Shown here: positions 1-64,000 of the stretch, piece by piece
Layout of the letters: every line of letters starts with the position of its first letter
How positions within the stretch are numbered: position 1 is the first letter of the stretch
DNA from: Nitrososphaerota archaeon
Lineage (GTDB): Archaea > Thermoproteota > Nitrososphaeria > Nitrososphaerales > Gagatemarchaeaceae
Direction: 5' to 3'
Assembly: GCA_027887005.1 (NCBI GenBank)
Contig: JAPCJI010000008.1
Location: forward strand, 2,162 to 66,161
Length of the DNA: 64,000 nt
The notes under the pieces: generated by a model
The model's database searches: none
Seen by the model: only the letters and a program-made list of their open reading frames with translations
Told to the model about the DNA's origin: nothing
Translations under genes and position numbers: made by a program

Positions 1-135
1 GAACATGCACCAGCACCCTCCCCAGACCCCGTTGTTGGCGGCGAAGAACTCCTCGAAGTCCGGCCAGGTTGCTTTGGAGAGCTGTTTGGATGAGCGCGCA
101 CCGTGCACGTGGGGCTCCGGAGACTCCGTCTTCAT
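1..135 (-). CDS. N-terminal fragment of a hypothetical protein that runs off the left edge. It has a GGCWCM motif reminiscent of a GNAT-related family.
   Basis: Hand translation of the reverse strand gives MKTESPEPHVHGARSSKQLSKATWPDFEEFFAANNGVWGGCWCMF. The ATG is at 135-133 and the frame stays open to position 1. Confidence 0.4.
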   Translation of the reverse strand, partial: MKTESPEPHVHGARSSKQLSKATWPDFEEFFAANNGVWGGCWCMF

Positions 136-157
136 CACTTCCGACCCTCTTCGAATC

Positions 158-165
158 TATTTATA
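158..165. promoter_or_regulatory. TATA-box-like element (tatttata) between divergent genes
   Basis: AT-rich octamer in an otherwise GC-rich 68-bp spacer between start codons at 135 (-) and 204 (+). Confidence 0.3.
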
Positions 166-203
166 GAAGAGTCATCCGCTATACAACCTCTGGGTGATGA
201 CTA

Positions 204-872
204 GTGGGTCAATCTGAGTTAGACGCAGTATTGGGGACGGTGGAGAATCCCATAAGAAGGAGGATAATCGCTCGGTTGAGCCAGGAGCCCAACTACCAGC
301 TGCAGCTGTCGAAGGAGCTGGGCCTGAGTCAGCAGCTGGTCGCCAAGCACCTGGTTACCATGGAGGACGCGGGCCTCGTGAGCACCATGCTCGAGGACAG
401 TCCGAGGGGACCTCAGAGGAAGGAGTACCTGCTGAAGAAGAGCTTCTCGGTGACGATCGACCTAGCCCCAAGTTGGTTCAGGGCGCGGATCTTCTCTTTC
501 GGGGCGGTTCCGGGCGCCAATGAGCCGGGGGAGCACAGCCAGGTGATGGCTCAGGTAAACGACGCGCTGAGGTACCCGGAGGAAGCTTCGAAGATCAGGC
601 CGCTGGCGCAGATGATTGCCGAGGTTGACAGGAAGCTCCACGAAATGGAGGAGCAGAGGGCGGTACTGCTGTATCTCCGGGGCCTGGCGCTGAAGGAAGC
701 CGCGAAGGCGACGACGTCCCTTGGCACCGCAGACAGGAAGAAGGTGCTCAGGTACATCATGAGGGAGCAGAGGGACGGGATAGGGGACATGTCTGCGTCG
801 CTCGGCCTTCAGCAGAGGGTCGTCGGTGAGATTCTGGAAGAGATAGAAGAAGACCTAAACGCTTCAGACTAA
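204..872 (+). CDS. ArsR-type winged-helix transcriptional regulator with a long helical C-terminal extension
   Basis: The N-terminus, NPIRRRIIARLSQEPNYQLQLSKELGLSQQLVAKHLVTMEDAGLV, is a typical ArsR/SmtB wHTH. GTG start. Confidence 0.7.
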   Translation: MGQSELDAVLGTVENPIRRRIIARLSQEPNYQLQLSKELGLSQQLVAKHLVTMEDAGLVSTMLEDSPRGPQRKEYLLKKSFSVTIDLAPSWFRARIFSFGAVPGANEPGEHSQVMAQVNDALRYPEEASKIRPLAQMIAEVDRKLHEMEEQRAVLLYLRGLALKEAAKATTSLGTADRKKVLRYIMREQRDGIGDMSASLGLQQRVVGEILEEIEEDLNASD

Positions 873-899
873 AAAAGGAAGAAGAGGAGCGGTGCTCCT

Positions 900-1076
900 C
901 TACAGTCCTACATTCGGGAAATCGGCCTTGGGAACTCCAAGCTGGCCCTGTAGGGTCCGGATGCGGGTCGCGTACTCTTTCATCCTTGGATTGTCGTTCT
1001 GGACCTTGGCGATCCGATAGCCCTTCCAAGCCTTCCTTAAGGCTCCCCAGATTTGCCCCTTTTGGTATTCGGTCAT
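900..1076 (-). CDS. small hypothetical protein (58 aa)
   Basis: Internal ATG of the 900..1256 ORF (MTEYQKGQIWGALRKAWKGYRIAKVQ...). The longer form would overlap the end of the proline dehydrogenase gene. Confidence 0.35.
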   Translation of the reverse strand: MTEYQKGQIWGALRKAWKGYRIAKVQNDNPRMKEYATRIRTLQGQLGVPKADFPNVGL

Positions 1077-1180
1077 TTGAATCTGCCAAGCAATGAGGCC
1101 GCATCGGGTATTTTGCGGGGGGAGTCTAGAGTAGTTGAGCCTGTAATCAACGGTCGCTACCCGCCTCGGCCAGGAGGCCG

Positions 1181-2050
1181 TCAGACCAGCGACCGGAGCA
1201 GGAGCCAGACGTTGCTCGGGTGCTCGGTTATCCTCCTCTTGGAGTAGGCGAACCACCTGTCCCCATAGGGGAGGTACTCCGAAAGGCTGTATCCCGAACC
1301 AACCAGCTCTCGCTTCAGCTCGTCGCGGATGCCCTTGAGCATCTCGAACTCGAATTCAGCGTGACTAGACCCCGCGAGCTTCTTCGCCTCGTCGATGAGG
1401 GCGGAGTCGTGGGTGCCCACAGCGAACCTGTCGCCTCCTTCGAAGAGCATCGCCAACAGCCTGCCGTAGTTGGCAGAGACTTCCTTCCTGCTTGGGAACA
1501 CTACCTCCCTGCTCTCACGATAGGCTCCCTTGACGAGCCTGACCATCGCACCCAGGTCCAAGAGGTGCTTGAGGTCGGCCTCGCTCCGTCTCATGTACGC
1601 CTGGAGAGCGATTCCCAGGTTCCGATGGCGTTCCAGAGTTCTCGCGTACATGGCGATGGTATCATCGGTGAACTTGGAGCCTTCCATGTCCACCCACAGG
1701 GCCTGGTTCAGTTTCCCTGCGTTTGCTGCCACCTTCTCGAACCGTGCCGCTGCTCCCGACTCGTCGGCTCCGAGGCCCAGCTGTGTAAGTTTGAGGGAAA
1801 CAAACCCTCTGACTCCCTTGTCCGCGATGGCCTGCTGCAGCCTGAGGTATTCGTCTGTGGCCGCGTCCGCAGCAGTGGGGTCGGTGATCTCCTCTCCAAG
1901 AAAGTTCACTACTGCACCCATTCCCCTGGCGTTGGCCTTCTGGGCGTCCTTCACGGCGGAATCGAGGTCCACCCCCGAAATCCAGCGCTTCGCCAGTCCT
2001 AGAAGGAACAGTTCCTTGAGTCCCAAGACGGAGCATCGCCGACTGGACAA
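1181..2050 (-). CDS. proline dehydrogenase (monofunctional PRODH domain)
   Basis: 289 aa with PRODH-type motifs: LKLTQLG, LWVDMEGS, ALQAYMRRSEADL, VRLVKGAY and GTHD. Confidence 0.85.
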   Translation of the reverse strand: MSSRRCSVLGLKELFLLGLAKRWISGVDLDSAVKDAQKANARGMGAVVNFLGEEITDPTAADAATDEYLRLQQAIADKGVRGFVSLKLTQLGLGADESGAAARFEKVAANAGKLNQALWVDMEGSKFTDDTIAMYARTLERHRNLGIALQAYMRRSEADLKHLLDLGAMVRLVKGAYRESREVVFPSRKEVSANYGRLLAMLFEGGDRFAVGTHDSALIDEAKKLAGSSHAEFEFEMLKGIRDELKRELVGSGYSLSEYLPYGDRWFAYSKRRITEHPSNVWLLLRSLV

Positions 2051-2081
2051 GATATTAACGGATTATGGCGAGACTGGTGGC

Positions 2082-3185
2082 GTGGTGACACCGAAGGCGA
2101 GCTATGCGGCGCGGCTGGCACGGCTAAGGGAGAACCTGTCGGCTGTCGACCTCGACGGCGTGGTAATCGTGCCAGGACCGAACATGCAATACTTCACTGG
2201 AGTCGAGTCGCTCCTCCTGGAAAGGCCGTTCATGCTCCTCGTCACGAGGGAGGGAGGCGCGAACCTGGTTGCGCCTGCGCTGGAGGCGGGGCCCTACAGG
2301 GAGTGTCCGATGCCCCTGGCGATTCACTCGTGGACGGATTCCCAGGGGTCGGCGGGTGCCATCAGCGAGGCGTCAAGTTCGGCTAGGCTCGGTGGGAGGT
2401 GGGGGGTCGAGGGGAAGGTCCCGTTCCTCTTTCTGAGCAAGCTGATGAGGTTGGGCGCGACGAAGTTTGAGGACGCGGAGCCGGTTCTGCAGGGGCTGAG
2501 GGAGGTCAAAGACGAAACCGAGGTAGGACTCCTAAAGAAGTCGGCGGAGATACTCGGCAAGTCGTTCGAAGGATTTCCTGACCTGATCAAGGACGGAGTC
2601 GCAGAGGCCTGGCTGGCGAAGGCGGCCACCGAACTGATCTACACGAATGGGGCGAGCAAGGTCGATGCGATGCTGGTCCAGTCTGGGGCGAGGGCGGCGG
2701 ACCCCCACTCCCTTCCGTCCTCCAAGAAGGTCAGGAGAGGGGAGAGCATCATCTTCGACGTCGGGGCCACCTTCGAGGGATACTACGCGGACATCACACG
2801 GACTTTCTGTATCGGGGCGGCCCGCGACGTTGAGAAGGTCTACCAGAAGGTCCTCGAAGCGGAGGAAGGTGCTATCCTGGCAGGGGCGGAGGGCGTCGAG
2901 GTGGGGAAGGTTGACGGGGCAGCCAGGGAAGTGCTGACCAGGGCGGGGCTGGGGGAGTATTTCATTCATAGGACTGGCCACGGATTAGGGCTCGAGGTCC
3001 ACGAAGCCCCGTACATCATCGAAGGGGGTAGGGAGAAGCTCAGGAGGGGGATGTGCTACACAGTCGAGCCCGGGGTCTATCGGAGAGGAAGGCTGGGGGT
3101 GCGCATCGAGGACGACGTGCTGGTCGAGGGGAGGAAGGGGGTCGTGACCACGGACACCCCGAAGGAATTCGGCTGGTGGAAGTAG
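2082..3185 (+). CDS. pepQ: Xaa-Pro dipeptidase / aminopeptidase P family (peptidase M24B)
   Basis: Creatinase-like N-domain plus pita-bread fold motifs: DVGATFEGYYADITRTF, HRTGHGLGLEVHE, YTVEPG and VRIEDDV. The start was set at the GTG after the antisense overlap with PRODH ends. Confidence 0.8.
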   Translation: MVTPKASYAARLARLRENLSAVDLDGVVIVPGPNMQYFTGVESLLLERPFMLLVTREGGANLVAPALEAGPYRECPMPLAIHSWTDSQGSAGAISEASSSARLGGRWGVEGKVPFLFLSKLMRLGATKFEDAEPVLQGLREVKDETEVGLLKKSAEILGKSFEGFPDLIKDGVAEAWLAKAATELIYTNGASKVDAMLVQSGARAADPHSLPSSKKVRRGESIIFDVGATFEGYYADITRTFCIGAARDVEKVYQKVLEAEEGAILAGAEGVEVGKVDGAAREVLTRAGLGEYFIHRTGHGLGLEVHEAPYIIEGGREKLRRGMCYTVEPGVYRRGRLGVRIEDDVLVEGRKGVVTTDTPKEFGWWK

Positions 3186-3186
3186 A

Positions 3187-3456
3187 CTACTTCGTCTTCG
3201 AGAACTGGGAGACCAGGGTCTGAGTGTCCTTGATGTACTTGATCTTCGAGACCTTGTCCAGGATTATCCGATAGATTCGTTCGTCGCTCGGGACGATTAT
3301 CTCCTTCTGGGACTCGACCACGGCCAGGATGTCCCATTCTCCGGGAACTATGTGTGCCTCCTTGACTTCCGACACCTTCATGAGGTCGTCGAGGACCTTC
3401 TTCTCGTGGCCGGGGGCCACCCTAAGGAGGATGAAGGCTTTCTGGAATTTTGCCAT
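3187..3456 (-). CDS. stand-alone Lrp/AsnC ligand-binding (RAM) domain protein, 89 aa
   Basis: MAKFQKAFILLRVAPGHEKKVLDDLMKVSEVKEAHIVPGEWDILAVVE fits the AsnC_trans_reg pattern. Internal ATG of the 217-aa ORF. Confidence 0.6.
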   Translation of the reverse strand: MAKFQKAFILLRVAPGHEKKVLDDLMKVSEVKEAHIVPGEWDILAVVESQKEIIVPSDERIYRIILDKVSKIKYIKDTQTLVSQFSKTK

Positions 3457-3483
3457 GATTGATGGAGCTGGAAAGGTTGCGCT

Positions 3484-3491
3484 TTTAAAAC
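3484..3491. promoter_or_regulatory. palindromic TATA box (ttttaaaa), candidate bidirectional promoter
   Basis: Lies nearly midway between divergent start codons at 3456 (-) and 3514 (+), about 23-28 nt from each. This fits leaderless archaeal transcripts. Confidence 0.4.
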
Positions 3492-3513
3492 TCTCGTCGT
3501 TCGGAACGCTGCC

Positions 3514-5202
3514 ATGAAGAACCAGGAGGTTGCAGGGGTGCTCGACAGGCTCGGGGACCTGGTGGAGGCCAACGGGGAGGACCGGTTCAAGGTCATCGCG
3601 TACCATCGCGCCGCGACGAGTATCCGGAACATGGAGGAGGACGTGGAGGAGCTCTGGAGGCAGCAGAGGCTGGAGGAGATCAAGTACGTCGGAGAGGGGA
3701 TAGCGAGGAAAATCGACGAGTATCTCAGCACAGGGAAGCTGCGGATCCTGCAGGACTTGCAGGCGAAGACGCCTCCGGGGGTGCCGCTCCTGATGAAGGT
3801 CCAGGGAGTGGGGCCGAGAATTGCGCATAGGCTTTCCCACGAGCTCGGAATCACGAGCGTCGAGGAGCTGAAGAAGGCCCTTGAGACCGGGAGGCTGGAC
3901 AGCGAATTCGGCGCTAGCGCCAGAGCGTCGTTTCTGACAGGGATCGAGAAGCTTCAGAGCTTCGAGAAGAGGATGCTGCTCCCCGAGGCGGAGGGGGTCT
4001 TCCAGAAGCTGTCGGCCTACTTCGGAGCCCTCGGCATTCAGGTGGGGATGGCGGGGAGTCTGAGGAGGGGGAAGAGCACGGTGGGTGACCTGGACCTCCT
4101 CTCGACCGACGGTCGGGTGATGGAGGCGATGAAGAGGTGCCCCGGGGTCGCCCAGGTGTTGGAGAGCGGGCCCAAGCGCACCAGTGTGAAGCTAGAGGAG
4201 GGCGAGCAGGTGGACGTCCGGCTGTTCAGCGAGGACGAGTACGGGGCCGCATTGATGTACTTCACGGGGTCGAAGGACCATAACATCGCCCTGCGGAACC
4301 TCGCCATCGAGAAGGGTTGGAAGCTCAACGAGTATGGGCTGTTCGACAAAGGGGCCAAGAGGGTGGCCGGGAGGACTGAGGAGGAGGTGTACGCCAAGCT
4401 GGGACTCGGGTACATTCCTCCCGAGCTAAGGGAGAACCACGGGGAGATCGATGCCGCGCGGGAAGGAAAGCTCCCGGACCTGGTCAAATTGGACGACTTG
4501 AAGGGAGACGTCCAGATGCACACGACCTGGAGCGACGGGTCCGCCTCCCTGGAGGAGATGGCACTGGCCGGGAAGGAGCGGGGGTACGAGTACGTGGCGG
4601 TCACGGACCATTCAGTGTCGGTGAGGGTGGCCAATGGGCTCACAGAAGAGAGGTTCAGGAAGCAGTGGAATGAGATAGAGAGCCTGAACGATAAGCTGGC
4701 TCCCTTCAGGGTGCTCAGGGCGGTCGAAGTTGAGATCAAGAGTGACGGTTCGCTTGACTTCGACAGGAAGTTCCTGGACGAGTTCGACCTCGTGGGGGCT
4801 TCGCTTCACCAGAACTTCAGACAGGACGCGCAGAAGTTGACGGAGAGGGCGGTGAAGGCGCTGTCTCATCCGTCCGTCGACTTCCTCTGCCACCCAACCA
4901 ACAGGCTGATCGGGCGGAGGGAGGGGAATCCCATCGACCTCGGGAAGGTCATCAAGACCGCGAAGGACAACGGAAAGTCCCTGGAGATCGACGGGAGCCC
5001 GAAGAGGCTGGACATGGATGAGGTGTGGGGGAGGAAGGCTATGGAGGAGGGAGTACCTATTGTAATTGACTCGGACGCCCATGGAGTTGGAGAGCTGGAC
5101 AACGTGGGCTACGGGGTGACTGTGGCGAGGAGGGCCTGGGTTGGCGCGAAGTCCGTAATGAATGCGAAGAGTTTGAAAGGCCTTCTGAACTCCGTTTCGT
5201 GA
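3514..5202 (+). CDS. polX: family X DNA polymerase with C-terminal PHP phosphoesterase domain
   Basis: 562 aa. N-terminal HhH region (YHRAATSIRN, VGEGIARKI), GDLDLL nucleotidyltransferase motif, and a C-terminal PHP domain (MHTTWSDG, VTDHS, HP, IDSDAH). Confidence 0.85.
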   Translation: MKNQEVAGVLDRLGDLVEANGEDRFKVIAYHRAATSIRNMEEDVEELWRQQRLEEIKYVGEGIARKIDEYLSTGKLRILQDLQAKTPPGVPLLMKVQGVGPRIAHRLSHELGITSVEELKKALETGRLDSEFGASARASFLTGIEKLQSFEKRMLLPEAEGVFQKLSAYFGALGIQVGMAGSLRRGKSTVGDLDLLSTDGRVMEAMKRCPGVAQVLESGPKRTSVKLEEGEQVDVRLFSEDEYGAALMYFTGSKDHNIALRNLAIEKGWKLNEYGLFDKGAKRVAGRTEEEVYAKLGLGYIPPELRENHGEIDAAREGKLPDLVKLDDLKGDVQMHTTWSDGSASLEEMALAGKERGYEYVAVTDHSVSVRVANGLTEERFRKQWNEIESLNDKLAPFRVLRAVEVEIKSDGSLDFDRKFLDEFDLVGASLHQNFRQDAQKLTERAVKALSHPSVDFLCHPTNRLIGRREGNPIDLGKVIKTAKDNGKSLEIDGSPKRLDMDEVWGRKAMEEGVPIVIDSDAHGVGELDNVGYGVTVARRAWVGAKSVMNAKSLKGLLNSVS

Positions 5203-5214
5203 TTCAGCCCCAAC

Positions 5215-5221
5215 TTAATAA
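5215..5221 (+). promoter_or_regulatory. TATA-like box (ttaataa) upstream of tRNA-Leu
   Basis: Ends 25 nt before the tRNA 5' end. The same 9-mer cttaataac recurs at 31920-31928 upstream of atpI. Confidence 0.4.
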
Positions 5222-5245
5222 CGGAAGTTCGACCGCGGTTCAAAT

Positions 5246-5344
5246 GCGGGGGTACTCAAGCCTGGTCAACGAGGCGGGACTTAAGCGGTATCCTGAGAAA
5301 TCCCGTCCCTCAGGGGTTCGTGGGTTCGAATCCCACCCCCCGCA
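5246..5344 (+). tRNA. tRNA-Leu(UAA) with a ~14-nt intron at the canonical 37/38 position
   Basis: Hand fold:
- acceptor gcggggg/cccccgc
- anticodon stem cggga/tcccg with loop cttaag[cggtatcctgagaa]a
- long variable arm
- T-arm gtggg-ttcgaat-cccac. Confidence 0.8.
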
Positions 5345-5437
5345 TCAACAGAACCGAGAAATTGAACGCCCCTAGGATTCCCCTTGCGCAATGCTTGTTT
5401 AGGTGATGGCAAAGACCGCGTCTAGTTCGAGCAACCG

Positions 5438-6034
5438 ATGAACCGGCTGGGTCCTGAAGATTACCAAAGCGGCAGACACATCAGGAAGTTGCTTCGTCTT
5501 GCGGGGGCAAAGGAGGAAGACGTGTTTTACGACCTCGGATGCGGGCGCGGTCAGCTCTGCATTGCTGCGGTCGCCGAGTTCGGAGTCAAGAAGGCGGTCG
5601 GAATCGAATTGCACAGGGGAAGGGCGGCCAAGGCAGCGGCCTCAGTTAGGAAGCAGGCATTGACAGACCGGATCCAAATCAGGAATGAGGACTTCATGGA
5701 GTCGGACATTTCCGAAGCGACCATCGTGTACTCTGGCCTCGAGGAAATCGAGGAGGATGTCCCCTTTTTCGAGAAGCATCTCGGTACTGGTTCAAGGGTC
5801 GTGAGCCTCTTCCTCCCCTTTGTGGGGATTCTACCTGATGCTGCGGACTATCCATTCTACTTGATGAAGATGCCATTCAAGAAGACGAAGGACGTGGATC
5901 TTTGGACTTCGAAGGTCCTGTCCAAGAGGACCTCCTTAGATGAGTTCTATGAAGAACTGGACGCTGACAGGGAGTACCGCTACGACAAGCGGGCCTTCAA
6001 GCGCATGATGAAGGAACGGTTCCAGGGGAGATGA
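5438..6034 (+). CDS. class I SAM-dependent methyltransferase
   Basis: Motif I VFYDLGCGRGQL followed by an acidic loop (GIELH). Confidence 0.7.
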   Translation: MNRLGPEDYQSGRHIRKLLRLAGAKEEDVFYDLGCGRGQLCIAAVAEFGVKKAVGIELHRGRAAKAAASVRKQALTDRIQIRNEDFMESDISEATIVYSGLEEIEEDVPFFEKHLGTGSRVVSLFLPFVGILPDAADYPFYLMKMPFKKTKDVDLWTSKVLSKRTSLDEFYEELDADREYRYDKRAFKRMMKERFQGR

Positions 6035-6119
6035 TTCGCCGCATGGAACGGCTCCCGCTCTGGGCGCGAGAACCTAGTCATTCGATTCCTGGTGTCGATT
6101 CCGGCCTTTCTGACCGGCT

Positions 6120-6698
6120 TCAGGGACGCGGCATGTCTTCCATGCCCATCAGATGACCGCCGAACCCGATTGCCCATAGAAGGACCGGGTACACCACCAT
6201 CCGCTCCATCCCGCCGGCACCCAGACCGAGGTAAATCTGGCCCACGTAGAGGATAAGGGCGAGCAGAGTCCCCGCTCCCAAAATCATGGCGAAGTATGAC
6301 AGTGGTGTCTTCTGGAACCTCGACGTGACGATGGCGGAAAGGCCGGCGAAGAGGAAGACGACTAGAGAAAAGATTGAATGCAGGGAAAACGGTGACCCTT
6401 CGGGAAACAAGCCCACACCCACCGCGCCGATGCCTGCCAGTACCATCAGACAGGTTGCGGGCTTCCAGTGAAAAGACCGCTGAAGGAATAACGCAGCGAC
6501 TAGCACAGAGACACCGAGGACCACAATTGACGGGTTGTAGATCTGGGAAGAGGGCAGGTTCGCGCCCAAGTCACTGATGTAGTTTGTCGAGACGCTGTAG
6601 CTTGGCCAGACTGCTTCGGCGACTATCATGAATATTCCGAACTGAACCGTGCCGATGAACAGCGCGACGCCTGCTTTCGCCGGGTTCGAGAACGTCAT
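6120..6698 (-). CDS. DUF998-like polytopic membrane protein
   Basis: 192 aa with about 6 hydrophobic helices. The NYISDLGA motif is typical of DUF998. Confidence 0.5.
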   Translation of the reverse strand: MTFSNPAKAGVALFIGTVQFGIFMIVAEAVWPSYSVSTNYISDLGANLPSSQIYNPSIVVLGVSVLVAALFLQRSFHWKPATCLMVLAGIGAVGVGLFPEGSPFSLHSIFSLVVFLFAGLSAIVTSRFQKTPLSYFAMILGAGTLLALILYVGQIYLGLGAGGMERMVVYPVLLWAIGFGGHLMGMEDMPRP

Positions 6699-6767
6699 GC
6701 CCCTTTGCTCTCCCTATCTGCGTTAAAAATGTAAGCGAAGGGGGATTCACGGCCCGTCCCACGCTTC

Positions 6768-7367
6768 CTATTCCCCGAGAGGTCTTGGGAGAATCATCAA
6801 CCCCTCCTCGGGGTTACCGATAGCCCTGAACTCACCTTTGGCATAGTGGAGGCCGACGAGGGCAGAAGTGACCGCGTCCAGTTCGTCCCCGTTCAGCTCG
6901 CCTGAGGGACGTCCGAGGTCTATGCCGTACTTCTCCAGTGCAGCCGCAAGCAATGGGAGGCCCCCCTGCTTGCGGGGCATGCCCAGCAGATCCTGGATGG
7001 CCCCGGGGAAGCTCTCGATGACCTCGAGGCCGCCGCCTTCAAGGTCGGCTCTGAGCTTCATCCCCCGGGCCGTAAGCATTCGCATGGGGCCGAGCGATAT
7101 CGGGAAGAACCTGATATGCATCCTGAGGAGTTCCTTGTCGCATTCTCTGAAGTGCGGCGGGCCCCGCTTTTCCAAGCTCTCCCTTCCCTTGGGCAGGAAC
7201 AAGGGGGCGTCGATGCTCACGACCCTGGGTCGCGCAGCGAAGGTCTGCTCAAGTATCTCCGCGTTGGTGTGGAGGACCGCCGTGCGGCAGTGCATCCGGC
7301 TGTCCATGACGCAGAAGCCGGTGTTTCTCTTCTCGCTCCCCGCAAGGTCGATGCCAACTACGCTCAA
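6768..7367 (-). CDS. DUF429 / COG2410-like predicted RNase H-fold nuclease
   Basis: VVGIDLAGSEKRNTGF, VSIDAPL and DELDAVTSALVG match the DUF429 pattern. The TTG start was chosen because the upstream part of the ORF is antisense to the M20 gene. Confidence 0.55.
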   Translation of the reverse strand: MSVVGIDLAGSEKRNTGFCVMDSRMHCRTAVLHTNAEILEQTFAARPRVVSIDAPLFLPKGRESLEKRGPPHFRECDKELLRMHIRFFPISLGPMRMLTARGMKLRADLEGGGLEVIESFPGAIQDLLGMPRKQGGLPLLAAALEKYGIDLGRPSGELNGDELDAVTSALVGLHYAKGEFRAIGNPEEGLMILPRPLGE

Positions 7368-7439
7368 TTCAATCTCGCCCCCCGAATCCCAACCTCCGGA
7401 ATGAGACCTTTTATCCGCCCCTGCCGAGATGGACACCGC

Positions 7440-8630
7440 ATGGATTTCCTTGCGGAGGCCGCGGCCATCGAGCCAGAAATCATCAAGACCAGGAGGATCA
7501 TACACCAGCGGCCTGAACTGGCCTACCACGAGACCGGGACTGCAAAGATCGTGGCGGAGAGGCTGGAAGCGCTTGGGATCAGCGTGAAGACGGGGGTGGG
7601 CGGAACAGGTGTGCTGGGGACCCTGAAGGGGGCGAAGAAGGGTAGAGTGGTCGCCTTGAGGGCAGACATGGACGCGCTTCCCGTGCAGGAGCTGGCAGAT
7701 GTTGAGTTCAAGTCCGGGAAGACGGGGGTGATGCACGCCTGCGGCCATGACACGCACGTTGCTATGCTCCTGGGGGCTGCCCGCATACTCGCAAACCACA
7801 GGAAGGATCTGCAGGGGACGGTGAAGTTCCTCTTCCAGCCTGCAGAGGAGAACGGGGGCAGGGGAGGAGCCATGCCAATGATCGAGGACGGGGTGATGAA
7901 GGACCCCAAGGTGGATTTCGTCTTTGGGCTTCACATCGACAGCAACCGGAACTCGGGCGTTTTCGGGATGAAGGAGGGCGCGATTGCGGCCGCCCCGGAC
8001 ACCTTCAAGATCAGGATAATCGGAAGAGGAGGGCATGGCTCGGCGCCCCATGAGACGGTCGACCCGATCTACATAGCCGCCCAGCTGATTCTGGCGCTGC
8101 AGGGGGTGTCATCCAGGATGATCGACCCAGTTAGGCCCTTCGTGATTTCCGTGGGCGCGGTCCACTCGGGGACCAAGGAGAACATAATCCCGGACGAGGC
8201 GGTGTTGGACGGCACGATAAGGACCCTTGACGAAGCGACCAGGCGGAGGGCGAAAACGAAAGTGGCTGAGGTGGCGAGGGGAGTGTGCAGGACCTTCGGC
8301 GCTCGCGCGGAGGTGGAGTTCGAGGAAGATGCCTACCCGGTGACGGTGAACGACGCGAAGGCGACGGAAGGCGCAGAAAAGGTCCTCAGGAGGATTCCGG
8401 GGACGAAGGTCAAGGAGATCGAGGCGATATTAGGAGGGGAGGATTTTTCGCGGTTCCTGCAAAAGGCGCCGGGAACATTCTACTTTCTGGGGACGAACAA
8501 TCCGTCTAAGGGATGCGTGTATCCAAACCACAGCTCGAGGTTCAAGGTGGACGAAGACGTCCTGAAGTACGGGGCGGCTTCGCTCGCCATGCTGGCGTTC
8601 GAATTCGGGAACCCAAAGGGACCGCAGTAG
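7440..8630 (+). CDS. M20 family amidohydrolase (aminoacylase / hippurate hydrolase type)
   Basis: IHQRPELAYHE, LRADMDALP, HACGHD, FQPAEE and GHGSAPH. Confidence 0.8.
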   Translation: MDFLAEAAAIEPEIIKTRRIIHQRPELAYHETGTAKIVAERLEALGISVKTGVGGTGVLGTLKGAKKGRVVALRADMDALPVQELADVEFKSGKTGVMHACGHDTHVAMLLGAARILANHRKDLQGTVKFLFQPAEENGGRGGAMPMIEDGVMKDPKVDFVFGLHIDSNRNSGVFGMKEGAIAAAPDTFKIRIIGRGGHGSAPHETVDPIYIAAQLILALQGVSSRMIDPVRPFVISVGAVHSGTKENIIPDEAVLDGTIRTLDEATRRRAKTKVAEVARGVCRTFGARAEVEFEEDAYPVTVNDAKATEGAEKVLRRIPGTKVKEIEAILGGEDFSRFLQKAPGTFYFLGTNNPSKGCVYPNHSSRFKVDEDVLKYGAASLAMLAFEFGNPKGPQ

Positions 8631-9542
8631 GTGGACAGAATCTACTCCACCAAGCTCGCCGACCGAGTCTACATGCTGGACACCTACGCGCTCGGCCAGC
8701 CGAAGACTGTCGCCGCCTACGTCATCAAGGGCCCGAAGGTCGCCCTGGTCGACTGCGGCTACGCTTCGTCCTATGAGAGTGTGCTCGAGGGACTGGCAGA
8801 GATCGGGGTCGCGCCGTCGGATGTGCGGTACCTAATCCCTACGCACGTGCATCTGGACCATTCTGGCGCAGCGGGGCGCCTGCTCAGGGACATGCCGAAC
8901 GCAGAGGTCATAGCTCATCAAAAGGCCGTCCCCCACCTTGTCGACCCAACGAAACTGATGGAGAGTGCAACGAAGGTCTTTGGCGAGGTGATCATGCAGC
9001 TCTACGGTGCGCCCGAGCCAATCCAGATGGGGAGGATCACGGCGGTCGACACGGAGGCCCACCTGGACCTGGGAGATGGGATGACTGCGACCCTGGTCCA
9101 CAGCCCCGGCCATGCTCCCCATCAGATTTCGGTGATGCTGGATGAGAGCAAGGACCTACTGACGGCGGACGCGGTCGGCATAGTCTATCCTGAGCTGAGC
9201 ACCGTGATTCCGACGACCCCTCCCCCGAGCTTCGACCCAGACCGGCTCGTATCGAGTGTGAGGTCCCTAGAGCTGATGGGCCCGGTCAGGCTTCTGACCC
9301 CTCACTTCGGACCCAGGTCGGACGTGGCCTATGTTTTCGAGAACACCAAGGAGAAGGTGATGCGGTGGGTGAGGGATGTGGGGGACATGAGAGGAAGGGG
9401 CGCGAGCGTCGACGACGCGGCGGTAGCCATGGAACTGAGGGTCTCGGCGGAGACCGGCGTAAAGGACCTGCCGATCTACGTGAAGGTCTCAATCAGGACC
9501 TCCGTGATGGGGATCATGCAGTATCTTAACAGGAAAACTTGA
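8631..9542 (+). CDS. MBL-fold metallo-hydrolase
   Basis: THVHLDHSG (HxHxDH) and HSPGHAPH. The GTG start directly abuts the preceding stop codon. Confidence 0.75.
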   Translation: MDRIYSTKLADRVYMLDTYALGQPKTVAAYVIKGPKVALVDCGYASSYESVLEGLAEIGVAPSDVRYLIPTHVHLDHSGAAGRLLRDMPNAEVIAHQKAVPHLVDPTKLMESATKVFGEVIMQLYGAPEPIQMGRITAVDTEAHLDLGDGMTATLVHSPGHAPHQISVMLDESKDLLTADAVGIVYPELSTVIPTTPPPSFDPDRLVSSVRSLELMGPVRLLTPHFGPRSDVAYVFENTKEKVMRWVRDVGDMRGRGASVDDAAVAMELRVSAETGVKDLPIYVKVSIRTSVMGIMQYLNRKT

Positions 9543-9567
9543 ATATTCAGAAAGGGCGTTCGTTTTC

Positions 9568-10422
9568 ATGCCCGTCGTCTACGCTTGCATAGCGCCGCAC
9601 GGGGGGGAGACTATCCCTTCCCTGGCCGGGGAGTCCCTCAGGTTATTCGCGCCAACGAGGGAGGGGATGAGGACCCTTGCGCGGGGGATGACCGCGTCGG
9701 CTCCAGACACCCTAGTCATAGCAACCCCGCACAACCTGCGGCTCCAGAAGCACATCGGGGTGGTGATCTCCGAGAACACCTCAGGGAGGCTGGCGGAGGG
9801 CAAGGCAGAAGTCAAGCTCAGGGCGAAGTGCGACCTCGAGCTTGGAAGGGCGTTGATTGACCAGGCCGAGGCCATGGGGCTCCCCGTGGCAGGCGCAAAC
9901 TACGGCGGTCTCGAAGGCCCGTCATCAGACCTTGCCATGGACTGGGGAACATTGGTCCCTCTCTGGTTCTTCTTGAAGGGACGGAGACGCAAGAGTAGGG
10001 TCCTGATCGTCACCCCTTCGAGAGGGATACCCTTGAAGCAGAACTTCGACTTCGGGAGAGCGGTGGCCGAGGTCGCGGCTGAGACTACGAAGCGCATAGC
10101 CTTCGTGGCGAGTTCGGACCAGGCCCACGCTCATAGAGAGGACGGGCCCTACGGGTTCAGTCCGCGGGCCGAGGAATACGACCGGAAGGTGGTCGAGGCG
10201 GTCCGCCGGAATAGGCTGGATTCGATTCTGGACTTCGACCCGAGCCTCATCGAGGCAGCGAAACCTGACAGCTTTTGGCAAATGGCCATGCTTGCTGGGG
10301 TCCTGTCGATGGTCCCGATGGATGGCAGGGTCGTGTCCTACCAGGTCCCGACCTACTATGGGATGCTCTGTGCGAGGTTTTCGAGGCGCCCAAGTCCTGG
10401 GGACAGGGCGCCTAGCGCTTGA
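9568..10422 (+). CDS. LigB/Memo-like protein (class III extradiol dioxygenase subunit B fold), function unknown
   Basis: N-terminal CIAPHGG, plus TPHN and SSDQAHAH histidine clusters. Confidence 0.5.
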   Translation: MPVVYACIAPHGGETIPSLAGESLRLFAPTREGMRTLARGMTASAPDTLVIATPHNLRLQKHIGVVISENTSGRLAEGKAEVKLRAKCDLELGRALIDQAEAMGLPVAGANYGGLEGPSSDLAMDWGTLVPLWFFLKGRRRKSRVLIVTPSRGIPLKQNFDFGRAVAEVAAETTKRIAFVASSDQAHAHREDGPYGFSPRAEEYDRKVVEAVRRNRLDSILDFDPSLIEAAKPDSFWQMAMLAGVLSMVPMDGRVVSYQVPTYYGMLCARFSRRPSPGDRAPSA

Positions 10423-11116
10423 GGTGGTCGTAGACTTCGGCCAAGGACCCGATTCTTGGGCAGTCCACCCCAGTCTGGGTACCTTCCCTGTCGATTAGGA
10501 TTCCGTCGATTCCTGCGTTCCGCGCACCAACCACGTCGGATTCGTAGAGGTCGCCGACGTGAATGGTCTCTTCGGGCTGTACGCCCGACTGGCGCAGTGC
10601 TATCCGGAAAATCTCGGGGTGCGGCTTCGAATAGCCGACGACCCCGGATATGATAACGGTCCTGAGGTAGCGTGGAAGCCCTAGCGCGTCGACGGCCCTG
10701 CCCGTGTCGGGGGGAGCGTTGGAGACGAGCGCCATGATGTAGCCGTCCTTGGAGAGCCTCTCCAACAGAGGCAGCGCGTCGGAGTACAGCTCCAGGGGGA
10801 TCGTCTTCTCGAGCTCCGGCCACCTTTCGCCCGCTAGCCTCGCTATCCGCTCCGACTTTTCCGGAGCCCCCTTGGGGAAGAGGTCCAGGAAGACCTTCGC
10901 GTCCAGGTCCCTGTAGGCCCTGTCGGTCTGCTCAGGGTTCATCTTCCTGTTGCCATAGGTCGAAAGCCACCATGACTCGACCTTGAGGTAGGCGGTATGG
11001 ATTTGCTCGAGGCCAACCTCCATGCCTGCCTCGGCGAGGACGCTCCTGAACACCCTGTCTCTCCGCATGACGAGAAGGGTGCCTCCAAGGTCGAAGAAGA
11101 CTGCCTTTGTCCTCAT
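10412..11116 (-). CDS. HAD superfamily hydrolase (subfamily IA-like)
   Basis: FFDLGGTLL (motif I), VSNA (motif II) and HVGDLYESDVVGARNAG (motif IV). Confidence 0.75.
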   Translation of the reverse strand: MRTKAVFFDLGGTLLVMRRDRVFRSVLAEAGMEVGLEQIHTAYLKVESWWLSTYGNRKMNPEQTDRAYRDLDAKVFLDLFPKGAPEKSERIARLAGERWPELEKTIPLELYSDALPLLERLSKDGYIMALVSNAPPDTGRAVDALGLPRYLRTVIISGVVGYSKPHPEIFRIALRQSGVQPEETIHVGDLYESDVVGARNAGIDGILIDREGTQTGVDCPRIGSLAEVYDHLKR

Positions 11117-11159
11117 GGGTCTGGTTTTCGATTCCTGGGGCTAAATGGGTTTCCTGGCC

Positions 11160-11540
11160 CTAGAGGAAGAGGAGGCCGAGGGTGATCACAGAGAAGACGA
11201 TGGAAGTGATGCCGACGTACTTCCAGTCACGCTCGATGAGGTAGTACACCAGTGCCGCAATTATCCGGGCATATGGCGTCAGCATTAGGACGGCCACGCC
11301 GAGGGATGCGATTCCGGCGGGGTTTGCGCCGGAGAAGACCGAGGTGAGGCTATTCAATGCGAAGCCGAAGAAGTTTCCACCCTTCGCGAGCCATGCTGCC
11401 GATGGGACGGTCAGAGACGAGTCGCCTGTCTGCTGGTAGCTGAGCAGGATTCCCGCGGTTTCGAGGACGAGGCTGAGGCCGACTCCTGCTCGCAGAATCC
11501 AGCTTATTCCGACCTGGAGGGTCGTTCCTCGCGAACTCAA
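11160..11540 (-). CDS. DUF1634 membrane protein
   Basis: 126 aa with 4 hydrophobic segments. It lies directly downstream of a TauE/SafE gene, which is a common pairing. Confidence 0.55.
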   Translation of the reverse strand: MSSRGTTLQVGISWILRAGVGLSLVLETAGILLSYQQTGDSSLTVPSAAWLAKGGNFFGFALNSLTSVFSGANPAGIASLGVAVLMLTPYARIIAALVYYLIERDWKYVGITSIVFSVITLGLLFL

Positions 11541-11541
11541 T

Positions 11542-12375
11542 TCAGGCCGACACCCCCTTGAAGAGCATTTCGACGATCAGGATGACCAGCACCACCATGA
11601 ACAGCAGACGGACCGATCTGTTGGTCATCCTCGGGAGGACTCGCGCCCCGCCGAACGAACCAATCGTCGTCCCGATTGCCAGGACGGCCGCGAGGTTCAC
11701 GTAGACCAGGCCTGACCAGATGTACACCGAAGCACCTGCAAGGGCGGTCATGCCGATTATGAAATTGCTGGTCGCCGAGGCCACCTTGGTGGGCATTCCC
11801 ATCACGATCTCCTGGACCGAAGTCTTGAAGGCCCCGGCACCGATTCCGAGCATCCCAGCTGCTATCCCTGCGACGACCATACCGGGGGCCGCCAAGAGAG
11901 GTCGAGTCAGCGAATAGGTAACCTGGGTTCCGCTCTGCTTGTCGAAGTAGGTCCCTTCGAGCTTCAGGGACCTCGCAAGACTGTCGGGCTGGACGGCGAC
12001 GGCCCGTCCTCCTTTCCTGCTGAAAATCCCGTAGAAGGACGTGAGGAGGAAAGCGGCGAAGAAGAAGTAGAGGTAGCGCGTCTGGCCGTTGACTAGGTAG
12101 CTGGTTACCACTGCGCCGATGATGGCGCCCACCGCAGTGAAGATCTCGAGGTAGAAGGCGGCCCTGATGTTGGAGAGGCCATCCCTGACGTAGGACGACG
12201 CCGAGCCGCTCGAGGTCGCGACTATGGCGACCATGCTTGCGCCGATGGCATATTGAATCGGGACCCCGAAGAAGACCAGGACCGGCGTAAGGATCAGAGA
12301 GCCGCCGATCCCGACTATGGAGCCCACGAGGCCTGCGAAGACTGCGAAGACGAGGGCCTCGAGTATTCCTATCAA
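11542..12375 (-). CDS. TauE/SafE (DUF81) family anion exporter
   Basis: 277 aa with about 8 TM segments and duplicated GIGGG-like motifs (GIGGSLILTP, GIGAGAF). Confidence 0.75.
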   Translation of the reverse strand: MIGILEALVFAVFAGLVGSIVGIGGSLILTPVLVFFGVPIQYAIGASMVAIVATSSGSASSYVRDGLSNIRAAFYLEIFTAVGAIIGAVVTSYLVNGQTRYLYFFFAAFLLTSFYGIFSRKGGRAVAVQPDSLARSLKLEGTYFDKQSGTQVTYSLTRPLLAAPGMVVAGIAAGMLGIGAGAFKTSVQEIVMGMPTKVASATSNFIIGMTALAGASVYIWSGLVYVNLAAVLAIGTTIGSFGGARVLPRMTNRSVRLLFMVVLVILIVEMLFKGVSA

Positions 12376-12425
12376 TGGCTACTCCCGCTTTGAAGTTCGA
12401 TGTAGGCTATTTCAAAGTGCCCGCT

Positions 12426-13619
12426 TCAAGCTTCTTCGAGGGCGGAGACGATCTTCCGATGGGAAGCGTCGATGCCTTCGACTCCGGTGTTGAGGATGAT
12501 GCAGGGTACCTTCCAGTTCTCGAACATCTCCCTGAAGAAGGCGGCCTGCCTCTCGTTGTCGAGCTCCAGCAGGTAGGGGTTGTACCAGGGTTCGTTCGAA
12601 ATCGTCCCCCACTTCTCCTTGGGGCCGGCGCCAGGGAGAATCATATACTCCCCTTTCTGCAGGGTGGCGATTGCCTGATCGGGGGTCAGTGCCTCCTCTG
12701 CCGGGCTGTGGTCGTCCCTCCTCAGCAGGACCACGAGGTTGACAGGGACTTCGTCCACCACCTTTCCAGGGCCGAGGATTGCCTCTCTTTCGACCAGGAC
12801 TCGCGAGTTTCCAAAGGAGTAGTAGCACCAGTTCATCCCGTCGTTGAAAACGCATCTCTTGCCTGTCACTGAACAGTGGTCGGGCCCCTCCGGGTACTCG
12901 CAGTCCTCCTTCCGCATGGTCACGTTCTCGTTCATGGACCTGTCGAAGACACCCCGCAGCCAAGGCTGCTCCTTTTGGGATTCTGACCTCATGTAGAGGG
13001 CCCGCTCTGGCTGCCTGGCGACGAGGGGGGCCGACGGGCGTGGAGGCGCGGGGTCGGGGAAGGACACGTAGGCCCAGTCGTCTCCGCAGATCTTGCCCTC
13101 CTTGTTGAGGAATATCCTGAACGATTGGGTCGTCTTCCCGGTGCCAGTCGGGGCGATAATCACGACACCCTTTCCCTTGTAGAGGGCAGTGGCTCCGTGG
13201 ATTGACAGGGTGTTGAAACTCTTCTCCAGTATCGCTGCGGCGATTCCCAGAGCCCAGGATTTGCACTGGCCGTAGTATTCCGTGTTCAGGAAGAGGGCAG
13301 TGTGGAGCTCAGGGCAGTACTGGGCGGAAGGATCGGCTCCTTCGACCCCGGTGACGGAATAGATCTGCGCCTGGGAGGCAAGGCCGTCCGCAGCGGGCCA
13401 CCAATTCTTTCCCCAGAAGGCGGCCTGGTGGTCGCTGTTGGTGATGAGCTCGACAACGATCCCGTTCAGGTTGGCCTTCAACGACATCGCCTGCGATCGG
13501 TCCAGGGTATCCTTCGCCTTTCTGAGCAGGGGGAGGAATTCGGCTTTCGGGGCGTTCTTGTTCCCCTTCACCCGAGACCTGGACTGCGTGATGTAGTTGT
13601 GCAGACCCGGGGCGGACAT
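12426..13619 (-). CDS. HPr-kinase / PEPCK-superfamily P-loop protein of unknown function
   Basis: IHGATALYKGKGVVIIAPTGTGKTT followed by GDDWAYV. This mirrors the HprK C-domain and PEPCK kinase-1a / GDD motifs. Confidence 0.55.
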   Translation of the reverse strand: MSAPGLHNYITQSRSRVKGNKNAPKAEFLPLLRKAKDTLDRSQAMSLKANLNGIVVELITNSDHQAAFWGKNWWPAADGLASQAQIYSVTGVEGADPSAQYCPELHTALFLNTEYYGQCKSWALGIAAAILEKSFNTLSIHGATALYKGKGVVIIAPTGTGKTTQSFRIFLNKEGKICGDDWAYVSFPDPAPPRPSAPLVARQPERALYMRSESQKEQPWLRGVFDRSMNENVTMRKEDCEYPEGPDHCSVTGKRCVFNDGMNWCYYSFGNSRVLVEREAILGPGKVVDEVPVNLVVLLRRDDHSPAEEALTPDQAIATLQKGEYMILPGAGPKEKWGTISNEPWYNPYLLELDNERQAAFFREMFENWKVPCIILNTGVEGIDASHRKIVSALEEA

Positions 13620-13803
13620 GGAAACGATTCCGACGAGGCCGAGCTTGTGGCCTTAAAACAATTCGTGGGTTCTGGGAAGTGTATCCAGCTGTCGAAGTCG
13701 CTCGATGAATCTTCGAGGCGTGGTCGGCTTTATTACAACCCCGGGCCCCAGGCCCGCTGTGAAGAGTTCGGGTCTTCTCCGCCAAAGCGAGCAGCCCGCG
13801 AGG

Positions 13804-14052
13804 ATGGGGAGACCCTGGCCTGTGGCGCCGGTAGTGGCCACCATATTGGTAATCATAGCCTGGCTAGTCTTCATACTCCTCTACGCCCTTTATTGGTCGA
13901 ACGGGTACAGCCTGTTTCAGAACGTCATCGTCACCATAGTTTCGCTGGTCATCACAGCCCTGCTGGTAAGCGTGGGATGGGTCATCTGGGGCTCCAGGCA
14001 CCACTGGGATTTTGCGGAATACGGTTGGGAATCCCAACACAAGAAAGAGTAG
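13804..14052 (+). CDS. small two-TM membrane protein, hypothetical
   Basis: Internal ATG (MGRPWPVAPVVATILVIIAWLVFILLY...) downstream of an AT-rich box at about 13727-13741. Confidence 0.4.
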   Translation: MGRPWPVAPVVATILVIIAWLVFILLYALYWSNGYSLFQNVIVTIVSLVITALLVSVGWVIWGSRHHWDFAEYGWESQHKKE

Positions 14053-14165
14053 TCTTCTGAAGGTCGGGGAAGCCACTCGTCCTCCAGCTTGCGGGCTGCG
14101 TTGCATGTCGCGCACGGTCGCCTTCAGTCAAACGTAAAAACCCACTCCAGAGGGGACTGTCTGCG

Positions 14166-15302
14166 TTGATAGGGGGGGTCGCGAAGGAGACAGTAGAAGG
14201 CGAGAAGCGGGTCGCTCTGACACCAGAATCTGTTCCGAAGATCAAGCAGATGACCGTGGCAGTCGAGAAGGGCGCCGGAGGTGCCGCGGGCTTCTCAGAT
14301 TCCGCCTACGAAGAAGCCGGGGCGCGGGTAGTCCCCGACTCGAAGGCACTCTATCAAGAAGCGGACTTGATAATGAAAATCAGGCCGCCCTCCCCGGGAG
14401 AAGCCGTCCTGTTCAGGGATGGGAGCGCCCTGATCTCATATCTCTATCCGCTCAACAATCTGGAGGCGATGAAGATGCTTGCCGAGAGACGGGTCACTGC
14501 GTTCGCTCTCGACTTGCTGCCCCGCATCAGCCGCGCTCAGTCCATGGACACCCTTTCTTCCCAGGCTAACCTGGCAGGATACAGGGCGGTCACCCTTGCC
14601 GCGGATTCACTCCCGAAGCTCTTCCCCCTGATGATGACTGCCGCTGGTACCATAGCACCGGCCAGGGTCTTCGTCCTTGGGGCGGGGGTCTCAGGGCTCC
14701 AGGCGATCGCCACTGCCCACAGGTTGGGGGCTGTGGTCGAGGCATACGATGTGCGGCCGACGGTGAAGGAGCAGATCGAAAGCCTTGGCGCGAAGTTCGT
14801 CGAGCTCCCCATCCAGGCCCAGGATGCCCAGACCGCTGGAGGATACGCGAAGGCCCAGAGCGATGAATTCTACAGGAAGCAGCAGGAGCTCCTGGCCGAG
14901 CACACCAGGACGGCTGACGTGGTCATAGCCACCGCCCTCGTGCCTGGGAAGAAGGCCCCGAACCTAATCTCCGAGGAAGCGGTCAAGGGGATGCGCCCAG
15001 GCTCGGTTATCATCGACCTGGCAGCCGAGCAGGGGGGGAATTGCTCGCTGACTGAACCCGGAAAGACCGTCGTGAAGTATGGAGTGATCATCAAGGGCCC
15101 TCTGGATGTCCCGTCGACCATGGCTCCCCAAGCCAGCCAGCTCTTCTCCAGGAACGTCACCGCTTTCCTGGGAGCATTGGTGAAGGATGGAGCTTTGAAC
15201 CTGGACATGAAAGACCAGGTCGTCAGGGACCCCATGGTGCTCCTCAAGGGGGAGGTCGTCTACGGTCCGTTGAAGGAGGCATTGGCGGGGAGTAAGCAAT
15301 GA
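14166..15302 (+). CDS. pntAA: NAD(P) transhydrogenase subunit alpha part 1 (dI)
   Basis: 378 aa. KETVEGEKRVALTP, the Rossmann motif VLGAGVSGLQAIATA and an alanine-dehydrogenase-like fold. TTG start. Confidence 0.85.
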   Translation: MIGGVAKETVEGEKRVALTPESVPKIKQMTVAVEKGAGGAAGFSDSAYEEAGARVVPDSKALYQEADLIMKIRPPSPGEAVLFRDGSALISYLYPLNNLEAMKMLAERRVTAFALDLLPRISRAQSMDTLSSQANLAGYRAVTLAADSLPKLFPLMMTAAGTIAPARVFVLGAGVSGLQAIATAHRLGAVVEAYDVRPTVKEQIESLGAKFVELPIQAQDAQTAGGYAKAQSDEFYRKQQELLAEHTRTADVVIATALVPGKKAPNLISEEAVKGMRPGSVIIDLAAEQGGNCSLTEPGKTVVKYGVIIKGPLDVPSTMAPQASQLFSRNVTAFLGALVKDGALNLDMKDQVVRDPMVLLKGEVVYGPLKEALAGSKQ

Positions 15303-15604
15303 CGCCCCTCACCTCCGCGGACCTTGAGGTTGACCTGCTGATCTTCCTCCTCTCGACCCTCCTTGGGCAGGAGCTCATCAGGCATGTTTCGCGCCTTCTC
15401 CACACTCCCCTGATGGCCCTGACCAATGCAATCTCATCAGTCTCGTTCGTGGCTGCCCTGATCGTGCTTTCGGAGCCTGGCAGCGAGTTGGTCTCGCTCT
15501 TGGCCGGGGTCGCGGTGGCACTGGCGGCGACGAACATCGTGAGTGGGTTCCTGATCACCGACCGGATCCTGAGGCTCTTCGAGAGGAGGAAGCCGAAGAA
15601 ATGA
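15299..15604 (+). CDS. pntAB: NAD(P) transhydrogenase subunit alpha part 2 (membrane)
   Basis: 101 aa, hydrophobic. Start overlaps the stop of pntAA. Confidence 0.8.
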   Translation: MTPLTSADLEVDLLIFLLSTLLGQELIRHVSRLLHTPLMALTNAISSVSFVAALIVLSEPGSELVSLLAGVAVALAATNIVSGFLITDRILRLFERRKPKK

Positions 15605-16989
15605 GCGACCTTCTGGTTGAGTACCTGTACATCGTGTCCGCTGTGCTCTTCGTGCTTTCGCTGAAGTTCATGAGCGAGGTCAGGACCTCCCGGCTGGGAA
15701 ACTTCTGCGGCGTCGCTGGCATGGGTCTGGCTGTGGTGGCGACCCTGGGCGCCTTCCAGGTCGGACGCGTGGACCTTCTGGTGGGAGGGGTAATCATCGG
15801 AGCCGCCCTCGGGGCCCCCATAGGCCTCAAGGTGGCGATGACGGCCGTGCCGCAGAGGACGGCCATGTCCCACGCGTTCGGGTCGCTCGCGGTAGCCCTG
15901 GTCGGGGCGGCAGAGTACTACCAGGGAGCCCCTGCGATTGACACGTTCACGCTTTCTGTGCTTTCAGCGGAGATGATCCTCGGCTTCCTGACCTTCACGG
16001 GAAGCTGCCTGGCCTTTGCGAAGCTCCAGGGGTTGATCACCGGCAGGCCAATCCTGTTCCGTGGGAGGACTGTAGTCAGCCTCACGACCCTTGGCGCTGC
16101 CGTCGCTTCAGGTGTGCTCCTCGTCGCCTACCCAGGTCAAGAGTACCTCCTCCCTGTGATGGCCGCCCTGGCGCTCCTCTTCGGCTTCCAGCTCGTGGTC
16201 GCCATTGGTGGGGCGGACATGCCCACGGTCATCGCGATCCTCAACTCGTTCGCGGGGCTTTCGGCGGCCGCCCTGGGATTCGTCCTAAACAACAAGCTGC
16301 TCATTGTTGCTGGGTCCCTCGACGGGTCGTCGGGGCTGATCCTCGCCCTGATCATGAGCAAGGCCATGAACCGGTCCTTCGTGAACATACTCTTCGCCGG
16401 GGTCGGGGCGCACCCGGTAGCAGCCGCGGTCCAGCCAGGAGAGCAAGGCAGGACCGCCCAGACCTACACCGTCGAGGACGTGGCGACCATCCTGGCGAAC
16501 GCCCAGCGGGTGGTCTTCGCCCCCGGGTACGGCCTCGCGGTGGCCCAGGCCCAGCACGTGGTCAAGGAGCTGGCTGACGTCCTGCAGGCGAGGGGGGTCG
16601 ATGTGAAGTACGCCATACACCCGGTGGCCGGGCGCATGCCGGGGCACATGAACGTCCTGCTGGCGGAGGCCCAGGTCCCCTACGAGCAGCTCTGGGAGAT
16701 GGACCGGATCAACCCGCTCTTCCCCGAGACGGACGTGGTCATGGTAGTCGGGGCGAACGACGTCACGAACCCCGCGGCGAGGACGAGGGCCGACTCGCCC
16801 CTGTACGGAATGCCGATTCTGGACGTGGACAAGGCGAAGACGGTCGTATTCATCAAGCGGTCCATGGGGGCGGGCTTCTCGGGAGTCGAGAACGACCTAT
16901 TCTACAACCCCAACACGATGATGGTCCTCGGGGACGCGAAGAAGGTGGTCGGGGAGCTCGTCTCAGCGATGAGGAAGCAGAGCACCTAG
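15601..16989 (+). CDS. pntB: NAD(P) transhydrogenase subunit beta
   Basis: 462 aa. Membrane dII domain plus a C-terminal dIII domain (GYGLAVAQAQ, YAIHPVAGRMPGHMNVLLAEA, GANDVTNP). Confidence 0.9.
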   Translation: MSDLLVEYLYIVSAVLFVLSLKFMSEVRTSRLGNFCGVAGMGLAVVATLGAFQVGRVDLLVGGVIIGAALGAPIGLKVAMTAVPQRTAMSHAFGSLAVALVGAAEYYQGAPAIDTFTLSVLSAEMILGFLTFTGSCLAFAKLQGLITGRPILFRGRTVVSLTTLGAAVASGVLLVAYPGQEYLLPVMAALALLFGFQLVVAIGGADMPTVIAILNSFAGLSAAALGFVLNNKLLIVAGSLDGSSGLILALIMSKAMNRSFVNILFAGVGAHPVAAAVQPGEQGRTAQTYTVEDVATILANAQRVVFAPGYGLAVAQAQHVVKELADVLQARGVDVKYAIHPVAGRMPGHMNVLLAEAQVPYEQLWEMDRINPLFPETDVVMVVGANDVTNPAARTRADSPLYGMPILDVDKAKTVVFIKRSMGAGFSGVENDLFYNPNTMMVLGDAKKVVGELVSAMRKQST

Positions 16990-17024
16990 ACTTCCCACAC
17001 TGGGACGGCGGGAATGTGACGCAG

Positions 17025-17570
17025 TCACTCTTGCTGGACATACGGTCTGATGAGTTCCGCTTCTGACAGTGGCTGTCTCTTGAACCAGACCACCTCGATT
17101 ACACCAAAGGTCTTCTTCAGGCCGTCCTGTATTTTGGCCATCAACGCCTGAACGTCTTCTCGTGACATCTTCTCGCCCTGCTCCTTGTGCGAACGGAGTT
17201 CCATTATGGTTTCGTTTATGGACGAGATCAATTCGATAGGCCCGACGTGGCTAGCGTTTTCCCTCGCCATCTTCAGACACGAGGAGATGGATGAGCTAGT
17301 TTCCTGCCACATGAGCATGATCAGCGCTTCATGGGGGGTCTTTGAGCTCAAGCCCCAGGCGGATGAGATCCTTTCCAAGGCCTGATAGAACCCCTTTTCG
17401 GTACTGGAAGTTGAGAGGAGTGCGGCTGCGTCCAGAGCCCTACAGATGTTTTCCGCACGCTCCAGCCATCGCCCCATCCAGATTAGGTTGTAGACCCGCG
17501 AATCCGTTAGCCACCTGTCCTTGGCAAAGACGACAGAACGAGGGTCTTCCGATGGCTTCGCGCCAGCCAT
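17025..17570 (-). CDS. short alpha-E domain protein (DUF403-like)
   Basis: YNLIWMGRWLERAENICRALD is the hallmark alpha-E N-terminal motif. At 181 aa it is shorter than the usual ~300 aa. Confidence 0.65.
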   Translation of the reverse strand: MAGAKPSEDPRSVVFAKDRWLTDSRVYNLIWMGRWLERAENICRALDAAALLSTSSTEKGFYQALERISSAWGLSSKTPHEALIMLMWQETSSSISSCLKMARENASHVGPIELISSINETIMELRSHKEQGEKMSREDVQALMAKIQDGLKKTFGVIEVVWFKRQPLSEAELIRPYVQQE

Positions 17571-17591
17571 GAGGTTATTCGGACACTACGG

Positions 17592-18452
17592 CTAATATGT
17601 GTTTGTCCTGGTCGCAGAAGCGAAGACTCGACTCAACCCTCCCGTGCCAGTCGACAGGAAGGTTCCGTTGACTGGTGAGACATCGGTATAGTCTCGCCCC
17701 ACAGCTAGTTTCAGGTAGTTTGTTCCTGCGTCGATCATTATTGCCTTCGTTGGGTCGGCCGGCAGCCACCCACATTGTGGATGGAGAAACTCAAGGTACG
17801 CATGGGTGTCACCATCCTGGCCCGTTAGGATGCAGCTCACGTAACGGGAAGGTATCCACAGCGACCTAAGGATGCCCAACGCCAAGTGGACCTTATCCTG
17901 GCAGACACCCCTGCCGTTGGCTAGCACCTGGTGTGCTTCCGTTAGGACAGTAGTAGTGCCCTTCTCGTACTTGATGTTGTCATGCACCCACTGGGTTATC
18001 TTTCCGACAGTATCCAGGAGGCTGTCAGAATCCCCCGCAATTTTCACGGCTAGGTCACGCAGGAGTAAGGGCTTCACCAGGGGCGAGGGGGAGAGAAAGT
18101 TCGTCACGTCCTGGTTGAAGTTCATGTTCTGTAGCTGTGCGTCGGGATACGGTCCGTGCCAGGGTGCAAGCCTGAATTCTCCCTGTGAGACGATGCTCAG
18201 TTCCTTGTGCCTGGTCGTCACCTTGATGCGCCGGACGATGTTGCCGTAGTCGTCGCTGAATTCTACGTATGCGGAGGGCGGAGAGGTCACCACATCGTAG
18301 CTATCGAGGAAAGTGTGGTCGTCCATGTGCGGTATGACGCGCAGGAAATCGTCGTTCTGAAGCACGTAATCCGAGTACCGGTAGACCGTTTCGTACTTGT
18401 ACCGTCCAGCGAACTCGGTCTGGCCTATTTGAGAACCCATGTTGGCTTGCAC
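17592..18452 (-). CDS. transglutaminase-like cysteine peptidase with Bact_transglu_N-type N-domain
   Basis: Candidate Cys-His-Asp triad: GRGVCQDKVH, DTHAYLEF and WLPADPT. Confidence 0.8.
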   Translation of the reverse strand: MQANMGSQIGQTEFAGRYKYETVYRYSDYVLQNDDFLRVIPHMDDHTFLDSYDVVTSPPSAYVEFSDDYGNIVRRIKVTTRHKELSIVSQGEFRLAPWHGPYPDAQLQNMNFNQDVTNFLSPSPLVKPLLLRDLAVKIAGDSDSLLDTVGKITQWVHDNIKYEKGTTTVLTEAHQVLANGRGVCQDKVHLALGILRSLWIPSRYVSCILTGQDGDTHAYLEFLHPQCGWLPADPTKAIMIDAGTNYLKLAVGRDYTDVSPVNGTFLSTGTGGLSRVFASATRTNTY

Positions 18453-19741
18453 GACCCACCGGAAGAGTTGTTGGTAATCCTTGTGTTGGCTCGGGCAACA
18501 CGTGTAAGCCCACCTGGAAAGACGGTCACCCTGCCCTCCCCGTCCTGCACCGCGTAGACCCGGAGGTCGATGTATCGTTCCTGAAACCCTCCTGACTTCC
18601 TATCGAATACCACGTGCTTTGAGAAGTCCAGCGGCTCCTGCGCTATGAAAGCGAATGGCCTGTCGATGATCCGTTGCGACATCTCTTTGCGGTGACTCTG
18701 ATCAAGATCCTGCATGATGTAGACTCCGAGTCCCCCGTACCCCTCCCTCGCCTTGAAGACCAGTTTACCAATGTTCTGGAGCGCAAACTGCCTGACCTTC
18801 GGATCCATGAGGTTGTAGGCCTTGGCGTTGGGTAGGATCGGTTCTTGCCCAAGGTAGCGGCGTATCATCTCCGGCACCCACAGGTATACCAGCTTGTCGT
18901 CCGCAACCCCTGTACCCAGCGCGTTCACGAGAATTACCTTGCCCTGCCGGTACGCTTCAGTAAGGCCCGGGACAAAGAGCTCTAGGTCTTCCACCCTTCG
19001 GTAGATGAGGTCGACCCTGACGTCCCCGTCGATGGTCCTGGCCCGGACTGTCCCGTCCTCAGCTATGAAGAGGTCGGAGCCTTCGACAAGAGGAATCCCT
19101 AGTATTTCGGATAGGTACCGATGCTCGAAGAACGCCGGGCCGTAGCTGCCATCGGTCAGGATGACACAGGCCGGCGAGCGGGTGTTGCAAAGAGATTCGA
19201 AGAGTCGCAGGTAGGTGCTGCGTATCTCGTAGTCTCTCACTCGGTACGGTCGCTTCAGTTCAGGGATGGCTCTTTCTGTGAGGTTCCTGCACTTGAGTTG
19301 GTACGATATTCCTGAAGGGATGCGCAGGTTGTCTTCCAGGACCACGTAGTTCCCGTCGCCTAGGTTCACAAGGTCGACGCCATAGATGTGCGCGTAGACG
19401 TCCTTGGCCGGCCTTACCATCTGGAGAGCGGGGTTGAAGTTGACTGAAGAGTAGACGACGCTCTTGGGGACCACGTCCTGCTTGCCGCAGTAGAGTTCCA
19501 GGAGGAACTTGTTGATCGCCCTTAGGCGCTGTTCGACGCCAGCGGCTATGCGTGACCACTCCTCGCGTCCGATCAGCCTGGGAACCCAGTCGATTGGGAC
19601 GGGCCTCCAACGGTGCGGGTCAAGCTGGAAGGTGAACGAGTCCAACTCAACCTGCCGGTTCGCGTTCGACCACCTCTTGCCGATCTCCCTTGCGCCGAGA
19701 CCGTTGATGGTCTCGATCATCTTAGAATAGGGAGCCCTCAC
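18425..19741 (-). CDS. circularly permuted ATP-grasp type 2 protein (DUF404/DUF407)
   Basis: 438 aa. Family-typical length, segments (LLELYCGKQDVVP, VVLEDNLRIPSG, ERYIDLRVYAV) and genomic context. The GTG start could instead be the ATG 21 nt downstream. Confidence 0.75.
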   Translation of the reverse strand: MRAPYSKMIETINGLGAREIGKRWSNANRQVELDSFTFQLDPHRWRPVPIDWVPRLIGREEWSRIAAGVEQRLRAINKFLLELYCGKQDVVPKSVVYSSVNFNPALQMVRPAKDVYAHIYGVDLVNLGDGNYVVLEDNLRIPSGISYQLKCRNLTERAIPELKRPYRVRDYEIRSTYLRLFESLCNTRSPACVILTDGSYGPAFFEHRYLSEILGIPLVEGSDLFIAEDGTVRARTIDGDVRVDLIYRRVEDLELFVPGLTEAYRQGKVILVNALGTGVADDKLVYLWVPEMIRRYLGQEPILPNAKAYNLMDPKVRQFALQNIGKLVFKAREGYGGLGVYIMQDLDQSHRKEMSQRIIDRPFAFIAQEPLDFSKHVVFDRKSGGFQERYIDLRVYAVQDGEGRVTVFPGGLTRVARANTRITNNSSGGSCKPTWVLK

Positions 19742-20019
19742 GCTCCTATCTGGACCGAAGACTTCATTGTTGTCTGATGGAATCGGTGTTTGCAGGGATG
19801 TGAAAGAGAAAATGGACGAGAAAAACGTTTAGCCCACCTGGAGGGTCGTTGTCATGCGTAAAGCCAGCAAAGAGAATGTTTCCCCAGGTCTGCAAGGCTT
19901 AGACTGCATTGACTGCCCGAGGCACAACATCCGCTTTCAGTTTAGCAATCGCCTCTCCAGAATTGCCAATCTTGTGCAAGTCTTAATTATAGGAGGGTCG
20001 AAATGGGGACGAAGGAAAA

Positions 20020-20235
20020 ATGAGACGAGCGATTCCAATCGTAGTGGGCATCATACTTCTTCTGCTCGGAATTGTATGGGGGGCGCAGGGAGCCGGGGTA
20101 GCAGGGTCAAACAGTTACATGGACAGCAACCCGACCTTCATTAGCCTGGGCGCAGTTGTCGCCGTTATCGGGGTCGTGTTCATCGCCATCGGGACCTTCT
20201 GGAGAACCAAAACCGCCCCGTCTTCGACTTCGTAA
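20020..20235 (+). CDS. small two-TM membrane protein, hypothetical
   Basis: ATG about 30 nt downstream of a TATA-like cttaattatagg. Confidence 0.4.
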   Translation: MRRAIPIVVGIILLLLGIVWGAQGAGVAGSNSYMDSNPTFISLGAVVAVIGVVFIAIGTFWRTKTAPSSTS

Positions 20236-20292
20236 CCACACGCGATCGCCGCGGTTCAATGCACATCGGCTGCGGATTCCACCGAGACGATT

Positions 20293-21369
20293 CTAACCGA
20301 ATGTGAACGTGTAGAGTTTGAACCCGGGACCTGCGATTATCTCCAACTCATGCCATCCGTAGGAGGGCCCATTGACGATGTCGTAAAGCCTCGCCGAGCC
20401 TATGTTCACAGACGCAACGCCCTGATGCAGCATCACGTCGCTCCCGACGTATGTCGGAGACAGATTGTTGCCGTCCAACCTTACCTCTATCACACTGGAA
20501 TTCCCCTCCGCGACGACGTTGACGTTCTTGGCCTGGTAGATCAGGAACAGCTTCGAGCCGTTTCCAACCGACACCATGCCGTCAGGCGCGTTGTACCATT
20601 CGCCCGAGAAGTACACGGTGTTGTTCTGCATGTTCCCGGTGATGGTGTAGTCGACGACCTGTCTCGGTGAGAATCCCTGAGGGTTCCCTATCGATGACCT
20701 TGCTGTGTTGTAACCGACGTAGATCTCCGGGGTTCCTATCTTGCCGAAATCCACGCTGGTCGCGTTCACAGAGTTGGCAACCACCCCCGCGCTCACATTG
20801 TACCCCGCCTTCTGCAGCAACCCTATGATCAGCGTTTCGGTGGTGTTGTATCCCCCCTCTCCTATGTGCGTCTCCCTGATGTTTCCCTTCGCGTCTATGA
20901 GGTAGTCTGCCGGCCAGTAGTGGTTGTTGTAGGCGTTCCAGGTGGCGGAGTTGCTGTCCAAGGCGACGGGGTAGTTTATCCCGAACGACCTGACCGCTGC
21001 CAAGACGTTGCTGTAGTTCTTCTCAAACTGGAACTCGGGGGTGTGCACGCCTACGATCACCAGCCCGTTGTTCCCGTATTTGTCGAACCAAGCGTTGAGG
21101 TAAGGGATCGTCCGTATGCAGTTGATGCAGGAGTAGGTCCAGAAGTCCACCAGGACCACCTTCCCACTCAGCCCCGAAATGTTCAGGGGCTGGGTGTTGA
21201 TCCAGGCTGCTATGCCCTGAAAGTTCGGGGCCGGGCCAAGGTTGGGGAGGTTCGACACGTTTTCGACGGTTTGAGATGGGCTGAGAAACGGGAGTAGGAC
21301 CGACACACCTGCCGCAACTATCACGATGCCAACGATTCCAAATACGATCACGTACGCGTTGAGCCTCAT
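20293..21369 (-). CDS. membrane-anchored thioredoxin-like (TlpA/redoxin) protein with a DipZ-like C-terminal beta domain
   Basis: N-terminal TM segment, the CxxC motif WTYSCINCIRTIP, then a ~150-aa beta-rich C-domain. Confidence 0.7.
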   Translation of the reverse strand: MRLNAYVIVFGIVGIVIVAAGVSVLLPFLSPSQTVENVSNLPNLGPAPNFQGIAAWINTQPLNISGLSGKVVLVDFWTYSCINCIRTIPYLNAWFDKYGNNGLVIVGVHTPEFQFEKNYSNVLAAVRSFGINYPVALDSNSATWNAYNNHYWPADYLIDAKGNIRETHIGEGGYNTTETLIIGLLQKAGYNVSAGVVANSVNATSVDFGKIGTPEIYVGYNTARSSIGNPQGFSPRQVVDYTITGNMQNNTVYFSGEWYNAPDGMVSVGNGSKLFLIYQAKNVNVVAEGNSSVIEVRLDGNNLSPTYVGSDVMLHQGVASVNIGSARLYDIVNGPSYGWHELEIIAGPGFKLYTFTFG

Positions 21370-22115
21370 CGTTTCGCCGCCTCCACTGAGGTGCCAGACA
21401 CGAACGCCAGGAATGCCGGCACGAGCGGCAGTATGCAGGGCGAGATGAAAGTCAGGAACCCCGCGGAGAGAGCGATCAGAAAGTTGAGCTGGGACTGGGC
21501 GAGTGGGTTTGCCAAAGAGCCCAGTGGGCCAACCCCATTTAGGAAGATCTGTAGGATTCCGATGTAGTTGGTGACCACGAGCAACCCCACCCCTATCAAG
21601 AACAGCCCGCTGACGACGTTGAAGTACCTCAGGAACCTCCCACTCTTCTTAAGAAACCCGGAGACCCTCGATACGAACGCGCCGGCTACGAGGAAGGGGA
21701 TGCCCAACCCAAGGGAGAACGCCATGAGGTATAGGAATCCTAGTCCGGGTGAGACGGCTGCGAGGGTGTAGACAGAGCCGAGAATCGCGCCCACGCAAGG
21801 GGTCCACCCTAGGGCGAAAGCGACCCCGAACGCTACTGACGTCACATAGTTGTTCTTGAACTTCCTCGGGCGAATCTTGTGCTCGACGCTGAAGAACGGT
21901 ATCGCGTACCTGACAGATGCGATCATGAGGATTCCGAAGACCACAATGACGGACCCACCGACCAATCTGATCGTGTTGATGGCACCGAGCGAAGCAGTGG
22001 AAAGAACAGTCTGCAGCAGCACCCCCACGATTGAAAACACGAAGGTAAACCCTAGAACGAAGAACACCGAATTCAGGAAGACCTCCTCTCTGGCCCTCGC
22101 CGGATCTGTCGACAT
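21366..22115 (-). CDS. ccdA: CcdA/DsbD-family thiol:disulfide electron transporter
   Basis: FISPCILPLVP and GWTPCVGAILG conserved cysteine motifs, about 6 TM segments. Stop overlaps the downstream thioredoxin-like gene. Confidence 0.8.
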   Translation of the reverse strand: MSTDPARAREEVFLNSVFFVLGFTFVFSIVGVLLQTVLSTASLGAINTIRLVGGSVIVVFGILMIASVRYAIPFFSVEHKIRPRKFKNNYVTSVAFGVAFALGWTPCVGAILGSVYTLAAVSPGLGFLYLMAFSLGLGIPFLVAGAFVSRVSGFLKKSGRFLRYFNVVSGLFLIGVGLLVVTNYIGILQIFLNGVGPLGSLANPLAQSQLNFLIALSAGFLTFISPCILPLVPAFLAFVSGTSVEAAKR

Positions 22116-22288
22116 GTTGCCAGGTCACACGGGTCTCATTACAGGCGTTAGGCAGCCGCCTTGGTCGCGTCGTTCATAGCCAGAACTGGCTTGGAAAATG
22201 ACCTGCATGTTCTCAGTTTCTCACGTGGACTCCGATATTTATGGAGATAGCAGAGGCCGAACCTCAGGAGCGTCAGGGTTCCAGAAGT

Positions 22289-22302
22289 TGCCCCGGCCGG
22301 GA
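22289..22302 (+). repeat. copy of the tRNA-Glu 3' end (tgccccggccggga), candidate att remnant
   Basis: 14/14 identical to 28549-28562, in the same orientation, inside a 418-bp non-coding gap. Confidence 0.5.
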
Positions 22303-22533
22303 ATATGAAACTGCGCGTACGAGTTCCTGACGAGTTCTAAGCCCTGCGAGGCTCCGGGTCCGAATCCCCAAGCGGCCCCTCCCCGGTTTTCACAGCGGAC
22401 TCAGCGTAACACGTTGATGAGCATCTCTATGTCTCCCGCAAACAGATGCAAACAGGGTTCGAGTCAAATAAGCCATTGTAAGAACAGAGACGAAGTGCGG
22501 TGCCAGGATTCCCACTGGCATCACTGGGTTGGC

Positions 22534-23403
22534 TTAGCTAGGCAAATGCAGAGCTGCTTCAAGCTCGGTCGTCTGGCGAAGCCAGGTTGAGGGGAGGCTC
22601 ATGGCACTCGCAATAAGGCAGAACCCTCCAGCAGTAAACGGGATGAATGCCACCAGAAGGTCTACGAAGGGGTCGCCCGAGGACGGTATCAGAGTGGATT
22701 CTCTCAGGACACCAAAGAGTTCCAGCGCGAAGAACAAGCCGAACCACATCGCGTGTCTTCGGATTGCAGCATCCTTGCCCCTCAGAGCGAAGACAGGTAG
22801 GCCCACAGCACCCGCGGCAAAGGTGACGAAGGGCGGAAGCCAGAATGCCCCCTGTTGGGCTACGTGCTGCGTTGCTCCTGAAACGGTCACAGTGTACGTG
22901 GATGGGCTGAACAAGTACGCGACAGCTATGACGACGGAGACCACGAACGCGATCCATAGAACCGCCCGCAATTTCGTCTCGCGACCAGCGCGCTGGGATT
23001 GCGAGCCAATGCCCGCCACAGGAATCACCGTCCTGTCCACTCCGTAGAGCATCATCGCTGCCCCGACGTACACAATCATGAATTGCGCCTGTTGATAGAG
23101 GAAACCTCCGAGCAAGCCTGCTCTGAGAAGTGCCAGGAAAGAAGTCGCGCCGACGAAGACAATCGCGAACCCCAGGGCAGCGAGTCCTGTACCGGTGGCT
23201 CGAGCCCGCTGGCCCTGGTCGTTGAATTTGACCCTCACTCTGAGGGCGAATATGGCCGCTGTCAGCGCGACAATTATGATCAAGGCGGTCAATCCGTAGT
23301 ATGTGGGGTCAAAGACGACGTTTTCGAGGCTCGGCCCTGTGTTTGGCGAGATGCTTTCCGACGAAACGGCGACCGATTGCAGGATTCCTGGGAGTGGATT
23401 CAC
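22534..23403 (-). CDS. polytopic membrane protein, hypothetical
   Basis: 289 aa with about 7 hydrophobic helices. No recognisable motif. Confidence 0.45.
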   Translation of the reverse strand: MNPLPGILQSVAVSSESISPNTGPSLENVVFDPTYYGLTALIIIVALTAAIFALRVRVKFNDQGQRARATGTGLAALGFAIVFVGATSFLALLRAGLLGGFLYQQAQFMIVYVGAAMMLYGVDRTVIPVAGIGSQSQRAGRETKLRAVLWIAFVVSVVIAVAYLFSPSTYTVTVSGATQHVAQQGAFWLPPFVTFAAGAVGLPVFALRGKDAAIRRHAMWFGLFFALELFGVLRESTLIPSSGDPFVDLLVAFIPFTAGGFCLIASAMSLPSTWLRQTTELEAALHLPS

Positions 23404-23508
23404 GCCGGATTATGCAGACACCAAGTGAATACTTAACAAACCGTCTGGATGTAAAGTGGGGATAACGTCCACATCGGTTATATCTGCGAAGCGCCAGTAA
23501 CCGTAGAA

Positions 23509-23877
23509 ATGGACGGATCTGCCAAGGCGACTGAAGAAACTGTTGAGATGGGGCTAGGCGACCTTGAAGAAGCCTTGAGATTCGTGAAGGCGGACGCGTC
23601 AAACCTTCTGAGTGACCTTCTCAGGGGCATCTCCATGTGGGGCTTCACCGCCCTGATGGCGTTCCTTCTTGCCGCCATATGTCTCGTCCTTTCACAGGTC
23701 ATCCTCACCTATGCCCATCCATACGGTTCTCTCCCACCAATCCTCGACATCCTGTACGTCAGCTACGGATTCGCGATAGGGTCGGCATTTCTTGGCTTCG
23801 TCCTTTTCTGGAGATACTACTCGCTCAGGAAGAGATACGCGAGACTCTTTGAAATAGTGGGAAGCCTGCGCCGATAG
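23509..23877 (+). CDS. two-TM membrane protein, hypothetical
   Basis: 122 aa with an ATG start. Hydrophobic segments WGFTALMAFLLAAICLVL and YVSYGFAIGSAFLGFVLF. Confidence 0.4.
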   Translation: MDGSAKATEETVEMGLGDLEEALRFVKADASNLLSDLLRGISMWGFTALMAFLLAAICLVLSQVILTYAHPYGSLPPILDILYVSYGFAIGSAFLGFVLFWRYYSLRKRYARLFEIVGSLRR

Positions 23878-23881
23878 AGAC

Positions 23882-24184
23882 GTGAGCTCTCTCCCCGGCG
23901 TCTCGAACAGAATACTTCAGTACCTCAACAAGATAAGTGACGAAGCGGGCAGAGCTAAGAGAATGGATTTCCTGAGAATTGCAGGGAACGAAGCCAACCT
24001 CGACGACTGGGTGAAGTACCTGGTCCAGTGCAATCTGGTAAGACTCGAGGTATCTCCGGCAGATGGAAGAACCACATACGTCATGACTGGATTCGGTCAT
24101 AAGGTGCATCAGATTTTGAAGGATTATCATTATCTCGGCCCACTCTTCGGCGACCTCAGCAGAAACAGGCGTAGGCGTCAATAG
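23882..24184 (+). CDS. small winged-helix-like DNA-binding protein, hypothetical
   Basis: 100 aa. RILQYLNKISDEAGRAKRMDFLRIAG...VKYLVQCNLVRLE resembles a wHTH. Begins 4 nt after the preceding ORF. Confidence 0.4.
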   Translation: MSSLPGVSNRILQYLNKISDEAGRAKRMDFLRIAGNEANLDDWVKYLVQCNLVRLEVSPADGRTTYVMTGFGHKVHQILKDYHYLGPLFGDLSRNRRRRQ

Positions 24185-24517
24185 GGAGCACACGAACGCA
24201 ATCGTAAGGCGTAAGGAAGTTTCAAGCGAGACTGCCACCAAGTCAGCGTTGAAATCCGAATTTGAGCAGGGAAGCGGAAAGGAAGGAGAAGTGAACCCGT
24301 AGGTTTGATGCCCAGGCCGGGACCTGAGCACCCATATGGGTGCCCTTTCGTTCTGCCAGATGCTTGGGCAGGCGACCACGATATGGCGGCAACATGATTG
24401 CATTCATACCAGGGTTGTGCGGTCGCCGCGCAGTTGAACTTGGGTTCAAATCCTAACGGGATCCCCCTTCATGCTCGCTTCATGTGAGGATGCGCTCTGT
24501 CTGACACTACGCTTCCC

Positions 24518-25726
24518 ATGTCTGAGAAACGTGGACTGGCCGTAAATACGCTTCAACACGCCTCGTTGTCGAGAGATTTGGCTCCGCGAAAGCGGACCCC
24601 TCTACGGGCCCTCATAGTTATTTCCATTCTCATGCTACTTGTTCTTGTCAGCCTTCCCGAACAGCCCTTGGCAGTGTACGAGGGTTCCCTCCTGGGTTTA
24701 GTAGGGGTTTGGACCGTCGCTCTCTTCGTCTTTAGAAGCCGCAGCCATACGTTGCCGCAACGTCGGCAACAGCCTGAAAGGGAGCATACGAATCCGACTG
24801 TTCTCGCAGAAACCTCAGCGTCCTTGAGCCAACCAACTGTGGCTTCCAACGGTCTGCGAGAGGCGATGCGAAAACACCCGCTGTTCTGCTTCTTCTTGAT
24901 CGCCTACGCGTCCTCGTGGGTCGCTTTGATACCCGGCATCCTTTCGGTTTGGGGCTTCCTGCGGTTCGATTACACGATTTCATCCATCCTGAGCTCGTTT
25001 GCGGGACCGCCCGTGGCGGCCGTGATAATGACCTACATCACCGAGGGGAAAGCAGGCGTGAATGGCTTGCAGCGGCGTCTTAGACAACGAGGCGCCGGCA
25101 AGCCGTGGTATCTGTTCATACTGCCGTGCATTCCATCGCTGCTCTTGCTTGGGATAATTGTCCAGCCAGGAATGCTTGCGAGCTTTCAGGGTCTTACCCC
25201 CACCCTTTTGGTGACCTATCCTGCATACTTCTTCGTGGTCTTCTTTGGGGTTGCGCTGCCCGAGGAAATCGGTTGGCGCGGCTTCGCGCTACCCCGCATG
25301 CAACCACGCTATGGACCGCTTTGGGGTACTCTGCTTCTAGGCGTCCTGTGGTCCTTCTGGCACCTGCCCCGCTTCCTGGCGCCGGACCAAGGGGGCGGGC
25401 CAGGCACGGGCATCGCCACCTTCCTCACAAACTTTTCCGTCTTCTTTCTCTTGCTTCTGGCATTGGCGATTATCTTCACTTGGGTCTTCAACTATACCGG
25501 AGGAAGCGTCTTCATCTCCAATTTGTTGCATGCCAGTATCGATACCCCAGCAGCTGTCTGGATACCCCTCTTCGCTGCCGTGAACGTGACGAGCATAGAC
25601 TTGGCCAACCTCATCGCGTTTGGAGTGCCAGCACTTTTGATTCTCATCCTGACCCGGGGTCGGCTTGGATACAGACCAGTGATTATGGCTGCCCCGAGGA
25701 AAGCGGAGGTCGTGCTGCAACCGTAG
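24518..25726 (+). CDS. CPBP family intramembrane glutamic endopeptidase (CAAX/Abi type) with a ~120-aa N-terminal extension
   Basis: LPEEIGWRGFALP, FWHLP and a later LLHASID motif. Confidence 0.75.
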   Translation: MSEKRGLAVNTLQHASLSRDLAPRKRTPLRALIVISILMLLVLVSLPEQPLAVYEGSLLGLVGVWTVALFVFRSRSHTLPQRRQQPEREHTNPTVLAETSASLSQPTVASNGLREAMRKHPLFCFFLIAYASSWVALIPGILSVWGFLRFDYTISSILSSFAGPPVAAVIMTYITEGKAGVNGLQRRLRQRGAGKPWYLFILPCIPSLLLLGIIVQPGMLASFQGLTPTLLVTYPAYFFVVFFGVALPEEIGWRGFALPRMQPRYGPLWGTLLLGVLWSFWHLPRFLAPDQGGGPGTGIATFLTNFSVFFLLLLALAIIFTWVFNYTGGSVFISNLLHASIDTPAAVWIPLFAAVNVTSIDLANLIAFGVPALLILILTRGRLGYRPVIMAAPRKAEVVLQP

Positions 25727-25781
25727 CGATTGACTCCCTAAACTTCATAGTCACGTTTGCCCTGACCAGGGATATCGCACA

Positions 25782-26270
25782 ATGAGCAAGAATTCAACTC
25801 ATGTCATTCGACGCGTGAACGCGACGCGTGAAAGAATCTACCGCGCGCTTGTTGATCCGATTGCGATTGCCAAGTGGCGGGCGCCAAATGGGATGACAAT
25901 GCGCGTGCATTCATTTGAAGCTCGCGAGGGTGGCCCGTTTCGGATTTCCCTCGAATATGACGATCCAACATCGAAAGGCAAAACTAGCGCGCGCACTGAC
26001 ACATATCATGGTCGATTCGTAAAGCTAGTTCCAAATGAGCAAGTCGTCGAAGTGGACGAGTTTGAATCCATGGACCCCGCGCTTGCAGGCGAGATGACAA
26101 TAACGATTACGCTTGTGGGAGCGGGTGGAAGCACCGACGTCATTGGCATACACGAAGGACTACCGCCGGGAGTGTCAACCGCCGACAACGAGCAGGGTTG
26201 GCGAATGGCACTCGGAAAGCTCGCCAAAATGGTTGAGACCAAAGAAAAACGCACCCGTAGCAGAACTTGA
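25782..26270 (+). CDS. SRPBCC / AHSA1-domain protein
   Basis: IRRVNATRERIYRALVDPIAIAKW is typical of Aha1-like SRPBCC proteins. Confidence 0.65.
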   Translation: MSKNSTHVIRRVNATRERIYRALVDPIAIAKWRAPNGMTMRVHSFEAREGGPFRISLEYDDPTSKGKTSARTDTYHGRFVKLVPNEQVVEVDEFESMDPALAGEMTITITLVGAGGSTDVIGIHEGLPPGVSTADNEQGWRMALGKLAKMVETKEKRTRSRT

Positions 26271-26338
26271 GAGGTCAAGGCTCTTGAACTTCTGACTCAT
26301 TGAAATGAATTGGGACGGTGGGGTTGGGTAGCAATAGT

Positions 26339-26350
26339 GTGCCCCGGCCG
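26339..26350 (+). repeat. partial copy of the tRNA-Glu 3' end (gtgccccggccg)
   Basis: 12/12 identical to 28548-28559. An upstream gaattggg box also recurs at similar spacing (32 vs 27 nt). Confidence 0.45.
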
Positions 26351-26491
26351 AGCTTAGCACCAACTAGCTAATTGCCCTGACATACTCTAGGTGAATGAAC
26401 CGGTAGGGAAAGGTCACCTTTGTGGACCATGCGTTAGCCCAGCCATCTTGAAAACCACCTCAAGACGACAATAGCAATAATGCTTGCGTGA

Positions 26492-28513
26492 TTAGAACGT
26501 CGCTCTCAGCTTCTGCATTAATGCCTGGTATCTAGGATCATCTCTTGATTTGGCCAGAAGTGGACAATACATCACGTACGCATATCGAATTGTGTGTTGG
26601 TCAAGTGCCAGATTGGCATAAGTGAAGTATGAATCGAGGTCCCCGAGAGCGTGGTAGATGAAGGCGATGTCATTCAGGTTCGTGGCTCCAAGCCACTTCT
26701 TCTCAATTTCTTGAATTACATCTAGGGCTCCTTTTCTGTCACCCGTGTAGCCAGCTATGAAGCCTCTCATCCATGTGGCCCAGCGATGAGTGGGGTCCAA
26801 CCTTTCTACTTTCGAATGAAACTCCCTCGCCTTTTCGACGTCACCTTTGTAGAGGTAATATTCGGTCATCGCTCTGTATGTGCCAGCGGGGGCGACCAGC
26901 ACCGTCTTCTCCCAGTGCTGCAGAGCCTTGTTCTCCATCCCAAGGTAGAAGTAGAACTGTCCAAGTCGCTCTGCGTAGCGCGCCAATACCGGATCTAGTC
27001 TGTAGCAACTCTCCGCGGCACTGATCCCTTCTTCCTTTTCGCCTCTCGTCAGAAAGACGTTGGACAGGACAAAGTGAGCCTCCGCAAGACTAGGGTTCAA
27101 TTCGATCGCACGTCTGGCTTCAGTTTCGCACCCTTGAATATCATCCTCTTGGAAGTGTACCCTTGCTAGAGTGGCATGCGCTTCGGCCAGTTCTGGGTCA
27201 ATTTGTAGGGCCTTTCTAACCGAGATATCTGCCTTGGGCATGTCCTGTTCATATGGCTCGTAGTTGTCGGTAACAAGCTCTGTGTAGGCCCAGGCAATTC
27301 CAGCATGAGCTTTGGCAAAGGTAGGATCAAGAGTTATCGCTCTTTCAAGTAATCCCAATGCCTGCCTCAAGGAGGATTCCGTCCTTTCGCGGATGAGCTC
27401 TCGTCCTCTCAAATACAGGGTGTAGGCCTCCGTGTTCTCTGTCGGCCTTCTTTCAATAACCCGTTTCTCATCCTCAACAAGTCGGATCTTGAGTTCCCCT
27501 GCGACCTTCTCAGCGATTTCAGATTGGATGGCAAAAACATCTTCCAATTGCCTGTCGTAATTCTGGGCCCAAATGTGACCTTCAGTCGCAGTGTCGATGA
27601 GCTGGGCAGTAATCCTGACCCTGTTTCCCGCCTTCCTCACGCTCCCTTCTAGCATGGTGCCTACCTCCAACTCCTTTCCAATCTCCTTCACTTTCTTCGT
27701 CGTCCCCTTGTATCCCATAACCGAAGTCCTAGCGATGACGGTGAGCTGCCTCACGCCGGATATTGAAGTGATGAGTTCCTCGGTCACGCCATCGGCGAAG
27801 TACCCCTCCTCTGGATCGGAGCTCAGGTTGGTGAATGGGAGAATTGCGATACGCTTCTTGTCCAATACAACGCCCATGGATTCCGGCCTCTCCCAAGGGA
27901 ACACCACCCTGAAAACCTCCAAGGATTCTCCGACGTTTTTCAGTTCTTTCTTGCCGATGCTGAGAAGTTGAAAATCAGATTTGTTCTTTACGTGGTCGTA
28001 CACATGCTCTGAAATGCAGACTCCTCCCGGCGTAGCAAGAGGTTCTATTCTGGAGGCAATGTTGACCGCGTCCCCGTATACATCGTTCTGACTGTGTATT
28101 ACGTCCCCTAGGTGGACACCTATTCGGAGAAATATCTTCCTATCCACGGGGCGACTTGAGTTGAGCTCATGCAGAGACTCCTGTACGTCGAAGGCGCACC
28201 TGACTGCCTCAAGGGCGCTTTCGAACTCTATGAGGAAAGCGTCGCCGATGGTTTTGACCTCTCTCCCGCCATGCCTCAAGAGCACGGGCCTGACGAGGAT
28301 ACGCTGTTCTTCCAAGAGTTCCATCGCAACTGCTTCATTCTTCTGCGTGAGGGATGTGTAACCAACTATGTCGGTGAACATTATCGCGGCGAGCCTTCGT
28401 TCCCCTTCTGACACAGAAAACTCCAGTCGTTTGGCCGTACCACAGGTTAACTCTTTCGTAGAGACCCAGCAACATTGTGGATCACGACGACATGGTATGA
28501 TGCCCCTCTCCAC
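26492..28513 (-). CDS. class III adenylate/guanylate cyclase fused to a TolB-N-like linker module and TPR repeats
   Basis: Cyclase motifs AAIMFTDIVGYTSL, GDAFLIEF, RIGVHLGDV and GDAVNIASR. These are followed by IAILPFTNLSSDPEEGYFADGVTEELIT and then multiple TPR units. Start uncertain (GTG). Confidence 0.8.
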   Translation of the reverse strand: MERGIIPCRRDPQCCWVSTKELTCGTAKRLEFSVSEGERRLAAIMFTDIVGYTSLTQKNEAVAMELLEEQRILVRPVLLRHGGREVKTIGDAFLIEFESALEAVRCAFDVQESLHELNSSRPVDRKIFLRIGVHLGDVIHSQNDVYGDAVNIASRIEPLATPGGVCISEHVYDHVKNKSDFQLLSIGKKELKNVGESLEVFRVVFPWERPESMGVVLDKKRIAILPFTNLSSDPEEGYFADGVTEELITSISGVRQLTVIARTSVMGYKGTTKKVKEIGKELEVGTMLEGSVRKAGNRVRITAQLIDTATEGHIWAQNYDRQLEDVFAIQSEIAEKVAGELKIRLVEDEKRVIERRPTENTEAYTLYLRGRELIRERTESSLRQALGLLERAITLDPTFAKAHAGIAWAYTELVTDNYEPYEQDMPKADISVRKALQIDPELAEAHATLARVHFQEDDIQGCETEARRAIELNPSLAEAHFVLSNVFLTRGEKEEGISAAESCYRLDPVLARYAERLGQFYFYLGMENKALQHWEKTVLVAPAGTYRAMTEYYLYKGDVEKAREFHSKVERLDPTHRWATWMRGFIAGYTGDRKGALDVIQEIEKKWLGATNLNDIAFIYHALGDLDSYFTYANLALDQHTIRYAYVMYCPLLAKSRDDPRYQALMQKLRATF

Positions 28514-28548
28514 TCTTGCAGAATTGGGCCTGTTTCATGTGAAAGACG

Positions 28549-28660
28549 TGCCCCGGCCGGGATTCGAACCCGGGTCGCCGACTCGAAAGGCCAGCATACT
28601 CTCGGCCTGCTCGCACGGAGTTGACCGGGCTGTACGCGCAGCGCTCTATACTACCGGGGC
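28549..28660 (-). tRNA. tRNA-Glu(UUC) with ~37 nt of extra sequence in the D-loop (non-canonical intron or introns)
   Basis: Hand fold of the reverse complement:
- acceptor gccccgg/ccggggc
- anticodon arm ctggc-ctttcga-gtcgg
- T-arm ccggg-ttcgaat-cccgg
- D-stem gtat/gtat enclosing 48 nt instead of about 11. Confidence 0.75.
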
Positions 28661-28680
28661 TGAATCGCACCCTCTTTGCT

Positions 28681-29409
28681 TCAGCAATTAGAGCTTTCGC
28701 GGATGATTGGCCTCAGGAAGCACCATTCGCCAAGTCCAGCGAAGAACTCAGCCTGTTTCGCGTGGGAAGGAAGCAGGAGGGAACTGAAGTGGAGCATCCC
28801 TCCTTTGGGAAGGTAGGAGTTCCTCCCTCGTCTTTCACCCGTCGCCCTCAGCGTCGACGAAACGGCGTCGGGGTCGAGCGACGACTCATAGTATTGGCGT
28901 CGGCCGAGGACCCTGACTCTGCTTCCCTCGGTCGGGAAGTCGGTGATGAAGATGCAGCCTTCCTTCGAGGATCTGACGACCATCAAGACGACGTCCCGCT
29001 CATCGGGGGTGAGCCCGCACTCTCCCGCAGCCCGCAGATCGGCCCACAGGGGGGAGGATTCCATTCTGGTGGAGAACCTGACTGTGAGCGACCCCCCGGA
29101 CCTGCCTCCGCTGAAGTAGCGGGCCCTGAGTTGGTCTATTGCCAACCCCTCGCGTTCCATCTTCAGGAGGTCGGGGAGCGCAGGACCGAACGCGTCGCTC
29201 GGGTCTTCGCGCGACCAGCAGAGCCCTGCTGGGTCGACGTGGAGGACCGTGTCTCCTTTCCGCGCGACGAACACCCTCGACCCCCCTACGGTGTAGCCCT
29301 TGGTCCTGAGGCGGTCGGCGATGAACCGTGTCTGGGACTCGGCGAGCTTAGGCAGGGGCAGGTACCAGGTCTCGCCGAGTTTGATCACCCTCCAGGTGTA
29401 ACTGGACAA
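28681..29409 (-). CDS. hypothetical protein (242 aa)
   Basis: Balanced amino-acid composition. The opposite-strand 324-aa ORF is R/G/P-rich and overlaps the tRNA. TTG start. Confidence 0.45.
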   Translation of the reverse strand: MSSYTWRVIKLGETWYLPLPKLAESQTRFIADRLRTKGYTVGGSRVFVARKGDTVLHVDPAGLCWSREDPSDAFGPALPDLLKMEREGLAIDQLRARYFSGGRSGGSLTVRFSTRMESSPLWADLRAAGECGLTPDERDVVLMVVRSSKEGCIFITDFPTEGSRVRVLGRRQYYESSLDPDAVSSTLRATGERRGRNSYLPKGGMLHFSSLLLPSHAKQAEFFAGLGEWCFLRPIIRESSNC

Positions 29410-29518
29410 CCGCGCTTCATCTCAACGAAACATTATATAGAATATGAAAGGGTGAAAATTCGAGGTCTCAAGGTTGGATGGTCGCCGGGCTGTCTCGCTC
29501 GAAGCAATCGACGCACGG

Positions 29519-30331
29519 ATGAAATCGTACCGGGAAAGGGCGGACGGAGCGATGGCGACCGAGCTGGCGCTCTACAAGCATTCGAGGTTCCATGACCCGC
29601 TGGTGTACGCCGTGGAAGGGGGGAAGAGAGTCAGGCCCGTGATGCTAATGCTCTCCGCCGAGGCGCTCGGCTGCAAGGACGACTCCGTGCTGGGAGCGGC
29701 GGTCGCGGTCGAACTCCTGCACACAGAATCGATCATCCATGACGACATCATCGACGAGGAGCTCGCTAGGAGGGCGAAGATGACGTTCCACGTGAAATAT
29801 GGCTACAGCGCATCTCTGCTGACTGCAGACTTCGTCTTCTCCATGATCTTGGCCATCGCTGCCAGATACAGGGACAGGCGCGTAGCCGAAGAGCTGAGCA
29901 ACGCAGCCCTCCGCATGGCCGAAGGGGAGTACTCGGAACTGACGATAGACCCAAAGGTGTACAACCTTACATGGGACGAGTATCTGAAGATCATTTCGGA
30001 AAAGACGGCGGCTCTCTTCGAGACGTCAGCGAAGCTTGGAGCACTGGTCGCGGACGGGAATGAAAGGGAGGTCGCAGCGCTCGCTGCCTACGGCAGGAAC
30101 CTTGGTACGGCCTACCAGCTTCGGGACGACCTGTTGGACTGGAGGTCGCAGGACAAGATTGCCATAGGCCTGCTCAGGAATCATAGTGAGAGCGAAGTCG
30201 TGGGCAAGATGACAGCTCTGTCCCAGACCTATGTCGAAGAGGCAAAGCGGCAGCTGATGGTGCTGCCCAGGAGCAGTGCCACCGACTTCCTTGAACTTCT
30301 GACTGACTTCACGATACAGAGAAAGTACTGA
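29519..30331 (+). CDS. idsA: polyprenyl (geranylgeranyl) diphosphate synthase
   Basis: First aspartate-rich motif LLHTESIIHDDIID and second YQLRDDLLD. An upstream in-frame TTG at 29474 is also possible. Confidence 0.8.
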   Translation: MKSYRERADGAMATELALYKHSRFHDPLVYAVEGGKRVRPVMLMLSAEALGCKDDSVLGAAVAVELLHTESIIHDDIIDEELARRAKMTFHVKYGYSASLLTADFVFSMILAIAARYRDRRVAEELSNAALRMAEGEYSELTIDPKVYNLTWDEYLKIISEKTAALFETSAKLGALVADGNEREVAALAAYGRNLGTAYQLRDDLLDWRSQDKIAIGLLRNHSESEVVGKMTALSQTYVEEAKRQLMVLPRSSATDFLELLTDFTIQRKY

Positions 30332-30356
30332 CTGGCGCGAAGGCGGATCTGGGAGC

Positions 30357-30671
30357 TTACCCTGATTGTCCGAGTATGATGAACGCGATGGCGAATCCGT
30401 AGATTGCGATTGCCTCTGCAAGCACCACGAAGATAAGGGCCGTCGTCCTGACCTCGGCCTTCTCGGTGACCGCTGCGATTGCCGCTGAGCCAGAGGTCCC
30501 AACGCCGATGCCTGCTCCGAGCGCCGCGAGTCCGAACGCGATTCCCGCAGCGATGAATTTGTTGCCGTTCGACGCTGCTCCGGTGGTCTGTGCCGCCGCG
30601 GGTCCAGGCAGGGCGGCGAACGTGATTGCGAGGAATGTCGCGGCCAGAAGCATCACGAAGAACCTGCGCAT
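30357..30671 (-). CDS. atpK: A/V-type ATP synthase proteolipid subunit K (c) with a signal-peptide-like N-terminus
   Basis: Hairpin GLAALGAGIGVGTSG ... VVLAEAIAIYGF with the carboxylate Glu. The N-terminus is MRRFFVMLLAATFLAITFAALPGPAAAQ. Confidence 0.8.
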   Translation of the reverse strand: MRRFFVMLLAATFLAITFAALPGPAAAQTTGAASNGNKFIAAGIAFGLAALGAGIGVGTSGSAAIAAVTEKAEVRTTALIFVVLAEAIAIYGFAIAFIILGQSG

Positions 30672-30749
30672 GAATCGACGAATCAGCGCCCTCGAAGACC
30701 CAATATAAAGATTGCAGCGAATTTTCGGCTATGGGCCCAGGGCGGCGAC

Positions 30750-31802
30750 CTAGAGCCTCAGCTTCGAAATGATCTGCTTCGGGTCCATGCCGGCCTCGAC
30801 TCCTATGGAAATGGCGGCTAGGTTGCTCACCTCGAACTCGAGGAGCTTGATCAACCCCAGCATCGTTCCCGGGCTGAGGCCCTGCCAGACGAAGGCGAGA
30901 GAAGCAGTCTCCCTGAGCTTCTTCGCGAAAGACTCCTCGACGAAGTCGATGATTTCCTCCTGGTCCTGCACGTTCGGGATTGAAAAGCGGTATGCAGATT
31001 CGACCAACTTCGCGGCCTCGCTGATCGTCTCCGCTGCAGCCATGCTCGAGAGGGTCGAGACACCGACGCGGCGGGTCGGGGTCACGATCAGTTCCTGGAT
31101 CTCGGAGTCCTTCAACCCCCACACCTTGGAGCGGAGGATTGAAACCACGTTGTAGGCGTCGACATCGATTGCGACTATGTCTCCCACTCCGTTGGTTCCA
31201 CCTGCCCTGGATGCGTAGAGCCTAGAGTTCAGAGAGAACTCTCTGGAGATCGCGGAGAGGACCGCGTGGTCGATGTAGACGTCGAAGAATCTGACCTCCC
31301 CTTTTGAGGAGTAGCCTGCGAGCGCCCTCTCAACGTCGCCGAAGAACTCGGTTCCCGAAAGCATGGTGACCGCTTCGTTCACGTCTCGGGCTGAGAGAAC
31401 CTTGATGATCAGGTCCCGCCTCCCGACGAGTTCTTCCGCCTTCATGCTCAGGTATTCGATGGTCTCCTCGTAGGACCGGTTGAGGGCCTTGGCCTTCAGC
31501 ACCAGCTTGAGGTCCCAGGCGATGTTCTTGAGATAGTATTGCTCCAGGATCCCGTAGCGACCAGCGCCTTGGGTGATGGAATGATGGACCGTGGCGAGCC
31601 TTTCTCTGAGGGCCAGCTCTATCCTCTTCGCTGAGTACGGCGTGGGGAGCCCTGCTAGGGCCTCGGAGTAGGGCGTACCCTTGAGCCTGTTGACAAGTTC
31701 GTCGAGCGACGATGTCTCGGCCAGCTTCTGGATGTTCTCTGAGTCGAGGAGGGTTCCGCGGAGTGCGAAAGCCTTGGTGCCGACATAGGTTTTGCTCGAC
31801 AA
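30750..31802 (-). CDS. atpC: A-type ATP synthase subunit C (V0 d / AC39 family)
   Basis: 350 aa, all-helical. The size fits, and it sits next to atpK and atpI. Confidence 0.65.
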   Translation of the reverse strand: MSSKTYVGTKAFALRGTLLDSENIQKLAETSSLDELVNRLKGTPYSEALAGLPTPYSAKRIELALRERLATVHHSITQGAGRYGILEQYYLKNIAWDLKLVLKAKALNRSYEETIEYLSMKAEELVGRRDLIIKVLSARDVNEAVTMLSGTEFFGDVERALAGYSSKGEVRFFDVYIDHAVLSAISREFSLNSRLYASRAGGTNGVGDIVAIDVDAYNVVSILRSKVWGLKDSEIQELIVTPTRRVGVSTLSSMAAAETISEAAKLVESAYRFSIPNVQDQEEIIDFVEESFAKKLRETASLAFVWQGLSPGTMLGLIKLLEFEVSNLAAISIGVEAGMDPKQIISKLRL

Positions 31803-31920
31803 GAAATCGAAACTCCCTGCTTGAACGGGCCGAAGCTGGTCGGCTTATATTGGTTTCAGAGCTTCGGCAGTTTCGTCCGCCGGGTTTCAGGGGTCGAATC
31901 GTCAGGACTGCTCCCTAACC

Positions 31921-31927
31921 TTAATAA
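31921..31927 (+). promoter_or_regulatory. TATA-like box (ttaataa) upstream of atpI
   Basis: Same cttaataac 9-mer as upstream of tRNA-Leu. The first start-type codon after it is the TTG at 31968. Confidence 0.35.
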
Positions 31928-31967
31928 CCGAACTCGGTCGCGGCTGAAAACACAAAGCGGGTATCAT

Positions 31968-34007
31968 TTGGGCGTCCAGCGTCTCTCCAAGGTCACAATC
32001 ATTTCCCCGCGGAGCGAGTATGAAGCCGTCGCCAGGGCCCTGGCAGAATTCGAGGATTTCCACCCCCTGGGCGGAGCTGGTGCAAACTTTGACCCCGGAG
32101 TCCAGGAACTCACCGTCAGGGCGGTCCGCCTCTTCGCCCAGGCAGACCAGGCCGTGAAGGACCTGGGGCTGCAGTTGATGCCGGGTCAGATTGACATAGT
32201 GTTCAGGGGGGTGAAGATTCCGCAGAGTGATTTCGAGGCTGGGACCTGGGAGGAGCTCCTGGGAAAGGCGGAGGCTCAGCTTACCCCGGTGGTGGAAGAG
32301 GTTCGCGAGAAGAAGGCGCTGCTCCAGAAGGCGACCAAGGACGAAACGGACGCTGAGAACATGATGGCGACTCTCAAGGCGGTGTCGGGGTTCTCGGCCG
32401 ACCTCGGAGGCCTCTCCTCCCTCCATCTGCTCAAGGCCGTGGTTTCAATCGTCGGGAACCAGAGGCTCGAGGAATTCAAGAATTCCATACCCGGGGCCCT
32501 CTTCCTCTCGCAGCCCGTCTCCGACCAGCAGGCCCTGATTCTGGTCGTGGTACGGAGGACTGACGAGTCCAAGCTCGACAGGGCGATGAAACTCCTCGAG
32601 CTCAAGGCGCTTACGATACCCGAGGGCATGCCCCAGAATCCAGCCGCGGCGTTCAGCAAGGCGTCCGAAGAGCATGCCGCGGCGGCAGAGGCGAGGGAGA
32701 AGGTGGAGGCGGAAATGAGTGGGATCAAGAAGAGGAACGCCACTGAGCTCCTGGCAATCAGGGAGTTGACCGAGGTCTCGAGGAGGATGCTCGACGAGGC
32801 CAGGGTCTCAGGGAGCTTCAAGAGGATGGCGACCATCAGCGGCTACTTCCCGACGAAGAAGGAAGCCAGGCTGAGGCAGGTCTTCGGCCGATGGATCGTC
32901 GGCACTGAGAAAGTCGACCAGGCGGATGAAGAGGCGCACGTTCCGACTCTGCTGGAAAACAGAGGGGGACTCGGCATCTTCCAGCCCATAACAAAGGAGC
33001 AGGGGATCCCCGGAGGCCATGAAATAGACCCCACTCCCATGGTGTCCTTCGTCTTCCCCATCTTCTTCGGAATGATGTTCGGCGACGTAGGCCACGGCCT
33101 CATCCTGACACTCTTCGCTCTGCTAGTGAGGCAACGGGGCACGGGCACCCTGAGGCAGTGGGGGACCATCTTCCTGGTGGCAGGCCTCTCTTCGGTGGTC
33201 TTCGGGGCGATCTTCGGGGAGTTCTTCGAGCTGTCGCTCTACAGCTTCGTTCCGATTCCGGCGGTCGTCGAGATAATCCACAGGGTCGGAGGCTCGCCGG
33301 ACACGTTCAACATCCAAGGAGTCTACCTCGTCATGGAGGTCGGCATACTTATCGGAGTAGCCCATCTCATCACTGCCCTCAGCCTCGACCTTTACCAGGG
33401 GGTGAAGGAACAGGACCGCATCGAACTTGTGCTGGAGAAGATACCGGCACTCACAATGTACGTCTCAGGAGTGGCCTACGGACTCGCGTTCATAGGCGCC
33501 GGCTTCAGCTTCAACGTCCTCAAGACGTCTGTCCCGGCTCCTCTCATCGGGATTCCCAACAATGTGCTGGGCGGGATCGCCCTTGCGGTGCTCCTCCCCT
33601 CCATGATCTTCCTCTTCGTCGGTAGGGCAGGCGCCATCGCCCTGGGGAAGGTCAAGGGCGGGTCCATAGGTGGCGCCCTGGCCAACGGAGGTTTGGAGGT
33701 CTTCGAGAGGATCTCCCAGTTCCTGTCTAACACCGTGAGCTACGTCAGGCTCGCAGTCATGCTGTTCGTCCACGCGGGCCTGCTCCTGATCACGAATCAG
33801 TACTTCGGCCCCTGGATCAACCCCCTCTATGCGATCCCCTGGGTGATCCTGAACCTCCTGATCCTGACCTTCGAGGCGTTCATCGTGTACGTCCAGGACC
33901 TCAGGTTGCATCTCTACGAGTTCTTCACGAAGTTCTTCGAAGGTACAGGAAAGCCCTTCAGGAAGATCCTCCCGGACAGGGCCCGCATCAGAATCAAGTG
34001 GCTCTAG
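31968..34007 (+). CDS. atpI: A-type ATP synthase subunit I (a-subunit, V_ATPase_I family)
   Basis: Soluble N-terminal half plus about 7 TM segments, with the essential Arg in NTVSYVRLAVM. The start was set at a TTG, because the upstream part of the ORF looks non-coding. Confidence 0.85.
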   Translation: MGVQRLSKVTIISPRSEYEAVARALAEFEDFHPLGGAGANFDPGVQELTVRAVRLFAQADQAVKDLGLQLMPGQIDIVFRGVKIPQSDFEAGTWEELLGKAEAQLTPVVEEVREKKALLQKATKDETDAENMMATLKAVSGFSADLGGLSSLHLLKAVVSIVGNQRLEEFKNSIPGALFLSQPVSDQQALILVVVRRTDESKLDRAMKLLELKALTIPEGMPQNPAAAFSKASEEHAAAAEAREKVEAEMSGIKKRNATELLAIRELTEVSRRMLDEARVSGSFKRMATISGYFPTKKEARLRQVFGRWIVGTEKVDQADEEAHVPTLLENRGGLGIFQPITKEQGIPGGHEIDPTPMVSFVFPIFFGMMFGDVGHGLILTLFALLVRQRGTGTLRQWGTIFLVAGLSSVVFGAIFGEFFELSLYSFVPIPAVVEIIHRVGGSPDTFNIQGVYLVMEVGILIGVAHLITALSLDLYQGVKEQDRIELVLEKIPALTMYVSGVAYGLAFIGAGFSFNVLKTSVPAPLIGIPNNVLGGIALAVLLPSMIFLFVGRAGAIALGKVKGGSIGGALANGGLEVFERISQFLSNTVSYVRLAVMLFVHAGLLLITNQYFGPWINPLYAIPWVILNLLILTFEAFIVYVQDLRLHLYEFFTKFFEGTGKPFRKILPDRARIRIKWL

Positions 34008-34014
34008 AGGGAGG

Positions 34015-35475
34015 TCAGCCCAGGACGTTCGGGACCGCGCCTGATGCGAAGTTTATCGCCTGCTGCGGGAAGAGCCCGATTCCGATCATCAGCCCGACCA
34101 GCACAGCGAAGACGATGACGAACCATTTCGGTTCCTTCACCCGCTCTGTGCTCTCCCCTTCGTCGATGTAAATGCGCTTGATGATCCAGGCGTAGTAGCC
34201 GAGGCTGAACGCGCTGTTGAGTATGCCCGCGACCGCGAGCCATCCGAACTGAGGGCTCGAGACGGAAAGGAAGAGGAGCAGTTTACTCCAGAAGCCGTTC
34301 AGCGGCGGGACCCCGGCGAGCCCGAGGAGGGCGATGGTCATGGTGAAGGCGGTTATCGGCATCCGCCTGGCGAGCCCGTTGTAGGCCCCGAGGTCGGCCC
34401 TCTTGAGCTGCATCAGGACCAGGCCCGCGCAGAGGAACGCGGCCCCCTTCATTATCGCGTGGTTGATGATATGGAAGATGGAGCCCGTCAGGCCGAGCGA
34501 AGCGGCCGACGAAGTGGGGTCGGCGGTGAAGGCGACGAACCCGATGAGGATGTAGCCGGCTTGGGCGATGCTCGAGTAGGCGAGGAGCCGGGTCATGCTC
34601 TTCTGCGTGAGGGCGGATACGTTGCCTACTGTCATTGTCAGCAGCGCGAGGACCGCGAAGACGTTGGCCATGGTGAAGAGCGGGCTCCTGGTCACGACGT
34701 AGAGGGTGGTCACCGCGAGGAGGACCCTGATGGCCGCGATGAACCCTGCCTTCTTGGTCGCCGCCGCGAGGAGCGTGCTGATGGGGGTGGGGGCGCCCTC
34801 GTAGGCGTCGGGAATCCACATGTGGAAGGGGACAATCGACATCTTGAAGCCGAAGCCCGCCACGAAGAGCAGGGCCGCGACTCCGCCCAGGGGGGACGCC
34901 GGATGCGAGAAGTACCACTGGGCCACGGCGGATATCTGGGTGCTGCCGGTCAGGCCGTAGGAGAGGCTGATCGCGTAGAGGATTATTGCCGATGACATGG
35001 CGCCGATGACCGCGTACTTCACTGCTGCCTCGTTAGATTGGGTCCTCTTGTCGAACCCCGCCAGGACGTAGGTGGGGAGGCTCATCAGTTCCCAGGCCAC
35101 GAAGAGCATCAGGAGGTCCGTGGAGTAGGACAGGAGGAGCATGCCGAGGGCGGTGAAGGACAGGAGACTGTAGTAGACTGGATTGAAGGACGTCCTCTGG
35201 AAGTCGAGAGAAGCGACGACCACGGCCAGGGTCACGCCCAGGGTGACCAGGGCGAAGACTCCCCCGAGTTGGTCCGGGGAGAGGAGGGACCCGAACCATG
35301 GGACAGGAGTTGGGTTGAGGGTGAAGACTGCGACCAAGAGGATGGCTGCGCCGAGGACGGCCGCAAGGATGTACCCGGAGAGATTCCAGTTCCGACCGTT
35401 GTAGAGCTGCAGGAGCGGGAGGAGGAGCGACGAGGCCCCGAGGAGCGCGACCGCGATCGTGATCAGGTCGACCAA
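34015..35475 (-). CDS. nuoN: NADH-quinone oxidoreductase subunit N
   Basis: Antiporter-like subunit with FHMWIPDAYEGAPTP, AYSSIAQAGY and PPLNGFWSK. Confidence 0.85.
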   Translation of the reverse strand: MVDLITIAVALLGASSLLLPLLQLYNGRNWNLSGYILAAVLGAAILLVAVFTLNPTPVPWFGSLLSPDQLGGVFALVTLGVTLAVVVASLDFQRTSFNPVYYSLLSFTALGMLLLSYSTDLLMLFVAWELMSLPTYVLAGFDKRTQSNEAAVKYAVIGAMSSAIILYAISLSYGLTGSTQISAVAQWYFSHPASPLGGVAALLFVAGFGFKMSIVPFHMWIPDAYEGAPTPISTLLAAATKKAGFIAAIRVLLAVTTLYVVTRSPLFTMANVFAVLALLTMTVGNVSALTQKSMTRLLAYSSIAQAGYILIGFVAFTADPTSSAASLGLTGSIFHIINHAIMKGAAFLCAGLVLMQLKRADLGAYNGLARRMPITAFTMTIALLGLAGVPPLNGFWSKLLLFLSVSSPQFGWLAVAGILNSAFSLGYYAWIIKRIYIDEGESTERVKEPKWFVIVFAVLVGLMIGIGLFPQQAINFASGAVPNVLG

Positions 35476-35476
35476 G

Positions 35477-36952
35477 CTATGCGAGCCCCCTGAGGAACTG
35501 GGCGACTGGGAGGGCGGGAGTCAGTATTAGGTATGAAGCGACGATGAGCACGACCAGAGGTATGAGGTAGACCGCGAAGGAGGCCAAGTCTCCGAGGTCC
35601 ATGTCATGGACCTCCGTCCCTTCGGGCAGGGACAGGACAGTCCGCTTGATCATCCATAGGAAGTAGCCAGCGGTTATGACCGGGACGAGGATCGAGACGG
35701 CTGTGATCGTGTAGGCGGAGATGCCGGCCGCGATGACCATGAACTCGGCCAGGAAACTTGCGAAGGGGGGAAGCCCCATGGCTGCGCCTGACGCGAGGAC
35801 GAGTATGGCGGCAGTGCGCGGCATGGTGAGACCGAGGCCCTTGAGGGAAGGGATCTCCCTGGTCCCTGCCTGATGCTGGATGTATCCCGACAGCATGAAG
35901 AGGCTCCCGACCGCGAGGGCGTGGGTGAACATCTGGAGGATGGCGCCCTGGATCCCCAGCAGGTTCCCTGATACCAGCGTTGCGTAGGCACCGAACAGGA
36001 CGAAGCCCATGTGGTTAATGCTCGTGAAGGCGATCATCTTCTTCAGGTCCTTCTGAAGGACTGCGGCCACCGCCCCGTAGAACATCGAGAAGAGGCCGAT
36101 GGCGAGGAAGGCCCAGGCATACTGGACTGACGCCTTGGGGAAGAGGCCGATGCTTATCCTGAGGAATCCGTAGCCGCCCATCTTCAGGAGCACCCCTGCG
36201 AGGAGCACGGAGATGGGGGACGGAGCTTCCACGTGCGCGTCAGGGAGCCAGGTGTGGAAGGGGACCAGGGGAAGCTTCACTGCGAAGCCGATGAAGGAGG
36301 CGAGGAGAGGCAGGTACTGCAGGCCGATGGGGATGTGCCCCGCGAGGGACGGTATGTCGAATGAGGGGACGGGCATCATCCCCAGGTAGACGTAGAGGAA
36401 GCCCAGGAGCATTATGGTGCTCCCAGCGTAGGTGAATAGGATGAACTTCATCGCCGCGTACTTGCGTCGGGGGCCTCCCCAGACTCCGATGAAGAAGAAC
36501 ATCGGGATGAGGACGACCTCCCAGAAGATGTAGAAGAGTATCAGGTTCAGGGAGGTGAAGACTCCCATGATCGCCCCCTCGAAGAGGAAGATCAGGGCGT
36601 AGTACTCGGGCTCGTGCTTGTCGATGAGCTTCCTCGAGCCGAGTATGGCGAGTAGGGTCAGCAGGGCCGAGACAAAGATCAGCGGGGAGCTGAGGCCGTC
36701 GGTGCCGAGGAAGTAGTCAAGCCCGAAGGACTTGAAGCTTATCCAGGAGTACTGCTCCTGCAGGAGGTACTGGCCGGGCGCCGGCGGGTTCGCGATGACC
36801 TGCCAGGAGATGTAGGTGGCCACGCCGAGGACGACGGCAGCGAGGCCGAGGCAGGCGTAGACCCCCCAGCGCTTGTTCATCCGTGTCAGGAGGTAGACCA
36901 GGGGGGAGGCCAGGAGCGGGAGGAAGACCAGCAGAGAGAGGACGAAGCTCAC
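35477..36952 (-). CDS. nuoM: NADH-quinone oxidoreductase subunit M
   Basis: FWEVVLIPMFFFIGVWGG, FHTWLPDAHVEAPSP...LLKMGGYG and PPFASFLAE. Confidence 0.85.
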   Translation of the reverse strand: MSFVLSLLVFLPLLASPLVYLLTRMNKRWGVYACLGLAAVVLGVATYISWQVIANPPAPGQYLLQEQYSWISFKSFGLDYFLGTDGLSSPLIFVSALLTLLAILGSRKLIDKHEPEYYALIFLFEGAIMGVFTSLNLILFYIFWEVVLIPMFFFIGVWGGPRRKYAAMKFILFTYAGSTIMLLGFLYVYLGMMPVPSFDIPSLAGHIPIGLQYLPLLASFIGFAVKLPLVPFHTWLPDAHVEAPSPISVLLAGVLLKMGGYGFLRISIGLFPKASVQYAWAFLAIGLFSMFYGAVAAVLQKDLKKMIAFTSINHMGFVLFGAYATLVSGNLLGIQGAILQMFTHALAVGSLFMLSGYIQHQAGTREIPSLKGLGLTMPRTAAILVLASGAAMGLPPFASFLAEFMVIAAGISAYTITAVSILVPVITAGYFLWMIKRTVLSLPEGTEVHDMDLGDLASFAVYLIPLVVLIVASYLILTPALPVAQFLRGLA

Positions 36953-39123
36953 GGCAGCCTACCTCCGAGTGCGAGCAGGAGGAAGGCGACCAGGATTATG
37001 ATCCCGATGGCGAAGACCTGGGCGTACTGTTCGACTATCCCCGTCTGCATCCTCCGGACGAAGCGCGAAAAGGCCTGACCGAGGGCGGAGAATCCGTTGG
37101 CCACTCCGTCTACGACCTTGACGTCGAACCAGTTGCCTGCCGTCGATAGTGACACGCCGAGCACCGACCCGGCCTGGTTGACCCTGAAGAGTCCTCTGAA
37201 GTCGAAGGTCTCGCTTAGCCAGCTGGCTGCGGCCATGGGAGCGTCCACGAAGACCTTGTAGTAGATCGCGTTGATGTACCACCTCTTGTAGAGGAAGGAG
37301 TAGAGCCCGTGCATGAAGCCCGTGGCGCCGACGAACCTGCTCGCGCTCGTCCTTCGAATGAGGTAAATGGCCGCGGCTGCGAGGAACCCAATCGCTACGA
37401 AGAGGCCGACGATGCCGGAGGCGGCCGCGTTGAAACCTGCCTGAGGCGAGGAGAGGACCTGCGAGGGGAAGAACGTCTGGACGTACGAAGTGGCCGCCGA
37501 GTCGAGGGTGGCCTCCACGTTGAACGCGGGGACGGCAAGGCCCAGGAGCGCCCCCAGCCCGATCAGCACGGTCGCGCCTGCCAGTATCCCGTAGGGGATC
37601 CACATGATTGGGCTTGGCTCATGGACGTGGTGGCCGCTCCCCTCGACCTCTTCTAGCCGCTTGCTCCTCCCCCCGAAGAATACCAACCCCAGCATCCTGA
37701 ACGAATAGAAGGCGGTGAGACCTGCTGTCAGTGCCCCAACTGCGAAGAGGGCGTACTGCCCCGCTCCCCAGGCTGCTCCCAGGACCGCGTCCTTGCTCCA
37801 AAAGCCGCTGAAGGGCGGGATGCCAGAGAGGGACGCGACTGCTATGAGGAACGCCGCGAAGGTGAGCTTCATCCTGTCCCTCATCCCACCCATGTCGCTG
37901 ATGTACTTCGAGTCTGAGGCGTGGATCAGGGCACCGGCGGCCAGGAACAGGCAGGCCTTGAAGATGGCGTGGCTCATGAGCTGGTAGAGGCCTGCTGCCA
38001 GGCCCTGGGCGAAGTCGACGGAGAGGCCCGCGACACCGACAGCGAGCATCATGTAGCCGATCTGAGACATGGTCGAGTAGGCGAGGATCTTTTTCAGCTC
38101 GAACCCAACTAGAGCCTGGCTCGCGGCCAGGACGGCGGTGAACGCGCCGATCCATGCCACCGTGAGGAAGAAGGGTTGGACCGAGGCGAGCCCGAGGGTC
38201 GGGTTCGCCAGGGCGATGAAGTAGAAGATTGGTGCTATCCTCGCGACCAGCACCACGCCGGCCTTGACCATCGTGGCGGCGTGGATGAGGGCTGACACTG
38301 GTGCGGGGCCCGCCATAGCGTCAGGGAGCCATTCGTGCAGGGGGAACTGGGCCGACTTGCCCACTGCACCGCCGAAGATCAGGAGGGCCACCGGAACGAG
38401 CAGGCCGGACCTGGACAGGCCTTCGAACCAGGAGTGCGAGTCCGAGGCGAGCTGGTAGTAGTTGAATGTCCCGGCGTAGTAGAAGAGGATCAGGATCCCC
38501 GCGAGCATCGCCACGTCGCCGACCCTGGTCATTACGAACGCCTTCATCCCTGCGTGCGACGGGGAGTAGGCCTGGTCTTCGCCCAGGGCCCTGTCTCCGG
38601 GGGTGCCGACCCAGTCCTTGGTCTCGTCCTTCCAGTAGTGCCCGATGAGGGCGTAGCTGCATAGGCCGACCATCTCCCAGCCCACGAAAAGGGAGAGGAG
38701 GTTGTCGGAAAGGACGATGAGCTGCATGCTCCCGACGAAGAGGCTGACGAAGAAGAAGTAGCGGTTGGAACCCCCGTCTTCCTTCATGTATTCGAGACTG
38801 TAGACCATGATCAGGAAGCTCACCCAGGCCACGACGTTGGTCAGTATGGCGGTGTAGGGGTCGGTCAGGACGCCGACGGTGAGGTTCAGTCCTGAAATCC
38901 ATGGCACGCTCTTCGGAATCACCGAATCGACCACGCTCAGGGCCTGTCCTTCGAGGAGGGGAAGGAGCATGCTCAGGGCGAAGGCCGCAGAGAGGAAGGA
39001 GAACGCAACCGAGACCACGTTGGCGGGCCTTCCGGCCTTTCTGAGGGCTACGGTCAGCAGCGCGCCGGCGTAGGGCAGGATGAAGATGAGCCAGACGAAG
39101 TAGGACGGGATTACGAAGGTCAC
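36949..39123 (-). CDS. nuoL: NADH-quinone oxidoreductase subunit L, unusually long (724 aa)
   Basis: LHEWLPDAMAGPAPVSALIHAATMVKAG, PPFSGFWSK and a C-terminal lateral-helix region (DVKVVDGVANG...RRMQTGIVEQY). GTGA overlaps at both ends. Confidence 0.85.
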   Translation of the reverse strand: MTFVIPSYFVWLIFILPYAGALLTVALRKAGRPANVVSVAFSFLSAAFALSMLLPLLEGQALSVVDSVIPKSVPWISGLNLTVGVLTDPYTAILTNVVAWVSFLIMVYSLEYMKEDGGSNRYFFFVSLFVGSMQLIVLSDNLLSLFVGWEMVGLCSYALIGHYWKDETKDWVGTPGDRALGEDQAYSPSHAGMKAFVMTRVGDVAMLAGILILFYYAGTFNYYQLASDSHSWFEGLSRSGLLVPVALLIFGGAVGKSAQFPLHEWLPDAMAGPAPVSALIHAATMVKAGVVLVARIAPIFYFIALANPTLGLASVQPFFLTVAWIGAFTAVLAASQALVGFELKKILAYSTMSQIGYMMLAVGVAGLSVDFAQGLAAGLYQLMSHAIFKACLFLAAGALIHASDSKYISDMGGMRDRMKLTFAAFLIAVASLSGIPPFSGFWSKDAVLGAAWGAGQYALFAVGALTAGLTAFYSFRMLGLVFFGGRSKRLEEVEGSGHHVHEPSPIMWIPYGILAGATVLIGLGALLGLAVPAFNVEATLDSAATSYVQTFFPSQVLSSPQAGFNAAASGIVGLFVAIGFLAAAAIYLIRRTSASRFVGATGFMHGLYSFLYKRWYINAIYYKVFVDAPMAAASWLSETFDFRGLFRVNQAGSVLGVSLSTAGNWFDVKVVDGVANGFSALGQAFSRFVRRMQTGIVEQYAQVFAIGIIILVAFLLLALGGRLP

Positions 39124-40634
39124 GCGTGTATCCCTCCTATGGGCAGGCTGCTGGCGAAGGCGATCAGGAACTTCGAGACCAGGTCAGGGTAGATGCCGAT
39201 GACTATGGATGCGACCACCAACGCGAGCATGGGTATCGTCATCGTCAGCGGCGCGTCCCTGACCCCTTCGAGGGTCGGCGGGAGCGAGCCGAAGAAGATC
39301 CTGCGGACCGGCCAGAATGTGTAGGCGACGGTCAGGAGGGTCGCGATGAGCCCGAGGATTGCGACCAGCAGATAGCTGGAGGAGCCGGCGGCGCCCTGGG
39401 AGAAGATGCCCGCGAACATTATCCACTCTGCCTGGAAACCGCTCGTGGGAGGGACGGCAGAGAGTATCAGGGCTCCCAGCACGAAGATGGAAGCTGTGAA
39501 CGGCATCTTCGCGGCCAGGCCGCCCATCTGTTTGACGTCTCTGAGGCCCGTCTGAGTGAGGAGTATCCCTGCCACGGCGAACATCACGAACTTCCCGAGG
39601 ATGTGGCTCGCGAAGTAGAAGACTCCCCCTGCTACACCGAGGGCAGACCAGCTGGCGATCCCCAGGATTGAGTAGGCGTTCTGGCTCATGGTCGACCAGG
39701 CGAAGATGTACTTGACGTCGGTCTGGGCGACGGTCACGGCGCCCCCGTAGAACATTGTGACGACTGCCCAGACCATCAACGGGAGGCTGAAGGTGTGGAA
39801 GGTCGAGGGCATGCCGAAGAGCAGCAGCCGCGCGATGACGTAGCTCCCAATGCCCGAGACGACAGCCATCGTTGGCGCGAAGGAGGTCGGGGGCTCTGCC
39901 TCAGTTATCGGAAGCCACATGTGCAGACCGAACACCGCCATCTTGACAAGCCAGCCCACGAGAATCAGCCCGGCGATCCAGAAAGCGATGGAGCTCGACT
40001 GGGCCAGGTGGAGGGCGCCTATCTCGAAGCTCCCTGTTGCGACGTAGGCCAGGGCGATGCCGGCGAGGAATACGAAAGCACCGAGCTGGTTCCAGATGAT
40101 GTAGATTATGCCGACCCTTTCCCTGTCGACGTAGCCGAAGAGGCTGATGATCACGAAGGTCGGTATCAGGACCGTCTCAAGAAAGAGGTAGAGCTCGATG
40201 AGGTTTGTCGAGAGGAGTATGCCGTCCAGCCCGGCGGAGACCAGCATGAAGCTGAGGTAGTAGATTCCGTAGCTCCCATGCCTGTCTTCCCCGTAGAGCG
40301 AATTGACCCGGGTCGTCATGTAGGGCATTGAATAGACTGCGGTCGCCGCCAGGACGAGGTTCACCACGATCACCAGGGGGAAGCTGAGACTGTCGGCCAG
40401 GAAGCCGAAGGTCAGGCCTGCGCTGGGGGCCCAGGTGTAGGACTCGAGGACCTGTGAGATGCTCCCCGTGAAGAGCTGTGAGGCTGCGAGCAGGAGCAGG
40501 GAAGCGGTTGTGATAAGGAGGGCGGCAAAGGCGAGCCATCCGACGTTCTTTCCGAGCTTCCCCGCCCCCAGGTAGCAGAGGGCCGCGAATACCATGGGAA
40601 GGACTACGGTCTGGAGAAGGAGGTATTGGTACAT
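39120..40634 (-). CDS. additional, divergent NuoM-like antiporter-type subunit
   Basis: Proton_antipo_M-type core: LFLETVLIPTF, LHMWLPITEAEPPT, AWSTMSQNAY and PPTSGFQAE. Located between nuoK and nuoL. Confidence 0.75.
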   Translation of the reverse strand: MYQYLLLQTVVLPMVFAALCYLGAGKLGKNVGWLAFAALLITTASLLLLAASQLFTGSISQVLESYTWAPSAGLTFGFLADSLSFPLVIVVNLVLAATAVYSMPYMTTRVNSLYGEDRHGSYGIYYLSFMLVSAGLDGILLSTNLIELYLFLETVLIPTFVIISLFGYVDRERVGIIYIIWNQLGAFVFLAGIALAYVATGSFEIGALHLAQSSSIAFWIAGLILVGWLVKMAVFGLHMWLPITEAEPPTSFAPTMAVVSGIGSYVIARLLLFGMPSTFHTFSLPLMVWAVVTMFYGGAVTVAQTDVKYIFAWSTMSQNAYSILGIASWSALGVAGGVFYFASHILGKFVMFAVAGILLTQTGLRDVKQMGGLAAKMPFTASIFVLGALILSAVPPTSGFQAEWIMFAGIFSQGAAGSSSYLLVAILGLIATLLTVAYTFWPVRRIFFGSLPPTLEGVRDAPLTMTIPMLALVVASIVIGIYPDLVSKFLIAFASSLPIGGIHA

Positions 40635-40696
40635 TGGTGGTTACACCCGAGGGCCGCTGACGATGTCGCGGAAGGATGGTTTTCTCGTTGACATTG

Positions 40697-41026
40697 TTAC
40701 CCTTCCATGGATTTCAGCTCGCTCACGTCCACGTCCTTGTGGAGCCTGTAGGCGACGACGACTATGGCGAGGATGACGGCAGCCTCCGCGGCCGCGAGGG
40801 CGATGGAGAAGAGCACGAAAGTCTGGCCGACCCCGTTGACCACGGTCGCGCCCGCAGCGGCGAACGGGGCATACTGGCTGAAGGCGATGAAGTTCAGGTT
40901 TGCGGCATTGATCATTATCTCCACTGCGAAGAGCAGGCGAAGTGCGTTCCTCTTGGTCACCAGGCCGTAGATTCCGATGCCGAAGAGCATGGCCGATACG
41001 AGGACGAAGTCCGTCAGCGAGTTCAC
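40697..41026 (-). CDS. nuoK: NADH-quinone oxidoreductase subunit K
   Basis: 109 aa with 3 TM segments. GIGIYGLVTKRNALRLLFAVEIMINA contains the conserved Glu. GTGA overlap with nuoJ. Confidence 0.85.
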   Translation of the reverse strand: MNSLTDFVLVSAMLFGIGIYGLVTKRNALRLLFAVEIMINAANLNFIAFSQYAPFAAAGATVVNGVGQTFVLFSIALAAAEAAVILAIVVVAYRLHKDVDVSELKSMEG

Positions 41027-41529
41027 TGACTCTTTTCCTCCCTGTCGACCCTGGAAAGGGTCAGGGCGCCGACGACCGAAGCAGCGAGGACGAAGGCGAG
41101 GACCTCGAGCACGGGCGCGTAGTTGGTCGAGATGAGCTGGCCTATCTGGAGGAACCCCGCGGTGTTCTGAATGCTGGTCAGCCCCGAGAGGTCGGTGGCT
41201 ACCAAGGCGAAGGCGAGCGCTATGATGACGGCCAGGCCCGTGAGGACTCCGGCCAGCTTGGTAACGGACTTGGCAGGGACCTCCTTGGCCCACTTCTCTT
41301 CCCGCACGAGCATCACGGTGAAGAGTATCAGGACGGCAATTGCTCCGATGTAGACGGCTATCTGGAAGACGGCAACATAGGGCGCGTCCAGCAGGAAGAA
41401 GAGGGTGGCTACCCCGAAGAGGCTGCCGGCCAGGCCGATTGCGCCGTAGACGATCTCTTCGGCTTCGAGGGCCACTATGGCGCTTCCGACTGTGACCACC
41501 ATCATGGCGATGAAGATCAGGTCAGCCAT
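41023..41529 (-). CDS. nuoJ: NADH-quinone oxidoreductase subunit J
   Basis: 168 aa. Hydrophobic with the typical YVAVFQIAVYIGAIAVL segment. Confidence 0.8.
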   Translation of the reverse strand: MADLIFIAMMVVTVGSAIVALEAEEIVYGAIGLAGSLFGVATLFFLLDAPYVAVFQIAVYIGAIAVLILFTVMLVREEKWAKEVPAKSVTKLAGVLTGLAVIIALAFALVATDLSGLTSIQNTAGFLQIGQLISTNYAPVLEVLAFVLAASVVGALTLSRVDREEKSQ

Positions 41530-42037
41530 GTCTGGTCGTACCTCTTTCGGTGTCGAACTCCACCCTGTACTTCCTCCCCTCCAGCTTTGGAGGGACGGCG
41601 AGCATGTCCGGAGTGTACTTCAGGCCTGCCTTGTCGTAGGCCGCAAGCTCGTATTCGTTCGTCATGTAGAGGGCATCAAACGGGCAGGCGTCCACGCAGA
41701 GTGCGCAGAAGACGCACCTCCCGTAGTCGACCGCTGGCCAGATGTCCTTCTTGTTATGGGCCTTCCCCTTCTTCACGTTCTGCATCTCTATGGCTACGGC
41801 CACTCCGTCGCAGGCTATGGCGCAGAGCTGGCAGCCGGTGCACTTGTCGAAATAGAGGATGTGCCGGCCCTTGAAGCCGGGAAGGCCCACCCCCTGCTTG
41901 GGGTCGTACTTGTACCCCGGCCCCTGGAGGTCCAGCTTCTGCTCCGGGTAGCGAAGGGTCATCCTCGGACGGGTGAGGTGCCTTAAGCCGCTCCAAGTGG
42001 CGATCAAGACGCCCTTGATGTACGAGAGGGTCCCCAT
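41522..42037 (-). CDS. nuoI: NADH-quinone oxidoreductase subunit I (2x[4Fe-4S])
   Basis: CTGCQLCAIACD and CVFCALCVDACP ferredoxin motifs. Confidence 0.9.
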   Translation of the reverse strand: MGTLSYIKGVLIATWSGLRHLTRPRMTLRYPEQKLDLQGPGYKYDPKQGVGLPGFKGRHILYFDKCTGCQLCAIACDGVAVAIEMQNVKKGKAHNKKDIWPAVDYGRCVFCALCVDACPFDALYMTNEYELAAYDKAGLKYTPDMLAVPPKLEGRKYRVEFDTERGTTRHG

Positions 42038-43207
42038 CTAGGCGATCCCCAGGGAGACAATCAGCAAGGTGAGGAAGATGTTCGCGAAGGCCAGCACCAG
42101 GAGGCGGACCCAGCCTCCCCTCAGGAGCAGGTCGATTCTCAACCTGGGCAATATGCTGCGCGGGAGCATCATGACGAGCATGACAACGGTCGTCTTCAGT
42201 ATGAACCAGACCTCTGGGGGAACGGGAGCTGGACCAAGCCATCCGCCGAGGAAGAAGGTTGTGAAGAGTCCTGCGAGTATGTACATCCGGGAGAAGTTTG
42301 CAAGCTGGAATGTCCCGAAGAGCATGCTGCTGTATTCTGTCTGCCACCCTGCGACTATCTCGCTATCGGCCTCCGGGATGTCGAAGGGGATCCGCTCGAG
42401 CTCGGCGAGCGCGCCGATGAAGAAAACAAAGGCCCCGAGGGGCTGGAGGACGATGTACCAGAGGCCGTTCTGGTGCGTGACTATCTGCATCAGGTTGAGG
42501 GATCCCGAGAGGATTACCGCGCCAAGGAGGGAGAGGACAAGAGGGATCTCGTAGGCGACCAACTGATGCAACGCCCTCACGCCGCCGAGGAAGGGGTACT
42601 TGCTGTTGCTTGCCCAGCCGGCCAGCAGGACGATCAGCGGAGAAAAGCCGAGAATTGCGAACACCAGTATCGCACCCACTGAGGGATTTGCGATGTAGGT
42701 GGTCGGGGAGAGGGGGACGAGGGCGACGAGGGCCCCTGCGACGGCCATCAGGGCGAACGGGACGGCCACGAAGGTGCCTTTGTCGACGCCGTCGGGGATG
42801 ATCATCTCCTTGAAGAGCAGCTTGAAGAAGTCGGCGACGTTCTGGAGGATTCCTTCGAACTTCCCGGCGTACATCGGACCCGTCCTGAGCTGGATCTTCG
42901 CAGTGAACTTCCTTTCTACCCAGCCCATGAAGATGGTGGAGTAGACGGCCACGAAACTGAAACCGGGAAACACGGTCAGGGCGAACAGAGTCTTGAAGGG
43001 CTCGGTGTTGATCAGGTTAAGCTGGATGGCTAGGAAGTCCAGGGGCTTGACGGTCGCCAGGGCGAAGATGTCCGTGGGGAGGCGGAGGGCGGCGAAGACA
43101 AGGTAGTAGATGGGGAGGACTATGAACACGGTAAGGAGGAGGACCCAGAAGACTACCCTGATGATTCTCTTGAGGAAGTCCTCGAAGGTTATGATGGGCT
43201 TCGACAT
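42038..43207 (-). CDS. nuoH: NADH-quinone oxidoreductase subunit H
   Basis: 389 aa with RTGPMYAGKFEGILQNVADFFK, AELERIPFDIPEADSEIVAG and EYSS motifs. Confidence 0.9.
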   Translation of the reverse strand: MSKPIITFEDFLKRIIRVVFWVLLLTVFIVLPIYYLVFAALRLPTDIFALATVKPLDFLAIQLNLINTEPFKTLFALTVFPGFSFVAVYSTIFMGWVERKFTAKIQLRTGPMYAGKFEGILQNVADFFKLLFKEMIIPDGVDKGTFVAVPFALMAVAGALVALVPLSPTTYIANPSVGAILVFAILGFSPLIVLLAGWASNSKYPFLGGVRALHQLVAYEIPLVLSLLGAVILSGSLNLMQIVTHQNGLWYIVLQPLGAFVFFIGALAELERIPFDIPEADSEIVAGWQTEYSSMLFGTFQLANFSRMYILAGLFTTFFLGGWLGPAPVPPEVWFILKTTVVMLVMMLPRSILPRLRIDLLLRGGWVRLLVLAFANIFLTLLIVSLGIA

Positions 43208-43296
43208 CTCGACTCGAGACCTTCCAATTGACGGTTCCGTCTACCCGTTATAAACGTGGGGGAATACTGAGTCTTGAGACGAGGCATGAGTTCCTG

Positions 43297-43593
43297 TCAA
43301 AGGACTTCTATGGAGCTCTCGGAGAAGCCATGTTGCATGAGCATCTTCTGGGCGGCCTCCCGGTGGTCTCCCTGAAGGATCATGATCCCGTCCTTGACTG
43401 TCCCGCCGGTGGCAAGGGCCCGTTTCATCTTGGAGCTCAGCTCGTGCATATCCTTTTCGCTCATCTTCAACCCTTCGATCACTGTGGTGGGCTTGCCAAA
43501 GCGGCGCATCTCCATCCGGATTTTTACACGGGCTTCTTCACGGTCGAGCTCGGCGAGAATATCCTGGAATCCTTCGTCTAGGTCCTTGCTCAC
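43297..43593 (-). CDS. SUI1: translation initiation factor aSUI1 (eIF1 homologue)
   Basis: 98 aa with RRFGKPTTVIEGL...LATGGTVKDGIMILQGDHRE. Confidence 0.85.
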   Translation of the reverse strand: MSKDLDEGFQDILAELDREEARVKIRMEMRRFGKPTTVIEGLKMSEKDMHELSSKMKRALATGGTVKDGIMILQGDHREAAQKMLMQHGFSESSIEVL

Positions 43594-43679
43594 GACTTAC
43601 GTTTGGCTTCGGTTTTGAGGGTCTAATTAGGCTTTGGTCATTTGCTTAAAGCCATCGCCTTCCGAACCGATGAAACCGT

Positions 43680-43788
43680 GGGCCCGTAGCTCAGCGTCTG
43701 GAAAAGGCGGGAAATTCGGTTAGAGCGACCGGCTCATACTCCCGGAGGAGACACCGGTCGGTCGCCAGTTCAAATCCGGCCGGGCCCA
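43680..43788 (+). tRNA. tRNA with CAU anticodon (elongator Met or Ile2) carrying two insertions: ~18-21 nt in the D-loop and ~14 nt at 37/38
   Basis: Hand fold:
- acceptor gggcccg/cgggccc
- D-stem gctc/gagc enclosing 30 nt
- anticodon arm accgg-ctcata[ctcccggaggagac]a-ccggt
- T-arm gccag-ttcaaat-ccggc with one A-C mismatch. Confidence 0.7.
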
Positions 43789-43792
43789 CACT

Positions 43793-44251
43793 TCACTGAT
43801 TCTTCTTTGGGGCGCCCGGTGTCTTCCAGTCGGGAAACGTGCTGAAATGCTCGTGGGCTATCTTCCAGCCTTTCATGGTCCTCGCGAGCACCATGGTCAC
43901 CCTCGCCCTCGAGCCCACGGGTGAACCCTCGAAGGAGTAGTCGTTGATGAACATCCCCTTGTATGCCAGGTAGAAGGTGGCCACCGCCGCGTCCCCCAGG
44001 AGGTCGATCCGCAGGCTGTCGATTTGGTACGAGTAGTCGGAGATGTTGGCGAAGGCGGCCTGCTCGTGAACGAACGCCTCCTCCGAGTTCTGTCTGGTGT
44101 AGGGGGCGTTTTCGTCGAACTTCGAGAAGGAATCGTGGGCCGAGTGGAAGCCAGCGAGGGAGCTCAGGTCCTTGTTCTTCCCCGCCTCGAAGAAGCCGAA
44201 GATGACCGAGGTTATCTCCTTCTTTTCCCTGTCCGACTGTGATTCAGCCAT
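43793..44251 (-). CDS. NTF2-like / SnoaL-type (DUF4440-like) protein
   Basis: 152 aa. The pattern FFEAGKNKDL ... GDAAVATFYL ... RVTMVLART-KGWKIAHEHFS is typical of SnoaL-like folds. Confidence 0.55.
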   Translation of the reverse strand: MAESQSDREKKEITSVIFGFFEAGKNKDLSSLAGFHSAHDSFSKFDENAPYTRQNSEEAFVHEQAAFANISDYSYQIDSLRIDLLGDAAVATFYLAYKGMFINDYSFEGSPVGSRARVTMVLARTMKGWKIAHEHFSTFPDWKTPGAPKKNQ

Positions 44252-44321
44252 GTCCCTAGGGCATCCCTCGGGCTTTCAGACTAAGAACGTTTTTCAGCCC
44301 ATCGCGGAACCGACCGCCTGC

Positions 44322-44419
44322 GGCGCCGTAGCTCAGAAGCAGGTAGCTGCTGGGCAGCGTGGTAGAGCAGCAGGCTGTTAACCTGTTGGTCGTCGGTTCG
44401 AGTCCGACCGGCGCCGCCA
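44322..44419 (+). tRNA. tRNA-Asn(GUU) with a ~22-nt D-loop insertion and a genomically encoded CCA
   Basis: Hand fold:
- acceptor ggcgccg/cggcgcc
- D-stem gctc/gagc enclosing 30 nt (ag + aagcaggtagctgctgggcagc + gtggta)
- anticodon arm gcagg-ctgttaa-cctgt
- T-arm gtcgg-ttcgagt-ccgac
- discriminator g followed by cca. Confidence 0.75.
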
Positions 44420-44469
44420 GAGTCATTCTTGTGGAACTCTAAAATATCCAAAAGCTGAATCATCTGATC

Positions 44470-44766
44470 ATGAATACCAAGAAGTTGTCTACTGTGGCAG
44501 TAGAAGTCGGAAGCGCCGCTCTTTCGATTTATGGCTTCGCGAGCGCATTGTACTGGTATTGGATTTTTCTTCAATCAGCGCCCAATCAGACCATAAGCTC
44601 CAATGCTCTTGTGCTTCAGGGCGTCCCTCTTTCCCACATCATCGAGAGCCTTTTGACAATAGCCCTAGGCGGCTTCGTTCACACTTTACACAGGCTTTGG
44701 CCAGAGATTCTCGACCTTTTCGAGCGCGTTGGGCAGGGAGTCGAGTCTGAGGCGAGACACGTGTGA
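44470..44766 (+). CDS. hypothetical small membrane protein
   Basis: 98-aa ORF with two hydrophobic segments. No motif recognised. Confidence 0.3.
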   Translation: MNTKKLSTVAVEVGSAALSIYGFASALYWYWIFLQSAPNQTISSNALVLQGVPLSHIIESLLTIALGGFVHTLHRLWPEILDLFERVGQGVESEARHV

Positions 44767-44938
44767 GCTGTTGGAATCTGCTCTTTGAACCCACCAGGCC
44801 AGCTCTATTCGAAGTATCTTGACTGGTCCATTTGGCTTTGTCTGAATCTGGTTTCTTCGTTTGTTGCGAGCATATTCGGAGCCCCTTCGGCAAGAAAGAC
44901 CATAAATAGTTGCTAGCGCAGAATCGAGGCGGCAAGAC

Positions 44939-45106
44939 TTGAAGATAGACCTATTCTGGACAGTCGCCATAATCCTAGTGGTCCTGTGGCTATTCGGGTT
45001 CATCGGCGGGGTCGGCGGGGAGTTAATCCATCTATTGCTGATCGTCGCCGTCATCGTGGTAGCCTACAGACTCTTCACTGGGAGAAACGTGGTCACGGGC
45101 AAATGA
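44939..45106 (+). CDS. lmo0937-family-like tiny membrane protein (55 aa), not in the supplied ORF track
   Basis: Hand translation gives (L)KIDLFWTVAIILVVLWLFGFIGGVGGELIHLLLIVAVIVVAYRLFTGRNVVTGK. The pattern W-x-I-I-L-V-x-LWLLGF...LIHLLL is characteristic of that family. TTG start. Confidence 0.5.
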   Translation: MKIDLFWTVAIILVVLWLFGFIGGVGGELIHLLLIVAVIVVAYRLFTGRNVVTGK

Positions 45107-45613
45107 CTGCGCTCGAACGTGGGGTAATCAGTTAGGTCAGTTTCATCTTGTGACCGCAAAGATGACACTTCCTCGAACCCTCTTCTTCGGGGAAGATATT
45201 CGCCAGGTCGCATTTGCACGTACATGGGACTAGGTCTAGAGTTGACCAATCACAACTCTTGCACAAACTGAGACAACTTTTCGTGTCGCTGTGATTTATC
45301 TCTATCCGGTGTCAGAACGAAAGATTGAAGCTCTTGAAGCAACGCTCTTCACTTGGATTGGAACGACCCTGCGACGATTGATCATGGCCCGGAACCACTT
45401 TCCAGACCTGTTTAGGGGGGTGTTCCACTGGACCCACGAATTCGAATTGCATGCTAGGTTTCAGTAAGGGAGTGCGACCAGACTTGCGCTCTGAGCTCGG
45501 AATGCGACGCTGTCGGCGAAATCAGTTCGCATTACTCCCGACTTTTTCCGTTGGATGTCCCGGCGACAGCACGCCGTTTCCATTCGAGTCCCAAGCCAGG
45601 TGCAAATCTGCAG

Positions 45614-45631
45614 CGAGTCCGAGCGGCGCCG
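45614..45631 (+). repeat. direct repeat of the tRNA-Asn 3' end (cgagtccgaGcggcgccg)
   Basis: 17/18 identical to 44399-44416 (cgagtccgaCcggcgccg), in the same orientation. Confidence 0.65.
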
Positions 45632-46014
45632 TCGAGAATAACCTCAGACTGAACTTTGTTTGCCTAGATTAGCTAGATTCGCCCCTGTTTTCACGGCTGT
45701 TGCCGCTAGGTTCGAATCACACCGACCTCACCGCATGCAAAGCACACGTGCTACTATTCCCGCATTGCATACATCGCATCTCACTCAAAGCTTCCGTGCG
45801 GTAGCAGGGATTTCAACCTGGGTTTGTTCCGTAGGGGCGCCTACCTGAATTGACAAGCCCCGGCCAGGACGCCACGTTGCGGAAGTAGTTTGGGTCTGAA
45901 CTCGGCACGACAAATCGGTCGAGCTTTCCCTGCTCCCCCACAGAAAGCAGATCCGAGCCTCTTTCCTCGAAGGAGGAGGTGGGTGGATCGAACCTTCCTG
46001 CCCTCGCTGCTGAT

Positions 46015-46251
46015 TCACTTGGTGCGGGCGGGCTTGTGTACGTAGGCTTCCACGATATCGCGGACGTCTCTCTTCTCCTTGAATGACTGTCTCCATAGCT
46101 CGTCCCGTCTCCCGGGGGCCATCTTGTTCCAGTACCTTGCGATGTCATCTGCCACTTCCAAGACGTAGAACTCGCCCTGCTTGAACGGTCGTTCCCGGCC
46201 CTGCCCTACAACAGGCTGAGAGCCGTTGTCCTTCACTCTGATTGAGGCCAT
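46015..46251 (-). CDS. small hypothetical protein (78 aa)
   Basis: ATG start and charged, balanced composition. It is the last gene in a co-directional run with 46312..47961 and 47969..48739. Confidence 0.4.
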   Translation of the reverse strand: MASIRVKDNGSQPVVGQGRERPFKQGEFYVLEVADDIARYWNKMAPGRRDELWRQSFKEKRDVRDIVEAYVHKPARTK

Positions 46252-46311
46252 AGGAATCCCCCCGAAACCCCGGCGTAAAAAGGACAGGGTCGTGACTGGG
46301 TGGAGGGAAGA

Positions 46312-47961
46312 TTACCAGAAGGGCGTGAAGCTGACCATGGTTGAGCTCGAATTGCTGAACGTCACCCTGTATGTGGACGCATTTGGCTGCCCCTGGACTC
46401 CTGGGAATGATTCACCCCACCTCCAGAGCACCTTCCAGTAGGACTGGTCACCCTGGAGAGATTCTGAGTGGTCGATGCAGCTCCATGTCCCCTGCCAGAA
46501 TATCGACGGACACGAGAATGAGACAGACCAAGGACCGCTTAGGTCTCCAAGCTTTGAAACCCCGAATTGGAAGAAGAAGGCGCCGCCCGGGGAAGGATTG
46601 TCCGGAGGACCGAGCCAGCCTGCATTGAAGGCAACGTTCGCGCGCGCCGACGCTTCGAAAGCTCCAAGCTGGTTCGTCTGACCGCCGGTGCTGTACTCCC
46701 AGAGGACCGTGTGATTCTCCCAACTCAGCGTCAGCTGGAGTTGATCCCCGGGATTCACGACGGTGAAGTGTCGAGAGGCGAAGAACATCAGGAGCCGCCA
46801 GGAGTGACCTCCGCAGGCGGCGTTCGCATCGCAGACCTTCCAGGCAGTGGCGTCGAGCATCTGACTTCCGTTCCCGTACAGGATTGCGTCGAAACGGTAG
46901 CCGTAGTCAATCCCGTCGGTGCAGCAGTCGGCAGAGTGGACCCCGATGCCTCCGGCGAGGAAACCTCCCGCCGGGGCGGAGGAAAGGTCGTGACTGGGGA
47001 AGGTCACGTTGACCCTCACGCCAGTGGGCCGGACCATCGGGCTTGACATGAATCCTCCCGCCGAGTCTGGAATGCCATAGTAGTAGCTAGTAGGTGCTCC
47101 TGAGTTCGAAGTCGAAATAACCTGTCCTACAACCGCGTCGGGCCAGACCACCAGGGAAACTAGGATCACGAAGACGAGCATCCCTGCAAATGGGAGGGGC
47201 GACCGCCTGAAGCGCGTAGTGGCCCGGGTCGGGCGCAAGAGGATGAAAGCCCCCGCTGTTGCTCCCGCCAGAGTTGCGAGGATAGTCAGACCGACCGTGG
47301 GGAAAATCTCCGAATAATACTGCTTGGCCATGCCCAGGCTGACCAGGACAAGCGCTGCCTGGGCTGCAAGCGGCAGGAGCCATGTCGCGGGCCGCGTTCT
47401 GTCCGCGAATAGGAGGACAGCCGAGAATGCGAGGAACGCCAGGAGGGCGGGAAGTGCGGCTCCGTCGGCGGGCGCTAGAATCGTCGCTCCTGCGATGGTG
47501 AAGACCATGGGGATGTATGCGACGGCGTAGAAGGCGCTCCCGCCCGCAAGCAGCCTCTCCCAATCGCCTCTGTCTGAAGTACTGCCTCTGCGGTGGCCGA
47601 GGTATGCGGTCGCGATCCCTATGGCGAGGAAGAACGAACCCATCCTTGCAGGCTCGAGGCCGTCGACCCCAGTGCTGTAGCATAGGATTGGGTCGCAGAC
47701 GGTGAAGAACAGAGTCATGAGGGTCAGGACGGAGATGAGGTATGCCAACCAGGCGTGCACCAGGCTCCTGCTTCCGTAGCCGATGACTACCCCGGCGAAG
47801 GCGAGATAGTAGATATCGAAGTAATACCGCTGGCCCGAGAAGAGGAAGAAGAGGTTGCTATGGAAAAGATAGAGGTTCTGGGCGAGTCTTTCGAAGGCAT
47901 ACGGCGGAACCACAGTCAGTACCAGCGCGAGGGGCCACCAGAGTATCCGGAACGTCGCCAT
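46312..47961 (-). CDS. polytopic membrane protein with a ~270-aa Cys-containing beta-rich C-terminal (probably extracellular) domain
   Basis: About 9 N-terminal hydrophobic helices followed by a Gly/Ser/Trp-rich domain (GGFLAGGIGVHSADCCTDGIDYGYRF...). Starts 7 nt after the stop of the C1 peptidase gene. Confidence 0.55.
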   Translation of the reverse strand: MATFRILWWPLALVLTVVPPYAFERLAQNLYLFHSNLFFLFSGQRYYFDIYYLAFAGVVIGYGSRSLVHAWLAYLISVLTLMTLFFTVCDPILCYSTGVDGLEPARMGSFFLAIGIATAYLGHRRGSTSDRGDWERLLAGGSAFYAVAYIPMVFTIAGATILAPADGAALPALLAFLAFSAVLLFADRTRPATWLLPLAAQAALVLVSLGMAKQYYSEIFPTVGLTILATLAGATAGAFILLRPTRATTRFRRSPLPFAGMLVFVILVSLVVWPDAVVGQVISTSNSGAPTSYYYGIPDSAGGFMSSPMVRPTGVRVNVTFPSHDLSSAPAGGFLAGGIGVHSADCCTDGIDYGYRFDAILYGNGSQMLDATAWKVCDANAACGGHSWRLLMFFASRHFTVVNPGDQLQLTLSWENHTVLWEYSTGGQTNQLGAFEASARANVAFNAGWLGPPDNPSPGGAFFFQFGVSKLGDLSGPWSVSFSCPSIFWQGTWSCIDHSESLQGDQSYWKVLWRWGESFPGVQGQPNASTYRVTFSNSSSTMVSFTPFW

Positions 47962-47968
47962 CGGAATC

Positions 47969-48739
47969 CTAGGTCACCACCCTGATGGTCCAGAAGTCAC
48001 TAGAAAGATACTCGCTCAGGAGGTACTCGTAGGGCATGGTGAAGTATCCAGCTCTGCCGAACCTCGGCCCCCAGGAGTTCCTCACCCAGAACCTCCGCTT
48101 GGGCTCTTCGTAGCCCACGGCCAGGACGGCGTGATGTCCGATGATCCTCTCTCCCTGAGAAGGCATCTCCAGCCGCCCGGTCCTCTTCACGATGTCTTGG
48201 AACCTCTGATGGGCCAGAAAGCCGAAGACGAAGGGATAGCCAGAAGCGATGCAGCTACGAAAGTCCTCGATGCTCCGGCGTATTCTCTGATACGCCACGA
48301 GCCTGTACTTGAGCGCGTCATCGTAGCACTCCCTGGGGGGTCTAGTCCTGAATCTCTTCTCCACGTAGGGCCAGAGGCTTTCAGGGCAGTCCCCCAGCTT
48401 CGCGACCGACTTGAGCGTGTCCCGTATGGAGATGCCGACATTGGACCTTACGGTCCCTTCAGCTGCCCGGACGTTGTAGTAGAGGAACAGGCGGGAGGGG
48501 AATATCACCCTTCTTTTCTTCTCCTTGATCAGGTCGAATTCGACGGCAGCCGCAACTGCGTTCGCCGAGCAGCTGTTCAGTTCCTTCTGGTGGTAGACAG
48601 GAGGGCATTTGCTCCTCAGGTCTCTGGTATTGGGAAGTAGGCGGAACAGGTCAGGAGGAGGCAGGTAAGCGCGGTCCCTGTCGTCGGGGAGGTCCTTCTT
48701 CCAGCCGAAGCCGTGGGTCGTAGACGTGGTCGGGTGCAA
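47969..48739 (-). CDS. papain-family (C1) cysteine peptidase without an obvious signal peptide or pro-domain
   Basis: DLRSKCPPVYHQKELNSCSANAVAAA (Gln and catalytic Cys), GHHAVLAVGY (His) and WVRNSWG (Asn-Ser-Trp). Confidence 0.8.
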   Translation of the reverse strand: MHPTTSTTHGFGWKKDLPDDRDRAYLPPPDLFRLLPNTRDLRSKCPPVYHQKELNSCSANAVAAAVEFDLIKEKKRRVIFPSRLFLYYNVRAAEGTVRSNVGISIRDTLKSVAKLGDCPESLWPYVEKRFRTRPPRECYDDALKYRLVAYQRIRRSIEDFRSCIASGYPFVFGFLAHQRFQDIVKRTGRLEMPSQGERIIGHHAVLAVGYEEPKRRFWVRNSWGPRFGRAGYFTMPYEYLLSEYLSSDFWTIRVVT

Positions 48740-48792
48740 CAGAATCCCCCGGGATATTTATCGTTGGATGGGTTCTGTGGTCTGCTCAGGAT

Positions 48793-49842
48793 TCAGCGCA
48801 CGTAAAGTGCTGCGAACTTCGAGTATGCTTCGTCGAAGTGCATGGGTTTCGGCGGAGACTTGAACCCGTAGGCGCAGATCTCGTTTACGGTGCCAAGCTT
48901 GCCGCTCTTCATGGACCTGTGGGTGGCCCTCAGGACGTCAAGGAGTACGTTGCCCGCGTTCGCCCCATCTGAAGAACGGAGGTAGACGTCGACCGAGATC
49001 CCGGAGTTCATGAAGCCGCTCGCCTCGAACCAGAAGTAACTGGTCCTGTCGTTTCCCATGTAGTCGACGAAATCAGTGGTGCCCGCGACCGTTTCGAACT
49101 GGTAGGGGACCTCGCTGGCGACAGAAGCGGTCTTCATAGTCCGTTTCGCAGCCTTGATCGACTCGTCCATGGTGTTCTGAGTCTCGGACCCCCCGCCAAC
49201 GTCCAGCTGGTAGCTCTTTGAGACCTTAATCCCCCGCTTGACCATGAACCCGAGGAGTCCTCGGTGAAAGACCGTCCCGCCGAACTGGCTCATCAGGTCG
49301 TCCCCGACCAGAGGCAGCTTGGCCTTCTGGAACCCCGCGGTCAGCCTGTTCTTTCTCAGAAGGGAAGTCGGTGTGCAGTTCACGAAGGCACACCCTGCCC
49401 TCAGCGCCGCCTCGGCGTACTCCTCAGAGGAGGCGTCTGATCCCGAAGAAATCAGATTTACGAGCATGTCAGCGCCGGAGTCCTCCAACACGCTGGAAAC
49501 CTCATCAGACCGTGCCTTCTCAGTCTTGGCGCCCAGGAGATGGGGAGCGAGGTCGCCTCTCGAAATCCCAGGGCTTACCTTTACGCCGGTCCTGCCGAGG
49601 TCGTCGTACTTCTTCGCGACGTTGGGCGGGGCGAAGGCCGCCTTTGAGAGGTTCAGACCGACCTTCCTCGCGTCGATGTCGAAGGCAGCCACGACTTCGA
49701 TGTCCTTGGGTTTGAGGCCGGCGACGTTGGGGTGCCAGAGGCCCTTCGAGGTGTGTTCCGAGTAGAACTTGAGACCCTGAAGGAAGACGGAGGCACAATT
49801 GCCGACCCCGGCGATGGCTACCTTGACGGCCATTCCAGTCAC
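48793..49842 (-). CDS. ino1: myo-inositol-1-phosphate synthase (archaeal short type)
   Basis: VKVAIAGVGNCASVFLQG Rossmann N-terminus, GDDLMSQFGGT and the overall length. The start is either the GTG at 49842 or the ATG at 49833. Confidence 0.8.
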   Translation of the reverse strand: MTGMAVKVAIAGVGNCASVFLQGLKFYSEHTSKGLWHPNVAGLKPKDIEVVAAFDIDARKVGLNLSKAAFAPPNVAKKYDDLGRTGVKVSPGISRGDLAPHLLGAKTEKARSDEVSSVLEDSGADMLVNLISSGSDASSEEYAEAALRAGCAFVNCTPTSLLRKNRLTAGFQKAKLPLVGDDLMSQFGGTVFHRGLLGFMVKRGIKVSKSYQLDVGGGSETQNTMDESIKAAKRTMKTASVASEVPYQFETVAGTTDFVDYMGNDRTSYFWFEASGFMNSGISVDVYLRSSDGANAGNVLLDVLRATHRSMKSGKLGTVNEICAYGFKSPPKPMHFDEAYSKFAALYVR

Positions 49843-50048
49843 TTGAACTTCGCGAAGGATGCGAAGAGGCCGACTATGACTAGGAGGATGCCCAGGGCGT
49901 AGTTGATCGTTACGATATCGGGGGCGATTCCGCTCGCGGTCGCGTTGGCGTAGGTGTAGTAGACCAGAGCGCCGCCGAACCCTAGTACTACGAGACCGAG
50001 GAGCCGGATCAGCGCGTCAACCCGCGACTGCTGGGCGGTGAATGTCAT
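49839..50048 (-). CDS. small two-TM membrane protein
   Basis: 69 aa. Its stop overlaps the GTG start of the inositol-phosphate synthase gene. Confidence 0.45.
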   Translation of the reverse strand: MTFTAQQSRVDALIRLLGLVVLGFGGALVYYTYANATASGIAPDIVTINYALGILLVIVGLFASFAKFK

Positions 50049-50097
50049 CGCTGTCTGTTTCGGGCAGAACCCGATGGGTATTTAGAAGTTCTCGGAG

Positions 50098-50793
50098 ATG
50101 AGCCCTTTCATGGAGGCCCAAGAGGTGATCAGGGAGCTGAGGTCTCTGGCGGACCCGGGGTCTTTGAAGGGGATGGCCCGCTACGGGATATCCACCGGAA
50201 GTGCGCTGGGGCTCGCTATACCAACGCTGAGGAGGATAGCCAGGAAGACCGGCAGAGACCACGGGCTGGCCCTGGAGCTCTGGAAGAGCGGGATACACGA
50301 GGCAAGGATCCTCGCGGCCCTAGTGGACGAGCCAGCGAAGGTGACGGAACGCCAGATGGAGGCCTGGGTCGCCGATTTCGATTCGTGGGATGTGTGTGAC
50401 GGCTGCTGCGGGAGTCTCTTTGACAAGACGCCCTTCGCCTTTTCCAAGGCACTGGAGTGGTCGAAGAGGAAGGAGGAGTTCGTGAAGAGGGCGGGCTACG
50501 TGCTGATGGCGGAGCTAGCCGTCCATGACAAGGCAGCCCCAGACGCAGCTTTCCTGAGGTTCTTCGGGGCGATCGAGAGGGGCGCGTCGGACCCAAGGAA
50601 CTTCGTGAAGAAGGCAGTCAGCTGGGCACTGAGGCAGATTGGGAAGCGGAACAAGAGGCTGAACAGAGAGGCGTTGAACTTCGCTGCCAGGATCTCAGGG
50701 CTGGAGGGCGGAGCAGCGAGGTGGGTGGCCTCGGACGCGGCTCGGGAGCTTAGAAGCGAGGCGGTGCAGAAGAAGCTCAGAAGCTCTTCATGA
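50098..50793 (+). CDS. DNA alkylation repair protein (AlkC/AlkD-like HEAT-repeat family)
   Basis: LWKSGIHEARILAALVDEP and WVADFDSWDVCDGCC are typical of the DNA_alkylation family. Confidence 0.7.
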   Translation: MSPFMEAQEVIRELRSLADPGSLKGMARYGISTGSALGLAIPTLRRIARKTGRDHGLALELWKSGIHEARILAALVDEPAKVTERQMEAWVADFDSWDVCDGCCGSLFDKTPFAFSKALEWSKRKEEFVKRAGYVLMAELAVHDKAAPDAAFLRFFGAIERGASDPRNFVKKAVSWALRQIGKRNKRLNREALNFAARISGLEGGAARWVASDAARELRSEAVQKKLRSSS

Positions 50794-51952
50794 GCTGAAG
50801 CTTCTCCGGAAGGTAGGTGTCGACGATGTATGAGAGGCCGTACCTGGCGAACGCCTCCTGTTCGCTCTTTTTCTTAATCTTCAGGAAGACGTCCAGCTCG
50901 TCGTGCCACATCTTGTCCGTGTATCTGGGGTCCTGCTTGAGCTCGTAGAGACGCTTGATGTCCACCTCGGTGAGTTTGTCGGAGGGCAGCTTGTACTTCA
51001 CGATGTCGCTGGCCCAGACCCCGAGCCAGACGGCGTCTGGGGTCGTCAGCTCTCTCAGGTGGGCGGCGTTGGCGGAGCCGGACTTGCAGACCATGGCGAT
51101 GTGGGCACCCCAGGGGTCTGCGTCGCAGAGTATCCCCACGGGAAGCTTGAGTTCCTGGTTAAGCCTGCGTAGGAGATACCGCGTCGACCTTGGGGGCTGC
51201 CCGGCCGTGTTGATCAGGAGGGCTTTGTACTTCTTGTGGACCCTCTCCTCGACGAACCGGGTGAAGAGGCCTCCCTTCTCTATGGCGAGGACCATCTCCG
51301 CGTCGGTGTCTGCGAACTCCGCGGTGGTCAACGCAGGCCCTATCATGACTCCATCTGGGTTTGCCGAAAGGTCTGCCTTCTTCCCTTCGTAGCCGGGGAC
51401 TGTGTATTCGATGGTGAGATTCCCGAAGATCGCGCTCCTTTCCTCAGGGTAAATGTTCATGCCTTCCCTGGCCATTTGCATGAGGACCTCCAGGTCTGTG
51501 ATCAGTTCGTCAGACTCTGCCTGGTCCATGAACTCGACGCCGAAGGCCTGGGCGGAATAGAAGACGTCCCTCAGGGTCGACGTGCGCTTCTCGTCGACGA
51601 GTTTCTTGGCGAAGTAAGCGAGCCAGATCAGCTGAGTAAAGGGGCGTATGTGCTTGATGTTCCCGGACGCCCTCTTCACCGTGGTGGGCCCCAGGATGAA
51701 CTGCTGCAGCTTCTTGTCGTAGACTATGTTCCGGACAGACCTGCTGGCCATGGTGAGGCTGGGAAACTTCCCCTCGTCGAGGTCGTTGTAGACGCTGCTT
51801 CCCAGGTCCTTCAACAGGGCCTGGGCGCTGCTCTTCCTAGCTTCCGCTGTACTGGTCGATTTTCTTTTGCTCAATCTCTGTTTCCTTTGTGTTTTCGGGT
51901 GCTGCTTCGGACGGCATCTCTTCTCCGGCGGGCTGTGGCTCGGCCTCTTCAT
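50777..51952 (-). CDS. top6A: DNA topoisomerase VI subunit A
   Basis: Spo11/Top6A core: RSVRNIVYD with the catalytic Tyr region, and the Toprim motifs VLAIEKGG and ILCDADPWG. Start ambiguous: ATG 51952, TTG 51874 or TTG 51814. Confidence 0.85.
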   Translation of the reverse strand: MKRPSHSPPEKRCRPKQHPKTQRKQRLSKRKSTSTAEARKSSAQALLKDLGSSVYNDLDEGKFPSLTMASRSVRNIVYDKKLQQFILGPTTVKRASGNIKHIRPFTQLIWLAYFAKKLVDEKRTSTLRDVFYSAQAFGVEFMDQAESDELITDLEVLMQMAREGMNIYPEERSAIFGNLTIEYTVPGYEGKKADLSANPDGVMIGPALTTAEFADTDAEMVLAIEKGGLFTRFVEERVHKKYKALLINTAGQPPRSTRYLLRRLNQELKLPVGILCDADPWGAHIAMVCKSGSANAAHLRELTTPDAVWLGVWASDIVKYKLPSDKLTEVDIKRLYELKQDPRYTDKMWHDELDVFLKIKKKSEQEAFARYGLSYIVDTYLPEKLQLMKSF

Positions 51953-53462
51953 AGGCTCCCGAGTCCCCTTCTCCGATTAGCTTGCGGTACTTCGGCATGC
52001 GCTTCTCGCCGGCGAGCTCAGTCGAGAACTTCGCAATGAGCGGAAGGTACTTCCCGTAGATGTTCATCTTCCTCTGCACAGCCTCCATGCTTCCCTTCTT
52101 CGAGAGGAAGATGCCCAGCCTTCGAAGGGCCTCTCTCGCTGCGTTCTTGATTTCCCTCTCGATTTCAGGCCTGTCGGCGATGTACTCCTTTCCGACCGTC
52201 TTGTAGGGGATTCGGGTGCTACAGATGTGGGTGATGACCGCGACAGGCGCCTCCTGAGGCACGTGGTACCTCTTCCAGTCGACCCCCTCGTTGAGTACCT
52301 GGAAGCTGACGTCGCTGCTCTCGTCGTAGAGGAGTGGGATGCGGTTGGCGAACCGGAAGAGCCTCATGCCGGGCTGGAGGACCTTGCCGCCGTAGGCGAC
52401 CCCCACTTCGACAAGGAAGGGGAATCCGGAGTAGGAGGACGGGGGCCTCGTCACCACGGTCGAGAACTCGGGCTGCAGCTCTTTGTTGATCCCCGCCAGG
52501 AGGATCTCCTCGCCCACTGGGGAGAGGACTGCGGCGTCGGGCTGGAGGAAGTCCGGGAATCGCTGCAGGGCATCCACCAACGAGACCACCTGGAGGTTGT
52601 TGAGCCGCTTCGGAGGGAGCTTCAGACTGACGCCTGCAAACTCGAGGAACTTGGTCGCTATCTTCTCTCCGACCCGGTGGAAGTTCGTGACCATGAAGGA
52701 CTTCATGTCGTGTTCCTCGGAGAGCTTGACGATGCGCTTGAACGCTTCCACGTCTATCCCGTAGGGATGGGGGAGTGTCTCCATGGGAGCTGGGGGCATG
52801 GAGCTGGTCGCCCGCTCGTAGAAGGTTACCTGCCCAAGGGGGTCGACGAAGGTGATGTTCGCGTAGCTAGCTACGAGGGCAGTCTGCTTGAAGTAGTCGC
52901 CGATCTTCTGAGACGCCCTGAGGTAGTCGCCCTCGAGGGTGAGGTCGACTCGGGTGCCTGTCGTCCCGTTGGCGTCGGTCACGACCCGCTTCAGGACCAC
53001 CGGCCTGTTCTCGCCGATGTCGATCATCATCTGGAAAGCGTACTTCCGCTTGCCGTCAGGCGAGGTGGTGACCATGACAGGCTTGTTAGTGGTAATCTGG
53101 CCGTAGAGAATCGCCATGGTCCCGCCCAGACCGAACATGCCACGGGACTGGCGGAGGACGTACTTCGAGCCGTAGAAGACCTTGCCGAAGGCGCTGGGCA
53201 CGTGCTGGGGAGCGACCCCGGGGCCGTTGTCGATGACCGTGAGCCGGTAGGGCTTCGGGTCTGGGAAATCCGGGTTGGCGCTGTCGGAGATGATCCTGAC
53301 GTACACTTCGGGGGGCTTGCCGGCGAGTTCGCAGGCGTCCATGCTGTTCTCGACGATCTCGCGCACCGCCATGTAGAGGGCTCGGGCTGGGTTGGTGAAG
53401 CCCGCCAGGTCGCGATTTCTGTAGAAAAACTCGGATGGTGAAATCTCAGCGAAGCTTGCCAT
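51837..53462 (-). CDS. top6B: DNA topoisomerase VI subunit B
   Basis: GHKL ATPase motifs EIVENSMDA, DNGPGV and GMFGLGG, plus a transducer domain. Start set at MASFAEISPSEFF. Confidence 0.9.
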   Translation of the reverse strand: MASFAEISPSEFFYRNRDLAGFTNPARALYMAVREIVENSMDACELAGKPPEVYVRIISDSANPDFPDPKPYRLTVIDNGPGVAPQHVPSAFGKVFYGSKYVLRQSRGMFGLGGTMAILYGQITTNKPVMVTTSPDGKRKYAFQMMIDIGENRPVVLKRVVTDANGTTGTRVDLTLEGDYLRASQKIGDYFKQTALVASYANITFVDPLGQVTFYERATSSMPPAPMETLPHPYGIDVEAFKRIVKLSEEHDMKSFMVTNFHRVGEKIATKFLEFAGVSLKLPPKRLNNLQVVSLVDALQRFPDFLQPDAAVLSPVGEEILLAGINKELQPEFSTVVTRPPSSYSGFPFLVEVGVAYGGKVLQPGMRLFRFANRIPLLYDESSDVSFQVLNEGVDWKRYHVPQEAPVAVITHICSTRIPYKTVGKEYIADRPEIEREIKNAAREALRRLGIFLSKKGSMEAVQRKMNIYGKYLPLIAKFSTELAGEKRMPKYRKLIGEGDSGAYEEAEPQPAGEEMPSEAAPENTKETEIEQKKIDQYSGS

Positions 53463-53590
53463 CTGGCCTACCAAGCCCAAGCGGCGTAACTGCGCCGCTC
53501 CGAGTACACTGACACAATCAGACGTATTTCCGACAAATCTTCTTCCTTATGCTTACCGCTCCACCAGTATCGTTTTAAATCGGATATATG

Positions 53591-54187
53591 CTAATCCTCG
53601 AGTTTCCTCAGTTTCTCCGCCATGGTTTCAGGGGAGGTCCCTTCCCAGAGGAACATCCTCTCTAACTTGCGCTTCGACCTAACCTTCTGCAGCTCGTTGT
53701 AGACGGTCTTGTGCTGGCTCCCCGAGGCGAGCTTCCTGACCGCCTCTGATGCCAGCTGGACCTCGGTGGCCTCCCCGATTATCGCCACCGTCCGGCCGTA
53801 CACCGACAGATGGCACTGGGTGAGCTCCTCGATAACCCGGCGCGATTTCCCTTTCAGCCCGATGACCCTGCCTCTGATCCTGTCCAGGGAGTTCTCGGTC
53901 TTGCCGAAATCCCTCAGGTCAATAACCTCGAAGGCGGTCCCCTCCTGCAGGAGGCGCTTGGCCCGCTGGGGGGAGAAGCCGCGGCCGATGGCTTCGATGA
54001 CCCTGACGGCGACGAACGGGTCACCCTTTGGGGTCAGTTCTGACTTGATTGTCACGAGGCCTTCTCTGCTGTCCACCCCCAGCTTGACCCCGAGCTCCGC
54101 TTCAAGAGAGCGCTTGGTCGACCCCTCCTTCCCGATTACTGCGCCCACCCTCTCGGCGGGCACCCTGACGACCTGCTCGAAGCTCAT
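53591..54187 (-). CDS. two-KH-domain RNA-binding protein (aDim2/Pno1-like)
   Basis: VGAVIGKEGSTKRSLE and RVIGLKGKSRRVIEEL GXXG loops. ATGA overlap with rio1. Confidence 0.8.
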   Translation of the reverse strand: MSFEQVVRVPAERVGAVIGKEGSTKRSLEAELGVKLGVDSREGLVTIKSELTPKGDPFVAVRVIEAIGRGFSPQRAKRLLQEGTAFEVIDLRDFGKTENSLDRIRGRVIGLKGKSRRVIEELTQCHLSVYGRTVAIIGEATEVQLASEAVRKLASGSQHKTVYNELQKVRSKRKLERMFLWEGTSPETMAEKLRKLED

Positions 54188-54984
54188 CCTAGTATCTCCT
54201 CCATCCATGAATCCGCGTCCCTCTTGAAAATCCCGCGCTTCCTAAAGAACCTGACCATGTTGGAGACGTCTCGCCTCAGGTACTCTTCTGCCTGGGGGTG
54301 GGTAAGTAACACCGCTGAACCCATGTCGAAGAGGACCCTTTCTGCCCCTGACTTGAAGATGTTGAATTCGGAAAGGTCGGCGTGCACCAGCTTGGCCCCG
54401 CGGCGTAGTTTGGCGATGGTTTTGAAGGTCCAGTCGTAGTCCTCCTCGTCGACCTCCGATTCCGCGAAGTTCGGTGCGGGCTGGGGCGGGACGCCCACGT
54501 ACTCCATCACGATGATATTCTTGTGGAACGCCAGAGGACTGGGGACCCGGACTCCGGCAGACTCGGCGAGCTGGAGGTTCTTGAACTCCTTCCGGGTCCA
54601 CAGGTAGATGACGCTCCGGGTGTTAGAGGGGATGTTGGCGAACCTTCGGTCCCCCGCTATGTAGCCCAGACGTTTCCTGAAGTCGGATGAGGCCGTCAGG
54701 TAGATCTTCACAGCCACCGGCTCCCCCTCCGCGTCGACCCCATAGTACACCCGGGCCTCCTTTCCAGAGTTCACGACACCGTTGAGGTACCCCAGGTCCT
54801 TCCGGGCGACGAGGTCCTCGATGGCGAGCAGGGTCACCCGGTCGAAGACTTCCTCCATCACCTTGCGCTGGTTAGAATCCTTCCTCAGGTACCTGTTCTC
54901 GCGGTCGGAGCGGAGGAGCCTCGCCTTCATCCTCGGCGTTTCGTCTTCCTCTGAGATTGCGGGCGGGTCGTCTTCTTCGGCCAC
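54184..54984 (-). CDS. rio1: RIO-type serine/threonine protein kinase Rio1
   Basis: SGKEARVYYG, VAVKIY, LVHADLSEFNI and FDMGSAV. Confidence 0.85.
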   Translation of the reverse strand: MAEEDDPPAISEEDETPRMKARLLRSDRENRYLRKDSNQRKVMEEVFDRVTLLAIEDLVARKDLGYLNGVVNSGKEARVYYGVDAEGEPVAVKIYLTASSDFRKRLGYIAGDRRFANIPSNTRSVIYLWTRKEFKNLQLAESAGVRVPSPLAFHKNIIVMEYVGVPPQPAPNFAESEVDEEDYDWTFKTIAKLRRGAKLVHADLSEFNIFKSGAERVLFDMGSAVLLTHPQAEEYLRRDVSNMVRFFRKRGIFKRDADSWMEEILG

Positions 54985-55121
54985 GCGTCAACTGAGGAAG
55001 GTGGAGGACTTAAGAAATTCACTTGGCCCCCCGTAGAGTTCGGCTCTACATCGGAGTTTTCCTTAAATTGGAGAGGCTGTGTGCATGAACTCCTAGCATC
55101 CGTGGCTAGGGAAGTGCTCGA

Positions 55122-55673
55122 TTGTCAAACAGGAAAACGCCAGAGGACGAGGACCATGCAGGTCAGGCAGACGTAACCTCATCAGATGGACTAGTTGTCC
55201 AAGAAGGAAAGCAGGATGAGGAATTGCTTACCCGACTGAAGTACATGCAGGCGGACTTCGAGAATTACAGGAAGAGGACCGAGAAAGAGCTGAGGGACGT
55301 GGAGGAGGCGTCCGTGAGGAACCTTGTGGTCAGGCTGTTGAGCGTAGTCGACGAATTGGAGCTGGCGGTGGAGCACAGTGAAGGCGGGAGTGCGGGCAAT
55401 GAGCTGACGGAAGGCGTCGAGATGGTGCACAAGAACTTGGTATCCGCCTTGGAGTCGGTCGGCCTCAGGAGGATAGTGGCGGTTGGAAAGGTCTTCGACC
55501 CCGCATTGCACGAAGCGGTCGAGAAGACGAGGGGAAGGTCGGCTGGAGCGGACATAGTGGTTGAGGAGATAAGGCCCGGGTACACCTTCCGGGGGCAGGT
55601 CATAAGGCCGAGCATGGTAAAGGTTGAATTGGCCAAGAAGGCGGCCCAAGAGGAGGCGAAGGCGATTGAGTAG
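55122..55673 (+). CDS. grpE: nucleotide exchange factor GrpE
   Basis: [19 protein letters not shown] and FDPALHEAV motifs. TTG start. Confidence 0.85.
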
Positions 55674-57510
55674 CGCGAGAGAGAAGATAGTCGGGATCGA
55701 CCTGGGGACGACGAACTCCGCCGCGGCAGTTATCGAGGGTGGGAGGCCGGTCGTGATACCCAGCGCCGAGGGCGCGACTCCTTCAGGGAAGATGTTCCCT
55801 TCGGTGGTCGCGTTCACACAGGACGGGCAGCTCCTCGTCGGCGAGCCGGCGAAGCGCCAGGTGGTCACCAACCCAGAGGGGACGGTGTTCGAGATCAAGC
55901 GGAAGATGGGGACGGACTACAAGGTCAGAGCCTTCGGGAAGGAGTACTCCCCTGAGCAGGTTAGCTCGTACATCCTCCAGAAGATCAAGCACGACGCGGA
56001 CATCTTTCTCGGTTACCCCGTGAAGAAGGCGGTCATCACCGTGCCCGCTCACTTCAACGACAACCAGCGCCAGGCGACGAAGGATGCAGGGGAGATCGCC
56101 GGGCTGGAGGTGGTGAGGATCATCAACGAGCCGACAGCGGCCTCGCTGGCCTACGGGCTGGACAAGTCCGAGAAGGAGATGAAGATACTCGTCTTCAGCT
56201 TCGGGGGAGGCACCCACGACGCCACGATCATGGAGTTCGGGGGCGGGGTCTTCCAGGTTATCGCCACCTCGGGGGACACCCAGACGGGAGGGGCCGACGT
56301 CGACAACGCGGTGATCGAGGTGCTCCTTCAGGACTTCCGGTCGAAGACGGGGATAGACCTCAGGAACGACAGGACGGCCATGGCCCGGCTGAAGGAGGCG
56401 GCTGAGAAGGCGAAGATAGAGCTATCGAACCTCACTTCCACGGACGTCGACCTGCCCTTCATCGCCTCGGACCAGTCGGGGCCGAAGAACCTGCACTTCA
56501 CACTCACCAGGACAAGGCTTGAGGAGGTCGCGAGGCCCATCGTCAGCAAGACCGAGGACACAATCAGGAGGGTGATGAATGAGGGGAAGCTCTCCCAGAC
56601 CCAGATAGACAAGGTCATACTGATCGGAGGGATGACGAGGATGCCGCTGGTCAGGAAATTCGTGGAGGACGTAGCGGGCAAGCCTGCCGAGAGGGGAGTC
56701 GACCCCATGGAGGCGGTGGCGATAGGGGCGGCCATCCAGGGAGCCGTCCTCGCTGGAGAGATCAAGGACATACTCCTGCTTGACGTCACGCCCCTTTCGA
56801 TGGGGGTGGAGACCCTGGGGGGCATCACCGAGCATCTTATCGAGAAGAACGCGACCATCCCGACGAAGAGGAGCAAGACCTTCACTACGGCGGCGGACTT
56901 CCAGACTGCGGTCACCATTCATGTCGTCCAGGGGGAGAGGTCGATGGCGGCTGACAACGTATCGCTGGGGATGTTCAACCTGACGGGCATCCCTCCTTCT
57001 CCGAGGGGAGTCCCCCAAATCGAAGTGACGTTCGATATCGACGCCAACGGAATACTCACCGTGGGGGCCAAGGACCTAGGGACGGGCAAGGAGAACAAGA
57101 TCACCATCACGGCATCCACAAAACTCTCCAAGGAGGAGAAGGAGAGACTCGTCAGGGACGCGGAGTCGTACTCCGAGCAGGACAAGAAGAAGAGAGAGGA
57201 AGCCGAGCTGAGGAACGAGGCTGACTCCATCCTCTACACCACCGAGAAGACGAAGCGTGACGTGGAGGGAAAGGTCGACAAGGCGAGCCTGGATAGGGTG
57301 GACGCCGCCGCCCAGGAGCTGAGGAAGGCCCTGGAGGGGAAGGACGTGGCAGTCATCAGGGAGAAGAACGAGGCGCTCAAGAGGGTTCTGCAGGAAGTGG
57401 GGGCCTCGGTCTATCAGCAGGCGCAGAAGCAGGCTGCTCCTGAGGGAGGAGCTCCAGGAGGCCCTAACGTGAGCGACGCGGACTACAAGGTAGTGGACGA
57501 AGGGAAGTAG
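55666..57510 (+). CDS. dnaK: molecular chaperone DnaK (Hsp70)
   Basis: [31 protein letters not shown] and [11 protein letters not shown]. The TTG start overlaps the grpE stop. Confidence 0.95.
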
Positions 57511-57522
57511 GGGCTAGGCTGG

Positions 57523-58596
57523 ATGGCGGCAAAGGACTACTACGAGGTACTCGGCGTCACGAAGGGTGCCCCCAAGGACCAGATCAAGAACGCCTACAGA
57601 AAGCTGGCCCTGCAGTTCCATCCTGACAGGAACAAGTCGCCGGAGGCGGAGGCTCGTTTCAAGGAGATATCCGAGGCCTACGCCGTACTGTCGGACGACG
57701 AGAAGAGGAAGCAGTACGACTCTTACGGACGGGAGGGGGTCTATCAGAGGTACAGCCAGGAGGACATATTCAGGGGGGTGAACTTCGGGGAGTTCTTCCG
57801 GGGCGCAGGGTTCGGTGGCTTCGACGACATCTTCGCCCAGTTCTTCGGGGGAGGACAGGACCAAAGGGTGAGCGGGGGCGAGGACCTGACCTACCACCTG
57901 CAGGTCGGCCTGGAGGAGCTGGTGGAAGATTCCACCCGGGAGATCGAGGTGCCCAGGAGCGAGGTCTGCTCCAACTGCAACGGCAGCGGGGCCAGGCCGG
58001 GGACCTCTCCCCAGACCTGCAACGTCTGCGGTGGGACGGGCCAGGTCCAGAAGGTACAGTCGGCTGGTTTCGCGAGGCTGGTGAGGATAACGGCCTGCAG
58101 CAGGTGCGGAGGACGGGGGTACATCGTCGAGTCTCCCTGCAAGGAGTGCAGAGGGAAGGGGACGGTCCAGAAGACAAGGAAAATACGGGTGATGATTCCG
58201 GCCGGAGTAGAGGACGGGCATACGCTACGACTTCGGGGTGAGGGCAGCGCCGGGGAGAACGGAGTGCCTCCGGGGGACCTTTACGTCGTCGTGAACGTGG
58301 CGCCCCACAGGCTCTTCGCGCGGCGCGAGGGCGACGTCTTCATGGAGACAAAGGTCGGGATCGCAGAGGCGGCCCTGGGGACCGAGGTAGTGGTGCCGAC
58401 GTTGTACGGAGACGTGAAGTTGAGCGTCCCTCAGGGGACCCAGCCCGGGGCGGTCTTCAAGGTAAAGGGCAAGGGACTGCCGAAGTATGGCGGCTGGGGG
58501 AAGGGGGACGAGTACGTCAAGGTCGGAGTCGAGGTGCCGAGGAACCTAAGCGGCGCCCAGAAGGATCTCCTGAAGAAGTTCAGCGAAGCGAACTAG
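57523..58596 (+). CDS. dnaJ: co-chaperone DnaJ
   Basis: J-domain with HPD (QFHPDRN), a G/F region and four CxxCxGxG zinc motifs. Confidence 0.95.
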
Positions 58597-58913
58597 CCGG
58601 CGAACTTGTAGATCATGAGGAAAGGAACCTCCTCGATCTCGCGGATCGCTTCGGGAGCGCCGACTTCGTTGTCCACGGCCAGGGACACGGACCTGGCGCC
58701 GGCAAGGTTCACGATGGAGCAGGTCCTTATCAGCCTGAGCGCCTCTCCCCTGTCGACCACCTCGCCCGAGTAGAACTCCTTCGACAGGTGGACCTCCAGC
58801 TTTCCCTCCTTGACCTTCCTCCCGACCAGCTCTTCGTCGCAGATGTTGACCAGGACCGTGCCCCTGAACTCTGCGGTCTTGACCGCAAAACCTCGGCCGG
58901 GCATGCTATGCAA
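58593..58913 (-). CDS. DUF424-family protein
   Basis: [30 protein letters not shown] fits the DUF424 pattern. An alternative ATG lies at 58904. Confidence 0.55.
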
Positions 58914-59322
58914 CCTTTGCTACCGAACGGGCTCCGCAGGCCTCGCAGACCATGAACCACATCCTCTTGTCCTTCTCGAGGTGGGTGTCGGGGCTCCCGC
59001 ATACGGGGCATATCACCCCGTCCTTCACGTACCTCTGGAGCAGCTGGGAGAAAGAGTCCCTGTCCTTCCGGCCTATGAATATCGCACGCTCGCCGTCGAG
59101 GGAGGCGGCGGTAGCCAGCTCCTTGGCGAGGTACATCAGCACCCTGGGGGAGTCCCGCCTGAGCAGCTTCGGGAACTCGGCGTAGTTGCGGAATATCGTC
59201 TTGTTTCCGACCCAGATGACGTCCGGTTCAGGGAGCTCGAGACGGAGGGCGCCCGATTTCTTGGCGTCCTTGTCGAGGCCCGACCTTGCCCTTGAAAGCA
59301 GCTCGTCGTAGGAATGAGGCAT
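58906..59322 (-). CDS. eif2b: translation initiation factor aIF2 subunit beta
   Basis: MPHSYDELLSRA N-terminus, central domain, and C-terminal zinc ribbon CPVCGSPDT...CEACGA. Confidence 0.85.
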   Translation of the reverse strand: MPHSYDELLSRARSGLDKDAKKSGALRLELPEPDVIWVGNKTIFRNYAEFPKLLRRDSPRVLMYLAKELATAASLDGERAIFIGRKDRDSFSQLLQRYVKDGVICPVCGSPDTHLEKDKRMWFMVCEACGARSVAKVA

Positions 59323-59419
59323 CGGGCGATTCCTCCCTCTTGGGTATTTCAACTCTTCTCGGATAGGAGGGGGCTACGTCCGCTCAAAAGATTAAATCGC
59401 AAAGGGCCAAGGGCGACCC

Positions 59420-60226
59420 GTGAAGCCGAGGGCGGAAATCGGCGTCTTTGGCGGCTCAGGTTTCTACAGCTTCCTCAAGAACTCGAGAGAGGTCACGGTC
59501 AGCACTCCCTATGGGAGGCCCAGCGGCAGAGTCAACCTCTTGACGTTGGAGGGGAGGGAAGTTGCGTTCCTTCCGAGGCACGGTGTACGCCACCAGTATC
59601 CACCCCACAAGGTGCCCTACCGGGCGAACGTGCGGGCCTTCAAGCAGCTGGGCGTGTCGCGCATAGTCGCGCCGAACGCGGTGGGGAGCCTGAAGCCTGA
59701 GATCGAGCCTGGGGATCTTGTGATCTGCGACCAGTTCGTGAACTTCACGGCCGGGAGGGAGGAGACGTTCTTCGACGGGCCCGAGACGACCCATGTGAGC
59801 ACGGCCGAGCCATACTGCCCCCAGATGAGGCAGGTCGCAGCGGATGCGGCGAAACGGCTGGGGATGAGGGTCAGGGGGACCGGCACTGTGGTTGTCATCC
59901 AGGGTCCGAGGTTCTCCACCAAGGCCGAGAGCAGGTTCTTCAGGAGCCAGGGGTGGGACGTCATCAACATGACCCAGTACCCGGAGGTGGTGCTGGCCAG
60001 AGAGCAGGAGATCTGCTACCTCAACATCTCGCTGGCCACCGACTATGACTCTGGGCTGGAGGGCGACCCCAGGGTGAAGCCGGTCTCCCACGAAGGGGTG
60101 ATCAAGGTGTTCAACAGGAACATGGGGCGGCTTCGTGAGCTCATCGTAGAGATTGTGAAGGAGCTGCCACGGAAGCGCAGCTGCGAGTGCGGTTCGGCGC
60201 TGGAGCACGCGAGGTTGAGCGCCTGA
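59420..60226 (+). CDS. mtnP: S-methyl-5'-thioadenosine phosphorylase
   Basis: IGVFGGSGFY, FLPRHG..H..PPHKVPYRAN, AVGSL and NMTQYPE. There is a C-terminal CxC (SCECGS). GTG start. Confidence 0.85.
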   Translation: MKPRAEIGVFGGSGFYSFLKNSREVTVSTPYGRPSGRVNLLTLEGREVAFLPRHGVRHQYPPHKVPYRANVRAFKQLGVSRIVAPNAVGSLKPEIEPGDLVICDQFVNFTAGREETFFDGPETTHVSTAEPYCPQMRQVAADAAKRLGMRVRGTGTVVVIQGPRFSTKAESRFFRSQGWDVINMTQYPEVVLAREQEICYLNISLATDYDSGLEGDPRVKPVSHEGVIKVFNRNMGRLRELIVEIVKELPRKRSCECGSALEHARLSA

Positions 60227-60762
60227 TGGACAGGCTCGAGAAGGACATCAAGAAGGCGATCAGGACTGTCCCTGACTACCCGAAGAAGGGAATCCCGTTC
60301 AAAGACCTCACGACCCTGTGGAAGGACGGGAAGCTGTCTCGCAGGGTGACCAGGGAGCTTGAAGCGAGGTGGAAGGGGAAGAAGCTGGACAAGGTGGTCG
60401 GGATCGAGGCAAGGGGGTTCATAGTCGGAGCTCCGCTCGCGGACAGGCTGGGGGTCGGGTTCGTCCCTGCGAGGAAAGTGGGAAAGCTGCCGGCAAAGAA
60501 GCTGAGCCAGAACTATGAGCTCGAGTACGGCAGACAGGGGTTGGAGATCCACGCGGATTCGATTTCGATGGGGGAGGGGGTGGTCTTGGTGGACGACCTG
60601 CTCGCGACGGGGGGGACTTCGAGGGCCGCAGGGAGCCTGGTGGAGAAGCTGGGGGGGGAGGTCGTGGGTTTCGCTTTCGTCACGGAGCTTGCCTATCTGA
60701 AAGGAAGGGACAAGCTCGCCGGGTACAAGGTTGATTCGCTGGCAAAGTATGACTCGGAATAG
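60226..60762 (+). CDS. apt: adenine phosphoribosyltransferase
   Basis: YPKKGIPFKDLTTL, and VVLVDDLLATGGT as the PRPP loop. Its ATG overlaps the mtnP stop (TGATG). Confidence 0.9.
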   Translation: MDRLEKDIKKAIRTVPDYPKKGIPFKDLTTLWKDGKLSRRVTRELEARWKGKKLDKVVGIEARGFIVGAPLADRLGVGFVPARKVGKLPAKKLSQNYELEYGRQGLEIHADSISMGEGVVLVDDLLATGGTSRAAGSLVEKLGGEVVGFAFVTELAYLKGRDKLAGYKVDSLAKYDSE

Positions 60763-61486
60763 CAGGTTCGGAGTAATCACCGGCACCGGCGTCACGGAGC
60801 ATTTCGGAGTCTCGGTGCCGGAGAAAGTGGAGACAAAGTACGGTTCTGCCCAGGTCTACCGGTCGGGGGAAGGGGGGTACTACTTCCTTCCGCGCCACGG
60901 GCCTGGGCATACGGTCCCTCCGCACATGATAAACTACCGGGCCAACCTGGCAGCCCTGGAGAAGCTCGGGGTGAGGAAGGTGATCGCGACGAGCGCTGTG
61001 GGGTCGATGAAACCCGGCTTCGGGGTGGGAAGGATCGGGCTCGTGGACCAGTTCCTTGACTTCACGAAACGAAGGAACGAGACGTTCTTCTCCGAGGAGG
61101 TGACACACACCGACATGACCAATCCGTACAGTTCGGGGCTGAACCGGGCCCTCGGTCGGGCGGGGGACGACTTCGGAGTGAGGCTCAGCAGGGGGCTGGT
61201 GTACGTCTGCGCCGAGGGGCCGAGGTTCGAGACAGCGGCCGAGATCAGGATGTACAGGAAGCTCGGGGGGGACGTGGTGGGCATGACGGGGGTCCCGGAG
61301 GTGGTGCTCGCCAACGAGAAGGACATGGAATATGCGTCGGTGGTCATCGCGACGAATTGGGCAGCCGGGATACAGAAGAAAGTGAGCCATGAGGAAGTCG
61401 TGAAGGTGATGAAGAAGACGGGGATGGTGGTCAAGGAGCTCATAGACGCAACGATAAAGCGCCTCGAATCAGGGGGTTCGGACTGA
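60749..61486 (+). CDS. second MTAP / purine nucleoside phosphorylase family paralogue
   Basis: GVITGTG, FLPRHGPGHTVPPHMINYRAN, AVGSM and GMTGVPE. The start lies inside the last 14 nt of apt. Confidence 0.8.
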   Translation: MTRNSRFGVITGTGVTEHFGVSVPEKVETKYGSAQVYRSGEGGYYFLPRHGPGHTVPPHMINYRANLAALEKLGVRKVIATSAVGSMKPGFGVGRIGLVDQFLDFTKRRNETFFSEEVTHTDMTNPYSSGLNRALGRAGDDFGVRLSRGLVYVCAEGPRFETAAEIRMYRKLGGDVVGMTGVPEVVLANEKDMEYASVVIATNWAAGIQKKVSHEEVVKVMKKTGMVVKELIDATIKRLESGGSD

Positions 61487-61487
61487 C

Positions 61488-62720
61488 ATGACAAAGGTGG
61501 CGGACCAGGGGCTGAGCACGGTAGGGGAGGAGAACTTTCTGTGGGCCAAGGCCCACATGGGGGCCCTCACCACGCTTGCTTCGAAGTACTCTCGGAAACG
61601 CCCCCTGGAGGGGGTGAAGCTGGGGGTGTGCCTCCACGTGACCAAGGAGACGTCGGTGCTGATAGACGTGCTGCTGCAGGCCGGAGCAGAGGTCAAGCTG
61701 GCGGCGGCGAATCCTCTGTCGACTCAGGACGACATCGCGGCATACCTTTCGACCAGGACGGACGTCTGGGCCTGGAGGGGGGAGACCGTCAGGGAGTACG
61801 ACTGGGCGCTCAAACAAGTCCTGGCCGCAGGCCCCGAGCAGTTAATCGACGACGGAGCCGACCTGCACGTGGCGGCATTGGGGTCGCGCCCCAAGGGGAT
61901 CGTGGGAGGGTCGGAGGAGACGACGACGGGGGTGATGAGGCTCAGGGCGCTGGAGGCGCAGGGGAAGCTCGCCTATCCTGTCATAGCGGTCAACAACGCC
62001 CAGACCAAGTTCCTGTTCGACAACAGGTACGGCACCGGGCAGAGCACCCTGGACGGCATAATGCGGGCGACTGCGCTGCTCCTCGCGGGGATGAGCGTGG
62101 TCGTCGTGGGCTACGGCTGGGTGGGCAAGGGGGTCGCCATGAGGGCGAAGGGCATGGGCGCCAGGGTGACCGTGGTGGAGATTGATCCAATAAGGGCGAT
62201 TGAAGCGCACCTGGACGGCTTCGAGGTCTCGGACATCACCAAAGCTGCGGCAGGGGGCGAGCTCTTCATCACAGCTACCGGCCAGAAGAACGTAGTTCCC
62301 TACGAGGCCATAGCAAAGATGAAGGAGGGCGTGATTCTCGCCAATGCAGGGCACTTCGACGTGGAGATAGACGTGAAGACCCTCCTTTCGAAGAGCACCA
62401 GTGTGAAGGCAGTCAGGACCCATGTGGATGAGGTGACGCTCCCAGGCGGGAAGAAGGTGTACCTGGTGGGGAAGGGAAGGATAGCGAACCTGGTGGCGGC
62501 CGAGGGGCACCCGCCGGAGGTCATGCAGATGTCCTTCGCCAACCAGTTCATGGCGGCCTTGCACCTACACGACAACCATTCGCAGTTGGAGAAGAAGGTC
62601 TACGGAGTCTCGCCAGAGGCCGAGGACGAGATCGCGAGGGCTGCGCTGAAGTCCATGGGGGTCTCGATAGGGACGCAGACGGAGGAGCAGAAAGAATATG
62701 CGAAGAGCTGGGAGCTCTAG
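61488..62720 (+). CDS. ahcY: adenosylhomocysteinase
   Basis: 410 aa with HVTKETSVL, EETTTGV, FDNRYGTGQS, VVGYGWVGKG and GHFDVEI. Confidence 0.95.
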   Translation: MTKVADQGLSTVGEENFLWAKAHMGALTTLASKYSRKRPLEGVKLGVCLHVTKETSVLIDVLLQAGAEVKLAAANPLSTQDDIAAYLSTRTDVWAWRGETVREYDWALKQVLAAGPEQLIDDGADLHVAALGSRPKGIVGGSEETTTGVMRLRALEAQGKLAYPVIAVNNAQTKFLFDNRYGTGQSTLDGIMRATALLLAGMSVVVVGYGWVGKGVAMRAKGMGARVTVVEIDPIRAIEAHLDGFEVSDITKAAAGGELFITATGQKNVVPYEAIAKMKEGVILANAGHFDVEIDVKTLLSKSTSVKAVRTHVDEVTLPGGKKVYLVGKGRIANLVAAEGHPPEVMQMSFANQFMAALHLHDNHSQLEKKVYGVSPEAEDEIARAALKSMGVSIGTQTEEQKEYAKSWEL

Positions 62721-62762
62721 AGCTCGGAAAGGTTAAAACCGCGCGGTCGGCCGTTTCACTCG

Positions 62763-64000
62763 GTGGATGAGCTCAGCCAGAACAGGGTCATAATCACAGC
62801 CGCGCTGCCCTACGCCTACGACGACCTCCACCTCGGACATGTTGCGAGCACTCATCTCCCTCCGGACATCCTCTACAGGTACCTCAAGCTGAGGGGGGTC
62901 GAGGTCTCCCAGGTCTGCGCGTCGGACGACTACGGGACCCCGATCCTCATCGCCGCGGAGAAGAAGGGAAAGCAACCCAGCGAGTACTCCGGCGAGTGGA
63001 ACAAGAGGTTCAGGGACGACCTTGAGAAGCTCGGGATAGTCTATGACGTCTTCGACAGGACGAGCTCGCCTGAGAACGTTCAGCTAGTCCAGAGGTTCTT
63101 CACGAAACTCAATGAAAACGGGTTCATCTTCGTGTCCGAGGTCGACCAGTTCTACTGCGAATACGACAAGAAATTCCTTCCTGACAGGTATGTGAAAGGC
63201 AAGTGCCCCTATTGCGGGGCTGAAGACCAGTATTCGGACGCCTGCGAGAACTGCGGAAGGACGCTCCAGCCTGGCCAAGTCTTGAACCCCCACTGCTCCA
63301 TCTGCGGGAGGGCCCCGGTGATGAGGAAGAGCAGCCACTACTTCTTCAAGCTCTCCGCCTTCTCCAAGAGACTCGAGGAGTGGCTGAACGGGAACAGGGA
63401 CCTGCAGCCAGATGCGAGGAACTACGTGCTAAACTGGATAAAGGACGGGCTCCAGGACTGGGACATCACCAGGGACATCTCCTGGGGGGTCCCGATACCG
63501 CTCAAGGAGGCGGAGGGAAAGGTGCTCTATGGCTGGTTCGACAACCATCTTTGTTACATCACCGCCGCGTTGAAGGCGGCGGGGAAGGAAGGTGAAGAAG
63601 GCAGAGAGTACTGGAACGGGGCCAGGGTCTACCACTTCATAGGCAAGGATATCGTCTATCACCACTACCTGTTCCTCCCGAGCATGAGGATGGGAGAGGG
63701 GGAGTACAAACTCCCGGACCTCATCCCCACACGAGGACACCTGCTTCTCTCCGGAAAGAAGATCTCCAGGAGCAAGCACTGGATGATCACGGTCAGGGAC
63801 TTCGTGGAGCGGTTCCCGCCAGACTATCTGAGGTTCTACCTGACGAGGATCGTGCCCTACAGCCAGTCAGACGCGAACTTCGACCTGCAGGAGTTCGGGG
63901 ACAAGATAAACAACGAGTTGGTTGCGAGCATAGGCAACTTCGTCTACAGGTCGTTGGTCTTCGTCAAGAACCGCCACGGGGGAGTAATCCCAGCCCCCGG
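62763..64000 (+). CDS. metG: methionyl-tRNA synthetase, 3'-truncated by the window edge (not in the ORF track)
   Basis: Hand translation from the GTG gives VDELSQNRVIITAALPYAYDDLHLGHVAST, which contains the HIGH motif. It also shows the zinc knuckles KCPYCGAEDQYSDACENCG and CSICG, and KISRSKH as the KMSKS motif. The frame stays open to 64000. Confidence 0.9.
   Translation, partial: MDELSQNRVIITAALPYAYDDLHLGHVASTHLPPDILYRYLKLRGVEVSQVCASDDYGTPILIAAEKKGKQPSEYSGEWNKRFRDDLEKLGIVYDVFDRTSSPENVQLVQRFFTKLNENGFIFVSEVDQFYCEYDKKFLPDRYVKGKCPYCGAEDQYSDACENCGRTLQPGQVLNPHCSICGRAPVMRKSSHYFFKLSAFSKRLEEWLNGNRDLQPDARNYVLNWIKDGLQDWDITRDISWGVPIPLKEAEGKVLYGWFDNHLCYITAALKAAGKEGEEGREYWNGARVYHFIGKDIVYHHYLFLPSMRMGEGEYKLPDLIPTRGHLLLSGKKISRSKHWMITVRDFVERFPPDYLRFYLTRIVPYSQSDANFDLQEFGDKINNELVASIGNFVYRSLVFVKNRHGGVIPAP

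Follow-up and report, generated by a model that had tools for sequence, protein, structure and literature searches.

An intron-containing tRNA-Glu gene whose 3′ end is a probable recurrent integration site in a Nitrososphaerales archaeon

We propose that site-specific integration has probably used the 3′ end of the tRNA-Glu(UUC) gene repeatedly as its attB in this Nitrososphaerales clade, and that serial integration there left modules of about 2 kb without an integrase. The locus lies within the 64-kb stretch of DNA that was analysed as a whole, called the window here, and its features are collected in Table 1. The locus illustrates a known process clearly, and only the lack of an integrase in its modules is unusual. 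Serial integration into this tRNA end had been put forward in a sequence-only reading of the window, and is now supported by a break in synteny, by a pair of relatives with an empty and an occupied site, and by recurrence in eight other lineages.

Table 1. Features of the accessory region and its flanks (window coordinates).
Feature	Position	Strand	Evidence or remarks
Left backbone anchor, conserved 397-aa gene, weak ScmC/PEPCK-like match	12426..13619	-	70-72% aa identity in L107, L113
Lineage-specific mosaic without detectable junctions	13660..22272	.	Not present in L107, L113, L158 between these anchors
Small ORF	13705-14052	+	
pntAB	14166-16989	+	
ATP-grasp/transglutaminase/short alpha-E module	17022-19831	-	
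Small membrane ORF	about 19854-20235	+	
Thioredoxin-like	20293-21369	-	
CcdA	21366-22115	-	
Junction J3, outermost detectable	22273..22314	+	Exact 14-nt direct copy 22289-22302 plus flanking arms; nhmmer E = 5e-6
Module M3, 2.0 kb, three ORFs lacking any family match	22315..24291	.	GC3 0.57-0.66
T-arm-like fragment, inverted, 52 nt inside J3	22354..22368	-	14/15 to tRNA-Glu T-arm
M3 membrane protein	22534-23403	-	
M3 membrane protein	23509-23877	+	
M3 small ORF	within 23825-24403	-	
Junction J2, direct copy	24292..24336	+	Core 24309-24322 (13/14); nhmmer E = 6e-3
Module M2, 2.0 kb, CPBP/Rce1-like protease and SRPBCC/AHSA1 protein	24337..26323	.	Pfam; GC3 0.65 and 0.53
CPBP/Rce1-like protease, 300 aa	about 24824-25726	+	True length from 100% match P0001
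SRPBCC/AHSA1 protein	25782-26270	+	
Junction J1, decayed direct copy	26324..26365	+	Core 26339-26361 (19/23, 12 nt exact); nhmmer junction model E = 1e-4
Module M1, 2.2 kb	26366..28548	.	
Adenylate cyclase-TPR (ACyc-TPR) gene of M1	26492-28513	-	Pfam Guanylate_cyc and TPR; GC3 0.59
tRNA-Glu(UUC) gene, two introns, 112 nt	28549..28660	-	Sequence read; spliced product folded in ARAGORN
Right backbone anchor orf242, clade-specific, directly upstream of tRNA-Glu	28681..29409	-	Synteny in >20 loci

The introns of the tRNA-Glu gene lie at about 28645–28630 and 28620–28600, between exons at about 28660–28646, 28629–28621 and 28599–28549, and the spliced product of 75 nt adopts a canonical tRNA-Glu(ttc) fold in ARAGORN. 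Rfam covers just the 3′ part of the gene, with 20 bits, and an ARAGORN call at 28548–28621 was rejected as its extent. Homologues in the relatives L107 and L164 have fewer or different introns. The terminal 14-mer at the 3′ end (28549–28562) consists of the discriminator, the 3′ acceptor strand and the 3′ T-stem strand plus one further base. The neighbouring orf242 has 116 homologues, and the few that carry organism names are all from Thaumarchaeota or Nitrososphaerales; its AF2 model (pLDDT 95) has no fold match in PDB and no recombinase fold.

Three copies of this tRNA end occur in the window, all direct and all anchored at the tRNA 3′ terminus, which is the distal direct repeat of the target's 3′ part that a tRNA-targeted integrated element carries. 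The sequence-only reading had described two of them as non-coding repeats. The first, TGCCCCGGCCGGGA, is indeed exact at 28549–28562 and again at 22289–22302, within the 418-nt gap 22116–22533. The second, GTGCCCCGGCCG, is exact and direct at 26339–26350 in the gap between the SRPBCC and ACyc stops, and there the similarity runs on to 26361 (19/23). The third, at 24309–24322 (13/14), had been missed; it falls inside an implausible N-terminal extension of the ORF 23825–24403 and is therefore probably non-coding. The inner arm of J2, GAGCACCCATATGG, is similar to the arm of an L158 copy, and that of J3, GGGAATATGAA, to the L144 copy GGGAATATCAA. A second T-arm-like fragment is found at 24442–24453, and a comparable arrangement stands beside the L158 copy, at 12677–12687. 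Two other details of that reading fared less well. The box GAATTGGG, said to be common to the 26.3-kb copy and the tRNA flank, is present at 26307 and 28521, but it stands 24 nt from one core and 19 nt from the other and is therefore weak evidence, and it has one further copy at 61354. A faint copy at 17006–17019, on the supposed compositional boundary, is below every threshold applied and is not significant.

Could matches as short as these be fortuitous, and the low GC ordinary variation between genes? The motif CCCGGCCGGG is GC-rich and partly palindromic, the core holding a 10-nt palindrome; a 200-nt query should find one 12-mer in 64 kb by chance, and an unrelated 12-mer was found at 10573; and a match to an 18-nt junction pattern in a GC-rich viral contig is evidently random. 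Nevertheless, chance is effectively refuted. When the 14.9-kb region was simulated 2000 times with a first-order Markov model and scored for ungapped matches with their anchor at the tRNA 3′ terminus, a score of at least 14 was reached in 0/2000, at least 13 in a fraction of 0.0015 and at least 11.5 in a fraction of 0.029, and two matches of at least 11.5 in 0/2000; the observed scores are 14, 13 and 11.5. Within the 64 kb, CCCGGCCGGG is confined to 22292 and 28552. The asymmetry of strand and side across loci and the covariation of the copies with the tRNA variant, both described below, also stand against random matching. The tRNA 3′-end repeats in the window are not due to chance.

The host is described as a soil or peat thaumarchaeon, and the GC content of its DNA is 0.601 at 1–13659, 0.621 at 13660–16989 and 0.610 at 28661–43200, against 0.548 at 16990–28562. 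The AT-richer island up to tRNA-Glu that had been seen by eye is borne out by these values, and the four hand counts of G+C given for single lines (32/60, 27/60, 47/60 and 45/60) are exact. Finer measures agree: GC in 500-nt windows is 0.548 within 16990–28562 and 0.602 outside (Mann-Whitney p = 1e-10), and GC3 is 0.53–0.79 in the island genes versus about 0.78–0.88 in clear backbone genes. Its left edge had been set wrongly at the pntB stop, since the accessory region starts near 13660 and includes pntAB. The DNA at 13660–28548, from tRNA-Glu to the nearest conserved gene of the backbone, is accessory and specific to the lineage. Only 22289–28548 combines a strong AT shift with junction bounds, its composition differing from that of the host (GC 0.538 versus 0.610 in the backbone; GC3 of the modules 0.53–0.66 versus about 0.8); the left part, 13660–22288, is a mosaic without junctions and nearer the host in composition.

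More than 20 relatives share the collinear backbone tRNA-Glu/orf242/idsA/atpC/nuo with the window, and their DNA homology to it breaks off exactly at 28549, the tRNA 3′ end. The left-anchor gene, with a promoter motif CCTTAAAAC at about 13651, lies 0.2 kb from tRNA-Glu in L107 and 3.2 kb in L113, and these are also the lengths of variable DNA between the two anchors; it bounds a variable region of 9.75 kb in L158 as well, and in the window the interval is 14.9 kb. The whole of this 14.9-kb region is missing between the same anchors in the three relatives; an empty site for a single window module was not found, the genomes found being too distant. This is the outcome of the synteny check that the sequence-only reading had proposed, and pntAB occurs in relatives solely in other contexts. 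L071 and L074 differ at this same tRNA-Glu: the site is empty in L071 and occupied in L074, where an insert of 8.6 kb is bounded by a 19-nt tRNA-Glu repeat and a similar 25-nt trailer, and the two sequences are homologous again past the distal repeat.

Eight other lineages carry one to three copies of the tRNA-Glu 3′ end each, 11–20 nt long, direct and downstream. In the scanned loci, 108 kb of downstream sequence hold 10 anchored copies and 199 kb of upstream sequence two, both in L102; all are direct, with none reversed on either side. L158 has two more downstream direct copies beyond this tally. The copies track the local tRNA variant, GGCCGGG or GGGCGGG, and the arrays are 5–9 GC points AT-richer than the backbone in five of eight lineages. 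The tRNA-Asn gene in the same window is a second hotspot of like behaviour: a 17/18 copy of its 3′ part lies 1.2 kb downstream and bounds low-GC DNA.

Copies that are direct and restricted to the tRNA neighbourhood, with inner arms resembling decayed T-arm sequence, would also be left if parts of the tRNA region had been duplicated in tandem, by unequal or illegitimate recombination, and had then decayed, the intervening genes having come by unrelated rearrangements. We consider this very improbable. Every copy in every lineage begins at the same base, and its identity to the tRNA stops sharply within the T-stem, which marks a defined crossover core; the L071/L074 pair is a clean insertion with target duplication; and the inner arms are closer to one another across lineages than to the local tRNA.

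Under site-specific integration, each event would recombine within the roughly 14-nt core, made up of the discriminator and the 3′ strands of acceptor and T-stem, regenerate tRNA-Glu and push a partial tRNA copy outward, and successive events would build an array. The junctions at 22289, 24309 and 26339 split 22289–28548 into three AT-richer modules of about 2 kb. The cargo of the island had been correctly annotated in the earlier reading, as judged by Pfam; the three ORFs of M3 have no matches in Pfam, PHROG or NCBIfam. Homologues of the M2 cargo, at 60–77% identity, are found in unrelated contexts, including an organism of 40% GC, to a protein of which the CPBP cargo is 75% identical, and an Anaerolineales MAG. 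An ACyc-TPR homologue is the first thing downstream of tRNA-Glu both in L113 (40% aa) and in L114 (57–60%), and the gene is therefore not obviously the newest arrival. Because it is tRNA-proximal in these two more distant relatives, a strict "newest is nearest" order would fail, unless distal att copies are also used.

The nhmmer junction model finds no junction in 13660–22272, including the left edge of this outer 8.6 kb, where GC3 of the genes is 0.68–0.87. The ATP-grasp module is 80% identical in nucleotides to positions 2175–4984 of L165, where it lies downstream of tRNA-Asn. The modules of the outer segment (pntAB, the ATP-grasp operon, Trx/CcdA) are sited elsewhere in relatives, and the segment may be a mosaic that is older or was put together in another way.

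If serial integration built the array, what carried it out? A tyrosine-recombinase-type integrase would be the likely agent. Yet the integrase expected inside a tRNA-targeted element of that type is missing: neither an integrase nor a fragment of one was found in the window by Pfam on all ORFs and a six-frame Pfam scan of unannotated stretches, or by PHROG and NCBIfam searches on orphan ORFs, in agreement with the earlier reading, and none was found in L074, L128, L144 or L158. Replication, conjugation and capsid genes were likewise not found in the window, nor were mobile-element PHROG matches (integrase, replication, virion). The modules, now devoid of an integrase, are therefore probably remnants or captured cargo.

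An alternative would make the absence a property of the system: units of about 1–2 kb, att-flanked and integrase-less, would be inserted and shuffled by a recombinase encoded elsewhere in the genome, and tRNA-Glu (and tRNA-Asn) would provide the fixed point of attachment, in a manner resembling bacterial cis-mobilisable elements or, functionally, integron cassettes. Some 15 modules in nine lineages, of median size near 2 kb, have intact-looking genes and no integrase or integrase pseudogene; junction arms group into families common to distant lineages; the ATP-grasp module occupies the tRNA-Glu-adjacent region here and a tRNA-Asn-adjacent one in L165; and several contigs break off at the tRNA 3′ end or close to it, a hint of heterogeneous populations. 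We nonetheless think it doubtful. No candidate recombinase was found, orf242 included, and neither an identical module at two junction-bounded positions nor a circular or excised form was observed. Decay of the window copies (19/23, 13/14) suits old scars better than active sites, and loss of integrase-bearing parts by deletion is a sufficient and known route (gene capture).

Serial integration at the tRNA-Glu end has its nearest parallel in the integrated mobile genetic elements of Thaumarchaeota, above all the cryptic ones at tRNA genes (Krupovic et al. 2019, PMC6563490), whose hosts are of the same phylum. Published thaumarchaeal att sites measure 8–25 bp (median 17 bp), 57% of them lie in tRNA genes, nearly all in the 3′ part and including intron-containing tRNAs, and re-use of att sites giving arrays is known (PMC6563490). 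Published elements are defined by their integrase and span 2.6–98 kb, with a median of 17 kb; the junction-bounded modules here, of 2.0–2.2 kb and without an integrase, lie outside that definition (PMC6563490). The tRNA 3′-distal target, the short direct repeats (here 11–20 nt), the arrays by re-use and the cargo of assorted metabolic and membrane genes are alike, but the modules here lack an integrase or mobile-element hallmark gene. Most of them, at 1–2.4 kb, are under the smallest published thaumarchaeal cryptic element, 2.6 kb, which counts against the integration reading.

SSV-type integrases and gene capture in archaea were reportedly described by She et al. Both SSV-type "suicidal" integrases and gene capture are among the subjects of Badel et al. 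2020 (PMC7253208). As in such capture, tRNA-inserted elements here would be trapped and decaying, with tRNA-fragment repeats left around captured genes. The SSV-type mechanism, however, leaves two integrase halves beside attL and attR, of which Pfam, PHROG and NCBIfam reveal none here, and crenarchaeal att sites, at 29–69 bp, are unlike these short repeats.

Integrons occur in Archaea, and their cassette arrays too are small gene units, separated by repeats derived from recombination sites and growing from one fixed point. Unlike integrons, this array has no IntI beside it, with no Phage_integrase match on the ORFs scanned in the variable region or in the tRNA-flanking genes; its repeats are linear tRNA 3′ fragments with arms, around a loopless 10-nt palindrome, and not attC hairpins; and each of its units comprises one to three genes, which may point either way and presumably have promoters of their own.

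CIMEs are bacterial elements, att-flanked and integrase-less, whose mobilisation has been demonstrated experimentally; here the likeness is drawn from sequence, and no integrase-bearing partner element related to the modules was found. M1–M3, bounded by junction copies or the tRNA and free of recombinases, may be read as candidate cis-mobilisable units, and like CIMEs they are att-flanked, lack a recombination module and are lined up in tandem at a fixed site such as a tRNA. In the tandem accretion of bacterial genomic islands, either att copy can receive an incoming element. Integration of this kind would explain a non-chronological order of the modules at tRNA-Glu.

The tRNA-Glu(UUC) gene is longer than ARAGORN called it and carries two introns, whose removal leaves a canonical 75-nt tRNA-Glu(UUC). 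Its 3' terminus coincides exactly with a 14-mer, TGCCCCGGCCGGGA, and the exact repeat search found a perfect second copy at 22289, as the sequence-only reading had it; the shorter repeat which that reading reported, GTGCCCCGGCCG, is likewise exact at 26339, where the similarity runs on to 26361 (19/23). An additional copy, absent from that reading, lies at 24309 (13/14). No other non-self site on the plus strand of the whole window gives as good an ungapped match to the tRNA 3' region as these three, and all are anchored at the tRNA terminus, direct, and downstream of the gene. The palindromic core CCCGGCCGGG is found at no other place in the 64 kb, and a profile made from the junctions matches, within the window, only 22273-22314, 24292-24336, 26324-26365 and the tRNA itself. 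Chance was estimated from 2000 Markov simulations, scoring matches anchored at the tRNA terminus: a score of 14 never arose, 13 arose in 0.15%, and two scores of at least 11.5 were never seen together. Rfam, at E <= 10, gave no extra tRNA-like genes or fragments in the island.

The genes around this site are shared widely. Scanning metagenomes with idsA gave 80 loci. Most of them keep tRNA-Glu, orf242 (OK438_06605), idsA, atpC and the nuo genes in collinear order, and in nearly all of them DNA homology to the window ends at 28549, the tRNA 3' end. Ranked by nuo and atpC identity, L084, L107, L113, L095, L108 and L165 come out as the closest comparators. By these genes the L074 group is farther away, despite its 85% idsA: window idsA is 85-86% identical to that of L070-L078, whose neighbouring genes are far more diverged (atpC 52-55%, nuo 62-72%), while relatives closer by nuo have idsA at only 74-80%. 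Transfer or conversion of idsA, or an unusual constraint, could account for the mismatch. Window pntB has an identical counterpart on a 10.2-kb contig of MAG GCA_044451885.1, and 100%-identity matches to the CPBP protease and to orf242, both named 'Thaumarchaeota archaeon', lie on a 69,777-nt contig. Judged by its exact and near-exact protein matches, the window belongs to an uncultured lineage of Nitrososphaerales (Thaumarchaeota) that has a GC content of about 60% and comes from soil or peat.

Comparison between the two anchors, a 397-aa gene on the left and orf242 on the right, delimits the variable region. Locus L107 is collinear with the window genes at 6.1-13.6 kb and then passes straight into tRNA-Glu; in L113 the 397-aa gene is 3.2 kb from the tRNA; L158 holds a wholly different cargo of 9.75 kb. 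Therefore, the lineage-specific region of the window is 13660-28548 (14.9 kb). In L107 the tRNA-Glu (9111-9201) is inverted, with its 3' end facing orf242, though the locus is otherwise collinear, and it has a single T-loop intron in place of the window's two introns.

An AT-richer island had been proposed for 16990-28562 from four hand counts of G+C, all of which are exact. Windowed GC agrees, at 0.548 for this interval versus 0.601 left of 13660 and 0.610 at 28661-43200 (500-nt windows, inside versus outside, p = 1e-10). The accessory region is real, but its left edge is not the pntB stop, since the region starts at 13660 and pntAB lies inside it (GC of 13660-16989, 0.621). Nor does pntB stand beside tRNA-Glu in relatives: the pntAB genes of 18 other Nitrososphaerales have unrelated surroundings, and those loci share nothing else with the window. 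The junction-delimited part, 22289-28548, consists of three modules of 2.0, 2.0 and 2.2 kb, with GC of 0.538 and GC3 of 0.53-0.66 versus about 0.8 in the backbone. The outer part, 13660-22288, is nearer the host in composition (GC3 of 0.76-0.87 for pntAB, 0.75-0.79 for the thioredoxin-like and CcdA genes and 0.68-0.74 for the ATP-grasp operon), and the junction profile scan of the window found no junction in it. A weak tRNA-like motif at 17006-17019, suggested as a copy at the compositional boundary, was tried as the outermost att copy and rejected, as it falls below every threshold used; the ATP-grasp module, as delimited by comparison with L165, ends 3 nt away from it, and the motif is not counted as evidence.

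Pfam bears out the cargo that had been listed from the sequence.

Features of the variable region and its surroundings in the window
Feature	Position (strand)	Source or remark
alpha-E	17025-17570	Pfam
Transglutaminase	17592-18452	Pfam
Circularly permuted ATP-grasp	18425-19741	Pfam
Thioredoxin-like/AhpC	20293-21369	Pfam
CcdA/DsbD_TM	21366-22115	Pfam
CPBP/Rce1-like	24518-25726 (longest ORF); ~24824-25726	Pfam; second start from P0001, a 100% protein match (true length 300 aa)
SRPBCC/AHSA1	25782-26270	Pfam
Adenylate cyclase-TPR	26492-28513	Pfam
tRNA-Glu(UUC)	28549-28660 (-)	two introns
orf242	28681-29409 (-)	
idsA	29474-30331	
Putative tRNA-Met(CAU)	43680-43788 (+)	two introns; found by eye only
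tRNA-Asn(GUU)	44322-44419	D-loop intron; true start ~44322
Copy of tRNA-Asn 3' part	45614-45631	17/18, direct

Three ORFs at 22534-24403 have no match in Pfam, PHROGs or NCBIfam. The CPBP protease has more than 2000 homologues, many at 60-77% identity, among them a protein of a 40%-GC organism (75%) and another named Anaerolineales; the homologues' contexts were considered as a lead to an intact element and dropped, every context being different. The ATP-grasp protein matches unnamed sequences at 86-91%, a Nitrososphaerales sequence at 63% and Chloroflexi or Dehalococcoidia at about 60-62%. An adenylate cyclase-TPR gene lies directly downstream of tRNA-Glu also in L113 (40% aa) and L114 (57-60% aa), so this gene is either old at the site or was captured repeatedly.

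At the nucleotide level the ATP-grasp module (17022-19831) and L165 2175-4984 are 80% identical, much like the nuo backbone that the two loci share (76%), and the order ATP-grasp, transglutaminase, alpha-E is the same in both. In L165 the module lies downstream of tRNA-Asn, on the opposite side of the nuo cluster, and the operon is therefore a relocatable unit. Because the 181-aa alpha-E aligns with the 294-position Pfam profile at positions 8-133 only, truncation at the island edge was considered; it is rejected, since L165 has an equal 181-aa protein (4436-4981) within an intact operon. The short form, covering the first half of the Pfam model and conserved in length in two related genomes, is thus natural. 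Clusters of T-arm-like fragments (e.g. GGGTTCGAACCCGGCGGGGGTCCA) flank the L165 module at 1810-2080 and 5176-5200; they do not match the tRNA-Asn of L165 and may be scars of integration at other tRNAs.

An insertion can be seen by comparing two relatives. L071 274-1133 and L074 189-1048 are 79% identical, and the tRNA-Glu of L071 with the sequence beyond it matches L074 9775-9996 at 93%; L074 therefore holds 8.6 kb (1186-9774) missing from L071. A 19-nt repeat of the tRNA 3' end bounds the insert, and after this repeat comes a trailer of about 25 nt that resembles the tRNA-adjacent one; the insert encodes glycosyltransferase, GH130, Hsp20, HMA and CopG-like proteins. This pair is direct proof of integration at tRNA-Glu in a relative. 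When each locus was searched with its own tRNA-Glu 3' end, anchored copies downstream numbered 10 direct and 0 reversed in 108 kb, versus 2 direct (both in L102) and 0 reversed in 199 kb upstream. L144 has a three-copy array, one copy each is found in L074, L101, L120, L128, L142 and L148, and L158, scanned separately, adds two downstream direct copies.

The copies track the local tRNA variant, GGGCGGG in GGGCGGG lineages and GGCCGGG in GGCCGGG lineages. The base opposite the discriminator is where every copy begins, and exact identity usually stops 14 nt in, after GGGA. Past the core, the inner arms are alike across lineages and have the look of a degenerate T-arm, and the trailer arms group into families shared between lineages; in L148 the 25-nt trailers of tRNA and copy agree at 22/25 positions. 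The junction signature is the core TGCCCCGGSCGGGA with trailer and inner-arm families. The pattern would be explained by repeated site-specific recombination inside the ~14-nt core at the tRNA 3' end. Repeats, synteny break, the L071/L074 pair and recurrence support the sequence-only reading, serial integration at this end, which was right in substance; it needs correction on the boundaries, one missed copy, one unsupported copy and the status of pntAB, the adenylate cyclase-TPR gene and alpha-E.

In agreement with the sequence-only reading, no integrase was found in the window, either among its ORFs (Pfam) or in unannotated stretches (six-frame Pfam), and six-frame Pfam, PHROG and NCBIfam searches detected no remnants; in the L074 flank, Pfam found none among the ten largest ORFs. 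For the flanks of relatives, 60 ORFs were scanned together; no integrase is among the 25 most frequently hit families, each matched by at least two ORFs, and a lone integrase may have gone unseen there. Two junction-pattern scans of IMG/VR for free elements gave one match, evidently random, in a coding region of a GC-rich viral contig. The product of orf242, which is always directly upstream of tRNA-Glu, was considered as a hidden recombinase. Its 116 homologues are clade-restricted, the few organism-named ones being Thaumarchaeota or Nitrososphaerales. The AlphaFold model is very confident (pLDDT 95, pTM 0.91) and shows neither a recombinase fold nor a significant match in the PDB (best E = 0.04, TM 0.23); the idea is rejected, and the predicted fold may be new.

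The conventional explanation, decay or gene capture after integration, is the probable one. A less likely alternative is that a recombinase encoded elsewhere acts on units that are flanked by att sites and lack an integrase; it is given a low probability. A similarly doubtful elaboration is integron-like capture, in which tRNA 3' ends (tRNA-Glu, probably tRNA-Asn) would be fixed docking sites in this clade of soil/peat Nitrososphaerales. Its cassettes would lack an integrase and hold 1-3 genes, and each would close with a conserved ~50-nt junction made up of trailer arm, 14-nt tRNA core and degenerate T-arm. That a recombinase encoded elsewhere inserts, excises and shifts such cassettes between hotspots is again improbable. 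Should the modules prove to be mobilised in trans, Archaea would have a new gene-capture system of the cassette type.

Other tRNA genes deserve mention. A copy of the tRNA-Asn 3' part (CGAGTCCGAGCGGCGCCG), 1.2 kb downstream of that gene, bounds low-GC DNA (0.547 for 43201-46300), and tRNA-Asn appears to mark a second hotspot of integration, similar to tRNA-Glu. More T-arm-like fragments lie at 45709-45869. The putative, unannotated tRNA-Met(CAU), GGGCCCGTAGCTCAG...CTCATA...GGTCGCCAGTTCAAATCCGGCCGGGCCCA, was missed by ARAGORN and Rfam. An intron-containing tRNA at 5245-5346 (+), 'tRNA-???' to ARAGORN and 42.9 bits in Rfam, coincides with a local GC dip (0.551). Several assemblies, including L154, L160 and L161, break at or just past the tRNA-Glu 3' end; the final base of the L164 contig is the last tRNA-Glu base, and L001, the MAG contig with the window's pntB, stops inside the transglutaminase gene (~17712 in the window). 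Such breaks fit population-level heterogeneity at the hotspot.

One tRNA gene is a long-lived hotspot of gene flux in an uncultured high-GC thaumarchaeal lineage, documented by an empty and an occupied site and by recurrence in multiple lineages, and it offers an explanation for metagenomic contigs of these organisms breaking at the tRNA. Since integrase-first screens for integrated elements would miss such arrays, site-specifically integrated accessory DNA is probably under-counted in archaea; the 14-nt core with its arms provides a short searchable signature.

Archaeal and bacterial integrative elements are well known to recombine site-specifically at tRNA 3' ends, and the window data fit this behaviour. 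The published att sites of Thaumarchaeota are short, with a median of 17 bp, and most lie in tRNA 3' parts, intron-containing tRNAs included, and arrays from re-use of one site have already been described (PMC6563490). What is unusual here is that integrases are consistently absent and modules small in every array examined. The tRNA-Glu array is a well-documented instance of a known process, and its twist is the integrase-less modules with conserved junctions in many lineages.

Follow-up and report, generated by a model that had tools for sequence, protein, structure and literature searches.

A compact ATP-grasp/transglutaminase-like/alpha-E operon in an archaeon and the conserved C-terminal glutamine or glutamate of its mini alpha-E

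We show that three co-directional minus-strand genes in a 64,000-nucleotide stretch of Nitrososphaerota archaeon DNA (the window) form a self-contained cassette that represents the circularly permuted (CP) ATP-grasp/alpha-E/transglutaminase-like amide-ligase system in a compact form. The most informative feature of the operon, a new element absent from the preliminary description of this locus, is the C-terminal tail of its single-repeat ("mini") alpha-E. Widespread in bacteria, the ATP-grasp/alpha-E/transglutaminase (Anbu) system has been on record since 2008-2009, and its canonical operon shows a response to nitrogen starvation; in recent literature we found no functional assignment for it. 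The compact variant pares the system down to three genes and exposes a C-terminal Gln or Glu that is hidden in the canonical form, and the question of function now becomes a concrete experiment on a 20-kDa alpha-E plus two enzymes. The variant is frequently found in Dehalococcoidia/SAR202, abundant lineages of the oceans and the subsurface, and is also present in soil Nitrososphaeria. Since both groups carry it, its function, once found, would be environmentally relevant and common to both domains.

The operon, its enzymes and its hosts

The ORFs for the ATP-grasp, transglutaminase-like and alpha-E proteins lie, in this order, where the preliminary description had placed them in the window sequence (Table 1). 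Having alpha-E last rather than in the middle is indeed unusual, as the canonical order documented in PMC6376114 is ATP-grasp, alpha-E, transglutaminase, Anbu, and a survey of gene order, which had been proposed for loci with a short alpha-E, found the order of the window in 84 of 85 loci. The overlap of the first two ORFs, previously put at up to 28 nt, holds at its full length: transglutaminase homologues begin with the consensus MQAxLGS, which supports the GTG at 18452 as the start, and almost all of the 85 loci have the two genes overlapping by about 25 nt. Translational coupling of the two genes is probable. Gene order, short alpha-E and overlap had been taken for peculiarities of this locus; they instead define a large conserved family, mainly in Dehalococcoidia. 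The flanks of 86 loci held no conserved fourth gene and no linked Anbu gene, the search being limited to the operon neighborhoods, and we found no conserved ORF of 20 to 90 aa that might encode a precursor peptide upstream of, downstream of or between the operon genes. In the window, the neighbors of the operon are pntAB, redoxin and DsbD genes, and the alpha-E stop codon lies 35 nt away from the convergent pntB stop.

Table 1. Features of the operon, with positions in the window
Feature	Position	Strand	Basis
Predicted circularly permuted ATP-grasp amide ligase, 438 aa, GTG start	18425..19741	-	Pfam, PDB 3n6x match, orthologue conservation
Overlap of ATP-grasp 3' end and transglutaminase 5' end, 28 nt	18425..18452	-	Sequence
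Predicted transglutaminase-like thiol enzyme (Bact_transglu_N + Transglut_core), 286 aa, GTG start	17592..18452	-	Pfam, AF2, Foldseek
Codon TGC of predicted catalytic Cys184	17901..17903	-	GVCQD motif
Codon of His217 of the transglutaminase-like enzyme	17802-17804	-	THA motif
Codon of Asp233 of the transglutaminase-like enzyme	17754-17756	-	ADPT motif
Single-repeat (mini) alpha-E, 181 aa	17025..17570	-	Pfam, homologue lengths, AF2
N-terminal extension of alpha-E, E-D-P-R-S ... W-L-T-D-S-R, residues 8-25	17496..17549	-	Mini alpha-E-specific conservation
ER motif of alpha-E, WMGRWLERAEN, residues 31-41	17448..17480	-	Alignment A1
C-terminal tail of alpha-E, LSEAELIRPYVQQE, residues 168-181, ending Gln-Gln-Glu-COOH	17028..17069	-	Conservation across homologues

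Pfam supports the domain calls made earlier for all three proteins, and none of the three matches an NCBIfam model. Called as a CP ATP-grasp of type 2, the first protein matches CP_ATPgrasp_2 over its full length (positions 1-374 of 374, 3.3e-108, in a test of PF14403/PF04174) as well as CP_ATPgrasp_1 (6.3e-85). Its nearest solved relative is PDB 3n6x (1.5e-84), deposited as a putative glutathionylspermidine synthase. Across 74 orthologues, 144 of its 438 columns are at least 97% conserved, and Y5 is among them, which supports the GTG start. We predict that this protein is an ATP-dependent carboxylate-amine ligase. The second protein matches Transglut_core (PF01841, 1.6e-20) and Bact_transglu_N (PF08379, 1.7e-10), and its Cys-His-Asp set is intact, as had been claimed: the motifs quoted are present, and Cys184, His217 and Asp233 are at least 97% conserved among 83 orthologues. 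Its AF2 model (pLDDT 91.9) resembles 3isr (Foldseek, TM 0.80) and is related in fold to the true transglutaminases TG2 and TG3, a fold search that does not tell peptidase, amidase and transamidase chemistry apart for this enzyme. The transglutaminase-like protein is thus predicted to be an active Cys-His-Asp thiol enzyme. With all three families and their motifs present, the assignment of the triad to an amide-ligase system of the Iyer et al. (2009) type stands.

Relatives of the mini alpha-E occur in 173 reference genomes, mostly of Dehalococcoidia and in a few Nitrososphaeria archaea, and the loci closest to the operon come from Nitrososphaerales MAGs. In the window, there are also genes for Topo VI-B and A/V-ATPase subunit I and a tRNA gene with an intron, all of which agrees with the archaeal host proposed before. 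The operon had further been placed in an AT-richer island. Its GC content is slightly lower (0.562 versus 0.593 for the window), but the dip of about 3 points takes in unrelated genes as far as about 28.5 kb, the operon is flanked by neither mobility genes nor att repeats, and the only tRNA-related repeats bracket another segment (22.3-28.6 kb); the reading as a genomic island is weak and finds no support for the operon. No synteny with the closest relatives was seen in the operon flanks. A phylogeny meant to identify the donor lineage names none: a single transfer nested in Dehalococcoidia, seen in a first NJ tree, was withdrawn after bootstrapping a concatenated alignment, in which archaeal monophyly reached 31/100 and a basal position of the window clade 40/100. 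That clade is deeply diverged, with about 51% identity to the bacterial copies.

A complete single repeat with conserved ends

The third protein is borne out as an alpha-E by its Pfam match (PF04168, 1.4e-13), which covers only positions 8-133 of the 294 in the profile. More than 130 homologous protein clusters are similarly short, nearly all of them with 171-193 aa. A profile of the mini form matches both halves of the canonical protein in 63 of 63 cases, and the ER motif, in which W31, G33, R34, W35, E37 and R38 are invariant, has its equivalent twice in the canonical consensus. These comparisons indicate that the mini alpha-E is a complete single copy of the helical domain of which the canonical protein has two in tandem. 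It was right to call it half the usual length in terms of size, at 181 aa; it is not a truncated half, having its own conserved N- and C-terminal extensions. Iyer et al. (2009) may already have mentioned operons with a single-repeat alpha-E.

The match to no more than half of the Pfam model, together with a GC content slightly below that of the surroundings, could be taken to mean that the alpha-E is a truncated pseudogene or that the operon is a decaying leftover of an island acquired by recent transfer. We reject this as extremely improbable, given the nearly equal length of the many clusters (uniformly about 175 aa), the spread over so many genomes, the invariant termini and ER motif, the kept layout and the deep divergence of the window clade. 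Nor is there room for, or any trace of, a second alpha-E half nearby.

In the N-terminal extension, P10, T22 and R25 are invariant, and R11, D23 and S24 reach 90% conservation or more; canonical alpha-E lacks this segment and starts with MLSRVAE. The AF2 model is a helical bundle (pLDDT 80.9) in which residues 1-21 score below 50 and the tail 47-63, and sequence and fold searches of the PDB with alpha-E gave nothing significant. Judging by the model, the combination of conservation and low pLDDT in the tail and the N-terminal extension is typical of segments that become bound by a partner.

The tail (...SEEEVYRRFVQQ) ends in one to eight glutamines or, in the clade of the window, in QQE, as seen in 117 of 120 protein clusters and in all 84 genomic copies. 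Its glutamines are written in mixed CAG and CAA codons, all three stop codons are used, and the DNA past the stop is unrelated between copies. As the ends are conserved despite these differences, it is the free protein C terminus that is under selection. QQE is one nucleotide away from the common QQQ, and glutamate is the deamidation product of glutamine. Because its end is always glutamine or glutamate, the mini alpha-E is a testable candidate for the target of the two enzymes.

Such a tail is absent from 67 canonical alpha-E proteins, in which the last residue is not conserved, and alpha-E would thus not have started out as a C-terminal substrate. The tail is also missing from a sister group of minis (151-160 aa). 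These follow directly on a transglutaminase gene with an intact triad; ATP-grasp sequence lies upstream in two of the loci (L087 and L088), and L086 ends at a contig edge. Since these systems keep both the triad and the ATP-grasp, the enzymes would have a function that is independent of the tail. A further class of single-repeat alpha-E goes together with an ATP-grasp and a Ras-like GTPase.

Possible roles of the tail

We tentatively favor a reading, drawn from the sequences, in which the tail is a handle for reversible C-terminal chemistry by the two enzymes and the mini alpha-E dimerizes and binds the ATP-grasp. In this scenario, the dimer would mimic the canonical pseudo-dimer when binding the ligase, and its tail would be worked on by both enzymes. 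The thiol enzyme would attack the terminal glutamine, either deamidating it to glutamate, as Dop or protein glutaminase does, or taking off a C-terminal residue or adduct in the manner of vasohibin. The ATP-grasp would then turn the exposed terminal carboxylate into an acyl phosphate and ligate an amine to it, perhaps an amino acid, a polyamine or a protein lysine, in a step that would parallel those of TTL, RimK, LysX and glutathionylspermidine synthetase. Between them, the enzymes would drive a reversible cycle of C-terminal modification, for which the terminal glutamate would already be genome-encoded in the window's clade.

Transglutaminase folds act on glutamine carboxamides and ATP-grasp folds on carboxylates, and the handle reading fits in that the enzymes next to the tail carry just these two chemistries. 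It is also in keeping with PMC3495828, where the TGL protein is seen as an eraser of tags that an ATP-grasp has ligated. The existence of the tail-less sister systems calls for caution, and the conserved C terminus may instead serve for docking or autoinhibition. A stronger version, in which the mini alpha-E is a new prokaryotic C-terminal handle whose glutamine is deamidated by the thiol enzyme and whose glutamate is then ligated by the ATP-grasp to a target lysine or to a metabolite assembled on alpha-E, as happens on LysW, we consider unlikely.

It is quite conceivable, if somewhat doubtful, that alpha-E is a noncovalent adaptor or regulatory subunit of the ATP-grasp, with termini that serve as docking or pseudo-substrate peptides. 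The substrate would then be some cellular protein or small molecule that is encoded elsewhere, and the thiol enzyme would reverse the product of the ligase, for example, a glutathionylspermidine-like amide. Canonical alpha-E and the tail-less minis work without a tail, conservation in alpha-E is highest in the core ER motif, and the deposition of 3n6x points the same way. In some bacteria, alpha-E is fused to ATP-grasp domains, which likewise suggests the role of a subunit. Yet docking does not readily explain a variable number of glutamines before an invariant last Gln or Glu, or the switch from Q to E, and no candidate substrate gene is conserved nearby.

Flexible glutamine-rich termini are classic transglutaminase donors, the alternation of Q and E mirrors the GGQ and GGE ends of Pup, and the fold is related to those of TG2 and TG3. 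The tail might thus be an acyl donor through which alpha-E is cross-linked, via its terminal glutamine side chains and without ATP, to polyamines or target-protein lysines as a Pup-like tag, leaving the ATP-grasp a separate role or one as a backup for the Glu form. This we regard as improbable: a 20-kDa helical bundle would be unusual as a tag, the usual prediction for bacterial COG1305-type proteins is that they are peptidases (PMC3495828), and neither a proteasome nor Anbu is linked to the operon.

Should the stronger version of the handle reading be true, the alpha-E/Anbu-type system as a whole would have its first substrate, and Dehalococcoidia/SAR202 and soil Nitrososphaeria would have in common a system akin to Pup or to carrier proteins whose folds are entirely different.

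Comparison with known systems

The canonical ATP-grasp/alpha-E/transglutaminase(/Anbu) operon was reportedly described by Valas and Bourne in 2008 and by Iyer et al. in 2009, the latter being given here as relayed in PMC5666114, PMC6376114 and PMC3495828. It is found in Proteobacteria, Cyanobacteria and Bacteroidota (PMC6376114), whereas the compact variant was found in Dehalococcoidia and Nitrososphaeria. The two share the three protein families, with the ATP-grasp matching 3n6x, the ER motif of alpha-E, and a transglutaminase of the same two-domain architecture and a fold like that of 3isr. In the compact operon, however, the transglutaminase gene precedes alpha-E, no Anbu is linked, and alpha-E has one repeat (about 175 aa) instead of a tandem pair (about 310 aa); canonical alpha-E has neither the N-terminal EPRS extension nor the ...FVQQ(n)/QQE tail of the mini form.

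In glutathionylspermidine metabolism, a permuted ATP-grasp-type ligase amidates the C-terminal carboxylate of a peptide and a Cys-His thiol amidase reverses the reaction, but GspS combines both functions in a single polypeptide with a CHAP amidase domain, it has no alpha-E partner, and its substrate is a small molecule. The operon does not resemble a graspetide (RiPP) cluster, which has a small precursor-peptide gene beside the ATP-grasp. In the TTL/vasohibin, RimK/S6 and LysX/LysW systems, an ATP-grasp ligase extends the acidic C-terminal tail of a particular protein by a residue or amine, and in the tubulin cycle the residue is taken off by vasohibin, a cysteine peptidase of transglutaminase fold; a parallel between tubulin tyrosination and the bacterial system was drawn in PMC3495828. 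The ATP-grasp described here differs in belonging to the circularly permuted clade, and the substrate proteins are unrelated.

As in the Pup/Dop/PafA system, the free C terminus is glutamine in most lineages and glutamate in some, and the genes for an amidase and an ATP-dependent carboxylate-amine ligase lie beside that of the protein. PafA and Dop, however, are glutamine-synthetase-like, in contrast to the ATP-grasp and transglutaminase folds found here. Pup is a disordered protein of 64 aa that ends in GGQ or GGE, whereas alpha-E is a folded helical bundle that ends in VQQ(n) or QQE and whose operon, unlike pupylation, has no linkage to a proteasome. The likeness to Pup is therefore one of analogy, the two having in common the logic of a terminal Q or E alone.

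A self-contained three-gene cassette

Our comparison of related loci showed that an ATP-grasp ligase, an intact transglutaminase-fold thiol enzyme, and a single-repeat alpha-E with an invariant terminal Gln/Glu are passed on together and have no further conserved partner. The three genes share one strand and follow the order ATP-grasp, transglutaminase, mini alpha-E in 84 of 85 loci, with an overlap of about 25 nt between the first two, and the sole exception (L030) is interrupted by a contig end. Clustering of all flanking ORFs from 86 loci revealed neither a fourth conserved gene nor Anbu, the most frequent neighbor being a luciferase-like gene (27 of 86 loci). Nor did a precursor-peptide gene emerge when ORFs of 20 to 90 aa were specifically screened for conservation. 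Since neither a fourth gene nor a precursor peptide is conserved, the cassette is self-contained.

The preliminary description of three co-directional genes and their domains held up. Pfam matched the ATP-grasp to CP_ATPgrasp_2 (3.3e-108, across the entire model) and CP_ATPgrasp_1 (6.3e-85), the transglutaminase to Transglut_core (1.6e-20) and Bact_transglu_N (1.7e-10), and the short alpha-E to Alpha-E (1.4e-13, with the alignment limited to profile positions 8 to 133 of 294); NCBIfam, searched with all three proteins, returned no matching model. The junctions were likewise as described: the ATP-grasp stop (18425 to 18427) falls within the transglutaminase ORF, which is in turn followed by a 21-nt gap before alpha-E. 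Because conservation of Tyr5 in the ATP-grasp reaches at least 97% and transglutaminase homologues begin with MQAxLGS, both GTG starts are genuine and the 28-nt overlap is therefore real; it was seen again in relatives' loci. Very strong constraint acts on the ATP-grasp, in which conservation reaches at least 97% at 144 of 438 columns. The catalytic set said to be intact in the transglutaminase (Cys184, His217, and Asp233) is kept in at least 97% of 83 orthologues. The predicted model of this protein (pLDDT 91.9) is closest to the uncharacterized structure 3isr (TM 0.80), followed by TgpA, TG2/TG3, PNGase, and PeiP, fold neighbors that do not resolve its chemistry.

Features of the window in and around the cassette
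Feature	Position	Strand	Remarks
CP ATP-grasp	18425-19741	minus	438 aa, GTG start
Transglutaminase (Bact_transglu_N + Transglut_core)	17592-18452	minus	286 aa, GTG start
Mini alpha-E	17025-17570	minus	181 aa, ATG start
tRNA	5245-5346		102 nt, apparent intron; anticodon not cleanly assigned by ARAGORN; Rfam 42.9 bits as tRNA
pntAA-pntAB-pntB	14166-16989		complete proton-translocating transhydrogenase operon, convergent with cassette
Redoxin/DsbD pair	20293-22115	minus	thioredoxin-like/redoxin protein (Thioredoxin_10 C-terminal domain) and DsbD/CcdA-type membrane protein, overlapping; just upstream of cassette
tRNA-Glu	28548-28621	minus	
Partial direct copy of tRNA-Glu 3' end	22289-22302		14/14
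Partial direct copy of tRNA-Glu 3' end	26339-26361		19/23
CAAX protease	24518-25726		
Adenylate cyclase-TPR protein	26492-28513		

Several loci depart from this layout in detail. The Dehalococcoidia loci L056, L070, and L073 (~6756-7424) have a second transglutaminase gene just downstream of alpha-E, a divergent paralogue with 25% identity; an insertion of about 1.4 kb lies within the ATP-grasp of L077 (2325-4916); and in several long-read MAGs (L002/L012, L026, L063, and L076) the ATP-grasp is split over frames, reflecting sequencing errors or decay.

The preliminary description had considered that the short alpha-E might be a truncated pseudogene with its remainder nearby, a reading ruled out by stop position, the absent second half, uniform homologue length, and wide occurrence. 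The stop codon lies 35 nt from the convergent pntB stop, which leaves no space for a missing half, and no further alpha-E-like ORF was found in any frame of the window. At least 133 homologue clusters were recovered from 5.8 billion proteins; the 120 among the matches listed are nearly all of 171 to 193 aa, with three shorter entries. When one genome was scanned for each species, 173 genomes proved to contain relatives; the best 80 consist of 77 MAGs from Dehalococcoidia, Chloroflexota, or SAR202 and 3 archaeal genomes.

We built a profile from 45 mini alpha-E sequences. Among 1.84 billion representative proteins, it matched canonical alpha-E proteins of 300 to 330 aa in two stretches each; on re-scoring, both halves were matched in 63 of 63. 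The ER motif (residues 31 to 41 of the mini protein) occurs twice in the canonical consensus, as YWMGRYLERAENTARLVDV and FIRLGRNLERADMTTRILDV. The 181-aa protein thus constitutes one complete repeat of a domain that the canonical protein carries in tandem, and Pfam describes PF04168 as "typically found as a tandem duplication." The single-repeat form may act as a homodimer. Its AlphaFold2 model is a confident helical bundle over residues 24 to 163 (mean pLDDT 80.9, pTM 0.74) with no significant structural neighbor in the PDB (best E-value, 0.38).

Host and history of the cassette

The archaeal assignment of the host is borne out by Topo VI-B, A/V-ATPase subunit I, an intron-containing tRNA, and the nearest loci, which are Nitrososphaerales/"Nitrosopumilales" MAGs with 85 to 90% protein identity. 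An identical alpha-E adjoins pntB in GCA_044451885.1; there, the contig bearing these genes ends 142 nt upstream of alpha-E, within the transglutaminase gene. The adjacency of the redoxin/DsbD pair to the cassette is not kept in other genomes.

As for the proposed AT-richer island, the operon does have a lower GC content than the window (0.562 versus 0.593; GC3 of 0.68 to 0.74 versus 0.75 to 0.87 in neighbors). The low-GC stretch continues across unrelated genes to about 28.5 kb and no mobility genes were found around the operon in the window. The flanks are not syntenic with those of the closest relatives, which fits relocation of the cassette but proves nothing, and the genomic-island reading is weak. 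The partial tRNA-Glu repeats enclose 22.3 to 28.6 kb, not the operon; this segment, which holds the adenylate cyclase-TPR and CAAX protease genes, has the lowest GC content in the window (0.51 to 0.55). An integrated element may have left the repeats as att remnants, although the 14-mer could be due to chance.

The cassette is clearly common to both domains. A phylogeny, suggested at the outset as a means of finding the donor lineage, recovered the window clade in 100 of 100 bootstraps of a concatenated tree, archaeal monophyly in 31 of 100, and the window clade as basal to all tailed systems in 40 of 100. Nesting of the archaeal copies in Dehalococcoidia, seen in a first NJ tree, was not upheld by this tree. 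The window proteins share about 51% identity with bacterial ones and 55% with those of the other archaeal clade.

A conserved Gln/Glu tail as candidate target

Alignment of the mini alpha-E proteins (A1) revealed two segments that canonical proteins do not have, namely, an N-terminal extension, M-x-[ED]-P-R-[SA]...W-L-T-D-S-R, and a C-terminal tail, ...W-F-x-R-E-x-L-[ST]-E-E-E-[VI]-[YF]-x-R-F-V-Q-Q. Although both termini are conserved, their models have low confidence, with pLDDT values below 50 over residues 1 to 21 and of 47 to 63 over residues ~165 to 181, a combination characteristic of segments that become ordered only upon binding a partner. Among the 120 listed clusters, the protein finishes with a run of one to seven Gln in 108 and with Gln-Gln-Glu in 9, all of the latter from the window's clade; the remaining 3 are truncated or frameshifted sequences. 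The 84 genomic copies end in one to eight Gln (80) or Gln-Gln-Glu (4). In these copies, tail codons are mixed CAG and CAA, all three stop codons are used, and the downstream DNA is unrelated; selection thus acts on the free C terminus of the protein. The 67 canonical proteins have 19 different last residues (A 14, G 10, Q 4, and E 4, among others).

ATP-grasp enzymes convert carboxylates to acyl phosphates that are coupled to amines, and those acting on C termini include TTL, RimK, LysX, and glutathionylspermidine synthetase. Transglutaminase-fold enzymes, such as transglutaminases, PNGase, and vasohibin, use a Cys thioester to attack Gln carboxamides or peptide/isopeptide bonds. For the ATP-grasp/alpha-E/transglutaminase system, the TGL protein has been predicted, by analogy with tubulin, to undo tags added by the ATP-grasp, with no target named (PMC3495828). 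We propose, with slightly less than an even chance of being right, that in the present variant the target or handle of both enzymes is the alpha-E tail itself. In this scenario, action of the thiol enzyme on the terminal Gln, by deamidation or trimming, would expose a carboxylate to which the ATP-grasp would then join an amine.

The main rival, whose chances we place somewhat short of even, holds that alpha-E is a noncovalent adaptor whose tail docks on or autoinhibits the enzymes, the substrate being encoded elsewhere. It is favored by the canonical alpha-E, which has no tail, and by tail-less sister minis (P0136, P0137, and P0148; 151 to 160 aa), whose genes immediately follow that of a transglutaminase retaining its full triad. 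ATP-grasp sequence lies upstream of the tail-less mini in L087 and L088, and L086 ends at a contig end. Both enzymes must therefore be able to function when the tail is absent. The invariant terminal Gln/Glu makes this system, which has been without a substrate for more than 15 years, directly and cheaply accessible to experiment.

Other single-repeat proteins were also seen. Tail-less minis (P0136, P0137, P0138, P0145, and P0148; 151 to 161 aa) keep the N-terminal DPRS motif and end after RWF(H); phylogenetically, the systems in L087 and L088 fall outside the tailed clade. L089 to L091 (~5386-8422) carry a different system, in which the gene for a 513-aa CP ATP-grasp precedes those for a 156-aa alpha-E, with neither N-extension nor Gln tail, and a Ras/Arf-like GTPase, without a transglutaminase; Lhr helicase, metallophosphatase, STAND NTPase, and N6/N4 methyltransferase are neighbors.

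Relation to known systems

The gene content of the cassette alone would not surprise a specialist. Our literature search found no description of a single-repeat, glutamine-tailed alpha-E, though Iyer et al. 2009 may mention single-repeat operons, and no functional assignment for any member of the system. The Gln-versus-Glu alternation of the tail parallels the GGQ and GGE ends of Pup. The canonical order, ATP-grasp, alpha-E, transglutaminase, and Anbu (PMC6376114; PMC3235984), differs from that of the window, as the preliminary description stated. A tandem alpha-E, this order, and Anbu are features of the canonical Anbu-type form, and the window locus has none of them; with a member of each of the three defining families, it falls within the ATP-grasp/alpha-E/transglutaminase system in the broad sense.

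Follow-up and report, generated by a model that had tools for sequence, protein, structure and literature searches.

A tRNA-Glu(UUC) gene of a Nitrososphaerota archaeon whose D-loop is very probably split by two short introns

The multi-intron tRNAs of Thaumarchaeota are among the closest described relatives of the gene reported here. In 11 thaumarchaeal genomes 107 non-canonical introns were counted and 39 of 498 tRNAs carried two introns, the figure for the Nitrososphaerales being 22 of 141 (PMC8450103, Suppl. Table S7), and tRNAscan-SE 2.0 includes a dedicated thaumarchaeal bulge-helix-bulge (BHB) model (PMC8450103). Our gene resembles this group in the phylum, in the short non-canonical introns of BHB type located outside the anticodon loop, and in their number of two per gene. 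A further related case is the pre-tRNA-Glu(UUC) of Methanopyrus kandleri, which contains a relaxed HBh' intron at position 20b/21 (Kaneta et al. 2018, PMC5829648). This intron was efficiently cleaved by a crenarchaeal (alpha-beta)2 splicing endonuclease (EndA), and the mature tRNA was found in RNA-seq data (PMC5829648). Isoacceptor, relaxed motif and the 20b/21 site are shared with the second intron of our gene. In contrast, M. kandleri belongs to the Euryarchaeota, and its second intron is a canonical one at 37/38 and not located in the D-loop. In the Thermoproteales and in Caldiarchaeum subterraneum up to three short introns per tRNA occur at non-canonical sites including the D-arm (Sugahara et al.; PMC4090602, PMC3293823). 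Relaxed hBH and HBh' motifs as well as heterogeneous intron presence and absence between related genomes are common to these tRNAs and to ours, whereas these organisms are hyperthermophiles and the homologues described below apparently stem from soil and peat.

Strict hBHBh' motifs are the substrate of alpha4 and alpha'2 EndA, and relaxed motifs can be cut by (alpha-beta)2 or epsilon2 enzymes equipped with a specificity loop. Thaumarchaeota possess an (alpha-beta)2 EndA with the specificity (L1) loop, which permits cleavage of relaxed motifs (PMC4090602, PMC5829648). Precedents exist for an element of this type, for its occurrence in this phylum and for the 20b/21 site in this isoacceptor, and the locus represents no new mechanism. 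A published precedent for an intron at 15/16, or for two introns around an 8-nt micro-exon in one D-loop, was not found in the literature consulted. An earlier note on this DNA had assigned non-canonical and multiple tRNA introns mainly to Thermoproteales and some other archaeal lineages, and had counted D-loop positions among the rarer ones. The host, however, does not belong to the Thermoproteales but is, to judge from the record titles of the matching MAGs, a thaumarchaeon, in whose phylum such introns are common (PMC8450103). Since position 20b/21 of tRNA-Glu(UUC) has already been studied in M. kandleri (PMC5829648), the finding is also less unusual than had been implied.

The window, i.e. 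the whole stretch of 64,000 nucleotides that was analysed, contains the tRNA-Glu(UUC) gene at the coordinates given by the earlier note, on the minus strand. Very probably this is a functional, chromosomal gene with a D-loop split by two independent protein-spliced archaeal introns. The gene extends over 112 nt from window position 28660 to 28549, is composed of three exons and two introns (Table 1), and does not encode CCA. In 5'-3' direction and with the introns in brackets it reads GCCCCGG UA GUAU AG [AGCGCUGCGCGUACAG] CCCGGUCA [ACUCCGUGCGAGCAGGCCGAG] A GUAU G, followed by CUGGC CUUUCGA GUCGG CGAC CCGGG UUCGAAU CCCGG CCGGGGC A. The normal acceptor stem, anticodon arm and T-arm noticed before are all present in the sequence; the acceptor stem is a perfect one of 7 bp, the anticodon arm has the loop CUUUCGA, and the anticodon UUC is located at window positions 28587-28585. 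Likewise, the excess of 37 nt in the D-loop was confirmed: the D-stem GUAU/GUAU encloses 48 nt instead of the 11 nt of the D-loop AGCCCGGUCAA, and the two flanks of the normal-looking D-loop core, previously estimated at about 16 and 21 nt, have exactly these lengths.

Table 1. Features of the tRNA-Glu(UUC) locus in window coordinates. Hyphens within 3-nt segments mark the cut.
Feature	Position	Strand	Remarks
Promoter-like element CGAAAGCTCTAATTG, BRE/TATA-like	28682..28697	-	22-37 nt upstream of the tRNA
Complete tRNA-Glu(UUC) gene	28549..28660	-	Sequence; spliced form is a full tRNA by ARAGORN
Exon 1, GCCCCGGUAGUAUAG, tRNA positions 1-15	28646..28660	-	Acceptor 5' strand, U8 A9, GUAU, A14 G15
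Putative intron 1, AGCGCUGCGCGUACAG, 16 nt, position 15/16	28630..28645	-	Sole register with 4/4 central pairs
Motif 1 central helix, exon strand GUAU (positions 10-13)	28648..28651	-	Pairs with GUAC
Intron 1 inner hairpin GCG-CUG-CGC	28636-28644	-	Precedes the GUAC strand
Motif 1 central helix, intron strand GUAC	28632..28635	-	Hairpin before, segment AG-C after
Micro-exon, CCCGGUCA, 8 nt, tRNA positions 16-20b	28622..28629	-	Includes G18 G19
Motif 2 central helix, exon strand CGGU (D-loop positions 17a-20)	28624..28627	-	Pairs with GCCG
Putative intron 2, ACUCCGUGCGAGCAGGCCGAG, 21 nt, position 20b/21	28601..28621	-	Register set by 4/4 pairing
Intron 2 inner hairpin CUC-CGUGC-GAG	28610-28620	-	Upstream of GCCG, with spacer CAG between
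Motif 2 central helix, intron strand GCCG	28603..28606	-	Followed by segment AG-A
Exon 3: A21, D-stem 3' strand GUAU, G26, anticodon arm, 4-nt variable loop, T-arm, acceptor 3' strand, discriminator A	28549..28600	-	

In-silico removal of both introns resulted in the 75-nt tRNA-Glu GCCCCGGUAGUAUAGCCCGGUCAAGUAUGCUGGCCUUUCGAGUCGGCGACCCGGGUUCGAAUCCCGGCCGGGGCA, which ARAGORN called as tRNA-Glu(ttc) over positions 1-75. This spliced form shows the cloverleaf, the anticodon UUC, G18 G19, the T-loop UUCGAAU and the 7-bp acceptor stem expected of a tRNA-Glu(UUC). The uninterrupted tRNA-Glu(UUC) gene of Thermogladius sp. (L028) has exactly the same D-arm, GUAGUAUAGCCCGGUCAAGUAUGC. The exons follow one another in collinear order within the 112 nt, so the gene is neither split nor permuted, and no evidence for associated recombinases or for split or permuted genes was found at the locus. 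Self-splicing introns of group I or group II have a ribozyme core of hundreds of nucleotides. They were rejected as an explanation, because the inserts comprise only 16 and 21 nt and gave no Rfam intron match.

Splice sites were placed by a rule that demands a central helix of 4 bp and a cut after nucleotide 2 of the 3-nt segment located 3' of each helix strand. This agrees with canonical introns, in which the first two anticodon bases sit in the central helix (PMC4090602). Applied to tRNA-Leu(UAA) of the window (5246-5344), the rule delivered a 14-nt intron at 37/38 with a textbook strict motif, consisting of the central helix CUUA/UGAG, the segments AGC and AAA, an inner helix of 2 bp and an outer helix of 7 bp. 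For each of the tRNA-Glu introns one single product-preserving register gave 4/4 central pairs. All others formed only 0-2 of the 4 pairs and were rejected. The search for BHB motifs at the proposed junctions that the earlier note had recommended revealed a separate BHB-like motif for each insert, in a register which yields a normal tRNA-Glu. Both introns contribute to a 4-bp exon-intron helix, complete in the window, and the cuts fall into 3-nt segments on opposite strands (AG-A and AG-C for intron 1, CA-A and AG-A for intron 2), leaving the exact mature tRNA. An alternative cut for intron 2, removing CUCC...GAGA at 21/22, leads to an identical product. Such an arrangement exceeds what chance would produce: when the inserts were shuffled, a product-preserving 4/4 helix arose in 2.3% of the trials for insert 1 and in 5.8% for insert 2, resulting in a joint value of about 1.3e-3. 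The two motifs are adjacent and do not overlap, and hence both can form in one precursor; for the structure containing both, an energy of -39.2 kcal/mol was evaluated.

A strict hBHBh' needs an outer helix of 2 bp or more to close each bulge, and neither motif is of this kind; both are relaxed, HBh'-like forms. On the exon side intron 1 lacks any outer pair (0 bp) and intron 2 has a single one (1 bp), and this applies to every homologue among the matches listed. In intron 1 of the window the 5' bulge is closed by a contiguous 3-bp hairpin, and in the homologues this inner helix comprises 1-4 bp, with at least 2 bp in 98 of 101 (matches listed) and with compensatory changes. For intron 2 a contiguous inner helix of 2-6 bp was found in 78 of the 104 homologues listed and a single pair in 3 more. 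In window-type sequences the inner hairpin of intron 2 is CUC/GAG, present in 21 of 22 of them and also the local minimum-energy fold. A 3-nt offset separates this hairpin from the central helix, which places the 5' splice site of intron 2 in a 3x3 internal loop and not in a clean bulge. In the window a pair of C38 with G54 is possible, which extends the helix to 5 bp and leaves a 2x2 loop at this splice site. An alternative contiguous inner helix of 2 bp for intron 2 exists in the window alone. Motif 1 by itself has an energy of -3.1 kcal/mol versus -4.4 kcal/mol for a competing helix (19-22/29-32), which is slightly more stable in the window but not conserved, and was therefore rejected as the functional fold. 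When the precursor is folded to its global energy minimum (-50.1 kcal/mol, compared to the -39.2 kcal/mol of the structure with both motifs), the anticodon arm is disrupted. The idea that the two introns pair with each other and thereby supply the missing outer helices was dismissed, because by eye the changes in one intron are unmatched in the other. These departures from the strict motif are the least secure part of the intron reading, without overturning it.

Homologues were collected by two degenerate pattern scans, one over 185,579 species-representative genomes, from which the genome of the window is absent, and one over metagenome contigs. All homologue counts refer to the matches listed. 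Together the scans provided at least 154 loci of this exon type with at least 107 distinct sequences. With few exceptions the genome matches of this exon type come from MAGs that bear a Nitrososphaerales, Nitrososphaerota or Thaumarchaeota label, and further homologues sit on unlabelled metagenome contigs. Isolate names among the genome matches include SPRUCE, SubAcS15, JOPF, MFD and SMAG, and the matching MAGs and metagenomes appear to come from soil and peat. In five matches of the genome scan (L013, L014, L015, L028, L030) the pattern had by chance hit sequence upstream of a tRNA-Glu gene whose D-loop is uninterrupted, and these served as comparators only.

The central helices are strongly conserved in these homologues. 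Helix 2 forms 4/4 pairs with CGGU in all 104 distinct homologues listed, its intron strand occurring as GUCG, AUCG, GCCG, ACCG or GCUG, all of which pair with CGGU. Helix 1 has 4/4 pairs in 85 and 3/4 pairs in 16 of 101 distinct homologues listed, with the intron-strand variants GUAC, GUAA, GUAU, AUAC, GUAG and GUGC. The inner hairpin of intron 1 is represented by at least 22 types and switches between GUCC/GGGC, GCCC/GGGC, GUC/GAC, GCG/CGC and AC/GU. At least 15 pairing types were found for the inner hairpin of intron 2, with the compensatory switches ACC/GGU, GCC/GGU and ACUGA/UCAGU; in at least 23 further sequences a contiguous inner helix is lacking. Pairs were also counted on two ungapped alignments, one of 42 sequences and one of 22 with the window included; 97.7% and 99.4% of the cells, respectively, were paired, compared to 27-43% when the partners were slid by 1-3 columns. 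Covariation within each subtype is modest because the members are close, most of it lying between the intron subtypes.

As large portions of exons 1-3 were prescribed by the search patterns, invariance of these parts results from construction. Acceptor bases 1-3 were unforced in both scans and are identical in all homologues listed. The genome scan also left the remaining acceptor stem, the 3' strand of the D-stem, the anticodon stem and the variable loop unforced. The unforced exon parts are invariant except for one C/U exchange that retains pairing, and the T-stem shows a compensatory change from CCGGG/CCCGG to GCGGG/CCCGC. For the micro-exon the genome pattern required CCCGGNCAA, in which the fourth-from-last base was left free; this base is U throughout the clade, while the inserts on both sides vary among homologues. 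This conservation pattern points to purifying selection on the unforced exon parts.

Each of the introns can be precisely absent. Among the matches listed, intron 1 is missing in 5 loci (L040, L088, L113, L119, L134) and intron 2 in 4 loci (L001, L006 and two loci with the L122 sequence). An intronless allele of this exon type was not found among the matches listed (154 loci). Three MAGs possess two copies of the gene (L005/L032, L022/L027 and L020/L036), and every copy contains both introns. In a Nezhaarchaeota MAG (L002) an insert of 27 nt is located at 15/16 and includes the same GUAC strand.

The neighbourhood of the gene is conserved as well. Directly upstream is an ORF of 242 aa (28681-29409), present in at least 110 loci with best matches at about 45% amino-acid identity. 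A polyprenyl synthetase (best matches about 85% amino-acid identity) and A-ATPase subunits also belong to the conserved neighbourhood. The closest flanking DNA shares about 70-76% nucleotide identity with that of the homologues. A/T-rich positions at -36..-34 and -29..-25 are conserved across 122 distinct upstream sequences (matches listed), and in the window these blocks, one A-rich and one TATA-like, fall into the promoter-like element of Table 1. As this element overlaps the last codons of the conserved ORF, its conservation is weak as independent evidence for a promoter. Topo VI A and B, A-type ATPase subunits, complex I and DnaK are encoded in the window as well, and together with the labels of the matching MAGs they mark the host as a thaumarchaeon. 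No EndA gene was found when 38 ORFs of the window were scanned with Pfam.

From these features a processing pathway can be proposed, in which the gene would be transcribed, the transcript cut by EndA and the exons ligated, presumably in this order. In the precursor, 4 nt near the 3' end of each intron would pair with 4 exon nucleotides located 2 nt upstream of the 5' splice site, namely GUAU (10-13) with GUAC for intron 1 and CGGU (17a-20) with GCCG for intron 2. This pairing would create the 4-bp central helix of a relaxed HBh'-type BHB, with splice sites after the second nucleotide of the 3-nt segments beside the helix. Both motifs may form simultaneously. EndA would cut both, and an RNA ligase would join the three exons; according to the literature, the EndA of this phylum is an (alpha-beta)2 enzyme of broad specificity, in agreement with the heterotetramer that the earlier note had expected. 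The GUAU/GUAU D-stem would then form and give rise to the 75-nt tRNA-Glu, with CCA added later.

The earlier note had left open whether the D-loop contains two short introns or one complex insertion. As the inserts are only 8-9 nt apart in one loop, a single event is conceivable a priori; the whole 46 nt between G15 and A21 would then be one long intron, the internal D-loop-like CCCGGUCAA a coincidence, and the true D-loop made otherwise. We regard this as extremely improbable. The alleles from which just insert 1 is missing and those from which just insert 2 is missing all retain CCCGGUCAA, each insert has a conserved 4-bp helix of its own, and the spliced D-arm is that of an uninterrupted crenarchaeal tRNA-Glu, whereas removal of all 46 nt leaves a D-loop without G18 G19. 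The single-intron alleles, the constrained segment between the inserts and the separate motifs support two introns and speak against one insertion. Retention of the inserts, either in a mature tRNA with a greatly expanded D-loop or in an RNA with a function other than that of a tRNA, has hardly any probability in our estimate. Splicing of tRNA-Glu is indeed a prediction from sequence here. But a D-loop of 48 nt would disrupt the tertiary contacts of G18/G19 with the T-loop, the features kept in the inserts are exactly those for recognition by the endonuclease and nothing else, either insert can be absent while the exons remain unchanged, and like introns at 20b/21 are removed in M. kandleri (PMC5829648).

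A decaying pseudogene, i.e. a tRNA-Glu disabled by the insertions while an intact gene elsewhere supplies tRNA-Glu(UUC), would account for the failure of ARAGORN and Rfam to recognise the full gene, and a view limited to 64 kb of the genome leaves space for another copy. The evolutionary data make this very unlikely. The exons are invariant while the flanking genes are only about 70% identical and the inserts vary, compensatory changes occur in the intron helices and in the T-stem, and the promoter-like element upstream is conserved. Furthermore, the matches listed (154 loci) include no intronless version of this exon type, and the MAGs with two copies (three) have both introns in all of them. 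A functional gene with two independent introns remains the best explanation.

A more far-reaching idea, which at present we consider rather doubtful, is that the window-type intron 2 is spliced as a 'loop-helix-loop' and that selection maintains both introns in these lineages. If the window-type intron 2 were efficiently spliced, the substrates known for the (alpha-beta)2 endonuclease of Thaumarchaeota would come to include 'loop-helix-loop' structures; alternatively, folding of the precursor with its two adjacent motifs around an 8-nt micro-exon might be assisted or ordered. The near-universal presence of the introns, with no intronless allele among the matches listed, could mean selection, e.g. 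for protection of the tRNA gene against integrating elements, rather than mere tolerance. With at least 107 sequence variants and natural alleles lacking either intron, the locus is a well-sampled example of thaumarchaeal tRNA introns, and it shows that two adjacent introns of the D-loop have been retained over long periods in lineages from soil. The homologues constitute a natural series of relaxed motifs which may be used to probe endonuclease specificity.

The gene also has consequences for annotation. On the unspliced gene ARAGORN reported a truncated tRNA-Glu (28548-28621), and the Rfam tRNA model reached 20.3 bits versus a gathering score of 29. Of the checks suggested by the earlier note, ARAGORN truncated the gene as it stands and called the spliced form end to end. 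Default finders thus truncate or miss the gene, and a genome without archaeal intron-aware annotation would seem to lack tRNA-Glu(UUC); an intron-aware annotator should call it routinely. The best low-stringency Rfam match was the SpF41 sRNA, which was rejected since merely its ends are tRNA-like. A scan of the window for T-arm motifs, aimed at further hidden tRNA genes, gave a single additional site, at 24443, whose surroundings show no tRNA structure. The neighbouring tRNA-Asn was also truncated or missed by ARAGORN and the Rfam tRNA model.

Because introns were found in tRNA-Glu, tRNA-Asn and tRNA-Leu, all three tRNA genes of the window are interrupted. The canonical intron of tRNA-Leu(UAA), a gene which ARAGORN labelled only as tRNA-???, served as internal control for the splice-site geometry, i.e. 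a 4-bp central helix with a cut after the second nucleotide of the adjoining 3-nt segment. In the tRNA-Asn(GUU) intron, the exon strand GCUC (positions 10-13) is paired with GGGC of the intron, the adjoining segments are AG/A and AG/C (slash, cut), and the inner helix comprises 5 bp. This architecture matches that of intron 1 of tRNA-Glu(UUC). The predicted spliced tRNA-Asn has 77 nt with an encoded CCA; the limits of its gene were called wrongly by both ARAGORN and Rfam.

Features of the window described in this section
Feature	Position	Strand	Description
tRNA-Leu(UAA) gene	5246-5344	+	canonical intron inside
tRNA-Leu(UAA) intron	5286-5299	+	14 nt, canonical, position 37/38, strict hBHBh' motif
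Orphan T-arm-like sequence	24443-24453	+	UUGGG-UUCAAAU-CCUAA, within intergenic 24404-24517
673-aa protein	26492-28513	-	adenylate/guanylate cyclase catalytic domain and TPR repeats
Conserved 242-aa ORF	28681-29409	-	end 21 nt upstream of tRNA-Glu
tRNA-Asn(GUU) gene	44322-44419	+	D-loop intron inside
tRNA-Asn(GUU) intron	44337-44357	+	21 nt, D-loop, position 15/16

Two loci from our pattern scans provided information on tRNA-Glu in other lineages. The tRNA-Glu(UUC) of Candidatus Nezhaarchaeota WYZ-LMO8 (L002, 3497-3581) carries a 27-nt insert, which has the 15/16 site and the pairing strand GUAC in common with intron 1. In the tRNA-Glu of a member of the Caldarchaeales (L030, 1184-1284) the D-loop is uninterrupted and an insert lies close to the anticodon-stem 5' strand. 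These two genes suggest that tRNA-Glu intron sites are reused or ancient across the Thermoproteota.

Around the orphan T-arm-like sequence no acceptor, D-arm or anticodon arm was recognisable, and neither ARAGORN nor Rfam made a call there. About 0.5 matches of this kind are expected per window. The sequence could represent a chance match, a tRNA remnant, or a piece of a heavily disrupted gene.

The 242-aa ORF, without Pfam match, was present in at least 110 related loci and adjoined the tRNA where checked. Its last codons contain a promoter-like element of tRNA-Glu. A plus-strand ORF overlapping the 242-aa ORF (28621-29595) is probably spurious. Directly downstream of tRNA-Glu lies the gene of the cyclase/TPR protein, which was found in only 12 related loci among the matches listed. 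It shares 76% identity with the copy in one of these loci (L144) and about 40-43% with most of the others.
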